Below are positions 1 to 38,233 of a stretch of DNA of 38,233 bases, piece by piece. The position numbers and the translations under genes are program-made. The notes below the pieces were generated by a model, which searched no databases, was not told the origin of the DNA, and was given only the letters and a program-made list of their open reading frames with translations. Every line of letters starts with the position of its first letter. Positions within the stretch are counted from its first letter, which is position 1. The DNA is from an uncultured bacterium. Its GTDB lineage: Bacteria; Hydrogenedentota; Hydrogenedentia; Hydrogenedentales; JAEUWI01. The stretch covers positions 1-38,233 of the forward strand of contig CAXBPH010000032.1 in assembly GCA_963977445.1 (NCBI GenBank), given 5' to 3'.

Positions 1-622
1 TGGCCGCCGAGTGCCTTTCTTCGCTGCGGGCTTGCTTGCGGCGGTACGTCCCCCCACTTGGGGACGGCCCACGCCGGTGAACCAGCGGTGGTGGTCGTGT
101 TTTTCGGGCGAGCAGGGTGGTTTGATGTAGGGGAAGGGACGGGTGGGCGTGGGTCTGTCCCGATTGGGGTAGCGAGTTTGGTCTGGGCGGCTGGCACGGG
201 GGTTGGGTGTTTGGTTCTACCCCGTTCGGGACATACCCCCGCGTTGTGGCGGTTCTCCATTTGTTGGAGCGGGTTTGATGGCCGCCGAGTGCCTTTCTTC
301 GCTGCTGGATTGCTTGCGGCGGTACGTCCCCCCGTCCCGATTGGAGTAGCGGGTTTGGTCTAGGCGGTTGGCACGGGGGCTGGGTCTTTGAGTTCTACCC
401 CGTTCGGGACATACCCCCGCGTTGTGGCGTTTTCCCGTTTGTAGGAGCAGGCTTGGTGGCCGACGAGTGCCTTTCTTCGCTGCTGGATTGCTTGCGGCGG
501 TACGTCCCCGCGCGCGTGGGACATACCCCCGCGTTGTGGTGGTTCTCCATTTGTAGGAGCAGGTTTGATGGCCGCCGAGTGCCTTTCTTCGCTGCGGGCT
601 TGCTTGCGGCGGTACGTCCCCC
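1..622. repeat. Mosaic tandem array of REP-like intergenic repeat modules
   Basis: A ~53 bp unit TGGCCGCCGAGTGCCTTTCTTCGCTGC..TTGCTTGCGGCGGTACGTCCCC starts at 1, 279, 457 and 569. A second module GGGACATACCCCCGCGTTGTGG occurs at ~228, ~406 and ~518. A third module GTCCCGATTGG.GTAGCG.GTTTGGTCT occurs at ~158 and ~334. Confidence 0.85.
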
Positions 623-753
623 CTCGTCGTCGCCAACAAAGCCGGGACAGCCTCGCACCCCTGGTGAACCTCGCGACCCCGAAGTTTTTTCAAACGTCGG
701 ATGCGTGCGGATACGCCAAATCATATTCGGTGCGGAGGCAGTCCCGGTCGTCC

Positions 754-2343
754 TTATTCCATATCCCGCCAGGTATCCCAGTGGCCGCGCTGGGCGTTGG
801 GGTCGTATTTGCAGGTCACAATGAATAAATCGTCTTCCGCCAGGCGTTCCGCAGGTAGGTTGACCTGAATGTAGGTGGCGGCGCGGGCGGTCCAGGTGAC
901 ATAGCCGTCCACCTCCGACACCGAGATGTCCTTGCCGTTGAGCTGGAGTTCCTGGAGCGTTGCGTTGGGGTAGGGGAGGCGTAGCTTGATGCTGGCACCA
1001 TGGGCGATGGGCGCAGGGGCCGGGGCGACCTCGCCTTCGGCGGGTGCTGCCGTGGGCACACGGTGAGTGACGTAAAGTTGGGGCGTGGGGCCGTTCTGCC
1101 CGGCGGGCCAGTCGCGAAAGAATTCGGTGAGGGCGGCGTAGTCCATGCGGGGGTGCTTGGCGAGCTTCTCCATAGTCGGGCCAAACTTGTCGTCGTTGAG
1201 ATAGGTTTCCGCGTCGGCGCTGGTGGCGAGGAAGGCACTGGCCTGTCCCTCCATGGCGGGGTCGAGGGTGCCAAAGGTGAACTCGTCCATGCGATTCCAC
1301 AATTCCAGACGGCTGGCGCGGCGGGCCTGGGCGGTCAGTCCGTAGGACACCAGGGTGGCGTGGCCATTTCCCATGATGACCTGATTGGGATAGCCCGCGT
1401 AATAATAGCCGGGCCAACGATCATTGCCGATTCCCAGGAGCGTTTTGTGGCGGATGAGGCCACTTTCTTCCCACGCGACTTCGGTGGCCGAGATGAGGGT
1501 GTGGAAGTGCTCGTAGAGATAGGTGGCGGCATAGTAGCGGGGCTGACCATACCAGCTCTTTGATGCGAGGTTGGCCAGGCCCTTGCCATAGAAGAGGCGC
1601 TCCGCATCCGACTCACCCGTGTCCATGGGGTAGCCCGCTTCTTCGCCCGCCACGTTCATCATGCGGATAATCTCGCGATGGTAGGGGCGGACTGCATTGT
1701 TGGAATAGGCCGCCGCCGAACTTTCAAACATGATGTACTTTTCGAAGTCCAGGCTGGTGCTGTGGATGTCCGCATGGAGGTCGGGTTGGAAGCGGTCGAA
1801 GACCTGCTGCACATAAACCGACTCGGGCACTTCCTCGGGCGTCAAGGGGCCCGCTGAATTCCATCCCGTGTAGATGGGGGTGAAGTGTCCCGACACGTAG
1901 CGGTCCGGGTCGACCAGCGGGAGAAAGAGTACCACCTGATTGCGGAGGATATCCTTCGCCAGGGGATCGGAAGAGAGGAGCCATTCAATGATGGACATGA
2001 CCGTGGCCGGTGCGCCCCGTTCGTTGCCCGCATGAATCGCCGTGACGAGGGTATGTTGCTTGTTTTCATCGGGCACGGTGGGGTCCGTCATCGTGACGGC
2101 ATAGACCGCGCGACCTTGGACGGAGTCCCCCAGTTTTTCGAGGGTGAAGTCGGGACGGTCCTGGGCTTCCCAGTGCTTCAGCACGGCCTCCAGTTTTTCA
2201 ACGGGCGCCCAGATGGCCGGGCCGCCTACAACCGTCGTGGGGGGAATGCGGACCGCGTTGGGGTCTTCCTGGGCGTGAGAAAGAAGGGGGGTGATCGCGA
2301 TAAGCGCGGCAGAAAGTAGTTTGCAAAGTGGTGTTGAGCGCAC
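754..2343 (-). CDS. Secreted M14-family zinc carboxypeptidase-like protein
   Basis: Contains an HxxE motif (IHAGNERG), a VDPD motif and a DIH motif, plus a signal peptide (LLSAALIAITPLLSHA-Q). Probable start is GTG at 2343 behind a GGAGA SD; the track ORF extends to 2415. Confidence 0.75.
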   Translation of the reverse strand: MRSTPLCKLLSAALIAITPLLSHAQEDPNAVRIPPTTVVGGPAIWAPVEKLEAVLKHWEAQDRPDFTLEKLGDSVQGRAVYAVTMTDPTVPDENKQHTLVTAIHAGNERGAPATVMSIIEWLLSSDPLAKDILRNQVVLFLPLVDPDRYVSGHFTPIYTGWNSAGPLTPEEVPESVYVQQVFDRFQPDLHADIHSTSLDFEKYIMFESSAAAYSNNAVRPYHREIIRMMNVAGEEAGYPMDTGESDAERLFYGKGLANLASKSWYGQPRYYAATYLYEHFHTLISATEVAWEESGLIRHKTLLGIGNDRWPGYYYAGYPNQVIMGNGHATLVSYGLTAQARRASRLELWNRMDEFTFGTLDPAMEGQASAFLATSADAETYLNDDKFGPTMEKLAKHPRMDYAALTEFFRDWPAGQNGPTPQLYVTHRVPTAAPAEGEVAPAPAPIAHGASIKLRLPYPNATLQELQLNGKDISVSEVDGYVTWTARAATYIQVNLPAERLAEDDLFIVTCKYDPNAQRGHWDTWRDME

Positions 2344-2811
2344 GATGTTTTCTCCAGGGTTTAATAGAAAATATGGGATGATTGAAACAGACCGAGTCGT
2401 CTTGCGTTCAAGCAATTCTATAAGCGTGCCACCTACACGCGCAGCCGGTTTTCGGCAAAGCTTGTGGGTGTTGGCTGTTTGAGTATTTCGCTCGAATGTA
2501 TATAGATCAATTTATGTCTCTCTGTGGAGCTTACATGGGGTAGCGACGAGTTCGCTCCCAAGAGCACCCACAAAGCCCCTCGTACCTCGCGGCTGTGTAG
2601 GTGGCACCCTTCACGTGCTTGTTTTTTCGCTAGGGGGTGCCTCGGCACGAGTTTGACGGAGCATCTGACTGTATTGTTATAACCAATTATACCGATAGCC
2701 CACCGAGTGTACAATAGACCACCGTATGTCGGAAAGCGGCGCGGCGAAATACATTGTGATACCATAATGGTTTAACGGTTTCGCCTTTGAATTTCTCTTC
2801 AGGGAGTGAAC

Positions 2812-3051
2812 GTGAGTCCGACGGTATTCAGGAAAAGAGGGTATCGGTTTTTCTTCTTCTCGCGAGAAGAGTAACGTGTTCACGTGCATGTTGTCTCTGG
2901 CGATGGCGAAGCGAAGTTCTGGCTTGCTCCCACTATCGAGCTTGCCCGAAATTATAAGTATTCGAGTCGTCAATTGAAGGAAATAGGCGCAATAATAGAG
3001 GAGCACAACGATGAGCTTGTCGCCGCAAGGCACCAGCACTTTGGCGGTTGA
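2812..3051 (+). pseudogene. DUF4160-family gene interrupted by an in-frame TAA
   Basis: Manual translation from GTG 2812 (GGGAG SD upstream) gives MSPTVFRKRGYRFFFFSREE*RVHVHVVSGDGEAKFWLAPTIELARNY...HFGG. The stop is at 2872-2874, and the typical FFFFSxEE/HVHV/EAKFWL motifs are present. Confidence 0.8.
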
Positions 3052-3289
3052 GATTACCAATATTTCCGCCCATGGGATTTGGATTCTGGCTCACGAAAAA
3101 GAACTGTTTATGTCCTATGAAGATTTTCCGTGGTTCAAGCGCCAGCCGGTGGATGCGATTTTCAACGTGGTGGAAGAATCGCGGGGACACTTTCACTGGC
3201 CCGACATCGATGTCGATCTGACGGAAGCGATGATAGAGCACCCGGAACGCTTTCCCCTCACAGCGAAGGGCACAGGTGAGGGCATATAA
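3011..3289 (+). CDS. DUF2442-family protein (partner of DUF4160, putative TA-like pair)
   Basis: Carries the motifs ISxHGIW, YEDFPWF and HWPDIDVDL, and overlaps the DUF4160 3' end as is typical for this pair. Confidence 0.8.
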   Translation: MSLSPQGTSTLAVEITNISAHGIWILAHEKELFMSYEDFPWFKRQPVDAIFNVVEESRGHFHWPDIDVDLTEAMIEHPERFPLTAKGTGEGI

Positions 3290-3477
3290 ACGTGACACAC
3301 GGCGATGCACGATGTTTGCCTTTTACGGCCCACCTGCAACGCGCCAGCCACGGGAAAGAAGACGGCCAGTAAATGCGTCCACCGCGCGCCGGGGGGGGCA
3401 TTTTCCTGCGTGACAATGACGGGTTCTTGGGATACACTGCGTGATACGGGCCTGACGACCCAACTTGGAAACGCGCC

Positions 3478-4518
3478 ATGTTACGACATATCATCCCCAA
3501 AATCCTTGCGGCATGCTCGCTGATTCTGAATCTGTGCGCCGTTGTCGTATTCGTGAGGTGGCTCGCCGAGCTGGACATACGGTCGGGCAGTGAATACAGT
3601 TATTCTGTTGCGCACCGAGGCCCCCCAGCGTGGCTGATCGCCGCTCTCGTCCTCTCCATCCTTGGCGTCGTGTCGACAATTGCCTACCTCGTGCTTTCAG
3701 GCCGTGCTGGTCGCCAACCCCGTTCTCAATGGCCGCGCGTTTTGGCGAGCATGGCGGCCTTGGGTCTTGCTCTGCCTGCAATCATCATCATTCCAGCCAG
3801 TATATGGCAGCTACCCGCCGCACAACAGGCCGCGCGTCGCGAGGCCGCGATGCCGTATAGGAAGGTCGCGATACCGAATAGGGAGGCTGCGATACAGAAT
3901 GAGGCGGCCAAGATACCGGATAAATCCGAAATAAAAAAGTTTTTGAGGGACCTGGATAATGACGACTACATGGTCCGTCATGGGGCGGCGAAAGACCTTG
4001 CGAGCGCACCGTCGCTTCCCGAAAGCGCGATTCCAAAACTCCTGGAGGTTGCGGCGCGCAATGAAGGAGAGATCAGTATATATGCGGTCGACGCACTGCG
4101 CCATTTTCCCGATCATACGAGCGAGGTTGTTCCAGGCCTGGTGACCCTGCTGGATAAGCGAGAGTTAGGACTTCGGGCGGGAGAGGCCTTGGGCGTGTAT
4201 GGGAAACCGGGCGTTGATGCCTTGTTGACGGCGTCCAAATCGACGAAGTGGCGGGCGCGTGAATCCGCTGCCCACGGCTTGGGCAGCGCGACCTATTTTG
4301 AGCAGGGAATCATCGTGCGCCTCACGGAACTGCTCCGCGATGAAGACGCATCCGTGCGATCCGCTTCCGCGATTTCTCTATACGGATTTGGTGTCAAATC
4401 GGAATCGGCCCTTCCTGTATTGGAGTCCATGGCAAACGACTCCGACCCGAAAGCCCGCAGTGAAGCGGAACGGACCGCCTACGAGATTAAGAGGCAGCTT
4501 GGCTCACGGAATCAATGA
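3478..4518 (+). CDS. Membrane-anchored HEAT-repeat protein
   Basis: Three N-terminal hydrophobic segments are followed by HEAT-like repeats (LDNDDYMVRHGAAKDL, LLRDEDASVRSASAISL, ANDSDPKARSEA). Confidence 0.7.
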   Translation: MLRHIIPKILAACSLILNLCAVVVFVRWLAELDIRSGSEYSYSVAHRGPPAWLIAALVLSILGVVSTIAYLVLSGRAGRQPRSQWPRVLASMAALGLALPAIIIIPASIWQLPAAQQAARREAAMPYRKVAIPNREAAIQNEAAKIPDKSEIKKFLRDLDNDDYMVRHGAAKDLASAPSLPESAIPKLLEVAARNEGEISIYAVDALRHFPDHTSEVVPGLVTLLDKRELGLRAGEALGVYGKPGVDALLTASKSTKWRARESAAHGLGSATYFEQGIIVRLTELLRDEDASVRSASAISLYGFGVKSESALPVLESMANDSDPKARSEAERTAYEIKRQLGSRNQ

Positions 4519-4710
4519 TTGCCGGCGGCACTCGCCCGACCGCCCTAGGGCGTGACTTCGTAGCAATCCATCATCCCTCGCTATCCTTTTTTTCGCAACG
4601 ATTGGCCTGCCACTGAGTTGACTGGGTTGTTGGCAAGGTGTATGTTGTTATAACCAATCGTTACCACTTCCCTGGCATTTCACACGCGGTAGATACACCG
4701 ACGGAGTCCT

Positions 4711-5946
4711 ATGAAAATTACCGACGTTAAAACCGTGCTCCTTACCGGGCCGTGCACCAACGACCCCTTTCTCAGCGAGACGCGGAAGCTCCGTAGTGCC
4801 GCCTTTATCGAGATCCACACGGATACCGAGCACATTGGGTTGGGGGAGACCTACGGCGGTTATTTCGCGCCGGAGTCGGTGCCGTCTATTGTGGAATTCT
4901 TCAAGCCCATCCTCGTGGGGCAAGATGTGGACGACATCCCCGAACTCTGGCAGCGCATGTATCAGTGCGGCAATTTCTGGTGCCGGGTCGGGCTGGGATT
5001 GATCGTGCTCAATGGGGTGGAGGCGGCCCTCTGGGATCTGAAGGGCAAGCTGGAGAATATGCCGGTTCACGCCTTGCTTGGTGGTGCGAAACATTCCCGG
5101 CTACTGGGCTATGCGACGGGCGGTTCGAGCAACTATCCGCTGGAGAAACTTGCCCGCAAGATGGACCATTATCTCGGCCTGGGCTTTCGGGCCTTCAAGG
5201 TGGGGGCAGGGTCCTATCACGACGTGGAAGGCTTTCACATCGAAGGCCCGCCCGAGGCCGCTGCCGCTTTTGAAGTAGCCAAACTGGAATACATTCGCGC
5301 CCACGTGGGACCGGAGATCGGGGTCATGCTGGACGGCCACATGGGCAATTCGCCCAAGGGACAGTGGCAACTGGATACCGCGACAGCGGTGTTGAAGGCC
5401 CTGGAGCCCTTCAATCTGGTGTTTTTTGAAGAGCCCCTCCACTACAATGACCCCGAAGGTTACGCGGCCCTGTGCGCCGCGACCACGGTGCCGGTGGCCG
5501 GTGGCGAATGCCTTACGGGGACCTGTGAATGGCGCAGTTTGATCGACCGGGATTGTTTCGACATTGGCCAGCCCGATGCCTCCTTCACTGGTGGGCTCAG
5601 CACGGTCGTCGAGGTGGCGGAGATGCTGGCTGCGCGGAAGCGGACGATTGCCACCCATGCCTGGGGCGCGGGCGGTTCCCTCATGCAAAACATGCACGTG
5701 GCCTTTGCGTGCGCCAACACGGCCATCGTGGAAGTGCCGCCGGACTACGGTCCCCTCCACAGCGAAATCGTGGGCGACTCCTTCCAGATGGAAGACGGCC
5801 ACGTCGTGCGACCGGAGGGGCCCGGTCTTGGTATCGTATTGACCGATGAGACGAAAGCACGTTTTCCCTTTAAGCCAGGTAGTGGTGAGTTCAACGATGT
5901 GCCGGGCAAAAACCTGGCCGAAATGGATGCAACGTTAAGCCGATGA
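4711..5946 (+). CDS. Mandelate racemase/muconate lactonizing enzyme family (enolase superfamily) protein
   Basis: MKITDV start, ALWDLKGK, metal ligands D (LDGH), E (EEP) and E (GGEC), and the C-terminal GPGLGI motif. Confidence 0.9.
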   Translation: MKITDVKTVLLTGPCTNDPFLSETRKLRSAAFIEIHTDTEHIGLGETYGGYFAPESVPSIVEFFKPILVGQDVDDIPELWQRMYQCGNFWCRVGLGLIVLNGVEAALWDLKGKLENMPVHALLGGAKHSRLLGYATGGSSNYPLEKLARKMDHYLGLGFRAFKVGAGSYHDVEGFHIEGPPEAAAAFEVAKLEYIRAHVGPEIGVMLDGHMGNSPKGQWQLDTATAVLKALEPFNLVFFEEPLHYNDPEGYAALCAATTVPVAGGECLTGTCEWRSLIDRDCFDIGQPDASFTGGLSTVVEVAEMLAARKRTIATHAWGAGGSLMQNMHVAFACANTAIVEVPPDYGPLHSEIVGDSFQMEDGHVVRPEGPGLGIVLTDETKARFPFKPGSGEFNDVPGKNLAEMDATLSR

Positions 5947-6971
5947 CCAAGATACTCATTGATGTGCCGGTTTATGCACCGGGATTAGAAAAGCTGAAGG
6001 CCCTGCCGGGCGTGGATATCACGGTCTGTGACCCTATCGCCGAGGAGGCCATCGTCCGGTCGACGTCCCTGGTGGCCGAGCAGGAAATTCTCTTGTGCGC
6101 CGTGCCGCCGGAAAACCTGGACGACATGACCGCACTGCGCTGGACGCAGATAGGCTCTTCGGGCTTCGAGCACCTCATCCCCCTCGATTTGCCGCGCCGT
6201 GGGGTTCGGGGGAGCAATGCCCGGGGCGTCTTTGATATTCCCATTGCCGAGTGGTGCATCGCCATGATGGTGAACCTCACCCGCGACCTGCCCCAGATGA
6301 TGCGCAATCAACAGGCGGGCCATTGGGACCGGGGCGTAGCCTTTCAAAAAGAACTACGGGGTCACACCATTGGGTTCTGGGGCTACGGCGGGCTCTGTCG
6401 CGAAACCGCGCGCATTGCGAAAGTCATGGGCTTGCGTGTCCACGTGTTGGCCCGTAATGGCGTTCAGCCGAAGGACGACGTCTATTGTGTGGCGGGTACG
6501 GGGGACCCGGACGGACTCCTCCCCGATGCCGTTTATACGTTGGACGAGAAAGAAGCGTTCCTGTCGGGCCTCGATTTTCTGATAATGGGGCTGCCCCTCA
6601 ATGACCACACCCGGGGCCTGGTGACCGCAGAAGACTTGCGGGCCCTGCCCTCCACGGCCAGGGTGTTGAACCCGGCGCGGGGTCCCTTGATTCAGGAAGA
6701 GGCCCTCCTGCAGGCGCTGCGTGAAGGCTGGATTGCCGGTGCGGCGCTGGATACCCACTATTACTATCCCATGCCCGCCGACCACCCCCTCTGGGCGATG
6801 TCCAATGTAATCATGACGCCCCATATCTCGGGGTCGACCAAGGGTACCCATTACCTGGAACGGGTCTGGGATTTGTTCGTGCAAAACGTGGCACGCTATC
6901 AGGCGGGTGAGCCGCTGCTGAATGAACTCGACCCGGCGGCGTTGACGCCCATTAGCGGGGTCCAAAAGTGA
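5943..6971 (+). CDS. D-2-hydroxyacid dehydrogenase family protein
   Basis: Rossmann motif GYGGLC, NPARG, AALD and TPHISG motifs; ATGA-coupled to the upstream gene. Confidence 0.9.
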   Translation: MTKILIDVPVYAPGLEKLKALPGVDITVCDPIAEEAIVRSTSLVAEQEILLCAVPPENLDDMTALRWTQIGSSGFEHLIPLDLPRRGVRGSNARGVFDIPIAEWCIAMMVNLTRDLPQMMRNQQAGHWDRGVAFQKELRGHTIGFWGYGGLCRETARIAKVMGLRVHVLARNGVQPKDDVYCVAGTGDPDGLLPDAVYTLDEKEAFLSGLDFLIMGLPLNDHTRGLVTAEDLRALPSTARVLNPARGPLIQEEALLQALREGWIAGAALDTHYYYPMPADHPLWAMSNVIMTPHISGSTKGTHYLERVWDLFVQNVARYQAGEPLLNELDPAALTPISGVQK

Positions 6972-7849
6972 TTTTACCCGACGTAACGACCCGTGTTGAA
7001 AAAACACGACGGGCTGGATGCACCCTGATGCTGGGCCTCACCTGCCTTTTCGCTACCTATGGGTGGGCAGAAGAGGCCAAGCGGGCCGTGCCAAAGGGGG
7101 AGGTGCTGCGGCTCGAAACGGGCGAAGGTATTTCCTTTGCACTCTGGGGTACGGCGCCGACCTATCCCGCGCCAACGCTGCTTATTTTTTCGGCAACTAT
7201 CGATGAGTCTCTGGGCAATCCCTATTTTCGTCAGTGTGGGAATCTCCTGGCGGAGGACGGATTTCTCTGTGTCTCGATGGATTTGCCCGGCCACGGTGCC
7301 GATCAGCGGGAAGGGGAACCGGGCGGTTTGGCGGCGTGGCGCTTTCGGAGCGACATGGGGGAAGATTTTGTGGCACCCTTTACCGCCAAGGTGAAGCAGG
7401 TCCTCGATTATCTGATTGCGGAAGGTTATAGTGATCCTGCGCGTATCGCAGCCTGCGGCACGTCGCGGGGCGGCTTCATCGCGTTGCAGACGGCCGCCGT
7501 GGAACCGCGCATCCGGGCAACGGCCGCCTTTGCCCCGGTGACCAATCTCATGGCCTTGCGCGAGTTTGACGGTGCGACCAATACCGATTTTGTAGCGGGC
7601 TTGTCCTTGTTGTCCCGTGGGGAGGCGCTGGCGGGTCGCTCATTGTGGCTGGTCATCGGCGACCGGGATGCACGGGTCAGCACGGACGATTGCATTGCCT
7701 TTGGCCGTCGGGTGACGACATTGTCCCTTTCGGAGGGGAAGACGGCCGACGTGACCCTCATCGTGCAACCCGAAGCCAAGGGCCACACGACGCCTGCCGG
7801 TGCGCCGGAGCAATCGGCCGCCTGGATTGCGGAAAGACTTGGACCATGA
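6968..7849 (+). CDS. Secreted alpha/beta hydrolase (esterase/S9-like)
   Basis: DLPGHG, nucleophile GTSRGG, acid motif GDRD and His motif KGH, plus a signal-like segment. Confidence 0.8.
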   Translation: MILPDVTTRVEKTRRAGCTLMLGLTCLFATYGWAEEAKRAVPKGEVLRLETGEGISFALWGTAPTYPAPTLLIFSATIDESLGNPYFRQCGNLLAEDGFLCVSMDLPGHGADQREGEPGGLAAWRFRSDMGEDFVAPFTAKVKQVLDYLIAEGYSDPARIAACGTSRGGFIALQTAAVEPRIRATAAFAPVTNLMALREFDGATNTDFVAGLSLLSRGEALAGRSLWLVIGDRDARVSTDDCIAFGRRVTTLSLSEGKTADVTLIVQPEAKGHTTPAGAPEQSAAWIAERLGP

Positions 7850-7961
7850 ATGGACACGAAGTAACACGAATACCACGACCTGGAAACTATCGAGCGGAAA
7901 AGAACGACGTACATGTTGACGGCGTCGTTATACGCGTTTCAAATCATAGAAATATGTTGCC

Positions 7962-8711
7962 ATGAATCAAGCGCTAAATAGATGGATTCTCATTGCAATG
8001 CTTCTCGTGGGGCGAAGCTATGCGGAGAATAACGCCAGTACTCTTCCCGTACTTTCAGGCGACGTAGTGACGTTGAATACGCCTGAGGGTATCCGCGTAG
8101 GGCTGTGGGGCACCAAGGTGACGTACCCGGCGCCGACGGTTTTCGTGTTCTCCGCCACCATTGAAGAGTCCCTCGGGGATGCCTATTTTCGCCAGAGTGG
8201 GAATCAACTCGCCGACCAGGGCTACCTGTGTGTGTCCCTCGACTTGCCGGGGCACGGAACGGACCATCGCGTCGACGAACCAGAAAACCTGGATGCCTGG
8301 CGCTATCGAAGCGACCAGGGGGAAGACTTCGTCGCGCCCTTTGTGTCCCAAGCGCGTCAGGTGCTGGACTATCTCATTGAAGCGGGTTATAGTGATCCAA
8401 CACGCATAGTCGCAATTGGAACGTCCCGGGGCGGATTCATGGCGCTCCAGGTGGCGGCGGTCGATGCACGGATTCGGGCGACGGCGGCCTATGCGCCGGT
8501 GACGAACCTGATGGCGTTACGACATTTTGATGGCGCGCCCAACGAGGAATTCGTGGCGGGTTTGTCTTTGTATGGCCGCGCCGAAGGGCTTGCTGGGCGA
8601 TCCTTATGGCTGATTATCGGGCCCAAGGGCCACACGACGCCTGCCGGTGCGCCGGAGAAGGCGGCTGCCTGGATTGCGGAAAGACTTGGGCGACCAATAG
8701 AGACGGAGTAA
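7962..8711 (+). CDS. Paralogous alpha/beta hydrolase with an internal ~38-aa deletion (possibly inactive)
   Basis: Collinear with the upstream gene (GTSRGG, APVTNLMALR), but WLIIG joins directly to PKGHTTP and the GDRD segment is absent. Confidence 0.75.
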   Translation: MNQALNRWILIAMLLVGRSYAENNASTLPVLSGDVVTLNTPEGIRVGLWGTKVTYPAPTVFVFSATIEESLGDAYFRQSGNQLADQGYLCVSLDLPGHGTDHRVDEPENLDAWRYRSDQGEDFVAPFVSQARQVLDYLIEAGYSDPTRIVAIGTSRGGFMALQVAAVDARIRATAAYAPVTNLMALRHFDGAPNEEFVAGLSLYGRAEGLAGRSLWLIIGPKGHTTPAGAPEKAAAWIAERLGRPIETE

Positions 8712-8812
8712 TGCGGGGCAGTCCGTGTCTGCACGCAACGTTAAACCATGGTTGTACGCGACGTTCATCGGTATTCCGGTGCCCTTACGACGGAGAGTGC
8801 CTGTTTTTTTAC

Positions 8813-9015
8813 GGCCCAAAGGGCCAGTGCAGCTTAGCCCAGGGCAACGCCCTGGGATCACTGAACTCAATCTGTAGCCCTGAAGGGGCGGCGCAGCGAG
8901 GCAATAGTTTTGCCCTTCAGGCAATCGCTGCGTTGCCCTTTCAGGGCGCATATGAATTTAATACCCTTTTACCCAGGGCGCTGCCCTGGGCTAGGCTGCA
9001 TTGCCCCTTTGGGGC
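8813..9015. repeat. MITE/REP-like element with ~43 bp imperfect terminal inverted repeats and nested hairpins
   Basis: GCCCAAAGGGCCAGTGCAGCTTAGCCCAGGGCAACGCCCTGGG (8814-8856) pairs with CCCAGGGCGCTGCCCTGGGCTAGGCTGCATTGCCCCTTTGGGGC (8972-9015). Internal GCCCTGAAGGG..CCCTTTCAGGGC pair also present. Confidence 0.75.
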
Positions 9016-9060
9016 GCTAACGTAGACATAGGTACTGAAGCTGGAGTTTGAAGCCCATTT

Positions 9061-9127
9061 TTTGTGCTCTCTGTGTTCTTTGTGGTTAACATTCTTTAAA
9101 AACCACAGAGAACGCAAAGAACACAAA
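9061..9127. repeat. Imperfect inverted repeat built from 9-bp periodic CACAGAGAA-like units
   Basis: TTTGTGCTCTCTGTGTTCTTTGTGGTT (9061-9087) pairs with AACCACAGAGAACGCAAAGAACACAAA (9101-9127). Confidence 0.65.
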
Positions 9128-9186
9128 AGGTAGAAATTACAGAGGTCCCCGGTTGCGGGTATGCCTATTCGCTTGAACCAAGCACG

Positions 9187-10761
9187 ATGGAGAAATACAC
9201 AATGTTATTTAAAACTTCGATTGCAGCAGCGCTGACGCTCATGGGGAGTGTCATGTTGTCGACATCCCAAGCCGCTGAAACAGCCTTTACCTTTCCCGAA
9301 ACAGGTCTCAAGGTCGATGGCCGGGTGACCTTACTTTCGATCGACGATCAAGGTTTGGGGGATCGTGATGGCCTCACCCTGACCCTCAACAAGCCCACGG
9401 TACGCCAGGAGCCGGTGTTGAAACCGGAAACGGGCAATCTCAGCGCGCCTGATTCCATGGCTGCCCACTTCTACGGCACGGTGCTCCATGATGCGGGTAA
9501 GTTCCGCATGTATTACTACGCCGTTAGCTATCGTGAGGGTGCGCCGGGTAATCTCTGGCAGGGTCCGGTTTGTTACGCCGAAAGTACGGATGGCTTGAAC
9601 TGGACCAAGCCCAATCTCGGCCAGGTGGAGATCGATGGCAGCACGGACAACAATGCGTTGAAGTTGTCCGATGAAGCGACCCAGTGTGCCGCTGTTATTA
9701 TCGACGACAAAGAGACAGACCCCAACAAGCGTTATAAGATGGTCTACATGGCTTTCTCCCATACCTGGACTTTCCGCACGGCGACGAGTGCGGATGGCAC
9801 CACGTGGGATGTGCAAGAAAAACGACCTTCGGACAAGTTTCTGGAAATGGGCAGCTTTCTCCGCTTTGGCGATCAGTGGGTTGTTCACGGACAGAGTGGT
9901 GGTGCCGATGCCGAGGGCAATCCCGAAGGGCGTCAAGGCTATGCGAGCACGTCCACGGACTTCATCAACTGGAATTTGGACTACGTAGATACCTTTCGCC
10001 TTCCTGAGCACGAAGACCTCGGACAGCGTGGCCTTAGTGGCGACTATCCCCAGGTACACCTTGGTGTGGGCGCTACGAGCTTTGGCAACGTGGCCGTGGG
10101 GCTCTACGGTATCTGGCACAATCCCGCAGTGGATGAACGTCGTAAGACGGGGTGGTATGGCGCGGGACTTATTACCTGCGACCTCGGACTGCTGGTCAGC
10201 AACGATGGTATCGCTTTTCGGGAGCCTGTCGTCGGCAATGTTTACATCTCTGAAAAAGAATCGCCTTCCACGCCGTTGCCGGGAGTGGACGATCCCACCA
10301 TCCTGTGCCAAGCCAACGGTATCCTGAACGTGGACGACCAGACGCTCATCTATCATGGGCGCTGGCGCAATGCCACCGTGACGAAGAATAACTACTACGC
10401 CGAGGTGGCACTGGCTACCTTGCCCCGGGATCGTTGGGGCAGCCTCAGCCTGGCCTCGGGTTCGACGGCCGGCTCCCTGGTTTCCGCACCCATCACCTTA
10501 CCCGAAAGTGGCTGCAGCTTCGCGGTGAATGCCGAAGGCGCGGGCATGTTGACGATCGAGCTTGCAGATGAGACGGGTGCCTTGTTGCCGGCCTTCAGTG
10601 GGGCCAATATGGCGACTATCGCTGGCGGTAAGGGCGTTGAAAAGGCCGTGAAATGGTCGGGAGACCTGGCGACCCTCGCTGGGAAAACGGTACAGGTAAA
10701 GGTTGGCTTCACGGGCGAAAATGCGAAGCTCTACGCCATTTATCTGGATGCCCCGAAGTAA
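9187..10761 (+). CDS. Secreted five-bladed beta-propeller glycoside hydrolase-like protein with C-terminal beta-sandwich
   Basis: Signal peptide, Asp-box-like repeats (YAESTDGLNW, TSADGTTW, SNDGIAF), KFRMYY, and an LPRDRW linker. The start could be the Met at 9202. Confidence 0.6.
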   Translation: MEKYTMLFKTSIAAALTLMGSVMLSTSQAAETAFTFPETGLKVDGRVTLLSIDDQGLGDRDGLTLTLNKPTVRQEPVLKPETGNLSAPDSMAAHFYGTVLHDAGKFRMYYYAVSYREGAPGNLWQGPVCYAESTDGLNWTKPNLGQVEIDGSTDNNALKLSDEATQCAAVIIDDKETDPNKRYKMVYMAFSHTWTFRTATSADGTTWDVQEKRPSDKFLEMGSFLRFGDQWVVHGQSGGADAEGNPEGRQGYASTSTDFINWNLDYVDTFRLPEHEDLGQRGLSGDYPQVHLGVGATSFGNVAVGLYGIWHNPAVDERRKTGWYGAGLITCDLGLLVSNDGIAFREPVVGNVYISEKESPSTPLPGVDDPTILCQANGILNVDDQTLIYHGRWRNATVTKNNYYAEVALATLPRDRWGSLSLASGSTAGSLVSAPITLPESGCSFAVNAEGAGMLTIELADETGALLPAFSGANMATIAGGKGVEKAVKWSGDLATLAGKTVQVKVGFTGENAKLYAIYLDAPK

Positions 10762-10885
10762 GGCTACGTTTCACAACGACGTATGAAATATAAAGACAGT
10801 GCTTCGTGCTCTTTTTGAAGCTCGTGACGCGTATGTCAACGCGCCACGGGGGACGGGAAGAGCACGAAGTCGATTGGATCGATAC

Positions 10886-12304
10886 ATGGGTTCAAAAATC
10901 GATATGCGATGCTTCCGGTGCCGGGTCGGGGTGTTGGTTCCATTTCTCGTCCTCCTGTCTTCCATTGCGATTTCGCAAGACGAGGGTCCTTCTGACGGCA
11001 ATGGGCTACCCCGGAGCGAAACGTGGACGGAAACCTGGCTGGACGAAAGTGGTGCGACGCTACCCATCGAGGTGACGGGGGAAATATGGACCGATGTTTT
11101 TCAATCCCGTCTGACCCGGGAAAAGGTGCTCCACATACCCGCCCGCGCAAAACCCTACTATCTGGATGGGCCATTGGTCATGGAAACGGGGGACCGAATT
11201 ATGGCCGATCCCATGGCGGAGATTCGGCTGAAACCCGGTACCAATACCTGCATGGTGCGCAATAAGAACGTCGTGGGATTCGCAGAGACGGTGGTGCCGA
11301 CGGAGACCACGCCGGACAGGGACATCCGAATCGAAGGGGGGATTTGGACGACCTTGGCAACTGGCGATAGCGCCGCCAATGGAAACATGCGTGGCCACTC
11401 CTCCAAGGAAAACTATGTCCACGGTACGCACGGCGTCATCTTACTTCACAATGTGAATGACGTTGTGGTGAGTAACATCACAATTCGCCAGAGTAAAGCG
11501 TTCGGTGTTCACCTCGGTAATGTGGAGAACTTCCGCATCGACGGTGTCCGACTGGAAGGTCAGCGTCGAGACGGCGTGCATGTGAACGGCCCGGCCCGCA
11601 ATGGGGTTATTAAAAATGTCCATGGTGATTCCCATGATGACACGGTCGCGCTGAATGCCTGGGAATGGAAGAATTATGCGCCGAGTTACGGTCCGATTCG
11701 TGACGTGCTCATTGCAGATGTTGCCGGTGCTGCCGCCGACACGCCCAGCGCAAATTCCATTCGACTTCTGCCCGGCGTGAAGCAGTTCAGCGACGGTACC
11801 AGCCTCGATTGCTCCATCTCAGATATTGTGCTGCGAAATATTGCCGACATAAACGAGTTCAAGCTCTACGAGCAGCCCAACCTGGAGTTGGGGCGTGATA
11901 AGGACTTCAGCGCGACGCCCGGCGTCTTGCGCAATATTCAGATGGACGGACTCAAGTTCAGCCGCCCCGGGGTGATAAAAATTGCGGCCCGGCTAGAAGG
12001 ACTCTCGGTAGATAATGTGGATCTGAATTTTCCCGCACGGGCGACGTTCAAGCTTATCGAAATTGGCCCAATGTCGATGACATGGCGACACGGCGACGAT
12101 CCCGCAAAGTGGGTGGAAGTCTTTATGCCCGATCGTGATGTGTATGTTCGGGATGTTCAGCTCGGCACGGTGCGCCATCTCGGTGACGTCCTTACGACCG
12201 ATGTGGACGCACAGTTTATTCAGGTACAGGGCCAGAAGCTTAACCCCGAGTACCCCAAAACCACCCCGCGCGGCGGAACAGGAAAGGCCATTCGGGATAA
12301 ATAG
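10886..12304 (+). CDS. Secreted right-handed beta-helix (pectin-lyase fold) protein
   Basis: Signal-like segment, RDGVHVNG and HDDTVALN motifs, and periodic I/V-x-I/V repeats. The start is uncertain (10886 or 10904). Confidence 0.65.
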   Translation: MGSKIDMRCFRCRVGVLVPFLVLLSSIAISQDEGPSDGNGLPRSETWTETWLDESGATLPIEVTGEIWTDVFQSRLTREKVLHIPARAKPYYLDGPLVMETGDRIMADPMAEIRLKPGTNTCMVRNKNVVGFAETVVPTETTPDRDIRIEGGIWTTLATGDSAANGNMRGHSSKENYVHGTHGVILLHNVNDVVVSNITIRQSKAFGVHLGNVENFRIDGVRLEGQRRDGVHVNGPARNGVIKNVHGDSHDDTVALNAWEWKNYAPSYGPIRDVLIADVAGAAADTPSANSIRLLPGVKQFSDGTSLDCSISDIVLRNIADINEFKLYEQPNLELGRDKDFSATPGVLRNIQMDGLKFSRPGVIKIAARLEGLSVDNVDLNFPARATFKLIEIGPMSMTWRHGDDPAKWVEVFMPDRDVYVRDVQLGTVRHLGDVLTTDVDAQFIQVQGQKLNPEYPKTTPRGGTGKAIRDK

Positions 12305-12733
12305 GGGGGAGCGGGGTTGCCACCGGTAGTGCCCCAATGATGCCCGAGACAAGACACGACTGAAGGGGCCGAAGAATTGCGTTGGCATGCCGCGCTAAAT
12401 CCTAGTTAATCCACCGGCTCTGCCGTTCCGTCGAGTTCTTCTACGGTTAGCTCAAGCAGCGTAATTTTTGCACTGTTGCAGAATAGGGCGGCCGAAGCGC
12501 TCTTAGCGCCGGAGGGGCGGCTTAGAATTTTCGGAGATGGGACCCAATTCGCGCCCTATGTCGCCCCGCTGGGACTAGTATTGGCGTGTGTCGACCAAAA
12601 CCCAGGACTCGCTACGCTCGCCGCTGGGCTACGATATCTCGCCCACTTCGTGGACTTAACAGCCCCGTTGCCGTGGCTTTCCTCATACCCCCGACTCTGC
12701 AGGTGCCGCGCTAGATTGCGGCGAGGACCCCAC

Positions 12734-13324
12734 CTACGAATCAACACGTTGGAAGGTGTAGCGCAGTCGGCCATCGTCTGCACGGTCAACGGTGATTTCG
12801 ACGAAGAGCCCTTCCCCGAACATTACAGATTGACGCCACTGTTTTAGCCGCGTGCCCTCCGGCGGTGGCGTGAAATTGCTGCTTTCTTTGGAGGAGGTGT
12901 CGTCCCTCATTTCCACGATGACGCATTGCCACTCATCTGTCTCCGCCAGGGGTTTCGCGCTCAGCCCCCATAAGCCCTTGGACTCGGCCCATCGGACCAT
13001 CACCGGCTGGCCTACGGCGACTTCGCACACCATGGGAATGCTCTCCTCCTCGGGGAATAGGACGCCGAGCTCGCGAAGTAGTGCTCCGTCCGTGTCCGAT
13101 CTATCCAATGGCTCCAGGTGCAAATCTTCCAGCAACGTCTTCAGCGCTTTCGTGTTGGCCTTGTTCTTTGTCGGTTCAAACCAGGTGAGCACTTGGGCCC
13201 TGCGCGCCATGGTGGTAGCCTGCTCGGTGTTGTCCTCGTCCTGGTAGATCCGCGCCATGGTAATCGCAGCATCTACACCCGTGAAGGTTCGCGTGATGAA
13301 GTGTTCGTTAAAAACCTCTTTCAT
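12734..13324 (-). CDS. Hypothetical protein, possibly the 3' remnant of a larger gene
   Basis: Protein-like 196-aa ORF whose frame stays open for 61 more codons upstream without a standard start. Confidence 0.45.
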   Translation of the reverse strand: MKEVFNEHFITRTFTGVDAAITMARIYQDEDNTEQATTMARRAQVLTWFEPTKNKANTKALKTLLEDLHLEPLDRSDTDGALLRELGVLFPEEESIPMVCEVAVGQPVMVRWAESKGLWGLSAKPLAETDEWQCVIVEMRDDTSSKESSNFTPPPEGTRLKQWRQSVMFGEGLFVEITVDRADDGRLRYTFQRVDS

Positions 13325-13516
13325 CCCATAGCGTAGGAACTGGGAACGGAATGCGAGGAGCAGGTTTTCACTGGGATTGGAGGCGAGTAGTTTCTCCAGA
13401 AGTTCCGGATATTCGTCCTTACCGTATCGGTCGATGTAGTGGGCGAAGTACCGGAATAGTTCCTGGTCGTTTTGCTCGTCGGGGCACGAAAAGGGACCCA
13501 GGCGGGCTCAATGGCC

Positions 13517-14260
13517 CTACATCAATTCCTTTACGGCTTCGACGAGGGATGGGAGCGTGTTTCCGGCCGGTCCGGGAAGGAAAAAATCGGTGATTTGGGA
13601 CGTGAAATCTGTCGGCTCCAAATTGCACTCGATGATATGGGCACCATTCATTTTTGCAGTCAAGGGCAATTGGGCCGCCGGGTAGACCGTCGCTGACGTA
13701 CCGACGATGAGCACCACATCGGCAGACCCAATGGCTTCATCGGCGGCCGTGATTGCTTCGTCGGGTATGAGCTCGCCAAAGAGTACGACATCGGGCTTCA
13801 TCAGGCCACCACAAGGGCATCGGGGTGCGGTGGTGCTCCGCGCCGCTATATCGAGGCGGCGGGTCATTTGGCAGTCCAGACAGCGCATGTGCCTGCCATT
13901 CCCATGAAACTCGATGACGTTCCGGGAGCCCGCTTCCTGGTGAAGGTTGTCGATATTCTGCGTGATGACCGCCCCCATCCTGCCCAATTCCTGAAGGGCC
14001 GCCAGGGCGCGGTGGCCCGGGTTTGGCGCAACATCACCCAACATGGTACCGAGGTCATACCACATGTTCCAGACCCGGTCGGGGTCCGCCATGAAGGCGT
14101 CGATGGTGGCGTATTGTTCGGGGGGATAGGTGTCCCAAATGCCACCGGGGCTGCGAAAATCGGGGATGCCGCTTTCCACCGAAATGCCGGCACCGGTCAG
14201 GGCGATTACATTTTGGCTATGGACAATCCGTTCTGCAGCGCGCGCGAGCACGTCTGTCAT
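13517..14260 (-). CDS. cobB: NAD-dependent protein deacylase (sirtuin)
   Basis: GAGISVESGIPDFR, TQNIDNLHQEAGS, HGN, zinc cysteines and GTSATVYPAA. Confidence 0.92.
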   Translation of the reverse strand: MTDVLARAAERIVHSQNVIALTGAGISVESGIPDFRSPGGIWDTYPPEQYATIDAFMADPDRVWNMWYDLGTMLGDVAPNPGHRALAALQELGRMGAVITQNIDNLHQEAGSRNVIEFHGNGRHMRCLDCQMTRRLDIAARSTTAPRCPCGGLMKPDVVLFGELIPDEAITAADEAIGSADVVLIVGTSATVYPAAQLPLTAKMNGAHIIECNLEPTDFTSQITDFFLPGPAGNTLPSLVEAVKELM

Positions 14261-14297
14261 GATGCGCTTCCTCCTGGGGCACGTACCCCCATCTTAC

Positions 14298-16832
14298 TCA
14301 AAGCTCGGGAGATGGTGGTTCTGCGAGGGTAAAATAGAAGGTGGTCCCTTCATCCTCGGTGGATTCCAACCAGATACGCCCGCCGTGTCGGTGGACGATC
14401 TTCTGCGCGATGCTCAGTCCTGCGCCGGTGCCACCACCAAATTTATCCCGTCCGTGGAGGCGTTTGAAAATTCGAAATATGGTCGCCTGGTGTTTCTCGG
14501 GGATACCAATGCCGTTGTCACGGACGTAGAATTCGGTTTCTCCATCGGCGTTAACGGTGGCGCCCACCTCGACCGTTTTGGTGTCTTTGTCGTTGTACTT
14601 GATTCCGTTGGTAATGAGGTTTCGAAAGACCTCGGATGCCAGTACGGGGTGGCAGGAGAACATTGGGAGTGAATCAGAGACAATCACCGTACCGTTTTCT
14701 TCTTCAAGCCAGACCTCGAACGATTCGACCGTTTCTTCAACTTCCAACCTGAGGTCCATGTTTTTTACCGTGAACTCAGATTGGCCGACCCGAGAATACT
14801 GAAATAAGGCTTCGATGAACTGGGAGAGACGATTCGCCAGTCTAACGAGGGTGTGCAGCTTCTCGTTTCCGTCCTCGTCAAGTTTGTCCTCGTAATCTTC
14901 CAATAAGAAACTGGCATAATTTTTAATGCCCCGAAGGGGTTCTTTCAAATCGTGAGACGCAATGTGGGCAAAGTCCTCCAATTCCCGATTGCTCCGCTCG
15001 AGGTCTTTCGAAAAGCGGGTCAACGCGTCCTGGGCGTCCTTCTGGGTCGTAATATCCAGATGGGTTCCGCAGATTCGGACGGGCCTACCGGAGTCGTCAC
15101 GTTCGATCACGGTGCCTTTCGTTAAGACCCAGACCCAGCTACCCTTTTTATGTCGTAGACGATGTTCCACTTCATAGGTTTGGGTTTCTCCGCGAAGGTG
15201 GCTATCCAGAGCTTCGCTGACCATCGTCCAGTCATCGGGGTGGATCGAAGATTTCCACGTAGAAGAATCCTGAGCAATTTCACCCAAATCATATCCGAGC
15301 ATGTTAGCCCATCGGTGGTCAAAGTGGGCCCGCTCTTCGACGATATTCCAATCCCATGTGCCCAGTTCGCCACCACGAAGGGCGAGTTCCAGTCGTTCTT
15401 TACTTTCTTTCAGCGCTACTTCAGCGCGTTTACGGGCATCGATATCCTGAATTTGCGAAATGAAGTAGAGGGGCTTGTCCTCCGAATCCCAAACAAGGGA
15501 CACGCTCAATTCAATCCACACAAATCTGCCACTTTTTCGGATGTATCGTTTTTCGATGTGGTATTCATCAATTTCTTTGCGGAGCATCTTGTGGAGTAGA
15601 TCGAGATCCTTATCCAGATCGTCGGGATGGGTAATGGTCTGAAAGTCGGTGGCAAGCAATTCGTCATTGGTGTAGCCCACGATTTCGCAGATGGCATTGT
15701 TTACCCGGACCCAACTGCCTTCCGGCGAGACGAGTGCCATGCCGATAGGCGCGTTTTTCATGGCGAGACGAAACATTTCCTCGTTGAAACGGGCCAGTTC
15801 CAACGCGTTTTCTGATTTTGTGTTGTCGGAGATGCAAAGCAATACGTGACGCTGTCGCGCGATCTCCATCGCCTTGGTGTGGATGATCATGTGCCTGCGG
15901 GATTCACCCTGCCCGCTGGATGCTTCCGTCGAGAATACGTCGGTCTTATTGTGCAGGACTTGCTGAATACCGGTACGGATGGTATTTGAAGCTCCCGCGT
16001 CAAAGGGCCCCAGTGCTTCGATGAAGTCGGCGTAATTGCTTGGTTGGCCTTTAGAATCCGAAAGCAAAGATCGAATCTTTACGACGTCGAGGTTACTTTC
16101 AACGATACCCCCGTCGGGACCGACAATGACGTTCACCGTTGGGTTGGCAGAGAGTACGTTTCGCACCAAGTCATAGGATTGGGCCAATGCGGTAACCTGA
16201 TTTTTGCTGAACCATAGCTCAACGGATGCGAGCAAACTGGCCGCGACAAGCAGTAACCCGGCAAGGCCCAGGCCGGCCAGGATTAGTGTGAGGGTGTAAT
16301 TGCCTGTGCTCTTGATGTCATTCAGATGCCGGTCAAGTATGTCTTTTCGACTTGTTCTGATTTCGTCTACAATCGATCGGACTTCCCGCATGTATTGCTG
16401 GCCCGCATTTGTTTCGACGATTGCCAGTGCCGCAGCAAGCCCATCACTTTTTCGGAGTCGAATGGTTTTCTCAATCTCGGTCAGTTTGGCGTGTATATTC
16501 TCTTCCAGGCGGGGGAACAACTCTTGCACGGAGATGTCATCCGACAGGCGCGCCTTCAGGCTGCTCGTCTGGCTGTCGATCGAAGCCATGGCCTGTTCAC
16601 AGGGGGGCAGATAGGCTTCGTCGCCCGTCAATAAATATCCCCGCTGACCCGTTTCCGCATCGGTCAGTGTAATCGTGATGTGGGAGAGGGCGTCGATGGT
16701 TTTGTGTGCGATTCCAATTTCCCGATTCATTTCAATGAAATTAACGGCGCTTTGATAGGCCCGCAAACTTACAATGATAAGTAGCAGGATTCCAATCAAC
16801 GTGAGTATACGTGCGACGGTAGGAATTCGCAT
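14298..16832 (-). CDS. Sensor histidine kinase (CHASE3 + PAS/PAC x2-3 + HisKA + HATPase)
   Basis: DAETGQRGYLLTG (CHASE3), THPDD and IHPDD PAS motifs, H-box ASHDLKEPLR, NLITNGIKY, DNGIGI and GTGAGL. Probable start is the Met at 16832. Confidence 0.9.
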   Translation of the reverse strand: MRIPTVARILTLIGILLLIIVSLRAYQSAVNFIEMNREIGIAHKTIDALSHITITLTDAETGQRGYLLTGDEAYLPPCEQAMASIDSQTSSLKARLSDDISVQELFPRLEENIHAKLTEIEKTIRLRKSDGLAAALAIVETNAGQQYMREVRSIVDEIRTSRKDILDRHLNDIKSTGNYTLTLILAGLGLAGLLLVAASLLASVELWFSKNQVTALAQSYDLVRNVLSANPTVNVIVGPDGGIVESNLDVVKIRSLLSDSKGQPSNYADFIEALGPFDAGASNTIRTGIQQVLHNKTDVFSTEASSGQGESRRHMIIHTKAMEIARQRHVLLCISDNTKSENALELARFNEEMFRLAMKNAPIGMALVSPEGSWVRVNNAICEIVGYTNDELLATDFQTITHPDDLDKDLDLLHKMLRKEIDEYHIEKRYIRKSGRFVWIELSVSLVWDSEDKPLYFISQIQDIDARKRAEVALKESKERLELALRGGELGTWDWNIVEERAHFDHRWANMLGYDLGEIAQDSSTWKSSIHPDDWTMVSEALDSHLRGETQTYEVEHRLRHKKGSWVWVLTKGTVIERDDSGRPVRICGTHLDITTQKDAQDALTRFSKDLERSNRELEDFAHIASHDLKEPLRGIKNYASFLLEDYEDKLDEDGNEKLHTLVRLANRLSQFIEALFQYSRVGQSEFTVKNMDLRLEVEETVESFEVWLEEENGTVIVSDSLPMFSCHPVLASEVFRNLITNGIKYNDKDTKTVEVGATVNADGETEFYVRDNGIGIPEKHQATIFRIFKRLHGRDKFGGGTGAGLSIAQKIVHRHGGRIWLESTEDEGTTFYFTLAEPPSPEL

Positions 16833-16980
16833 AAATACGACAAAGCCTCGCTTGGTTTGGTGCAGTAACAGGTACACTATATCCGAAAAGCGAGGCGGTT
16901 GTCTTTTTGATGCATTGATGAACTGGGAAGGCTGAAGGCCCTTCAAGAAGCAAACATAAATTGCTACTGTATGTCCGCGG

Positions 16981-18252
16981 TCAGCTTGGTGTTATCACCT
17001 CAAGGCCGCCCATGTAGGGACGCAGCACTTCGGGAATTAACACCGACCCATCGGCCTGCTGGTAATTTTCCAGCACGGCCACGAGCGTGCGCCCTACGGC
17101 CAGACCGGAGCCATTGATGGTGTGGAGAAATTCCGGTTTCTTGTCCCGCTTGAAACGAATGTTGGCACGTCGCGCCTGATAATCTTTGAAATTGGAGCAG
17201 GAGCTGATTTCACGGTAGGAATTCTGGCCGGGCAGCCAGACTTCCAGGTCATAGGTCTTCGCGGCGCTGAATCCCAGGTCGCCGGTACAGAGGGTCATGA
17301 CGCGGTAGGGCAGTTTAAGGGCCTGAAGAATGGCCTCGGCGTTTTCCGTCAGCTTCTCCAATTCCTGATCGCTATCTTCCGGACGAACAAACTTGACCAT
17401 TTCCACTTTGTTGAACTGGTGCTGCCGAATCATGCCACGGGTATCTTTACCGTGGGAACCGGCCTCGCTACGAAAACAGGGGGTGTAGGCCGTGTAGTAA
17501 CGGGGCAGGTCGGAATCTTTCAGTATTTCATCGCGGTGGATGTTGGTAACGGGTACTTCAGCGGTGGGAATAAGCCAATAATCGGTGTCGGTTATTTTGA
17601 AACTGTCTTCGGCAAATTTCGGCAGCTGGCCGGTACCGCGCATGCTGTCTGAATTCACCATGAAGGGCGGCAGCATTTCGGTGTAACCGTGCTGTTCCGT
17701 GTGGGTATCGAGCATGAAATTGATGAGGGCGCGCTCGAGCCGGGCACCGGCACCCTTGCCCAGACAAAACCGCGCTCCGGTGAGTTTGGCGGCGCATTCA
17801 AAATCGAGAATGCCGAGGGATTCACCGAGGGCCACGTGGTCTTTTACTTCAAAATCGTAGGTGGGTACCTCGCCCCAGCTACGTTCTTCACGATTGTGGC
17901 TCTCGTCTTTGCCTACCGGCAGGCTTTCGTCGGGAATGTTGGGGAGGCGAAGCAATAGATCGATCAGGGTGGTGTCGACGACCCGTACTTGCTCTTCCAG
18001 GGCCGCTATCTTGTCTTTGATGACCTTCATGGCAGCGATGGCCTCGCTGGCATCCTCTTTGGCCTTCTTGGCGGCACCAATGGCCTGACTGGCCGTATTC
18101 TGCTCGGCCCGCAGCTGCTCCATTTCGTGAACCAGTCCCCGCCGCTTGGCGTCTTCAGCGAGTATGGCATCGACAGAGAAAGAACCACCACGTTTGGCGA
18201 GGGCTGCGGTAACGGCGTCGGGGTCTTGGCGCAGGAGCTTGATGTCCAACAT
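16981..18252 (-). CDS. serS: Seryl-tRNA synthetase
   Basis: [40 protein letters not shown] and NGSGLAVGR. Confidence 0.98.
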
Positions 18253-18363
18253 GAAAGGTCATTCCTTGTGCTTTTATGGGGAGTTTTGTGTAAACGGTGA
18301 AGTATGCGTACCCGACTTGGGTAGACTCAACGCGCTCCCGATAGGGGCGCATGCTCCGGCGGG

Positions 18364-19275
18364 CTAATTACGGAGAATTTCCAGGAGTCGCTCCAATTCA
18401 TCGAGCGTATAGTAATCGATTTCAATCCTGCCCTTGCCACCTTGTTGGGTCTTCAATTGAACTTTGGTGCCCAGACTATGGCGAAGTTCATCTTCCAACT
18501 GTGCGATATTTGGGTCGCGGGGCGTTTTGGGTGTGGGCGTTTGTGCCGTTTTGCTTTCGTTGGCCAGTTTTTCTACCTGGCGCACCGAGAGGCCCTGGGC
18601 AATAATTTTGCGGGCAATGGCGACCTGGGCTGCCGTTGTCGGGAAGGCCAGTATCGCCCGGGCATGGCCCATAGAGAGGGAGCCATCTGCGACCTGTTCC
18701 TGGACGACTTCGGGCAGGTTGAGCAGGCGAAGCATGTTGGTAACCGTGGCGCGCTTCTTGCCCACTTCCCGGGAGACTTCTTCCTGGGTCCAGCCGAATT
18801 CTTCCATGAGATCCTGGTAGCCCTGGGCCATTTCCATGGCGTTCAGGTCTTCCCGCTGGATATTTTCAATCAGCCCCAGACGGAGCATGTCGCGGTCTGA
18901 GACGTCGCGACACACCGCAGGGATGGTCGTCATATCGGCCATGATGCTGGCTTTGACACGTCGCTCACCGCTGATGAGCTCGTAATGATCGCCTACTTTT
19001 CGAACGAGGACCGGTTCCTGGACACCATCCCGTTTGATAGATGCGGCCAACTCTTCGAGGGCTTCCTCATTGAAGACGTGTCGGGGTTGCTTCGGATTGG
19101 GGTGGATGTCCGTCGGATCGAGCTCAATGAGCGTGGCCCCATCGGTGAGGGCCGCCACGGTGGGTGGTGGGGCGTGCTCCGCCGATTTTTGGGACGGATT
19201 GCCCATGGGATTACTGCCGATGAGGGCACCGAGGCCCTTGCCCAGACCTTTTCGCTTGGGACTAGCCACGGGCAA
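18364..19275 (-). CDS. parB: ParB/Spo0J chromosome partitioning protein
   Basis: KGLGKGLGALI, NPKQPR, GERR, LIENIQREDL and an HTH region. Confidence 0.95.
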   Translation of the reverse strand: MPVASPKRKGLGKGLGALIGSNPMGNPSQKSAEHAPPPTVAALTDGATLIELDPTDIHPNPKQPRHVFNEEALEELAASIKRDGVQEPVLVRKVGDHYELISGERRVKASIMADMTTIPAVCRDVSDRDMLRLGLIENIQREDLNAMEMAQGYQDLMEEFGWTQEEVSREVGKKRATVTNMLRLLNLPEVVQEQVADGSLSMGHARAILAFPTTAAQVAIARKIIAQGLSVRQVEKLANESKTAQTPTPKTPRDPNIAQLEDELRHSLGTKVQLKTQQGGKGRIEIDYYTLDELERLLEILRN

Positions 19276-20020
19276 TTACCTCCCGCGCGAGGGAAAGGTA
19301 GCCCTGGGAGCCGGCACACTTGAGATCATAGTAGATCACCGGTTTGCCGAAACTGGGCGCTTCGCTCAGGGTGACGTTCCGGGGGATGATCGTATCGAAG
19401 ACGGAGGTGCCCAAATGTCCCCGTACATCGTCGATGACTTGCTTGCAGAGATTGGTATGCTGATACATGGTGAGTAGCACGCCAAAGACGGAAAGCCCGG
19501 GATTCAGATTGTCCCGAACGAGAATGACCGTCTGGAGCAATTCACTCAGGCCTTCCAGCGCGTAATATTCGCACTGCAGGGTAACCAGAATGCCGTCGGC
19601 GGCCACGAGACCATTCAGTGTAAGAATGCTGAGGGATGGGGGGCAATCGATAAATATGTAGTCGAATTCGTCCCGCAATTCGGCGAGTTGTTGTTGGAGG
19701 CGAAATTCGCGGCCTTCCACATCGACCAATTCGACTTCGGCACCAACCAATTCCCGGTTGGCGGGCATGATATAGAGATTTTCCCACTCCGTCTCGCACA
19801 TGATTTCCGATGCGGGGGTCTTGTTGACGAGAAAATCATAGACACTGGCTTCGATTTCATTTTTATCGATGCCCAGACCTTGCGTCGCATTACCCTGGGG
19901 GTCCAAATCAATGAGCAGGGTGGATTTTTCAGCGGCGGCCATACAGGCGGCAAGATTTACCGCCGTGGTGGTCTTACCCACGCCGCCCTTCTGGTTGGCT
20001 ATTGCGATGACACGTCCCAA
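19262..20020 (-). CDS. parA: ParA/Soj ATPase
   Basis: NQKGGVGKTTT, DLDPQGNAT, IDCPPSL, QCEYYALEGL and EAPSFGKP. Confidence 0.96.
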   Translation of the reverse strand: MGRVIAIANQKGGVGKTTTAVNLAACMAAAEKSTLLIDLDPQGNATQGLGIDKNEIEASVYDFLVNKTPASEIMCETEWENLYIMPANRELVGAEVELVDVEGREFRLQQQLAELRDEFDYIFIDCPPSLSILTLNGLVAADGILVTLQCEYYALEGLSELLQTVILVRDNLNPGLSVFGVLLTMYQHTNLCKQVIDDVRGHLGTSVFDTIIPRNVTLSEAPSFGKPVIYYDLKCAGSQGYLSLAREVIARG

Positions 20021-20126
20021 CGATCCGGCCCTAACTGGTTTGCATTAGAAATGGTTATTACACAAGGCGCGTATCATACGAATCAGCCGCTCGGGAAGTC
20101 AATACAGGCACGGTATGCTGGGGCAA

Positions 20127-20582
20127 TCAGCAGCCGAATTGCCGCAGATGGTGTTCAAAATGGAGCACGTGAAAGCGATCCCATCCATCTATATCCAACT
20201 TCCCAAAGGTTGGGTGGGGGGCGGGTTGTAGTTCATCCGCCTGGACCAGGCCCAGATATTCTTCCAGGAGCGCGTCGAGGGTTTCGAGGTCACCGGGTTC
20301 ACGGGTGCGCAGGCCCTGACGCTGCAAGGTGCGGGAGGCCCGGCTGTCTCGGGAGAGGGGAATGGCCCCCACGAGTATGAGCGGCCGTGCCACATAGCGG
20401 GTGAAGCAATTTCCCACGAAGGGTATCGTGCGAGAGCGCCCCATGGAGTGGCGCATGGCCCAAATCAGGTGCTCAATCATACCGTCACGATTTAAATCGC
20501 CCCACCGGGGGCACGCGTGCCGATCTATATTGCCGAGGCGGCTAACCACCTCCTCTGCATAATCCCCATCAAAGTGGTGCAT
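20127..20582 (-). CDS. DUF1569/DinB-like protein
   Basis: WGDLN..MIEHL, PHPTFG and HFEHHLRQFG motifs. Confidence 0.75.
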   Translation of the reverse strand: MHHFDGDYAEEVVSRLGNIDRHACPRWGDLNRDGMIEHLIWAMRHSMGRSRTIPFVGNCFTRYVARPLILVGAIPLSRDSRASRTLQRQGLRTREPGDLETLDALLEEYLGLVQADELQPAPHPTFGKLDIDGWDRFHVLHFEHHLRQFGC

Positions 20583-20658
20583 ACTGGTAAATCTTCCCTG
20601 CGTTCTCTCCTGTTGCTCATGTTACCACGAAGTTGCCCAATCCTTACAAATAGCCACG

Positions 20659-21768
20659 TTATTTTTCCGGAATCAAGCGGAGTTCCTGCCAGTCAATTGT
20701 GGCCCCATCGCGGTGCATTTGCAAGGTGATGTGGCCGGGAAGCAGTTTTTCCAGCTTGTCCGTCTCCGCTGACTTCTGGCCGTTGATGTAGGTCGTCCCG
20801 TGGTTTCCAGTCACAAATACCTGCAACAGGTTCCAGCCACCGGGGGTGAAGATATCGTCACGGCCCCGCACCAGCCCGTAAATGCTGCCGGAGGTCATCC
20901 CCACCCCTGGCAGATCGAGGAGCTGAATCTCATGGCCCCGGTCGGAGTCGTCCGTTTGCCAGCGAAAGAACACGCCGCCATTGGCCGACGAGCTGGTTCG
21001 GTAGTAACACTGAAAGGAGAAATCACGGCATACCTCGCTGAACTGCAGGTAGCCGTTGCCGCCGGTGCCTCGTAACATGTCCTCTTCAACGGTCCACCAC
21101 GCCCGCTTGTTGCGGACCGGGGTCCAGCCGGTGAGGTCTTTTCCGTTGAACATTTCGATGGCTTTGGCGCTATCGGGCAGGGGCGTCAATTCCAGGTTGC
21201 GGATATTCATGCCCCAGCCGAGATTATTTTGAAATCCGATGCGCCCGGTGCGCAGGGTATGCCGAAGGCGCGGGTGTTCCTCGAGGTTGATTTCCTGGAC
21301 TATCCTGTCATTGATAGTTACGTGGAGTTGGGGCCAATCCATCCGTACCGTACAGGTATTCCAGTTTTCCGCTTCCTTCACCGCCACTTCCCGGGGCGCG
21401 ACATGGCGAAATATGGCCCCTGCACGGAAGGGGTCGGGCGGATCACCTGCATGGTCCCCGAGTTCGATCTCTATGCCAGCCCGGTACGCCCCGTTCCAGG
21501 GTACGTGGAGATAGAGCCCCGATTCCTCCCACGCGTGGTACTTGAATTCAAACGTGAGTTCAAAATTCTCATAATCCTCCCGCGTGAGAATGGCAGAGGG
21601 TTCGCTTTGCCCTTGTTGAATTCGGAGTTCACCGTTCTCAATGGCAAAGGAGGTGGCAGAACCGCCCTGCGCAATCCAGGATTCGGGGCTGTCCAGCAGG
21701 CGGAGTGGGGCGGACCCTGCGGCGTTCAGGACCATGGTAAGGAATAGCACTGTTACGAAGGTTTTCAT
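20659..21768 (-). CDS. Secreted tandem DUF1080 (3-keto-disaccharide hydrolase-like) protein
   Basis: MFNGKDLTGW, YENFEL, NGGVFFR, HEIQ, GRIGFQ and GHITLQ in two domains, plus signal peptide MKTFVTVLFL. Confidence 0.8.
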   Translation of the reverse strand: MKTFVTVLFLTMVLNAAGSAPLRLLDSPESWIAQGGSATSFAIENGELRIQQGQSEPSAILTREDYENFELTFEFKYHAWEESGLYLHVPWNGAYRAGIEIELGDHAGDPPDPFRAGAIFRHVAPREVAVKEAENWNTCTVRMDWPQLHVTINDRIVQEINLEEHPRLRHTLRTGRIGFQNNLGWGMNIRNLELTPLPDSAKAIEMFNGKDLTGWTPVRNKRAWWTVEEDMLRGTGGNGYLQFSEVCRDFSFQCYYRTSSSANGGVFFRWQTDDSDRGHEIQLLDLPGVGMTSGSIYGLVRGRDDIFTPGGWNLLQVFVTGNHGTTYINGQKSAETDKLEKLLPGHITLQMHRDGATIDWQELRLIPEK

Positions 21769-22139
21769 TTCCAGAATCGCTCCTGATTTGGGTTGTGTAC
21801 CCGATATAATTGCCGTAATCCTGCCATTCGACAGGAGAAAGCTACATAGCAGAAGATCTTGCATGATTATAAGTTACCAAAATGTAGGATTTTGGATGGG
21901 GTCTGCATCGCTGTTTTGTTTAACCAACGTCGATCGTCGCTTATGGTAGTTTATAAGTCCTTGCGGTGTAAAGTTTTGTGTCTGTTCTTGACATTTGTTG
22001 AGCTTGTTCTGTATCATACGCTGTGGAATGAACTGCAATTGTCACGCCAGTACTTGGGTCCTGAATGTCGACCAGCAGTCCTCCCCGCACTGATTCCCTT
22101 TCCAGGCACAACCGTATAGTAATAAAAGGTGGATTCATT

Positions 22140-25100
22140 TTGTCTAAGAGAGAAATATCCCGGAGCGGGTTGTACGAACCGTATTATGAGCATGATGCTT
22201 GTGGTATTGGGTTCATGTGCAACATCGACGGAAAGCGCTCCCACGAAGTAATTCAAAACGGCCTTCAGATTTTAGTCAATTTGACCCACCGAGGGGCCTG
22301 TGGCTGCGATCCGGAAACCGGTGATGGTTGTGGCATTATGCTTCACCTCCCCCATGAACTCTTCAAGGAAGACGTTCTGGAGCACGGTTTCGAGTTGCCT
22401 GAACCGGGCGACTACGGCGTGGGCATGATTTTCCTGCCAAAAGATCGGGAATCCCGTGAGTCGTGCATGCAGATCCTCAACAAGGCGATTTCCGAGGGAG
22501 ATCAGGAATTGCTCGGTTGGCGTGACGTGCCCCGGAATTCTGAGGCCATCGGCTGGTTGGCCCGTGAAAACGAACCCACCGTTCGCCAGGTTTTCATTCG
22601 TCGCTCGGAAGATCTTAGTATAGATGAGTTTGAGCGTAGGCTTTACGTCATTCGCAAATCGGCCACCCAGATGATCGGCAACTCGGTCATTTCGGGCAAG
22701 TCTGAATATTATGTGCCCAGCATGTCAGCCCGCACGATCGTGTACAAGGGCCTCATGCTCCCCGACGCAATGGACAAGTACTATCTTGACCTGGCGGATG
22801 AGCGGGCCATGAGCGGCATGGCCCTGGTGCACCAGCGGTACAGCACGAACACCTTGCCTGCCTGGTCGCTGGCCCAGCCCTTCCGCTTTCTGGCGCACAA
22901 CGGTGAAATCAATACCCTTCGCGGTAATCTGAACATGATGGACTCCCGTGAGCATCACTTTGAGAGCTCGCTTTTCGGTGAGGATCTGGCCAAGGTTCGC
23001 CCCATACTCAGTCCCGGTTCCAGTGATTCGGCCAACTTCGACAACGCCTTCGAGCTGTTGGTGCGTGGTGGTCGCGATGTGGACCATGCCATGGCGATGA
23101 TGGTTCCAGAGCCCTGGAGCGGTCATGAGAGCATGCCCGACGACAAAAAAGCATTCTACGAATTCCACGCCTGCAAGATGGAGCCGTGGGATGGTCCTGC
23201 TTCCATGGCCTTCTCCGATGGTGTGCGTATTGGCGCCGTGTTGGACCGGAATGGTCTTCGGCCATCGCGCTATTGGGTCACCAGTGACAACCAGGTCATC
23301 ATGGCTTCCGAAGCGGGCGTGCTGCACCACATCACACAAGATAAGGTGGTGAAAAAGGGGCGCCTCGAGCCTGGCCGTATGTTCCTCGTCGACATGGCCG
23401 AGGGTCGCATCGTTGATGACGCCGAACTCAAAGAGAAATTTGCCAACCGCAATCCTTACCGGGAGTGGCTGGACACGTATCGTATTGAGATGCCGACGGA
23501 TTTGGAGGAAGGGACTTCCACCCAGGAAGAAACGCCTCTTATGGAACGTCAGCAGGTCTTTGGCTATACCCGTGAGGATATGGAAATTATTCTCACGCCG
23601 ATGGCCGAAGATGGAAAAGAGCCAACGGGCTCCATGGGTAACGACGCCGCGCTGGCGGTGCTTTCGCCCCGTCCCCAGTTGCTCTTTAATTACTTTAAGC
23701 AGCTTTTTGCCCAAGTGACGAACCCGCCCATTGACCCGATTCGCGAAGATATCGTTATGTCTCTCGAGACCGATATCGGCCTGGAAGGGAACCTGTTGGG
23801 CGAGAGTCCCGAAGACTGTAAGCAGCTTCATCTCAAGTCTCCCATTCTCAGCAACGCGCAGTTGGACTTCATTAAGAAACTGGATCGCGACGGATTTCGT
23901 GCTGCGGTCGTTTCTACCCTTTTTGAAGCCGACAAGGGTCCGGCCGAAATGGACCGGGCGCTACACGCTATCTGCAAAGAAGCGGCACGTTGTCTTGAAG
24001 ACGGCGCGAATATGATCATCCTGTCGGATCGTGGTGTGAGTAAAAAACTTGCTCCGATTCCCAGTCTGATGGCCACGGGTGCGGTTCACCAGTATCTGGT
24101 GCACAAGCACAAGCGCAGTGAATGCGGGTTGATTATCGAGACCGGTGAAGCCCGCGAAGTTATGCATTTTGCCCTGCTTACGGGCTACGGCGCTGGCGCG
24201 GTGAACCCCTACCTGGCGTTGGAAACTCTGGACGACCTGAAGCATCGTGAAATGTTCGTCGAGAAGAAGCCGGGTATGGCCCACAAAAATTATATTAAGG
24301 CCCTCGAAAAGGGTCTGCTGAAGGTCATGTCGAAAATCGGCATTTCCACGCAGCAGAGTTATCGTTGTGCCCAGATTTTCGAGGCGGTTGGCCTGAATTC
24401 GGCCATCGTGGAGCGCTGCTTTTCCGGTACGGCATCACGTATCGAAGGTATTGGGCTCAAGGAAGTCGCCTTGGAAAGCCTGATGCGCCATGCCATGGCC
24501 TACCCCGAGAAACCTGCCCGCCGCGCTGAACTTGATGTGGGTGGTGCCTATCGCTGGCGTCGTCGTGGCGAATTCCACCAGTGGAATCCCGAGACCGTCG
24601 CCAAACTGCAGCATTCCACCAGTCAGAATAATCAGAAGACCTACGATGAGTTTGCGGAAGAAGTGAACAATCGTAACCGGACCCTTGCGGCCCTGCGTGG
24701 TCTGTTGGAATTCAAAGAAGGCACACCCATTCCGCTGGAACAGGTGGAGCCTGCCTCTGAGATCGTGAAGCGCTTTTGCACCGGTGCCATGTCCTATGGC
24801 TCGATTAGTGCGGAGTCCCACGAAAATCTCGCCATTGCTATGAATCGCATCGGTGGTCGCAGCAATACGGGTGAAGGTGGTGAAGATCCCCGTCGTTTTG
24901 AGCGGGATGAAAAAGGCGATCTCCGTCGAAGCGCCATTAAGCAGGTGGCTTCAGGACGCTTTGGCGTGACCAACGAATATCTCGTTAATTCTGATGAGCT
25001 TCAAATCAAAATGGCTCAAGGTGCCAAGCCCGGCGAAGGTGGTCAGCTTCCCGGCCATAAAGTATTCGAGAATATCGCAACGGTTCGTTATTCGACGCCG

Positions 25101-26675
25101 GGTGTCGAGCTCATTTCTCCGCCACCCCACCATGATATCTATTCCATTGAAGATTTGGCGCAGCTTATCCACGACCTGAAGAACGCCAACGTTCACGGCA
25201 ATGTTTCTGTGAAGCTGGTATCGGAAGTCGGGGTCGGCACCATCGCTGCCGGTGTTTCCAAAGGTAAGGCCGACTTGGTCCTTATCAGCGGACACGACGG
25301 CGGCACGGGTGCTTCGCCACTGACGTCTATCAAGTATGCTGGACTTCCCTGGGAGCTTGGCCTGACGGAGACCCACCAGGTACTGGTCGAAAACGACCTC
25401 CGTGATCGCATCCGCGTCCAGGTGGACGGCCAGATGAAAACCGGTCGCGACGTCGCCATCGGGGCGCTGTTGGGTGCCGACGAGTTTGGTTTTGCTACGG
25501 CTCCCCTTATCGTCTCCGGCTGTATCATGATGCGCAAGTGTCATTTGAATACCTGCCCGGTGGGTATTGCTACCCAGGACCCAGAGCTGCGGAAGAAATT
25601 CCAAGGCAAGCCCGAACACGTGGTGAACTATTTCTTCTTCGTGGCCGAAGAGTGCCGCAAGATAATGGCGGAGTTGGGATTTCGGACCATGACGGAAATG
25701 GTAGGCCGCGCTGACATGCTTAAGTTTTCGCCCTTGCCAGAGCATTGGAAAGCCAAGCACCTCGACTTCTCCCGGGTGCTTCATGTGGCGAAGGCGTGGG
25801 ATAATTCCACCCTCCATCACAGCAAGACTCAGGATCATGGTCTGGACGGTGCGTTGGACCATACGCTTATTGAACAGGCCAAGGCCGCATTGGAAAAGAA
25901 GGAAAAGGTTCGCATTAAGGTTGATATCAAAAACGTCAACCGAACGGTGGGCACGATGCTCTCCAGCGAACTGACCCGTCGCCACGGCCTGGGAATGTAT
26001 ACGGGCAGTCTTCCGGAAGATTTGGTCTGGATTGATTGCATGGGTATCGGTGGCAACAGTTTTGGTGCCTTTATCATCCAGGGTGTTACACTCAACATCG
26101 TTGGGGAAAGCAATGACTATGTGGGTAAAGGACTTTCTGGCGGTAAGATCATTGTATCGCCCTCGCCAGAATTTTCGGGTATCCCAGGTGAGAATATTAT
26201 TATCGGCAACGTGGCGCTCTACGGTGCGACCGCTGGTCAGGCCTATATCAACGGTGTGGCAGGTGAGCGTTTCGCCGTCCGTAACAGTGGTGCCTGGACC
26301 GTCGTTGAAGGGGTTGGCGGCCATGGTTGCGAATACATGACCGGGGGACGGGTTGCTGTCCTCGGTGAGACGGGACGTAACTTTGCCGCCGGTATGAGTG
26401 GTGGCATCGCCTACATTTATGATAAGAGCGGGTCCTTCTCCCTGAAGTGCAACATGGGTAGTGTGGACTTGAAGGGGCTGCATGCCGATAGCGTCGTCGA
26501 CCTGAAGACCATGCTCGAAAATCACGTTAAATACACCGACAGCGCCGTGGCGAAATCCATACTGGCAAACTGGACCGAAGAGCAGCAGCACTTCGTCCGC
26601 GTTATGCCCCGTGATTATGCCCGCGTTTTGAAGCAGCAAAAACAGGAACAGCCGGAGGTAACCCATGCTTCCTGA
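22140..26675 (+). CDS. gltB: Glutamate synthase large subunit
   Basis: EHDACGIG, HQRYSTNT, AHNGEINT, EPWDGPA, QGAKPGEGGQL, CHLNTCPVG and GXGXG repeats. Probable start is TTG at 22140 after AAAGGTGG. Confidence 0.98.
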   Translation: MSKREISRSGLYEPYYEHDACGIGFMCNIDGKRSHEVIQNGLQILVNLTHRGACGCDPETGDGCGIMLHLPHELFKEDVLEHGFELPEPGDYGVGMIFLPKDRESRESCMQILNKAISEGDQELLGWRDVPRNSEAIGWLARENEPTVRQVFIRRSEDLSIDEFERRLYVIRKSATQMIGNSVISGKSEYYVPSMSARTIVYKGLMLPDAMDKYYLDLADERAMSGMALVHQRYSTNTLPAWSLAQPFRFLAHNGEINTLRGNLNMMDSREHHFESSLFGEDLAKVRPILSPGSSDSANFDNAFELLVRGGRDVDHAMAMMVPEPWSGHESMPDDKKAFYEFHACKMEPWDGPASMAFSDGVRIGAVLDRNGLRPSRYWVTSDNQVIMASEAGVLHHITQDKVVKKGRLEPGRMFLVDMAEGRIVDDAELKEKFANRNPYREWLDTYRIEMPTDLEEGTSTQEETPLMERQQVFGYTREDMEIILTPMAEDGKEPTGSMGNDAALAVLSPRPQLLFNYFKQLFAQVTNPPIDPIREDIVMSLETDIGLEGNLLGESPEDCKQLHLKSPILSNAQLDFIKKLDRDGFRAAVVSTLFEADKGPAEMDRALHAICKEAARCLEDGANMIILSDRGVSKKLAPIPSLMATGAVHQYLVHKHKRSECGLIIETGEAREVMHFALLTGYGAGAVNPYLALETLDDLKHREMFVEKKPGMAHKNYIKALEKGLLKVMSKIGISTQQSYRCAQIFEAVGLNSAIVERCFSGTASRIEGIGLKEVALESLMRHAMAYPEKPARRAELDVGGAYRWRRRGEFHQWNPETVAKLQHSTSQNNQKTYDEFAEEVNNRNRTLAALRGLLEFKEGTPIPLEQVEPASEIVKRFCTGAMSYGSISAESHENLAIAMNRIGGRSNTGEGGEDPRRFERDEKGDLRRSAIKQVASGRFGVTNEYLVNSDELQIKMAQGAKPGEGGQLPGHKVFENIATVRYSTPGVELISPPPHHDIYSIEDLAQLIHDLKNANVHGNVSVKLVSEVGVGTIAAGVSKGKADLVLISGHDGGTGASPLTSIKYAGLPWELGLTETHQVLVENDLRDRIRVQVDGQMKTGRDVAIGALLGADEFGFATAPLIVSGCIMMRKCHLNTCPVGIATQDPELRKKFQGKPEHVVNYFFFVAEECRKIMAELGFRTMTEMVGRADMLKFSPLPEHWKAKHLDFSRVLHVAKAWDNSTLHHSKTQDHGLDGALDHTLIEQAKAALEKKEKVRIKVDIKNVNRTVGTMLSSELTRRHGLGMYTGSLPEDLVWIDCMGIGGNSFGAFIIQGVTLNIVGESNDYVGKGLSGGKIIVSPSPEFSGIPGENIIIGNVALYGATAGQAYINGVAGERFAVRNSGAWTVVEGVGGHGCEYMTGGRVAVLGETGRNFAAGMSGGIAYIYDKSGSFSLKCNMGSVDLKGLHADSVVDLKTMLENHVKYTDSAVAKSILANWTEEQQHFVRVMPRDYARVLKQQKQEQPEVTHAS

Positions 26676-28185
26676 TAAAGAAAAAGGGTTCATGCTCTTC
26701 GATCGCGAATTGCCGCAGGATGAAGCGCCGGATGAACGTCTGAAGCACTACAAAGAGTTTTCCACGTCGCTGCCGCCCGAGCGTATTACGGAGCAGGCGT
26801 ATCGTTGCATGAATTGCGGAATTCCTTTTTGTCATAGCGGTTGTCCGCTGGGCAATCAAATTCCCGATTTTAATGAACTGATGAAGGACGAGGATTGGGA
26901 AGAAGCGCTTCACGTGCTTCACTCAACCAATAATTTTCCAGAATTCACCGGTCGGGTGTGTCCTGCGCCATGCGAGACTGCCTGTGTGCTGGGCATCAAT
27001 GAGCCCGCCGTCACGATCGAAATCAACGAACGGGAAATCGCCGACCGCGGTTGGCGTGAGGGCTGGGTCACCCCACAAGTTCCAGAGCGGCGTACGGGCA
27101 AGACCGTTGCTGTAGTTGGCTCGGGGCCTGCGGGTCTTGCCGCTGCACAGCAGCTGAATCGTGCCGGGCACAATGTGGTCGTGTATGAGCGCTCCGATGA
27201 GCCCGGTGGATTGCTTATGTATGGCATTCCCAACTTCAAGCTCGATAAGCAGACCGTACTACGACGGGTTGGCCAGTTGAAAGAAGAAGGCGTTGAGTTT
27301 ATTTGCAATGCCGAAGTGGGTGTCAATGTACCCACCAGTAAGCTGGATCAATACGACGCTGTTCTCATTGCTATCGGTTCCACTAAAAGCCGTACCTTTG
27401 AGGGAATGAGTGTTCCCGGCTCTGACTTGAAGGGCATTTATCCGGCAATGGACTTTCTGCCCCAGCAGACGCGACGTGTCCTTGGTAAGACGGTAAAAGT
27501 AGAGGAAATACTGGCGACCGAGAAAAACGTTATCGTTATTGGCGGTGGAGATACCGGATCTGACTGCGTGGGAACAAGTTTGCGCCAGGGCTGTAAAAGC
27601 CTGGTCAACCTTGAGCTCATGCCGAAGCCCCCTGTGGATCGCGTGGGAAGCAATCCCTGGCCCCAGTGGTCCTTCGTGTTTCGCTCGTCTTCCAGCCACA
27701 AAGAAGGTGGTGAACGTCGGTACAGCGTGCTGACCAAGTCCTTTGAGGATGATGGTAAGGGCAATGTAAGCGCGTTGAATACCGTGCAGCTCGCGTGGGG
27801 CGAACCCGATGAAACGGGTCGCCGTCAGATGCAGGAAGTTCCCGGTACCGAAGAACGCATACCAGCAGAACTCGTGCTTCTGGCTATGGGATTCACCCAG
27901 CCGGAGACGGATACGTTCGTGAAGGAACTGGATCTGACGTTGGATCGCAATCGCTTTGGTCAGGGTATTCAAGCCAATACCCTGGACTTCATGACGACGA
28001 AAGACAAGTATTTTGTGGCCGGCGATGCCCGTCGTGGTCAGTCGCTGGTGGTCTGGGCGATACACGAAGGCCGTGAATCTGCACGGGCCATAGACCTGTA
28101 TCTCATGGGCGAGTCCACGTTGCAGGCCAGTGACAGCCAGGGATACGAGAGTCTCTCCCTTGAAGGTTCCCCCGTAGGCACCTGA
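26665..28185 (+). CDS. gltD: Glutamate synthase small subunit
   Basis: RCMNCGIPFC, GCPLGN, NNFPEFTGRVCPAPCE, GSGPAG, GGGDTGSDC and RRGQSLVVWAI. Confidence 0.97.
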   Translation: MLPDKEKGFMLFDRELPQDEAPDERLKHYKEFSTSLPPERITEQAYRCMNCGIPFCHSGCPLGNQIPDFNELMKDEDWEEALHVLHSTNNFPEFTGRVCPAPCETACVLGINEPAVTIEINEREIADRGWREGWVTPQVPERRTGKTVAVVGSGPAGLAAAQQLNRAGHNVVVYERSDEPGGLLMYGIPNFKLDKQTVLRRVGQLKEEGVEFICNAEVGVNVPTSKLDQYDAVLIAIGSTKSRTFEGMSVPGSDLKGIYPAMDFLPQQTRRVLGKTVKVEEILATEKNVIVIGGGDTGSDCVGTSLRQGCKSLVNLELMPKPPVDRVGSNPWPQWSFVFRSSSSHKEGGERRYSVLTKSFEDDGKGNVSALNTVQLAWGEPDETGRRQMQEVPGTEERIPAELVLLAMGFTQPETDTFVKELDLTLDRNRFGQGIQANTLDFMTTKDKYFVAGDARRGQSLVVWAIHEGRESARAIDLYLMGESTLQASDSQGYESLSLEGSPVGT

Positions 28186-28219
28186 GTCCACACCGCTTGA
28201 CCTATCAACGGCCTGGAAT

Positions 28220-28228
28220 TGGTATAAT
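28220..28228 (+). promoter_or_regulatory. Candidate extended -10 promoter upstream of the peptide array
   Basis: A perfect TGnTATAAT (TGGTATAAT). A TTGACC lies at 28197-28202 but with a 20 bp spacer. A second candidate, TGCTATGCT, is at ~28393-28401. Confidence 0.35.
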
Positions 28229-28436
28229 TTCCAATTTTGGGCCGTTTTTTTAGCCAACTGTCAGCAAAAGTGGAACTTTTTTCGTTTTACAGGGGATTAG
28301 ATGAAGAGGGTGTAACATCCTTGGCAGCCCGTCGGTACAGTAGGTATACCAAGGGCCGACGGCAGCACGGCTTCTACCATTAGAGGTCGGTGTGCTATGC
28401 TCTGGAGGTGCCCTTACTGTTGGAAGGAATTTACTG

Positions 28437-28586
28437 TTGAAACACCTGACATTGATTGCCCGAACACCCCTTCGCGCTGAGGAATTCACCACGGGACAGA
28501 AATTGAGCCTTGCCGCTGGAATTACGCAAGCTATTTCCGCCTTTTTCGTCACCAAAGAGCCCCCTGTGGTTACGACGACGCCCTGA
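28437..28586 (+). CDS. Putative precursor peptide P1 (49 aa)
   Basis: TTG start after AAGGA. Translation: MKHLTLIARTPLRA-EEFTTGQKLSLAAGITQAISAFFVTKEPPVVTTTP. Confidence 0.8.
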   Translation: MKHLTLIARTPLRAEEFTTGQKLSLAAGITQAISAFFVTKEPPVVTTTP

Positions 28587-28632
28587 TTCCTACGTTTTCA
28601 TCAACGAATACGGATACGAAGAGGAAGCTATT

Positions 28633-28830
28633 TTGAAACATTTACGCACCATATCCTGCACGCCCCTACAGGCGCAGCAAGCAAGTTTTAGTTTTGCAGC
28701 TATTTTTTCACTGGTTGCGGATATCCTCGCCGCTGTTGCCTTGGCCGTTACTGCCAAGGAAAGTTCCAATTTGACCGGCCTGACCGGTCTCCTGACGGGC
28801 GGCACGAGCGGCACGAGCACCCCTCCCTGA
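28633..28830 (+). CDS. Putative precursor peptide P2 (65 aa)
   Basis: TTG start after GAGGA. Translation: MKHLRTISCTPLQA-QQASFSFAAIFSLVADILAAVALAVTAKESSNLTGLTGLLTGGTSGTSTPP. Confidence 0.8.
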   Translation: MKHLRTISCTPLQAQQASFSFAAIFSLVADILAAVALAVTAKESSNLTGLTGLLTGGTSGTSTPP

Positions 28831-28935
28831 AGAGATTGCATGGTAGTGGTCGGCGAGAAGCTGATACTTGAAACGAGTACCTAACCAGAGGCTTCCTGCA
28901 TCGTATTGTAGTCGCAGGGCCAGGAGGGAATATTG

Positions 28936-29103
28936 ATGCGACATTTGACGTGCTTATCCAAGCGTCCGGAACGGGCACAAACGGGGGTTTGCGCCACTAT
29001 AGGAAGTGACTACCAGGCGCTGCTATGCTTCATCATTGAAGCGCTCAATACGGTTTTCCCCAGCTTCATCCAGTCAAAGACGCCAACGCAGACCGCGATC
29101 TGA
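28936..29103 (+). CDS. Putative precursor peptide P3 (55 aa; not in the ORF track)
   Basis: ATG after a strong AGGAGG SD. Translation: MRHLTCLSKRPERA-QTGVCATIGSDYQALLCFIIEALNTVFPSFIQSKTPTQTAI. Confidence 0.85.
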   Translation: MRHLTCLSKRPERAQTGVCATIGSDYQALLCFIIEALNTVFPSFIQSKTPTQTAI

Positions 29104-29109
29104 TTGCGT

Positions 29110-29316
29110 ATGGGGAGCGGTGACCAGCGTGGGGCGGTCCACGTGAGAATGATAAGTCGAATTCCGGAAAGGGCGCAAAGCCTCGCGCCGGAAGTGAAGC
29201 TTACGTTCTTGCGAGAGCTTCTCGTCGCCTCGGGAGATACCTCGGCACTTCGTGGCTTCCTCACCGTGACCATCCCGCTCTTCGTCAACAAGGATCCAAG
29301 CAACCCCGCATCATAA
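29110..29316 (+). CDS. Putative precursor peptide P4 (start uncertain)
   Basis: Translation: (MGSGDQRGA)VHVRMISRIPERA-QSLAPEVKLTFLRELLVASGDTSALRGFLTVTIPLFVNKDPSNPAS. It carries the same leader motif. Confidence 0.75.
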   Translation: MGSGDQRGAVHVRMISRIPERAQSLAPEVKLTFLRELLVASGDTSALRGFLTVTIPLFVNKDPSNPAS

Positions 29317-29399
29317 TATATGGGGTTGCGTTTCAAACTTGTAGCGGCTGCCAAAATATGCTCTAATAGGCGGAACCGAGAACAAACCGGAGTGAGTAC

Positions 29400-29525
29400 A
29401 TGAAACACATCAGGCAGATTTCGACCCCTAAGGCCGATGCGTTTGTGGATTTCTACAACGCCCTCTACCGTGCGTGGATAGACTTTCGCAATGGCAAAAA
29501 GGACGAGGCCCAATCGGGGTTCTAG
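29400..29525 (+). CDS. Putative precursor peptide P5 (41 aa; not in the ORF track)
   Basis: ATG after GGAG. Translation: MKHIRQISTPKA-DAFVDFYNALYRAWIDFRNGKKDEAQSGF. Confidence 0.8.
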   Translation: MKHIRQISTPKADAFVDFYNALYRAWIDFRNGKKDEAQSGF

Positions 29526-29550
29526 TTCTTCAAAAACGATACATGTAGTA

Positions 29551-29591
29551 CCGGGGCCTGACGCCCAAAGCGCGGGTTCCGGTTCCTTTGT
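29551..29591 (+). terminator. Imperfect GC-rich hairpin with weak U-tail between the peptide array and the modifier genes
   Basis: CCGGGGCCTG-A-CGC / CCAAA loop / GCG-CGGGTTCCGG, followed by TTCCTTTGT. Confidence 0.4.
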
Positions 29592-29638
29592 TCAGGGGTG
29601 CCGATCTGCGGTTCGCCCGATGGAGACTATGCGCGACC

Positions 29639-30184
29639 ATGATTCGTGGGGAACATAGCTTTATCCGGGGTACGGAACAGGACGATGTGGAGGCCCTGTT
29701 CGGCCTTTATGCGCCCGGCGTACTTCGGGCCGGGCTACTCGATGCGCGGCGGGAACCCTTGCTGGTCACGCGGGACGATCTTCGCGATCTCCTGACCCGA
29801 AAGGAAATCGCGGACGGTAGCTTTTACACCGTTGAGTCGAAGACGGGGGCCATCGTGGGATTTTGTAGCATTCGCGGATTGAACACCGATGCCCGATTTG
29901 CTGAGTATGGTATTCAGTTCACCGATACGGACTGCTATGGGGCCGATCTGGCGAGGGAAGTGCATGATTTTCTCCTGGATCGGGCGTTTAAGCGTCTGGG
30001 GCTGCGCAAGGTTATTGCCCACGCTCTCACCGAAGAAACGGCGATGGTAGAATTTCTCCGGGGGAAGGGATTCATGTCTGCGGGCGTCCAGCGGGAAATT
30101 CTGTTTTCCCAGGGCACGTGGCATCACCTGGAAACGCTTGTCTTGAATAATCCGTCCTTCAACGCTTCCCAGGCCGTGAGTTAG
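29639..30184 (+). CDS. RimJ/RimL-type GNAT N-acyltransferase
   Basis: MIRGEHSFIR..EQDD start, AFKRLGLRKV and GF..AGVQRE...GTWH C-terminus. Confidence 0.8.
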   Translation: MIRGEHSFIRGTEQDDVEALFGLYAPGVLRAGLLDARREPLLVTRDDLRDLLTRKEIADGSFYTVESKTGAIVGFCSIRGLNTDARFAEYGIQFTDTDCYGADLAREVHDFLLDRAFKRLGLRKVIAHALTEETAMVEFLRGKGFMSAGVQREILFSQGTWHHLETLVLNNPSFNASQAVS

Positions 30185-30186
30185 CT

Positions 30187-30816
30187 ATGCCTTTCACAAC
30201 CACAACCTATATTCGCCGCGCTGAACGGGACGACCTCGACACCGTTGTTGCGTGGATGGAAAGTGCCGACTTTCAGCATTTTCTCTACGGCGATCCTGCC
30301 CGTTCTCCCAAACTGGTTCGGGAAAAGATCGTCGCCATGCTGGGGCGCGCCGTAGGCCATACCATGCCCGGCGGTATCTATCTGTTGATTGACTCGCCCG
30401 CCTTGGGACCGGTGGGGCTATTGTCCCTGCAGAATATCAGCTGGCGGAATCGTTCGTGCAGTATTGATCTGTACATTGGCAAGACGGAGCATCGCAGTGG
30501 GATTATAGCGGCCGGCGCGGTGTACCAAACGTTGGAGTATTGCTTTCACGAGCTGAACCTCCACCGGGTCAGTGCGTTCATCTATAGTTTTAATACGGCT
30601 TCCTGGCGCATATTGGAAAAGACCGGCGCGAAACGGGAGCTTATCCTGCAGGATCACGTCGCCCGGGATGGCAACCTATTTGACCTCTATGGCTACGGGC
30701 TGCTTCGCAGTGAATTCGACGCGTTTCGCGCCGAGTACCACCATACCGCTTCCGGCTTCTCCCTCGAGGCGATGATCGAAACCTTGGGGCGTGCCGGCAC
30801 GGAGCCCGACGGTTGA
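30187..30816 (+). CDS. RimJ/RimL-type GNAT N-acyltransferase
   Basis: IRRAERDDL, ISWRNRSCSIDLYIG, YCFHELNLHRV, FNTASWRILEKTG and YGLLRSEF. Confidence 0.88.
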   Translation: MPFTTTTYIRRAERDDLDTVVAWMESADFQHFLYGDPARSPKLVREKIVAMLGRAVGHTMPGGIYLLIDSPALGPVGLLSLQNISWRNRSCSIDLYIGKTEHRSGIIAAGAVYQTLEYCFHELNLHRVSAFIYSFNTASWRILEKTGAKRELILQDHVARDGNLFDLYGYGLLRSEFDAFRAEYHHTASGFSLEAMIETLGRAGTEPDG

Positions 30817-31706
30817 ATATTGTATTGCTCGCGACGCTGGTTGCCTATGCGATTCATGCGGTATGGGTGCACTCGCTCCAAGGCCCCGAAGCCGACGAGA
30901 CCGATACCCACCTGCACCGGGGAATGCCGTTCCCGATAATGCCACTGGGGCTTTTTCTGTTGTGCCAGGCCCTGGGCTCACCCGGCATTGCCGCATTCAT
31001 AAAATCACCGGGTACCTTGATCTTCGGCAGTGCGTTTTTCCTCTGGATGCTCTATCGCCAAGTGAAAAAGAATCGCACCGAGGCAGATGGAGGCGGCGAT
31101 ATTCGTTCTCAATGCTCCTATGCCCTCGGCGGCGTCCTCCAATCGGGCCTGCTCGTCGTCTCGTGTTACCTGGCCTATGAGGCTGGCGCGATTGGCAGGA
31201 GCCTTTTCAGTCCCGGTTGGGGTATACTAGGGGTTGTTGCGGGTCACTTTATCTTCGGCGTATCCCTGTGTTTCAGCCATCGTTCACTCGATTCACTGAA
31301 AAATATCGGGCGTTACGTCTTAGGCGTGCGTTCCGTGGCCCGATTTGCATTTGAGGCTCCGCGCCAGGTTTTCGCGTGCCTTGACGTGAGTCTGATGGAA
31401 GAGATTATTTATCGTGTGGCGGCGCAGAGTGTACTTGTCGTCTTGGTAGGGAATCCCACGATAGCGATCGTGCTGGTTGCCATCATCTTTTCCATCGTGC
31501 ATCGCCATTTCTTCTACAACCCTATCGTGGATTCGATAGAGTTTTTGGCCTTTTCCTTGCTTTTGGGCGGGCTATATTACTGGTCGGAGAGCTTGATACT
31601 TGTGGTGATGATACACACCATACGAAATTTTGAGATTGTTTACTTTGATCATGCGGAAGGTCCGCTGGCTGTATCAACGGCCAGGGCACTCCGTTTAAGG
31701 GCCTGA
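30813..31706 (+). CDS. CPBP (CAAX protease type II/Abi) intramembrane glutamic metalloprotease
   Basis: Multiple TM segments, and all three motifs: EEIIYR (EExxxR), FSIVH (FxxxH) and HTIRN (HxxxN). Confidence 0.88.
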   Translation: MNIVLLATLVAYAIHAVWVHSLQGPEADETDTHLHRGMPFPIMPLGLFLLCQALGSPGIAAFIKSPGTLIFGSAFFLWMLYRQVKKNRTEADGGGDIRSQCSYALGGVLQSGLLVVSCYLAYEAGAIGRSLFSPGWGILGVVAGHFIFGVSLCFSHRSLDSLKNIGRYVLGVRSVARFAFEAPRQVFACLDVSLMEEIIYRVAAQSVLVVLVGNPTIAIVLVAIIFSIVHRHFFYNPIVDSIEFLAFSLLLGGLYYWSESLILVVMIHTIRNFEIVYFDHAEGPLAVSTARALRLRA

Positions 31707-31712
31707 ACAGGA

Positions 31713-32738
31713 ATGTCGGATACTTCAGATAAATTCATTGAACTGGCTAATTTGAAAAAGTCGTTCGTGCTTCGCAATTTCTTCGTGAAAGACGAAGATA
31801 CGGGCAAACGTCGCCTCTATCGAAAAACCTTCGTGCACGCAGTGCAAGGGGTGGATTTCAGCATTGCCCGGGGAGAGATATTTGGCTTGCTCGGGCCCAA
31901 CGGTGCGGGCAAGACCACGACCGTCAAAATGCTTAGTGGGCTGGTGAAGCCTGACGGCGGGCATGTCACGGTGGATGGCCTGGAAGTTGAGCGCTATCGC
32001 CAGAAAGTGTTGCGCAAAGTCGGGGTCGTTCTCGAAGGTACCCGTACCAGCATCTGGCCATTGACGCCCCTGGAAAATCTGGCCTACTACGGCAATCTAA
32101 AAAATGTAAAAGGGGCCGTACTTAAAGAGCGGTCAAACCGACTACTCGACTTTATCGGCCTCAAAGATAAGAAAAACGTGGAAGTACGTCATCTTTCACG
32201 TGGCCAGAAACAGAAATTGGCCATATGTATCGCCATGATTGCCGATCCACAGGTGCTTCTGCTTGACGAACCCACCACGGGGTTGGATGTGCAGAGTGCC
32301 CGCGCGATTAAAGATAAAATTATCGAAATGACTCGGGAGCACGGGAAGAGTGTTCTCGTCACGACCCACGACATGCATGTGGCGCAAGAGCTCTGCGACC
32401 GGATCGGAATTATTGACAAAGGGAAGCTCGTGGCCTGTAAGCCGACACAAGAGCTCCTCGGTAACTTTTCTGAGCAGGTCTACGTCTTCCAACTGGATCG
32501 CGAACCCGAGCTGGCGGCCCTGCAGGCCCTCCCCGGCGTTCTTTCGGTAGAGCGGGAACTTACGGTGGACGGTCCGGCGGCCGTGGTCAGTCTCCAACCA
32601 GATAGTGAAGTTCGCTCCCGCGCGCTTTACGCGGTGGTGGAGACACTCGCGCGTGGCTCCTTTGAACTACGGGGCATCTCGCAGCGACAGCAGAATCTGG
32701 AGAGTATTTTCCTCCAATTGACCACCAGCAGTATTTAA
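31713..32738 (+). CDS. ABC exporter ATP-binding subunit
   Basis: Walker A GPNGAGKT, signature LSRGQ, Walker B LLLDEPT and H-loop TTHD. Confidence 0.95.
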   Translation: MSDTSDKFIELANLKKSFVLRNFFVKDEDTGKRRLYRKTFVHAVQGVDFSIARGEIFGLLGPNGAGKTTTVKMLSGLVKPDGGHVTVDGLEVERYRQKVLRKVGVVLEGTRTSIWPLTPLENLAYYGNLKNVKGAVLKERSNRLLDFIGLKDKKNVEVRHLSRGQKQKLAICIAMIADPQVLLLDEPTTGLDVQSARAIKDKIIEMTREHGKSVLVTTHDMHVAQELCDRIGIIDKGKLVACKPTQELLGNFSEQVYVFQLDREPELAALQALPGVLSVERELTVDGPAAVVSLQPDSEVRSRALYAVVETLARGSFELRGISQRQQNLESIFLQLTTSSI

Positions 32739-32782
32739 CGAAATCGTTTCGATTACGGAATGAAACAGGAGTTCGGAGAAAC

Positions 32783-33631
32783 ATGAGTTTTCTTCTCGTT
32801 ATGAAAGCCGAAATTGTGCAGGCCCTTATCATAATGCGCCGATATTGGTTTCGTACCATCATCGGAATGGTTATGGGTTATGGCATGCTGCTCGTCCTCA
32901 TTGCCGGCTTTATGGTAAGCCGCAAAGAAGTGACCGACATGGCCGTGGGGCGTTTTGGCGATGCAGAATCCGCTACCAACTTTGTGCTTGGATTTATTAT
33001 CGGCATGTTCGCCTTTGGGATTGTGGGTATGTTCACCCAGGGCATTCAGGGAATGGCAAGCACCGGCGTGTTGGAGCAGTTGTGCCTCAGCCCCCATGGC
33101 CTGATTACGAACTTTCTTGCCCGCAGCACGGTCGCAGGTATTACGACCTGTTTGTCTTCAAGTTTCATGGTTTGGCTGGTCACAGAGACGGTGGGGGGGC
33201 AGCTCTATTTCGATGGGCTGGCTTTGGCGTCCGTGCTGGTGCTCACCTTCATAAATCTGCTCGGATTTGGCTTTATGATGGGGGGGCTGGTCCTGGTCTT
33301 CAAGCAGGTGGGGCAGGTCGCCATCCTGATACGAATGGGGCTCTTTGCCCTGGCTATCTTCGCCAAAGAGGAACTGCTCCACAAAGGCTGGGCCATGGCA
33401 ACCTTTGTACATGCCCTTCCTATTGCGGATGCCGCCATCCTATTGAAATGGATATTAATCTCCAATCAGGGGCGTGAAGGAGACAACATGGAAAATTATG
33501 TCTCTGCCTTTCAGCACCCCTCCATGTTCTTTCTCATACTCAGTTGTGTGGTCTGGACCGGTTTGGGCATGACCTGCTTCAAACTGATGGAAAACTGGAG
33601 TCGCGCCAAAGGAACCCTGGGAACCTACTGA
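32783..33631 (+). CDS. ABC-2 type exporter permease
   Basis: About 6 TM helices, a GVLEQLCLSP motif and a C-terminal KGTLGTY; adjacent to the ATPase. Confidence 0.85.
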   Translation: MSFLLVMKAEIVQALIIMRRYWFRTIIGMVMGYGMLLVLIAGFMVSRKEVTDMAVGRFGDAESATNFVLGFIIGMFAFGIVGMFTQGIQGMASTGVLEQLCLSPHGLITNFLARSTVAGITTCLSSSFMVWLVTETVGGQLYFDGLALASVLVLTFINLLGFGFMMGGLVLVFKQVGQVAILIRMGLFALAIFAKEELLHKGWAMATFVHALPIADAAILLKWILISNQGREGDNMENYVSAFQHPSMFFLILSCVVWTGLGMTCFKLMENWSRAKGTLGTY

Positions 33632-35490
33632 TGGCACGAACCGCACTGCATCGATTCGAACGGGACGGCAGACGATTCGTGTTGGACACAGACACCTGTT
33701 TCTGTTTTGAGTGCGACGCCATATCCTGGGATGTGTTGGGATACTATCCCGACACGCCGGTGAATCAAATCGTCCATACCCTCGGTACGACGCACCCACC
33801 GGCGGAGCTGGAAGAAGTCATCGGCGAATTGGAGTGGTTGCGGGCAACAAAGTCCATCTTGCCGTTGAAAAAACAGCAGGATCAGATCAAAGATTTTGAG
33901 TTGGTGCCCGGACTGCGTCAATTGGATCTATCCCTTGACGGCAGAAATCGTCTCACGGAACGCTGTGATGGGGCACTCATGCTGCTTTTGGGGCGTTCGG
34001 GCACGCAGAAGAATCTGAAAATAAGCCTGTTCTTCAGTGATTTTGAAGGATTGGGCGAATGGTTGCCCCAGTGGGGGAAACGTGCCTTTGATTGCGCGAA
34101 GATGGCGGGGAAAGTTTTGACCCTTGGTCTGGTGCATACCGCCCCGCGCCGCCACCGCGCCGATAAAGCACTCGGAGACCACCCGGTAAACGTTGCCTGT
34201 ACCTTTACCACGGCAGACACCCTGGCGCCGACCTTGGGCGCCTGGTCGAAGGCCCGTTCCGGCGCGTTGGGACGTTTAACACGTAGCATCGGCACTGGGG
34301 AAGGAGAAGAGCTCTCCGTAACACTCGTACCCCACAACGGCACGTTTGACGCGGCGGTACGCTACCTGGTCAAAGAGGGCTTCAAGCGGGTCGATATCGA
34401 CATCATCGCTGCCTATGGTCACGTCGCCGCCGGGGAGAGCGATTCTATCGTGTCCGGACTGGAGTCAACGGCGGTCTTTTATGCCCAGGAACTCCTTAAG
34501 CGAAATTACTTCCGTCTGGAGCCCATCGCCGGACTCTTCCATCAGATATACGAGGGTAAGGCCCGCTCTCGGGCGGACGAAGCAGGCACTTGGTTACTCG
34601 CCATGGATGAACGTGGCGATATTTATCCTTCACGGCACTTTTTCGACGTCGCCGAGTATCGCCTGGGCAATATATGTGACGGTGATTTTGATGAGGACCG
34701 CCGCTCAACCTTTGACGACATGGGTATCATGACGACGTCGCCCTGTGGCACCTGTTGGGCACGTAATCTGTGCGGTGGCGGATACAGCGCGGTCCATCGC
34801 GTTCTTGGAGGTTCCATTCGTCGTCCCGATGGCACGTGGTGTGATTCCCAGCGAGATTGGTATGCTGCCGCGATCGCGGCGTTTAATATGCTTTCGGCAG
34901 AGGGGGTGGATTTTGCCCGCCTCTATCAGAACCTGCGCCCCGGAAAGGGGATGTCGCTCTGGGGAATGGCCCGGGCGGCCCTCACGATGAACGTGGGGCT
35001 ACGTCCCATTGAAGAATCGGATGCGGCGCTGCTGACCCGCTGGGAAAACTGGAGCGAGGCCGCCTATTTTCTGGGCAACGAATATGGCGTATTCCTGGCA
35101 ACCCGCTATGACCGGGAGATGGATTCCCTTCATCCCAGGGGCATTGAGCAGGAATTCATGATCATCTCCCGCCGCGGGGCTCCCCTGGGGCTTCTGAAAA
35201 TCAGGCCGGATGGTGTTGCTGGATTGGCTCGGGTCTGGATTTACTTCCAAGACCAGGCGCTCTATCAAGACAAGGCCACACGGAGTAGTTTTTCCCGAAT
35301 TATTAGAGAGGCTTCTAAGCAGGGCGCTTTCCGCCGATTCGTCGCGGCTTCCGGGCCCGGTGATAACGGACTGAGCGAGTTTCTGGAGGCCATCGGCTTC
35401 GCTCCCCTGGGTGTCGAGCGCGAGGCGTTGTTTCTCCACGATGCCTACCACGATATCGCGTTATTTCAGATGGTTATGAGTCCATCTTAA
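33631..35490 (+). CDS. RRE + degenerate radical-SAM core + SPASM + C-terminal GNAT fusion protein
   Basis: ATG overlaps the permease TGA. N-terminus is CteB-like RRE (HRFERDGRRFVLD...EEVIGELEWL). SPASM region reads GDIYPS..LGNI..CGTCWARNLCGGG..WC. C-terminus is a GNAT (LRPIEESD...GF..LGVERE). No CxxxCxxC motif. Confidence 0.8.
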   Translation: MARTALHRFERDGRRFVLDTDTCFCFECDAISWDVLGYYPDTPVNQIVHTLGTTHPPAELEEVIGELEWLRATKSILPLKKQQDQIKDFELVPGLRQLDLSLDGRNRLTERCDGALMLLLGRSGTQKNLKISLFFSDFEGLGEWLPQWGKRAFDCAKMAGKVLTLGLVHTAPRRHRADKALGDHPVNVACTFTTADTLAPTLGAWSKARSGALGRLTRSIGTGEGEELSVTLVPHNGTFDAAVRYLVKEGFKRVDIDIIAAYGHVAAGESDSIVSGLESTAVFYAQELLKRNYFRLEPIAGLFHQIYEGKARSRADEAGTWLLAMDERGDIYPSRHFFDVAEYRLGNICDGDFDEDRRSTFDDMGIMTTSPCGTCWARNLCGGGYSAVHRVLGGSIRRPDGTWCDSQRDWYAAAIAAFNMLSAEGVDFARLYQNLRPGKGMSLWGMARAALTMNVGLRPIEESDAALLTRWENWSEAAYFLGNEYGVFLATRYDREMDSLHPRGIEQEFMIISRRGAPLGLLKIRPDGVAGLARVWIYFQDQALYQDKATRSSFSRIIREASKQGAFRRFVAASGPGDNGLSEFLEAIGFAPLGVEREALFLHDAYHDIALFQMVMSPS

Positions 35491-35599
35491 TCGGCCCTTG
35501 CACCGCACCGAATCTTGGAGTAGACTGGTTATATATGGGAACTGTCGTCTCTACGCCGACGTACAGGAAATGTCAGATTCAAACTTCGAGGCCTATCCG

Positions 35600-35989
35600 A
35601 TGATTAAAGTTGTGATTGCTGATGACGACCCACACGTTGCCCGTTTTGAAGGACGCGTAATGGAATCGCTCGGATATTCAGCTATCCTCTGCCGCGATGG
35701 ATTGCGTGCGCTTTCTGTGTTGGAAGATAATCCCGATGTAAGTTTACTTATTACCGACGTCTCCATGCCCAATATGGGAGGCCGTGAGTTGGTTAGTGAG
35801 CTCCGCCGACATGGGCAATTTCAACGCCTGCCTATCATTTTGACCTCGGGGGTCGTTCGGGTTTCGGAAATCGCCGACTTACTCGATATCGGCGTGACCT
35901 GTTTTCTGGGAAAACCAGTGGAACTGGGTGACTTGAAAAGTTATGCCCGCAGTCTGGTAAGCCAGAAGACGGGCTCTCTGGTCGGCTGA
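35600..35989 (+). CDS. Single-domain response regulator (receiver)
   Basis: ADDD, LITDVSMPNMGG and LGKP; GAGG SD before ATG 35600. Confidence 0.9.
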   Translation: MIKVVIADDDPHVARFEGRVMESLGYSAILCRDGLRALSVLEDNPDVSLLITDVSMPNMGGRELVSELRRHGQFQRLPIILTSGVVRVSEIADLLDIGVTCFLGKPVELGDLKSYARSLVSQKTGSLVG

Positions 35990-36010
35990 CCGCGAGCAAC
36001 GGAGACCTGT

Positions 36011-36397
36011 ATGATACGTGTAGTCATTGCAGAAGATGAACCGACGGTAGCCAAAACGATAGCCCGCTGTATGCTCTCTCTGGGGTATCACCCCGTAATA
36101 TGCAGCGATGGTCAACGTGCCCTGAATGTCATCGAAGACAATCCAGACACGAAGCTACTCATCACGGACGTTTCCATGCCGAATTTCGATGGTCGTGATC
36201 TGGTCCAGCGATTACAAGCGAACGAAAAATTCAGCAAAATACCCACCATTGTCATCTCCGGTTTGGTGAGCGTGGCCGAGATTGCCCACCTGGTCGACAA
36301 TGGCGTGACCTACTTTCTGGGCAAGCCTGTCAATCTCGAAGACCTGAAGGAACACGCACGAAGTCTGGTTGAGCATGACCGTCATCCTGTAGAGTGA
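36011..36397 (+). CDS. Single-domain response regulator (receiver), paralog of the upstream gene
   Basis: AEDE, LITDVSMPNFDG and LGKP; GGAGA SD. Confidence 0.9.
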   Translation: MIRVVIAEDEPTVAKTIARCMLSLGYHPVICSDGQRALNVIEDNPDTKLLITDVSMPNFDGRDLVQRLQANEKFSKIPTIVISGLVSVAEIAHLVDNGVTYFLGKPVNLEDLKEHARSLVEHDRHPVE

Positions 36398-36403
36398 CCC
36401 GTC

Positions 36404-37879
36404 TCAGTCACACCAGATCGAATAGAATTGGCCGTTGCGCACGCCGATTCGTAATTGAATGGGGGTCGAGGGTGGGGGGAGTGGGGTATCCCATGTCAGG
36501 GGCATATCGAGACTATCTAATTCTACCGGCACCGCCGTCGCAATTTTCTGGCCCGTGCTATCCAGCGCTTCGACGGTAATTTCTCCCCAGTTCGCGCGAC
36601 CATTGATGTGTATGGTTGAGCCAGCACGGGTGAAGGGGACCGTCGTGAGGATTCCTCCGGTGTAGTCGCCTTCCATGGCCACAAAGCGATCGCGTTTTAT
36701 CGTTCCATAGCCGATGGCACCTTGAATGGGGCCACTGTCCGTGCCTTCATAGGGATCGTGTCGATAGCGTCGATCGCTATAGTAGAAACGCAACTCGTCT
36801 CCTTCTTCAATGGGCGGATTATTCGCAACAGCGACGTTGAATCGATCCCAATCCCCCACCTCACCATTGGGGATGAATGGTGTGCGGTCGCCTACGCGGG
36901 TAAAGGCGTTGCCGTCGCGGCTCGTGGCAAGCTGTATATTCAAAAAAGAGTCAAGGGGACGGTTTTGGAAATGTTGTACCAGACCAATGTATTGATTGCC
37001 GTATTTGAATACCCCCATGCCGTAGATTTCTGAAGCGATGGCATCATCCAGGTCGGCAGACATCACGATGGGTGCACTGTCGGGGGCGCTATGTTCCCAA
37101 TGGATAAAATCATTGGACGAGGTGTGGGCAACCACCCGGCCCCAAAAATGCTTCTGGTACCACGGGTCGCTTTTCCACGCAGCATCCAGCGCCTCGGGTT
37201 GACGTTTGCTTCGGCCATAGAGATGATAACGCCCCTGTTCCGGGTCATAGGTCCAGTGGGTTGAGCCGTCTACGATGGCATCGGTTGTAAAGGTCTCGAT
37301 GTTGGTCCAGTGTATTCCATCGGGGCTCCCTGCAACCCCGAGACCCCGCCGTTGACCTCGGTGAAAGAGATCCATGTGGGGGCCCTCATAGGGGCGCTCG
37401 ATGCTCAGGTACCCCATCTTATAACGGCGTGTTGGATCCGGGTCCTTGTCATCACGAAAAACGCCGAAGAGTTCATAGAACCAGGGAAAGGGACCCTCGC
37501 CGGGGCTGTCGATGGACGCCCGTACCAGAATGTTGGAGGGTTCGCCCTCCCATGGAACGAGATCCATCAGGGGCTTGGTCCACGTGATGCCATCCTGGCT
37601 TTCCGCGTAACATACGCCTCGGGGCATGTAGTACCACATGCGATATAGGCCGTTTTCCTTCACTACGGAGCCATAGAGCAGGGGGCGTTGCTGTTCCCAG
37701 GCTTTGTCACCCGTGAGCACCGGGTTTTCGACCGCTTTTTCTACCGGCATGATTCGGCGGGTCAGGTTCTCCGAAGTAGCGATAAAATGGTCATCCAGGA
37801 AGAGCTCATGGTTATTTCCGAGGCTAAGGGCCTCGGGGGCGGTCAGCAGAAGGGCAAGTGAAAGGATAAATGGGGTCAT
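36404..37879 (-). CDS. Secreted beta-propeller glycoside hydrolase-like protein (same family as 9187-10761)
   Basis: ELFLDD, YRMWY, YAESQDGITWTKP, SPDGIHW, SRDG and KRDRFV motifs. Probable start is ATG 37879 with a GGAG SD and signal peptide. Confidence 0.65.
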   Translation of the reverse strand: MTPFILSLALLLTAPEALSLGNNHELFLDDHFIATSENLTRRIMPVEKAVENPVLTGDKAWEQQRPLLYGSVVKENGLYRMWYYMPRGVCYAESQDGITWTKPLMDLVPWEGEPSNILVRASIDSPGEGPFPWFYELFGVFRDDKDPDPTRRYKMGYLSIERPYEGPHMDLFHRGQRRGLGVAGSPDGIHWTNIETFTTDAIVDGSTHWTYDPEQGRYHLYGRSKRQPEALDAAWKSDPWYQKHFWGRVVAHTSSNDFIHWEHSAPDSAPIVMSADLDDAIASEIYGMGVFKYGNQYIGLVQHFQNRPLDSFLNIQLATSRDGNAFTRVGDRTPFIPNGEVGDWDRFNVAVANNPPIEEGDELRFYYSDRRYRHDPYEGTDSGPIQGAIGYGTIKRDRFVAMEGDYTGGILTTVPFTRAGSTIHINGRANWGEITVEALDSTGQKIATAVPVELDSLDMPLTWDTPLPPPSTPIQLRIGVRNGQFYSIWCD

Positions 37880-38233
37880 GTTCGATCTCCAGAGAAGTGT
37901 TTGAATGATGTCATGGTAAAAGATCGGCGAAGCCTGTGCAAGAGCATGGAGCAGGGCAATCGCACTAAAATACCCCATCCGTTGCGCCCCATCTGATTTG
38001 ATGAAAGCCGTAGATTGAGGGGTGCCACTTGTCAATCAACATGGATGTGAAGTCGATATCGGGTATTTTAATGTTTCATGGGCGATTAGTGGGGATGACT
38101 TATTCGATATTTCAAGTGCCGTAGGTACAAGGATGACTTGATGGGTTCTTGCGAATCATGTCGTCACGCAATTTTTTTCAGATAAAACGACAAACCATGG
38201 ACGTGCCGCGCGATCTGGTACTCCAGTTCGTGC

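Follow-up and report, generated by a model that had tools for sequence, protein, structure and literature searches.

The window analysed here, the whole stretch of 38,233 nucleotides from an uncultured bacterium, carries a genuine, hitherto undescribed operon that is near-universal in the uncultured phylum Hydrogenedentota; none of the papers found in a literature search describes it. The locus, on a reading to which we give slightly better than even chances and whose chemistry we infer, is a RiPP-type pathway for the leader-guided acylation, cleavage and export of peptides. The elements that an earlier note on this DNA had claimed were all located, on the + strand, and are listed here together with the neighbouring hairpin and the cysteine motifs of the last gene product:

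28207..28246, + strand, strong intrinsic-terminator-like hairpin with a 16-bp stem and a T run, directly 3' of gltD
28437..28586, + strand, peptide p1, 49 aa, core family A (FTTGQKL...KE), TTG start
28633..28830, + strand, peptide p2, 65 aa, core family B, TTG start
28936..29103, + strand, peptide p3, 55 aa, core family C (two conserved Cys, ...SKTPTQT), ATG start
29143..29316, + strand, peptide p4, 57 aa from GTG, core family D (APEVKLTF...PLFVNKDPSNP)
29400..29525, + strand, peptide p5, 41 aa, core family E (ADAF.DF.NA..RAW.DF...KK.E), ATG start
29588..30184, + strand, GNAT1, RimJ/RimL-type, Acetyltransf_3
30187..30816, + strand, GNAT2, RimJ/RimL/SpeG-type, Acetyltransf_3
30813..31706, + strand, CPBP intramembrane protease, Rce1-like, glutamic-type
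31713..32738, + strand, ABC transporter ATPase, DrrA-like, ABC_tran
32783..33631, + strand, ABC-2-type permease, Pfam match sub-threshold (17.5 versus 31.6 bits)
33631..35490, + strand, fusion protein, 619 aa from ATG, RRE-like domain, radical-SAM-type barrel/SPASM and RimL-like GNAT
33697..33714, + strand, CxCxxC (C23, C25, C28) in strand 3 and helix 1 of the fusion-protein RRE
34744..34842, + strand, AuxII-type cysteines C372, C375, C381 and C404 of the fusion protein

The hairpin at 28207..28246 sets the gltBD operon apart from the peptide array. Five co-oriented peptide genes sharing an MKH..IS..P..A leader were indeed found at 28437-29525, followed in the expected order by genes for a GNAT, a second GNAT, a CPBP protease, an ABC ATPase, an ABC-2 permease and an RRE/dead-rSAM/SPASM/GNAT fusion; the computed gaps between these six genes (2, -4, 6, 44 and -1 bases) match the spacing of '-4 to about 45' bp that had been given for them.

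The leader at the start of every precursor is basic and some 14 residues long, MKH-[ILV]-x-x-[ILV]-[ST]-x-x-P-x-x-A; when p1-p5 are aligned, H3, P11 and A14 are the same in all five. The mean charge is +3.0 for the leaders and -1.3 for the tails. In the six-frame translation of the 7.1 Mb genome this pattern has seven matches, of which five are the p1-p5 array and the other two are a gene for a further short peptide, on contig C319, and a 13-residue fragment, and a peptide HMM run over 160,587 six-frame ORFs ranked p1-p5 at the top (E 8e-16 to 9e-12). Further leader-bearing peptide genes stand as orphans at other places in the genome. The peptides contain no double-glycine leader or Gly-Gly site, and their leaders are of neither the NHLP nor the Nif11 type. 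Shine-Dalgarno-like purine runs precede p1, p2, p3 and p5, with AGGAGGG upstream of the p3 ATG. The start of p4 is irregular and could be either of two codons: GTG at 29143 would shorten the leader by three residues, TTG at 29104 would add 13 residues, and GCG occupies the canonical start position. Purifying selection acts on the peptides, with a pooled pN/pS of 0.26 (20 pairs); among gene pairs pN is 0.06-0.30 and pS is 0.55-0.88, with synonymous sites near saturation. For p1, which has orthologues at L001, L033, L034 (two copies) and L035, pN/pS is well below 1. Because of the low pN/pS and the Shine-Dalgarno-like sites, translation of the peptides is supported at the level of sequence.

The cores sort into five conserved families, A-E. 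Each core is helical and hydrophobic or amphipathic, with a near-invariant lysine at its end and then a short acidic or polar tail. In p2 the helix is transmembrane-like (Kyte-Doolittle mean 2.47 over 19 aa), ends in AKE and is followed by a Gly/Ser/Thr tail. The p5 model is unstructured up to residue 13 and helical from 14 to 39. Family E is the most widely retained family and always adjoins GNAT1. Across the five family alignments the helix-end lysine is present in 74 of 75 peptides, and arginine occurs in none at that column; K33 is invariant in 17/17 family E peptides, and the lysine is missing at its column in one family E peptide (L045). The lysine might mark the membrane boundary instead of accepting an acyl group, a reading that is disfavoured because arginine is wholly absent at the column.

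The fusion protein comprises an RRE-like winged helix (residues 3-90), a radical-SAM-type barrel with SPASM (94-423) and a RimL-like GNAT (445-619). Family searches alone are faint: NCBIfam gave sub-threshold SPASM-maturase and RimL-like matches, the best being to the QhpD, SCIFF and PapB maturases, and Pfam gave a GNAT match only below threshold (E 0.019) and no PqqD match. The AF2 model (pLDDT 85) superimposes on CteB (5wgg) with Z 27.0 and an rmsd of 3.6 over 383 residues, pairing model residues 3-422 with chain residues 1-450, and as the match starts at residue 3, the N-terminal leader-binding domain of CteB is therefore included. Structure comparison, for which Foldseek was also run, relates residues 445-619 to RimL (Z 15.9) and MccE (Z 14.7). 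The description of this protein as a dead rSAM-SPASM scaffold fits the family at large: CxxxCxxC was found in none of 153 full-length relatives, while the AuxII-type CxxCx5C is retained in all 153 and C372, C375, C381 and C404 are invariant in 50/50. The AuxI-type ligands are replaced here and lost in most relatives, and the CxCxxC of the RRE is present in 144/153. The closest sequences outside the family are active maturases of 450-490 aa, and in the nearest of them (P0167 and P0172-P0174) CxxxCxxC is intact.

Of 135 Hydrogenedentota genomes, 124 encode the fusion protein, as do 83 of the 86 of high quality. In four genomes that lack it (G037, G039, G048 and G002; 93-97% complete) an orthologue-level GNAT2 is missing too, but G072 (88% complete), likewise without the fusion protein, has one. 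The six-gene order is kept in 20/22 related loci, the exceptions being one cut by a contig end and one rearranged, and all three GNAT domains are retained in each of the 20 complete loci. A lack of leader-bearing peptides beside homologous operons had been named as a point that would count against the proposal; the peptide HMM places such peptides immediately upstream of the operon in 20 of the 21 loci scanned, with 1-6 per locus and 76 matches in all. Operon identities fall with taxonomic distance, and the operon has apparently been inherited vertically through the phylum. RiPP natural products do not usually show such near-universal presence or such conserved cores, a point against the RiPP-type reading.

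Among the operon proteins only the ATPase is better conserved than GNAT2, the best conserved of the GNATs (41-83% identity across the fetched loci), which retains the RimJ/L-type C-terminal motifs. For GNAT1 the true start is likely to be the ATG at 29639, where the conserved part begins. The β4-α3 loop lacks the usual Q/RxxGxG/A signature in GNAT1 and in the C-terminal GNAT domain of the fusion protein, and GNAT2 has only an invariant Arg there; with the loop degenerate, one or two of the three GNAT domains may therefore not bind acyl-CoA. The CPBP protease looks active from its motifs EE..R, F...H and H..RN, which are invariant in 21/21 orthologues. Family searches found neither a C39 peptidase domain nor a lanthionine synthetase among the six gene products.

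The architecture of the pathway proposed earlier stood, all of its parts being found and the scaffold being dead family-wide, and its chemistry may be sketched as follows. The leader would dock on the RRE of the fusion protein, acting as a scaffold, and at least one GNAT domain would transfer an acyl group (acetyl or longer) from acyl-CoA to the peptide, the likeliest acceptor being the ε-amine of the invariant lysine and the alternative a new N-terminus at the invariant alanine. With the peptide in or on the inner membrane, the CPBP protease would remove the leader, putatively by the cut after PxxA proposed earlier, or, alternatively, would trim the tail after the modified lysine, and the ABC-2 transporter would extract the product from the membrane. 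The literature offers precedents for these steps: known RiPP GNATs acylate Lys/Orn side chains or N-termini (PMC13647313), the CPBP/M79 protease MroQ removes the leader of AgrD (PMC10885120), and an intramembrane protease cuts membrane-embedded RiPP precursors that a type V ABC transporter extracts (PMC13712780).

Each of the closest known systems shares only part of this arrangement. The SCIFF/ranthipeptide maturase CteB (PDB 5WGG; NCBIfam TIGR03974) has the same order of RRE, radical-SAM-type barrel and SPASM, but the fusion family has lost CxxxCxxC and, in most relatives, the AuxI-type ligands, the fusion protein here scores 61 bits against a cut-off of 425 and has an added C-terminal GNAT, and the precursors here are not Cys-rich. 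The selidamides (KspN, PhaN, NpuN) and the N-terminally acylated RiPPs (lipolanthines, goadvionins, lipoavitides) likewise have a GNAT in a precursor-peptide cluster, and the selidamide acceptor is a lysine or ornithine side chain (PMC13647313), to which the invariant lysine here would correspond; the leaders here, however, are neither NHLP nor Nif11 type and have no Gly-Gly site, no lanthionine synthetase was found among the six genes, and the GNATs are of the RimJ/L type, with acylation putative. In the MroQ/AgrD system a CPBP-family integral membrane protease cuts the N-terminal leader off a small peptide (PMC10885120), but the CPBP protein here matches MroQ weakly in NCBIfam (E 0.065, far below cut-off), and the AgrB-like protease and thiolactone chemistry are absent. 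TMcins (TmcA, TmcP, TmcBC), pore-forming bacteriocins described in Gram-positive bacteria, combine a precursor with a leader and a membrane helix, an intramembrane protease and a type V ABC transporter (PMC13712780); the protease there is an S2P/DUF3267 zinc enzyme rather than a CPBP protein, and GNATs and an RRE scaffold are absent. Eukaryotic CAAX processing by Rce1 uses the same protease family (Pfam Rce1-like), and a short variable tail after a possibly lipid-modified residue would be comparable; this is an analogy only, in which a hypothetical acyl-lysine replaces the prenyl-cysteine and C-terminal cleavage here is equally hypothetical.

The peptides might instead be unmodified housekeeping membrane micro-proteins for which the shared leader is only an N-terminal sorting signal for targeting and cleavage, the CPBP protein being a dedicated signal peptidase, the ABC-2 transporter placing the peptides in the envelope and the GNAT and scaffold proteins serving as chaperones or regulators. 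Vertical conservation across the phylum, the conserved core families, the orphan leader-bearing genes, the degenerate acyl-CoA loop in two GNAT domains and the dead radical-SAM site would all suit this explanation. We nevertheless consider it unlikely, given three GNAT domains in 20/20 complete loci, a GNAT2 conserved second only to the ATPase, a retained RRE and a lysine that is invariant although arginine has equal charge.

Decidedly unlikely is an unmodified multi-peptide bacteriocin of class-II-like amphipathic toxins with immunity genes, in which the CPBP (Abi-type) and ABC-2 proteins protect the producer and the GNATs detoxify intracellular peptide as MccE does with microcin C. Abi/CPBP proteins confer immunity to bacteriocins in lactic acid bacteria, the helices of the cores are amphipathic or hydrophobic, several different peptides share one array and the C-terminal GNAT domain of the fusion protein resembles MccE; bacteriocin loci, however, are usually patchy and fast-evolving, whereas this operon is present in 124/135 genomes with identities dropping with taxonomic distance, its cores form conserved orthologous families under purifying selection, a double-glycine leader and a C39 domain are missing, and a leader-docking RRE scaffold would have no role. 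The near-universal operon and its conserved orthologous cores with an invariant lysine also argue against an ordinary strain-specific antibiotic cluster. Descent from an RRE/radical-SAM/SPASM maturase, as in the PQQ and mycofactocin pathways, together with cofactor-pathway-like phylum-wide presence and a single invariant residue, could point to peptides that serve as the source of a small cofactor or signal, only the lysine and its neighbour being excised and elaborated, but the radical chemistry is gone, the transporter is of a hydrophobic-substrate type and the full-length conservation of five long helical core families would not be required if one or two residues were used, which makes this highly improbable.

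In conclusion, the products of the proposed leader-guided acylation, cleavage and export pathway in Hydrogenedentota are more likely to play a conserved part in the envelope, the membrane or signalling than to be strain-specific antibiotics, because almost every member of the phylum has the operon and all five core families show conservation.

The contig that the window covers in full (C32, 38,233 bases) belongs to a genome, G000, of 7.1 Mb, 464 contigs and 56% GC, which the names of homologues assign to Candidatus Hydrogenedentota. As the earlier note had described, five co-oriented short ORFs sharing a leader (p1–p5) are followed by six tightly spaced genes, with intergenic spacings of 2, −4, 6, 44 and −1 bases. 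These six operon genes encode two Acetyltransf_3 GNATs (GNAT1 and GNAT2), an Rce1-like CPBP protease, a DrrA-like ABC ATPase, an ABC-2-like permease and a 619-residue fusion protein, in which an RRE and a radical-SAM-type barrel with a SPASM region are joined to a C-terminal GNAT domain. The array and its flanks contain the following features.

22065-28185: gltB and gltD (glutamate synthase), directly upstream of the peptide array
28207-28246: strong terminator-like hairpin, directly 3' of gltD
28437-28586, + strand: p1, short ORF
28633-28830, + strand: p2, short ORF
28936-29103, + strand: p3, short ORF
GTG 29143 or TTG 29104 as start, ending at 29316, + strand: p4, short ORF
29400-29525, + strand: p5, short ORF
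35498-35989 and 36011-36397: pair of stand-alone response-regulator receiver genes, immediately 3' of the operon
36404-38035, − strand: gene for a 543-residue protein without a Pfam match

Purine-rich Shine–Dalgarno-like runs lie upstream of p1, p2, p3 and p5. In p4 a GCG codon occupies the canonical start position; GTG 29143 would shorten the leader by three residues, and TTG 29104 would add 13 residues at the N-terminus. The p4 counterpart in the same-genus locus L033 is also without the usual start codon at this position, and both reading frames are still conserved. Glutamate synthase genes (gltD or gltBD) are found upstream of the operon in 12 of 22 related loci; in the window, gltBD and the peptide array are two units split by the hairpin. 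A similar receiver gene follows the operon in one related locus (L035) and in none of the others, and the gene for the 543-residue protein is kept beside the operon in the same-genus loci L001, L002 and L033 (64–68% identity). An Rfam scan of 27500-36500 gave no RNA family match, and a promoter scan performed no better than chance (five found versus 5.1 expected from shuffles). A search for sequencing runs containing this DNA listed two small-share DNA runs and no RNA run.

The first ~14 residues of p1–p5 follow a common pattern, M-K/R-H-[LIV]-x-x-[ILV]-[SA]-x-x-P-x-x-A. When this pattern was applied to all six frames of the whole genome, seven matches were obtained, of which five are the array and one, at the beginning of contig C319, is another gene for a peptide of 59 residues. 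A peptide HMM placed p1–p5 above all others of the 160,587 six-frame ORFs, with E-values from 8e-16 to 9e-12. The same-genus loci hold orthologues of each of p1–p5, with pS values of 0.55–0.88, near saturation, pN values of 0.06–0.30 and a pooled pN/pS of 0.26 (20 pairs). This combination of near-saturated synonymous sites and low pN therefore indicates that the frames are translated and constrained. The explanation that the peptides are chance ORFs was rejected, as the specificity of the pattern, the HMM ranking and the pN/pS ratio all argue against it. Weaker look-alikes were returned by the HMM on five contigs of the same genome, all distant from the operon and all combining a leader of the MKH type with a helical core and a lysine late in the sequence.

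C117:1349-1710, − strand: two adjacent orphan leader-bearing ORFs
C319:133-309, + strand: orphan leader-bearing ORF
C38:19088-19369, + strand: orphan leader-bearing ORF
C111:12908-13126, + strand: orphan leader-bearing ORF
C63:6781-6945, − strand: orphan leader-bearing ORF

About eleven precursors of this type may thus be present in the genome, and the orphan ORFs suggest that the machinery serves substrates beyond the five of the array.

Leader peptides beside homologous operons, which the earlier note had expected, were found with the HMM in 20 of 21 loci (76 matches at E ≤ 1, one to six per locus), always co-oriented with and upstream of GNAT1. A start codon could be placed for 70 of the 76 matches, and together with the five peptides of the window these gave 75 peptides, which form five core families; the regular expression used for sorting placed two family E peptides in family B.

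Family A: core FTTGQKL...KE
Family B: hydrophobic helix with AKE at its end
Family C: two cysteines, ...KTPTQT
Family D: core APEVKLTF...PLF.NKDPSNP
Family E: core ADAF.DF.NA..RAW.DF...KK.E

Family E has the widest distribution and in every case adjoins GNAT1. A helix-terminal lysine is common to all families (74 of 75 peptides, never replaced by arginine), is mostly followed by E, N, D or T, and corresponds to K33 in family E, where it is invariant in 17 of 17 sequences. The leaders are basic (mean charge +3.0) and the tails acidic (−1.3). p2 contains a transmembrane-like stretch and p5 is amphipathic; in the AlphaFold2 model of p5, residues 14–39 form a helix and residues 1–13 are unstructured. 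The locus thus shows the general hallmark of RiPPs, in that ribosomally made precursors, each with a core distinct from its conserved leader, are encoded next to putative modifying enzymes.

The structure of the fusion protein was modelled with AlphaFold2 from 50 homologues (mean pLDDT 85), and residues 3–422 of the model were superimposed onto residues 1–450 of CteB, a sactipeptide/ranthipeptide-type maturase, with a Z-score of 27.0 and an rmsd of 3.6 over 383 aligned residues. The alignment begins at the first residue of CteB and thus includes its N-terminal leader-binding domain, whereas anSME, which is without such a domain, aligns to the fusion protein only from residue 94. The predicted N-terminal topology of three strands followed by three helices is that of an RRE, consistent with the overall fold of a maturase. 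Residues 445–619 are similar to RimL (Z 15.9), MccE (Z 14.7) and a lasso-peptide acetyltransferase (Z 13.9), and the domain therefore has a RimL fold despite a sub-threshold Pfam score (15.4 versus 24.3). The CxxxCxxC motif of the SAM-cleaving [4Fe–4S] cluster is absent from the expected region in all 50 aligned relatives and in all 153 full-length relatives, while the nearest relatives outside the family (P0167 and P0172–P0174) keep it, which bears out the earlier proposal of a dead radical-SAM–SPASM scaffold. CxxCx5C is kept in 153 of 153 relatives; only C372, C375, C381 and C404 are invariant, so that the seven-cysteine SPASM motif (AuxI and AuxII) is incomplete, with the fourth cysteine of CxxCx5Cx3C occurring in 16 and the upstream 'YPC' cysteine in 21 of the 153. 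A CxCxxC motif in strand 3/helix 1 of the RRE (33697-33714, residues 23–28) is present in 144 of 153 relatives, and the three divergent members inspected (P0154, P0158 and P0162), in which it is missing, keep the AuxI-type cysteines; this hints that CxCxxC may replace the lost AuxI ligands as a candidate metal site. Among family models, the SPASM domain model TIGR04085 was matched at 32.6 bits (cut-off 27), whereas TIGR03974, the SCIFF maturase model (61.3 bits, cut-off 425), and TIGR03906 (64.9 bits, cut-off 453) scored far below threshold; the match to RimL was likewise below its cut-off. A more distant maturase relative, P0194 (656 residues), has a complete SPASM motif but no CxxxCxxC by regular expression, carries an extension of unrelated sequence at its C-terminus, and may be an independent radical-SAM-dead maturase. 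The third-ranked ESM Atlas cluster (score 0.83, a lead only) comprises Bacillota proteins of 465 residues with Radical_SAM and Acetyltransf_1 domains, and active radical-SAM/GNAT fusions may therefore exist elsewhere.

GNAT1 and GNAT2 match Acetyltransf_3 with 38.8 and 61.2 bits, respectively (gathering cut-off 25.4). GNAT2, which resembles SpeG, RimJ and AAC(6') enzymes, shows high conservation; GNAT1 and the C-terminal GNAT domain of the fusion protein are more divergent. None of the three domains conserves the canonical acyl-CoA pyrophosphate loop of GNATs, Q/RxxGxG/A, as such, and only one arginine is invariant in GNAT2. GNAT1 and the C-terminal domain read as being without the canonical loop; binding is through backbone amides, and therefore sequence alone does not decide acyl-CoA binding. 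One or two of the three domains may be inactive. The CPBP protein matches PF02517 (42.5 bits, cut-off 22.4), with the EExxxR (EE..R), FxxxH and HxxxN (H..RN) motifs invariant in 21 of 21 orthologues.

Among 8000 scored candidates, 269 relatives of the fusion protein were found at E ≤ 0.001, nearly all of 605–657 residues, and those with names given are Hydrogenedentes MAG proteins. The protein occurs in 124 of the 135 Hydrogenedentota genomes, 83 of 86 high-quality genomes and 61 of 66 genera, and its identity falls from 53–63% within the genus to 27–29% in another class. When 1.84 billion representatives were searched with a profile, family members scored at E ≤ 1e-72 and were followed, after a sharp drop, by maturases of 450–490 residues covering only profile positions 5–440; the non-family maturases inspected had intact CxxxCxxC and full SPASM motifs. 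By blastx, all six genes are in the same order in 20 of 22 loci (L001, L002 and L033–L052), the exceptions being L002, which ends at a contig edge, and L042, which is rearranged upstream of the permease. In L042 (contig C42 of genome G071, 3012-4610 and 10169-12993) only the permease and fusion genes are together, the upstream region differs and an acyl-CoA-ligase-like ORF lies ~6 kb upstream. Four genomes without the fusion protein (93–97% complete) are also without an orthologue-level GNAT2, which is present in a fifth (88% complete). Recent horizontal transfer was set aside, as the GC content of the locus (52–58%) is near that of the genome (56%), identities track taxonomy and the gltBD synteny recurs. 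Near-universal vertical inheritance and conserved cores favour a physiological role that is itself conserved over a strain-specific antibiotic.

The operon was compared with three peptide classes. Selidamides, as described in PMC13647313, combine an NHLP or Nif11 leader, a Gly-Gly site and a class II lanthionine synthetase, whereas the present leaders are of the MKH..IS..P..A type and none of the six gene products is a lanthionine synthetase. Double-glycine class II bacteriocins have a leader ending in GG/GA and a C39-peptidase ABC exporter; here there is no GG site, and no peptidase domain was found in the DrrA-like/ABC-2 system. TMcins use an S2P/DUF3267 (PF11667) leader protease according to PMC13712780, and no PF11667 match occurs among the operon proteins in Pfam. 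Pfam and NCBIfam (June 2026 release) contain neither a family for any of p1–p5 nor a model for the fusion protein as such, and full-text searches of the open-access literature found no description of the operon. We class the operon as a RiPP-type pathway with known parts in an undescribed arrangement.

In the mechanism that we propose, the leader would dock on the RRE of the fusion-protein scaffold and a GNAT would transfer an acyl group to the peptide, with the invariant lysine as the most promising candidate for the acceptor. Because RimJ/L enzymes are Nα-acetyltransferases, the invariant alanine, exposed as a new N-terminus, is an alternative acceptor. The CPBP protease would then cleave the peptide within the membrane and the ABC-2 transporter would extract the product. 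Precedents for these steps are RiPP GNATs that acylate lysine/ornithine side chains or N-termini (PMC13647313), the M79 protease MroQ, which removes the AgrD leader (PMC10885120), and TMcins, which mature at the membrane and are extracted by a type V ABC transporter (PMC13712780). A more speculative extension, which we consider improbable, is a bacterial counterpart of CAAX processing serving a core envelope function in Hydrogenedentota: a GNAT would fatty-acylate the helix-terminal invariant lysine, the Rce1-family CPBP would trim the short tail adjoining the lipidated residue, either in addition to the leader or in its place, the ABC-2 system would pass the lipopeptides to the outer envelope, and the former radical-SAM enzyme would be a leader-docking, iron–sulfur-bearing scaffold joining substrate and acyltransferase.

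In conclusion, if the proposed RiPP-type pathway is correct, a radical-SAM maturase recast as a docking scaffold without radical chemistry and joined to an acyltransferase would represent a new type of peptide-modifying enzyme and a clear example of how peptide biosynthesis can reuse a pseudoenzyme, with the invariant lysine providing a precise hypothesis for the peptide chemistry. The operon would serve as a molecular marker for Hydrogenedentota, and a modified-peptide pathway that is near-universal across an uncultured phylum would point to a role in the envelope, the membrane or signalling rather than in chemical warfare.

Follow-up and report, generated by a model that had tools for sequence, protein, structure and literature searches.

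Five leader-bearing peptide genes head a putative peptide-processing and export operon conserved in Hydrogenedentota

Five short genes that share an N-terminal leader, and that differ in the sequence following it, are predicted from gene order and domain content to head a peptide-processing and export operon in an uncultured bacterium of the Hydrogenedentota. The window (the whole 38,233-nucleotide stretch analysed, contig CAXBPH010000032.1 of assembly GCA_963977445.1) encodes these peptides, P1 to P5, upstream of two GNAT proteins, a CPBP protease, two transporter components and a 619-aa fusion protein related to the radical-SAM maturase CteB (Table 1). We consider it reasonably probable that the locus matures five precursor-type peptides in a leader-guided, non-radical way and exports them. 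The cores of these peptides belong to fixed orthologous families, and the putative maturase carries a third GNAT domain in addition to its CteB-like region.

The peptide gene array

Five neighbouring short ORFs occupy positions 28437 to 29525. The N-terminal motif M-K-H-[LI]-x-x-[LI]-S-x-x-P-x-x-A is common to all of them, and the residue after the leader is E, Q, Q, Q and D in P1 to P5, respectively. A first-pass annotation, made by a model from the sequence alone, had reported this array, which lies on the forward strand, and it quoted the leaders and the following residues correctly. It also described Shine-Dalgarno (SD) sites at normal spacing for P1, P2, P3 and P5, which agrees with the sites found 7 to 8 nt before these starts.

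Table 1. Features of the peptide gene array and the downstream operon
Feature	Position	Strand	Start and length	SD-like site	Description
Terminator-like hairpin	28207..28246	+			3' of gltD; 16-bp stem and T run
P1	28437..28586	+	TTG, 49 aa	GGAAGGA, 8 nt 5' of start	Precursor-like peptide; leader MKHLTLIARTPLRA; core EEFTTGQKLSLAAGI..FFVTKE and tail
P2	28633..28830	+	TTG, 65 aa	GAGGA, 7 nt 5' of start	Leader MKHLRTISCTPLQA; hydrophobic helix ..AAIFSLVADILAAVALAVTAKESS and Thr/Gly/Ser tail
P3	28936..29103	+	ATG, 55 aa	AGGAGG, 8 nt 5' of start	Leader MRHLTCLSKRPERA; core with two conserved Cys and ..SKTPTQ
P4	29143..29316	+	Start uncertain; frame open from 29104	No clear site (upstream sequence read directly)	Core APEVKLTFL..IPLFVNKDPSNPAS
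P5	29400..29525	+	ATG, 41 aa	GGAG, 7 nt 5' of start	Leader MKHIRQISTPKA; core DAFVDFYNALYRAWIDFRNGKKDEAQSGF
GNAT1	29639..30184	+			Acetyltransf_3-type (PF13302) N-acyltransferase
GNAT2	30187..30816	+			Acetyltransf_3-type (PF13302)
CPBP	30813..31706	+			CPBP/Rce1-like glutamic-type intramembrane protease (PF02517, E-value: 7.9e-11)
ABC ATPase	31713..32738	+			ABC transporter ATPase, DrrA/ABC-2 type
Membrane protein	32783..33631	+			Polytopic; weak PF12698 match (17.5 bits, below cut-off)
Fusion protein	33631..35490	+	619 aa		RRE-like domain, CteB-like barrel, SPASM remnant and RimL-like GNAT

The mechanical ORF list of the window starts P1 at GTG 28392 and P2 at TTG 28510, and it lacks P3 and P5 because both fall below the default 60-aa cut. 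The first-pass annotation had pointed out both defects. In orthologues, the aligned start is TTG or GTG for P1 and P2 and always ATG for P3 and P5; the interchange of TTG and GTG supports the TTG starts in the window. Gene calling at this locus is systematically wrong for short genes that start with TTG or GTG. P4 is the exception in the array. Its canonical start position is GCG in the window, as opposed to GTG or ATG in eight of nine relatives, and is GAG in one relative of the genus (L022). The nearest in-frame starts in the window are GTG 29143 and ATG 29149. P4 probably uses one of these, because purifying selection persists despite loss of the canonical start.

Coding status of the five ORFs

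A leader profile was built from 60 peptides of relatives, none of them from this genome, and was run on the full six-frame ORF set of the 7.1-Mb assembly (160,587 ORFs). Genome-wide, the four highest scores were those of P5 (27.4 bits), P3 (27.4 bits), P4 (20.9 bits) and P2 (19.5 bits), while P1 scored 14.4 bits. With the same profile, the best scores in three residue-shuffled copies were 13.8 to 15.1 bits. The leaders of P2 to P5 exceed all shuffles and are above chance; by profile alone, P1 is within the shuffle range.

Substitution patterns were examined by the Nei-Gojobori method among seven members of the genus. Median pairwise dN/dS was 0.175 for P1, 0.133 for P2, 0.154 for P3 and 0.072 for P5, based on only 8, 9, 17 and 11 usable pairs of 21, respectively, because dS was often saturated. 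For P4, dN/dS was 0.09 to 0.45 (0.13 to 0.24 against four genus relatives). Values over all five families are approximately 0.07 to 0.25. Judged by their codon substitutions, together with the leader profile, the start-codon interchange in orthologues, the SD sites and the database clusters of the P5 family, the five ORFs are real coding genes under purifying selection.

These peptides correspond to no named family in the databases searched. NCBIfam and Pfam gave no family match for any of the five at E-values up to 1, apart from two chance-level Pfam matches for P5, and an ESM Atlas look-up with P3 returned no usable match. A P5 profile (24 orthologues) matched 154 database clusters, all unnamed or "hypothetical" and none with a Pfam domain.

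A contig from the RNA library of a relative covers positions 29315 to 29497 (the end of P4 to P5); a contig of this kind does not demonstrate transcription, and DNA may be present in the library. P1 to P4 had no cover, which counts neither for nor against them. Four sequencing runs contained only 6 to 11% of the words sampled from the window.

Core families

The first-pass annotation had found no obvious sequence identity among the cores. Local alignment of the window cores is in keeping with this: nine of the ten pairs have z-scores of at most 2.2 against shuffles, and the P1-P4 pair has a z-score of 4.1. Each core does have counterparts elsewhere, as the cores sort into orthologous families across species and genera, with further families in other genera. 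The P1 family has the core FTTGQKL.LAAGI..KE, the P2 family ..AAIF..L..IL.AV..AV..KES, the P3 family C..I.SDYQALLCF..K(T/A)PTQ and the P4 family APEVKLTFL..IPLF.NKDP.NP. The P5 family core is ADAF.DF.NA..RAW.DFR..KK.E, with the conserved stretch ..DFYNALFRAWVDFRNGKKDE..; residues M1, H3, A12, W26 and K33 of P5 are invariant in 24 orthologues. From this pattern of orthology, the peptides are judged to be a fixed set of distinct families and not a diversifying library. The RiPP-type reading of the first-pass annotation can be retained in part. Leader-core, precursor-like peptides do lie directly upstream of conserved modifying, proteolytic and export genes. The description of the cores as hypervariable and combinatorial has to be given up, since every core in the array recurs in conserved form among orthologues from other species and genera, at the dN/dS values given above.

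Beyond the leader, the families have a common architecture consisting of a helix, then a lysine followed by E, N, D or T, and then a short polar tail. The helices are amphipathic or hydrophobic, and that of P2 and several relatives is transmembrane-like. A lysine past residue 20 is present in 101 of 102 distinct peptides from relatives. The last lysine is typically close to the end (median distance, 7 residues), and in 83 of the 101 peptides it directly precedes E, N, D or T. The C-terminal lysine is absent in only one of the 102 peptides overall, and in one of three peptides from a genome of another order (G041). Some lysine is expected by chance (there are approximately 1.5 per core, and at the observed frequency of 4.6% a core of 35 residues would contain one in approximately 80% of cases). 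Its mere presence is therefore not informative; only where it lies, and the fact that it is invariant within families, can be counted as evidence. Cysteine is absent from 90 of the 102 cores, and two cysteines are found only in the P3-type family.

Organization of the operon

With the strong hairpin 3' of gltD, a new transcription unit begins before P1. A scan for sigma-70-type promoters found none, and an Rfam scan of positions 28100 to 29700 gave no match. The array is followed by six genes on the same strand that are tightly spaced or overlapping; the stop codon of the membrane protein gene overlaps the start of the fusion gene by one base (TGATG).

GNAT1 probably starts at ATG 29639, based on the consensus of its orthologues. 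GNAT2 is the best conserved protein of the operon, with 51 to 83% identity among relatives. Both proteins match only the generic domain PF13302 and the structures of SpeG, RimJ or AAC(6'). When read by eye, the R/Q-x-x-G-x-G/A loop is not conserved across orthologues in any of the three GNAT domains, a point that counts against the proposed acylation. In the CPBP protein, the catalytic motifs EExxxR, FxxxH and HxxxN are intact (LMEEIIYR, FSIVH and IHTIRN), and the protein weakly matches an NCBIfam model for a fused ABC-permease/CPBP protein. The polytopic membrane protein is probably the ABC-2 permease that accompanies the ATPase. A lanthipeptide synthetase was sought and not matched by Pfam in the 11 scanned ORFs between positions 14298 and 38035 (gltBD not among them) or by NCBIfam among the six operon proteins.

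The fusion protein

A profile of 11 fusion orthologues matches CteB (PDB 5WGG; E-value: 8.6e-37) over residues 4 to 413. The C-terminus matches the GNATs RimL, RimJ and BAR in both profile and Foldseek searches. The AlphaFold model of the protein (pLDDT 74, pTM 0.60) has 5wgg_A as its best Foldseek match (E-value: 2.8e-16, TM 0.67). Residues 4 to 79 align with the N-terminal domain of CteB, and the N-terminal domain is predicted to contain three strands and three helices (residues 6 to 72). By homology and predicted fold, then, the operon encodes a protein with a putative RRE-like domain. A complex prediction for N-terminal residues 1 to 110 with P5 gave a score of 0.14, which is given no weight in either direction.

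The radical-SAM motif CxxxCxxC is absent in all 11 aligned fusion orthologues, and Pfam Radical_SAM has no match to the fusion protein at E-values up to 1. Four cysteines of the SPASM region (C372, C375, C381 and C404) are invariant in the orthologues, as are three cysteines in the RRE strand (TCFCFECD). Because CxxxCxxC has been lost, the fusion protein is a CteB-type maturase homologue that is predicted to be no longer capable of radical chemistry.

A search of 1.84 billion representatives with the fusion profile indicates that the fused family is small and discrete, with roughly 35 to 40 full-length clusters by a reading of the match table. Below this family, scores drop to proteins of 450 to 490 aa that match only positions 3 to 420. 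All three of the nearest non-fused relatives examined contain CNLRCxYC. Two distant fused members are without CxxxCxxC and have kept more of the SPASM cysteines, including those of Aux I, which indicates that intermediates exist. Database names for the fusion protein are limited to "SPASM domain-containing protein" and "GNAT family N-acetyltransferase".

Distribution and synteny

The fusion protein was found in 38 of 41 relatives. A profile search detected it in 123 of the phylum's 135 genomes; the count is 83 of 86 for high-quality genomes and 60 of 66 for genera. Most of the absences fall in one family, where 9 of 14 genomes lack it. A P5 profile was positive in the one genome examined that has the fusion protein and in none of four that lack it. 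In 19 of 20 loci from relatives, the genes are arranged as GNAT1-GNAT2-CPBP-ABC-permease-fusion. The same order is found in G041, which belongs to the same phylum; its fusion protein is 27% identical, and three MKH-type ORFs lie upstream.

Leader ORFs accompany the operon in most of these loci. They were found upstream in 18 of 19 syntenic loci (60 ORFs, three of which have no start codon at the motif) and, among 48 further loci whose upstream sequence reaches 5.4 kb or more, they precede the fusion gene in 39, the number per locus being 0 to 5. One genome with no adjacent leader ORF (G037) was followed further: four leader ORFs and GNAT1 are found beside gltBD on another contig, such that GNAT1 stays with the peptide array where the operon is split. 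The proposal of the first-pass annotation that these are short genes with a conserved leader has therefore withstood comparison with syntenic loci as well as with shuffled sequence.

The first-pass annotation had also envisaged stand-alone precursors elsewhere in the genome, to be found with an HMM built from the five leaders. Two extra leader ORFs with good SD sites are indeed present, on contigs C63 and C319, among unrelated genes. The C63 ORF scores 18.3 bits with the relatives' profile, and the C319 ORF was found by pattern only. The HMM from the five window leaders gives C319 13.5 bits, which is within the shuffle range of 11.9 to 15.6, so that this HMM alone yields no additional members. 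An HMM version that includes C319 gives this ORF its E-value by construction.

RiPP clusters are not usually conserved almost throughout a phylum, and this is counted against the maturation reading. If that reading is correct, the same conservation in a largely unstudied phylum would point to a physiological, and not an accessory, role for modified ribosomal peptides.

Proposed model and alternatives

In the proposed model, each precursor consists of an N-terminal recognition leader of 12 to 14 residues and one of five different helical cores. The alternating K-H-[LI]-x-x-[LI]-S stretch of the leader would add as a beta-strand to the RRE-like domain of the fusion protein. CteB, which consists of an RRE, an AdoMet-radical domain and a SPASM domain, is described as binding its substrate in this manner, with the substrate leader extending the beta-sheet of the RRE (PMC6231123). 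The fusion protein would serve as a scaffold on which the core is offered to the fused GNAT domain as well as to GNAT1 and GNAT2. These enzymes would then probably acylate amines, and the candidate sites are the near-C-terminal lysine that nearly every family has before the polar tail and/or a new N-terminus at the invariant alanine; selidamides offer a precedent for the acylation of Lys or Orn by GNATs. At the membrane, the CPBP protease could remove the leader, the tail or both, and the ABC-2 transporter could export or flip the product.

Such a system is more likely to yield a fixed set of peptides with a physiological role in the envelope, at the surface or in signalling than peptides used in warfare, because the system is single-copy and present phylum-wide in most genomes, and because the cores are under purifying selection. 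A more specific form of the model is possible but doubtful. Here, at least five leader-tagged helices would be core-genome housekeeping (lipo)peptides that are acylated by the GNATs on a "fossil" radical-SAM scaffold, trimmed in CAAX-type fashion after the modified lysine and placed in the envelope. The scaffold would have lost its radical cluster and kept the RRE and one SPASM cluster, and the trimming is likened to the processing of prenylated CAAX proteins. If this were true, the locus would encode a housekeeping RiPP system as opposed to a secondary metabolite, and its non-radical SPASM-GNAT enzyme would define a new class of RiPPs.

Alternatively, the peptides may be secreted or membrane-active without modification, similar to class II bacteriocins or surfactants. 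The N-terminal motif would then be an export or cleavage signal only, the CPBP protein and the ABC-2 transporter would serve processing or self-protection, and the GNATs would act elsewhere. Helical cores with polar tails are what such peptides would have, and the pairing of CPBP with ABC-2 proteins is a known theme to which the weak match of the fused NCBIfam model also points. We regard this explanation as unlikely. Synteny with the peptides is strict for all three GNAT domains, one of which is fused to an RRE-like maturase scaffold, and GNAT1 remains with the array even in the split operon. In addition, cores under purifying selection, in a system kept as a single copy in most of the phylum, do not fit the turnover typical of bacteriocins.

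It is less plausible again, and distinctly improbable, that the peptides are resident small integral or peripheral membrane proteins that serve as subunits or regulators of a transporter/protease complex, with an N-terminus that is retained as a tag for assembly or regulated proteolysis. The transmembrane-like helix of P2 and several relatives, a conservation that resembles that of housekeeping genes and the orphan C63 and C319 copies among unrelated genes are all in agreement with this idea. However, five unrelated cores behind one leader are the pattern of precursors, and an RRE-bearing maturase homologue would have no obvious role in such a complex.

Prochlorosin-type lanthipeptide systems have several precursors with one common leader and dissimilar cores. 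A combinatorial library of this kind, in which one leader guides fast-diversifying cores, is suggested by the presence of five dissimilar cores behind one leader in a single array and by the variation in the number of array members between loci. This explanation is very hard to maintain given that the core families are conserved across species and genera with low dN/dS, and given that neither the Pfam scan of the 11 ORFs nor the NCBIfam scan of the six operon proteins matched a lanthipeptide synthetase. The locus in the window differs from prochlorosin-type systems in its short leader, in the absence of LanM from the operon and in cores that belong to conserved orthologous families.

The notion that the ORFs are chance frames or a non-coding regulatory region, with the real gene antisense (such as a 167-aa frame at 29010 to 29513), is barely credible: long antisense open frames do cover the array, but they occur in all seven regions examined (the window and six relatives), which makes the check non-discriminating; they have no Pfam match, the region has no Rfam match, and it is the sense frames that have purifying selection, conserved starts, SD sites and a leader motif far above shuffles.

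Comparison with known systems

The leader-guided system proposed here resembles several characterized ones in part. Similarity to CteB, the thioether maturase of SCIFF peptides (ranthipeptides; PDB 5WGG/5WHY), amounts to homology over the RRE, barrel and SPASM regions of the fusion protein. The two differ in the missing CxxxCxxC motif, in the GNAT fused at the C-terminus and in two cysteines of CteB, one in GDIYPC and one at the fourth position of CxxCxxxxxCxxxC, which are replaced by Ser and Tyr in the window. With the SCIFF maturase model TIGR03974, the fusion protein scores 61.3 bits compared to a cut-off of 425. The peptides also differ from the Cys-rich precursors of ranthipeptides, as most of the associated cores have no cysteine.

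Selidamides are described as RiPPs in which GNATs fatty-acylate Lys or Orn of the core (PMC8784127; PMC13647313), and their precursors are described as carrying Lys at core ends as acylation sites (PMC8784127). The GNAT enzymes KspN and PhaN of these pathways are comparable to those of the window in that they belong to a ribosomal peptide cluster, and the window peptides have a conserved near-C-terminal Lys. Selidamide precursors, however, have NHLP or Nif11 leaders and LanM and arginase partners. The leader in the window is 12 to 14 residues long, no such enzymes are found in the operon, and neither an NHLP nor a Nif11 leader was matched by the five peptides (NCBIfam and Pfam, E-values up to 1).

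Because the defining features of ranthipeptide, selidamide and prochlorosin-type systems were each looked for and not found, the system is classified as a variant of leader-guided peptide maturation that belongs to none of the three. No description of it was found in the databases searched or in the non-subscription literature. From its sequence, the fusion protein would represent a radical-SAM/SPASM maturase that lost its radical cluster, became fused to a GNAT and was repurposed as a substrate-binding scaffold, a route that is undescribed in searchable papers. With five conserved putative substrates, all of them short, and three small enzymes, the locus is open to study by co-expression and mass spectrometry.

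The protease is in turn closest to the CPBP/Rce1-family intramembrane proteases. Against the NCBIfam models for the CPBP/Rce1 proteins MroQ and MrtJ it scores far below the cut-offs (12.6 compared to 270 bits and 21.5 compared to 75 bits, respectively). It shares with the wider CPBP/Rce1 family the three intact catalytic motifs, and its gene lies in a putative peptide-processing context, adjacent to that of an ABC-2 transporter.

The N-terminus and cysteines of the fusion protein

The fusion protein carries an invariant Cys-x-Cys-x-x-Cys motif (TCFCFECD, residues 23-28). Within the RRE-like domain this stretch falls on strand three, a position at which the ranthipeptide maturase CteB has no cysteine; it may bind a metal or contribute to the putative leader-binding edge. 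In two distant fused relatives, TCFCFECD is replaced by CFVFE(I/T)D. P0281 and P0285, which belong to the fused SPASM-GNAT family as distant members, likewise lack CxxxCxxC but retain cysteines that are absent from the fusion protein of the window (GDIYPC and CxxCxxxxxCxxxC), and these two proteins look like intermediates in cluster loss.

In several relatives (for example, G023, G025, G037 and G040), the fusion protein's first ~130 residues form a separate match, and a stop or frame change precedes the remainder. A profile search read the same places in these genomes as uninterrupted.

Composition of the peptide array

The canonical start codon of P4, the fourth of the five short leader-bearing peptide genes, is GCG in the window. 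GTG or ATG occupies this position in 8 of 9 relatives, and the genus relative L022 has GAG. Purifying selection on the P4 core persists despite the altered canonical start. Some genus members (loci L023, L026, L027, L046, L047 and L106) encode two P1 paralogues in tandem, giving a six-member array of two P1 copies plus P2, P3, P4 and P5.

Two stand-alone leader ORFs are found outside the array in the genome of the window (G000), on contigs C63 and C319 (see table). Each is preceded by a GGAGG-type SD. The genes surrounding them are unrelated, and the C319 ORF is located, on its upstream side, 130 nt from a contig end.

Genes flanking the operon

Glutamate synthase genes are located immediately upstream of the array in 11 of the 20 fetched loci, spanning several families; where the operon is split, gltB and gltD remain with the peptide array. 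The two receiver-only response regulators that immediately follow the operon in the window adjoin it in just one of the 20 fetched loci (L025), and because this adjacency is so rarely kept, they are probably outside the system.

Bins of 21 of the 74 related loci are titled Nitrospiraceae/Nitrospirales, 'uncultured bacterium', Bathyarchaeia, Robiginitomaculum or 'metagenome', and are possibly mislabelled.

Coordinates of features in the window and of the stand-alone leader ORFs
Feature	Location	Strand	Length	Context
gltB and gltD	window 22065-28185			directly upstream of peptide array
P4 start region	window 29104-29151
TCFCFECD	window 33697-33714			fusion protein
Response regulator (receiver-only)	window 35498-35989			directly 3' of operon
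Response regulator (receiver-only)	window 36011-36397			directly 3' of operon
Leader ORF MKHVRPISVAKA..	L116 6778-6906	-	42 aa	G000 contig C63
Leader ORF MKHLFPLSKPARA..	L001 133-312	+	59 aa	G000 contig C319

Follow-up and report, generated by a model that had tools for sequence, protein, structure and literature searches.

The locus considered here raises the question of what purpose a single conserved Lys may serve in a group of small peptides that are encoded just upstream of GNAT genes. The window (the whole stretch of DNA analysed, 38,233 nucleotides in length) is an entire contig of a 7.1 Mb metagenome-assembled genome from an uncultured bacterium of the phylum Hydrogenedentota, and it carries five small open reading frames (ORFs), P1 to P5, on the + strand at window positions 28437-29525. 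The original prediction, made from the letters alone, held that each of the five cores ends its hydrophobic or amphipathic stretch with a Lys, and that this Lys is a candidate site of N-epsilon-acylation by the GNATs of the operon. The strings on which it was built, FFVT-K-EPP, AVTA-K-ESS, FIQS-K-TPT, LFVN-K-DPS and FRNG-KK-DEA, were all found on the + strand within 28437-29525.

P1 (28437-28586) and P2 (28633-28830), both read from a TTG start, belong to peptide family AB and carry the Lys at the boundary between helix and tail at K40 (codon 28554-28556) and K42 (codon 28756-28758), respectively. P3 (28936-29103) represents family C, the only family with conserved Cys, of which there are two, and has its boundary Lys at K48 (codon 29077-29079). 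P4, of family D, occupies 29143-29316 with the boundary Lys codon at 29290-29292, its start being uncertain (GTG 29143, or upstream at ATG 29110 or TTG 29104). P5 (29400-29525), of the most conserved family, E, has its boundary Lys at K33 (codon 29496-29498), with a second Lys, K34 (codon 29499-29501), directly after it. A terminator-like hairpin on the + strand at 28207-28246, 3' of gltD, consists of a 16-pair stem followed by a T run, and the peptide genes open a new transcription unit behind it. The five ORFs are real genes: over 55 related loci and the window, a leader HMM (E<0.01) matched 162 forward-strand ORFs upstream of the GNAT genes, and 0 when the reverse strand of that DNA was searched. 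In one metatranscriptome run, contigs of a 90-95% relative cover 29315-29497 and 29530-29692, although the presence of contigs in an RNA library is no proof of transcription. No repeats were found in the peptide region, P1-P5 had no match among NCBIfam models at E<=1, P5 as query retrieved nothing at >=0.9 from the ESM Atlas, and a PDB profile search with the AB family returned 0 matches at E<=10. The SCIFF peptide model TIGR03973 had no match in the window's own genome, and 0 of 14 control genomes reached its cutoff.

Family HMMs run over the window and 115 loci yielded a total of 392 peptides, comprising 144 of family AB, 115 of E, 64 of D, 52 of C and 17 of a variant family, V; a further 22 ORFs with weak leader-type matches only were left out of the counts. 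The main set consists of the four families AB, C, D and E, that is, 375 peptides (367 distinct) from 110 loci of the phylum Hydrogenedentota, which share descent, so that counts based on the 375 overstate independence. In this larger collection, where a loss of the Lys was sought, the residue was instead kept at the junction of helix and polar tail in 372 of 375 peptides (AB 141/144, C 52/52, D 64/64, E 115/115). Arg takes its place in the other 3, all orthologues of the AB family from one genus (Ca. Hydrogenedens), each of which has another Lys farther along the tail. The boundary residue was picked as the Lys after residue 24 with the most hydrophobic residues among the preceding ten, a rule that by itself accounts for 141/144 AB, 52/52 C, 64/64 D and 111/115 E peptides; in the remaining 4 E peptides the KK pair is present, one below the hydrophobicity threshold. 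Read from the raw columns of the family alignments, the Lys is present in 131 of 144 AB, 59 of 64 D and 110 of 115 E peptides, and nearly all of the misses are alignment shifts that place it one or a few positions off. In family V, such a Lys was found in just 13 of 17 peptides. When 80 of the 139 distinct AB peptides (the 3 Arg variants not among them) were aligned with MAFFT, the Lys was the single invariant column against a mean column identity of 31%, and the corresponding type-E alignment (44 of the first 47 type-E peptides) has the invariant columns M1, H3, A12 and K33. As had been proposed, the Lys is the only residue common to all core families, no other being shared at any offset from -14 to +7. 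A plain MAFFT alignment of P1-P5 does not serve as a Lys register, as the Lys residues do not fall in one column; the register is visible only within families or after anchoring on the Lys itself.

This degree of conservation is far above chance, given that Lys is otherwise avoided in the core: the stretch from leader to boundary contains 96 Lys and 247 Arg among 9400 residues. Further, the position needs Lys and not merely a positive charge: the boundary holds 372 K and 3 R, whereas in the same peptides leader position 2 holds 283 K and 51 R, and leader position 5 holds 155 R and 94 K. Both Lys codons are in use at the boundary (AAG 254, AAA 121), which points to selection on the amino acid. 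A reading in which the K-E codons (AAGGAA or AAGGAG) act as a Shine-Dalgarno element for the next gene was ruled out, since in the window some 80 nt separate the Lys codon from the start that follows it, the tails run from 1 to 38 residues, and AAA is used in 121 of 375 cases.

The peptides look like precursors assembled from an N-terminal handle, a family-specific amphipathic helix, the one conserved Lys and a variable polar tail. The handle is a short, basic, 15-residue MKH motif of the form M-K/R-H-hydrophobic-x-x-hydrophobic-S/T...P-x-x-A-Q, ending in A-Q/D/E; of the 375 peptides, 328 have His at position 3 and 334 have K or R at position 2. The tails after the Lys have family medians of 6 to 14 residues and are rich in T, S, E, G and P, with no conserved position. 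Anchoring on the Lys reveals a periodicity common to the four families, with hydrophobic residues at -4, -7/-8, -11 and -14 and polar residues at -5, -9 and -13. Computed over the 18 residues before the Lys, the helical hydrophobic moment has a direction within 60 degrees of that residue in 330 of 372 peptides, as against 126 of 370 random anchors (by family: AB 127/141, C 50/52, D 47/64, E 106/115), and the picking rule biases the level of preceding hydrophobicity, not its phase. The Lys is thus on the hydrophobic face of an amphipathic helix, in a fixed register, in all four families. The claim that it caps the helix holds approximately: AlphaFold2 gave P5 one long helix at residues 9-38 (mean pLDDT 76.5) and P2 one helix at residues 21-54 (mean pLDDT 76.2) in which confidence falls after residue 40, near K42; the Lys is in the last confident turns, and K33 of P5 lies within the final turns of its helix. 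The residue after the Lys is family-specific: family AB has E, family C has T or K, family D has D or N, and family E has K followed by N. The local contexts are AKE, SKT, NKD and KKNE. A ruler measured from the leader was also considered and rejected, as the distance of the Lys from the start differs by family, from about 33 to about 55 residues. With both the context and the distance from the leader varying, neither a single local motif nor a ruler can define the site. The fixed position on the hydrophobic face suggests how enzymes could recognise four unrelated core families.

Downstream, on the same strand and with intergenic gaps of -4 to 44 nt from GNAT1 to the scaffold gene, are the other genes of the operon. 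GNAT1 (29588-30184, +; true start perhaps ATG 29639) is followed after 2 nt by GNAT2 (30187-30816, +), and both match Pfam Acetyltransf_3 (PF13302) above its cutoff of 25.4 bits, with 38.8 and 61.2 bits, respectively. Mean column identity is 44% for GNAT1 and 64% for GNAT2, in which 35 residues are invariant over 54 orthologues. Of the relatives with solved structures, those nearest to both are AAC(6') and the diamine and spermidine acetyltransferases, which acetylate primary amines of alkyl chains. The gene for a CPBP, or Rce1-like, intramembrane protease (30813-31706, +) overlaps GNAT2 by 4 nt; its product matches PF02517 (42.5 bits; cutoff 22.4), and 55 of 55 orthologues keep its catalytic EExxxR, FxxxH and HxxxN motifs. 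An ABC exporter follows (31713-33631, +), with a DrrA-like ATPase at 31713-32738 and an ABC-2 permease at 32783-33631, and then a 619-aa SPASM homologue (33631-35490, +; referred to here as the scaffold), which has a C-terminal GNAT-like domain and is syntenic in relatives. The scaffold matches the C-terminal SPASM halves of NCBIfam SPASM maturases (E 5e-18 to 5e-16) and retains the SPASM cysteines. CxxxCxxC is absent from its 648-residue translation, and no Pfam Radical_SAM match was obtained at E<=10. Its tail is RimL-like, with a Pfam Acetyltransf_4 match at E 0.021. Without CxxxCxxC, radical chemistry is excluded, and acyl transfer and proteolysis are the encoded chemistries left; no ATP-grasp, transglutaminase or Fem-type family and no lanthionine synthetase or arginase was detected among the operon genes, and no prenyltransferase or methyltransferase is encoded. 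The original prediction had taken the GNATs as the only modifying activity, which was nearly right insofar as the radical-SAM homologue appears dead, but an intact CPBP protease is encoded as well.

The cassette can be followed through most of the phylum. Of 135 genomes of the phylum, 109 encode a type-E peptide; the figure for high-quality genomes is 77 of 86, and 52 of 66 genera are represented. The peptide is nearly missing from one bacterial family, f3 (1 of 14 genomes). The type-E pattern was found at 38 loci labelled Candidatus Hydrogenedentota, some merely 'uncultured bacterium' or 'uncultured Nitrospirales'. GNAT2 is present in 56 of 61 relatives (for high-quality genomes the count is 49 of 49), and the order GNAT1-GNAT2-CPBP-ABC-ABC-scaffold is kept across 55 related loci, with parts missing at contig ends or located on other contigs in a few of them. 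Among the five f3 genomes without GNAT2, AB-family peptides were not found in four, one of which is 97% complete. The peptides and the GNAT operon co-occur and are lost together, and the window's own genome has its peptides confined to this one cluster. To judge from this distribution, the cassette is a core feature of Hydrogenedentota and not a sporadic cluster.

Taken together, the conservation of the Lys is solid, and the mechanism proposed for it is directly testable. The best single reading, which we hold tentatively, is that the boundary Lys may be N-epsilon-acylated by the GNATs of the operon. This model proposes that the radical-SAM-dead scaffold holds the peptide by its N-terminal handle while the Lys epsilon-amine accepts an acyl group from the GNAT machinery, which might be GNAT1 and GNAT2, possibly working as the halves of a split tandem GNAT, or the scaffold's GNAT tail, or both. 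Acylation would leave the hydrophobic face without its sole charge and lengthen it by a lipid or acetyl cap; the CPBP protease and the ABC exporter may then trim and export the product. That any GNAT is active and acts on this Lys is something that we infer, as are the donor of the acyl group and the sequence of the steps. The model is favoured by the strictness of the Lys, by its site on the hydrophobic face, where losing its charge or gaining a lipid would be physically sensible, by the shared presence and loss with the GNAT operon, and by GNAT relatives that act on alkyl amines; it is further supported by the three GNAT-type domains encoded beside the peptides in an order kept in 55 loci. 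However, it is weakened by the poor conservation of the textbook CoA loop, [Q/R]xxGx[G/A], which occurs anywhere in the sequence in only 4 of 36 GNAT1, 4 of 54 GNAT2 and 6 of 22 scaffold tails, as judged by a string test from whose motif active GNATs can deviate. With such degenerate loops, catalysis may be absent from some or all of the GNAT domains, or they may draw on a different donor. The much lower conservation of GNAT1 than of GNAT2 also weakens the model, as do the named members of the Pfam family, which acetylate alpha-amines (RimJ/RimL type), the family-specific Lys context and leader distance, and the less regular Lys of family V. A complex prediction for GNAT1, GNAT2 and a type-E peptide gave a score of 0.00, which is no answer and counts neither way on binding. 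If the Lys is acylated, the pathway would be a core trait of an entire uncultured phylum and not a sporadic antibiotic cluster, and it would make ribosomal lipopeptides with machinery unlike that of the selidamides, namely a dead radical-SAM scaffold, three GNAT domains and an Rce1-like protease.

Two of the points that weaken the acylation model lead directly to other explanations. The Lys sits exactly at the boundary where conservation stops, which is where a protease site would be expected, and beyond it are tails of very uneven length that share no residue; with the CPBP motifs intact throughout and the CPBP gene overlapping GNAT2, the Lys may be a processing mark, such that CPBP, or some other peptidase, takes the Lys-bearing end of the helix as its signal and cuts off the polar tail, and the GNATs act elsewhere or not at all. 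Rce1-type enzymes do cut C-terminal tails beside a marked residue. However, tails of only one or two residues would be odd substrates, a protease site alone leaves a hydrophobic-face Lys in fixed register unexplained, and we know of no CPBP substrate with a Lys determinant, and we regard this explanation as unlikely. A slightly better chance, though still on the unlikely side, may be given to a scenario that follows from the RimJ/RimL type of the Pfam family and from the highly conserved N-terminus, with its His3 and basic second residue. The GNATs would here acylate an alpha-amine, either on Met1 of the M-K-H start or on a new N-terminus after removal of the handle, and the Lys would have a physical role as an interfacial snorkelling anchor or as part of a charge ring in a bundle of four to six helices, for which the heptad-like pattern of all families would be well suited to helix-helix packing. 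However, electrostatic or anchoring sites usually tolerate Arg, which is found at just 3 of 375 boundaries while K and R swap freely in the leader, and the NCBIfam equivalogs of these alpha-amine acetylases score far below their cutoffs (RimJ 12.8 against 190 bits for GNAT2; RimL 16.2 against 184 bits for the scaffold tail).

The degenerate CoA loops in all three GNAT domains, together with a radical-SAM homologue that is already a pseudoenzyme, may also be taken to mean that there is no covalent modification, and that these are small amphipathic proteins for which the GNAT domains and the dead radical-SAM protein serve as export scaffolds or chaperones contacted by the Lys. The phylum-wide cassette and the strongly conserved cores would agree with this, as typical antimicrobial peptides evolve fast. 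However, the number of invariant residues in GNAT2 exceeds the usual need of a passive scaffold, and three acyltransferase folds per operon would be an odd design for a chaperone; we consider such an arrangement quite improbable. Some other chemistry at the Lys, for example a cross-link or the addition of an amino acid by a GNAT-fold transferase, would fit the specificity for Lys as any chemistry with an amine nucleophile would, and the retained SPASM cysteines might be cited in its favour. It is nevertheless the most improbable of the explanations considered, as the operon has no radical SAM site, no ATP-grasp, transglutaminase or Fem-type family was detected in it, and no second residue is conserved across families as a cross-link partner. 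An elaboration of the acylation model that also takes in the protease is improbable as a whole, though conceivable: a Lys-based bacterial counterpart of CAAX processing, in which a split tandem GNAT on the scaffold fatty-acylates the Lys, CPBP recognises the lipidated residue and clips the polar tail, and the ABC-2 system exports four to six lipidated helical peptides as a core envelope or surface-active component of the whole phylum. The finding at the level of residues makes the cassette the subject of a directly testable hypothesis, acylation of the Lys, with one Lys per peptide as the site and the natural Arg variants as controls.

Among known systems, the closest in kind may be the selidamides (kamptornamide, phaeornamide and the nostolysamides), RiPPs in which GNATs fatty-acylate Lys or Orn side chains (PMC8784127; PMC13060382). 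One of these papers describes NpuN as a tandem GNAT that uses acyl-CoAs and acylates Lys1 only, and that has a putative peptide-binding domain without a clear P-loop (PMC13060382). Here as there, a ribosomal peptide is encoded beside a GNAT-fold enzyme and an exporter, and a single specific Lys is the acceptor, whether proposed or proven. NpuN has two GNAT domains in one protein, whereas here two GNAT genes lie 2 nt apart, and GNAT1/GNAT2 could, by analogy and as an idea, be a split version of an NpuN-like tandem enzyme. However, selidamide precursors have NHLP/Nif11 leaders ending in Gly-Gly and are accompanied by lanthionine synthetases (in some cases also by an arginase), none of which is found here, where the leader is the MKH handle with no NCBIfam match and no NHLP/Nif11 Gly-Gly junction. 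The acceptor Lys would lie at the C-terminal helix end instead of in the first core position, GNAT1 and GNAT2 are RimJ/L-type PF13302 proteins of one domain each, and the cassette is phylum-wide where the selidamide clusters are sporadic. The system thus seems to work most like the selidamides, yet it appears to be no member of that family. A limited literature search for this cassette found no paper.

The individual components have parallels of their own. Like RimJ/RimL/SpeG-type GNATs, GNAT1 and GNAT2 score above the PF13302 cutoff and have AAC(6') and diamine/spermidine N-acetyltransferases as nearest solved relatives; unlike them, they have scores far below every NCBIfam equivalog cutoff, unconserved CoA-loop glycines, and a context of peptide genes, protease and exporter. 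The scaffold resembles the SCIFF/ranthipeptide radical SAM/SPASM maturases (ScfB/CteB, QhpD and PapB) in its match to their C-terminal SPASM halves and in adjoining small peptide genes, but differs in having a GNAT-like tail and no CxxxCxxC, and conserved Cys occur only in the family C peptides. As in CAAX processing by Rce1 and in the CPBP proteases SkfC and MroQ, an Rce1-like protease with all its motifs adjoins peptides that have a marked residue and a dispensable-looking C-terminal tail, although the marked residue here is Lys and not a prenyl-Cys, and the tails are 1-38 residues long (medians 6-14) and not 3. The skf cluster combines a similar set of CPBP protease, ABC exporter and radical SAM enzyme.

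Comparison with the relatives of the window within Hydrogenedentota shows that the cassette can be split, since in one genus and in genome G044 the block of GNAT2, CPBP protease, ABC exporter and scaffold genes is found without GNAT1 or peptide genes upstream, and the type-E peptide lies on a separate contig (L037, L057, L059 and L083 compared with L154 and L171; genomes G048, G053, G037 and G044). Two other genomes carry an additional GNAT2-like paralogue between GNAT1 and GNAT2, at 39-42% identity (G035, contig C15:9952-10488; G029, contig C4:91660-92181). In some lineages type E is replaced beside GNAT1 by a fifth peptide family, V (L051, L073, L074, L080, L081 and others). Family V peptides share the N-terminal MKH handle of the other families and frequently contain Cys pairs, and the boundary Lys, which lies near the end of the amphipathic helix ahead of the polar tail, is missing in 4 of 17. 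Outside the operon, locus L185 (1501-2555; genome G040) encodes an orphan peptide of the MKH type in which a Lys lies two residues before the C-terminus, followed directly by a Sir2/CobB-like ORF whose GAGISxxSGIPDFR motif we take to mark a putative Lys deacylase, this arrangement being a single case.

Within the window, the array is adjoined directly on its 5' side by the flank containing gltD (22065-28185), the glutamate synthase small subunit gene, which occupies the same position in 18 of the 55 related loci, and a terminator-like hairpin lies between gltD and the array. Candidate starts of the fourth peptide gene, P4, fall in the region 29104-29143, where the window has no start codon at the place aligned with the M/V-K/R-R-L start of its orthologues; initiation at the alternative GTG (29143) would shorten the handle by three residues, and initiation at the ATG (29110) would lengthen it. 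Beyond the scaffold gene, at 35498-38035, come two single-domain response regulators, RR1 and RR2, and a 543-aa minus-strand ORF that gave no Pfam match. A tblastn search with RR1 and RR2 covered the 55 loci to no more than about 1-1.5 kb beyond their scaffold genes, and found a match in only one of them. The radical-SAM-dead 619-aa scaffold itself carries the string C-F-C-F-E-C-D in its N-terminal domain (residues 23-29; 33697-33717), and F24, C25, F26, E27, C28 and D29 are invariant among the 22 orthologues compared. His at position 3 of the peptides is near-invariant, and it is conceivable that the scaffold Cys string and the peptide His3 could contribute to a common metal site. Lastly, the type-E gene and the beginning of GNAT1 (29315-29692) are matched at 90-95% identity in a marine-sediment metatranscriptome run, by contigs that derive from a relative and give no more than a weak hint of expression.
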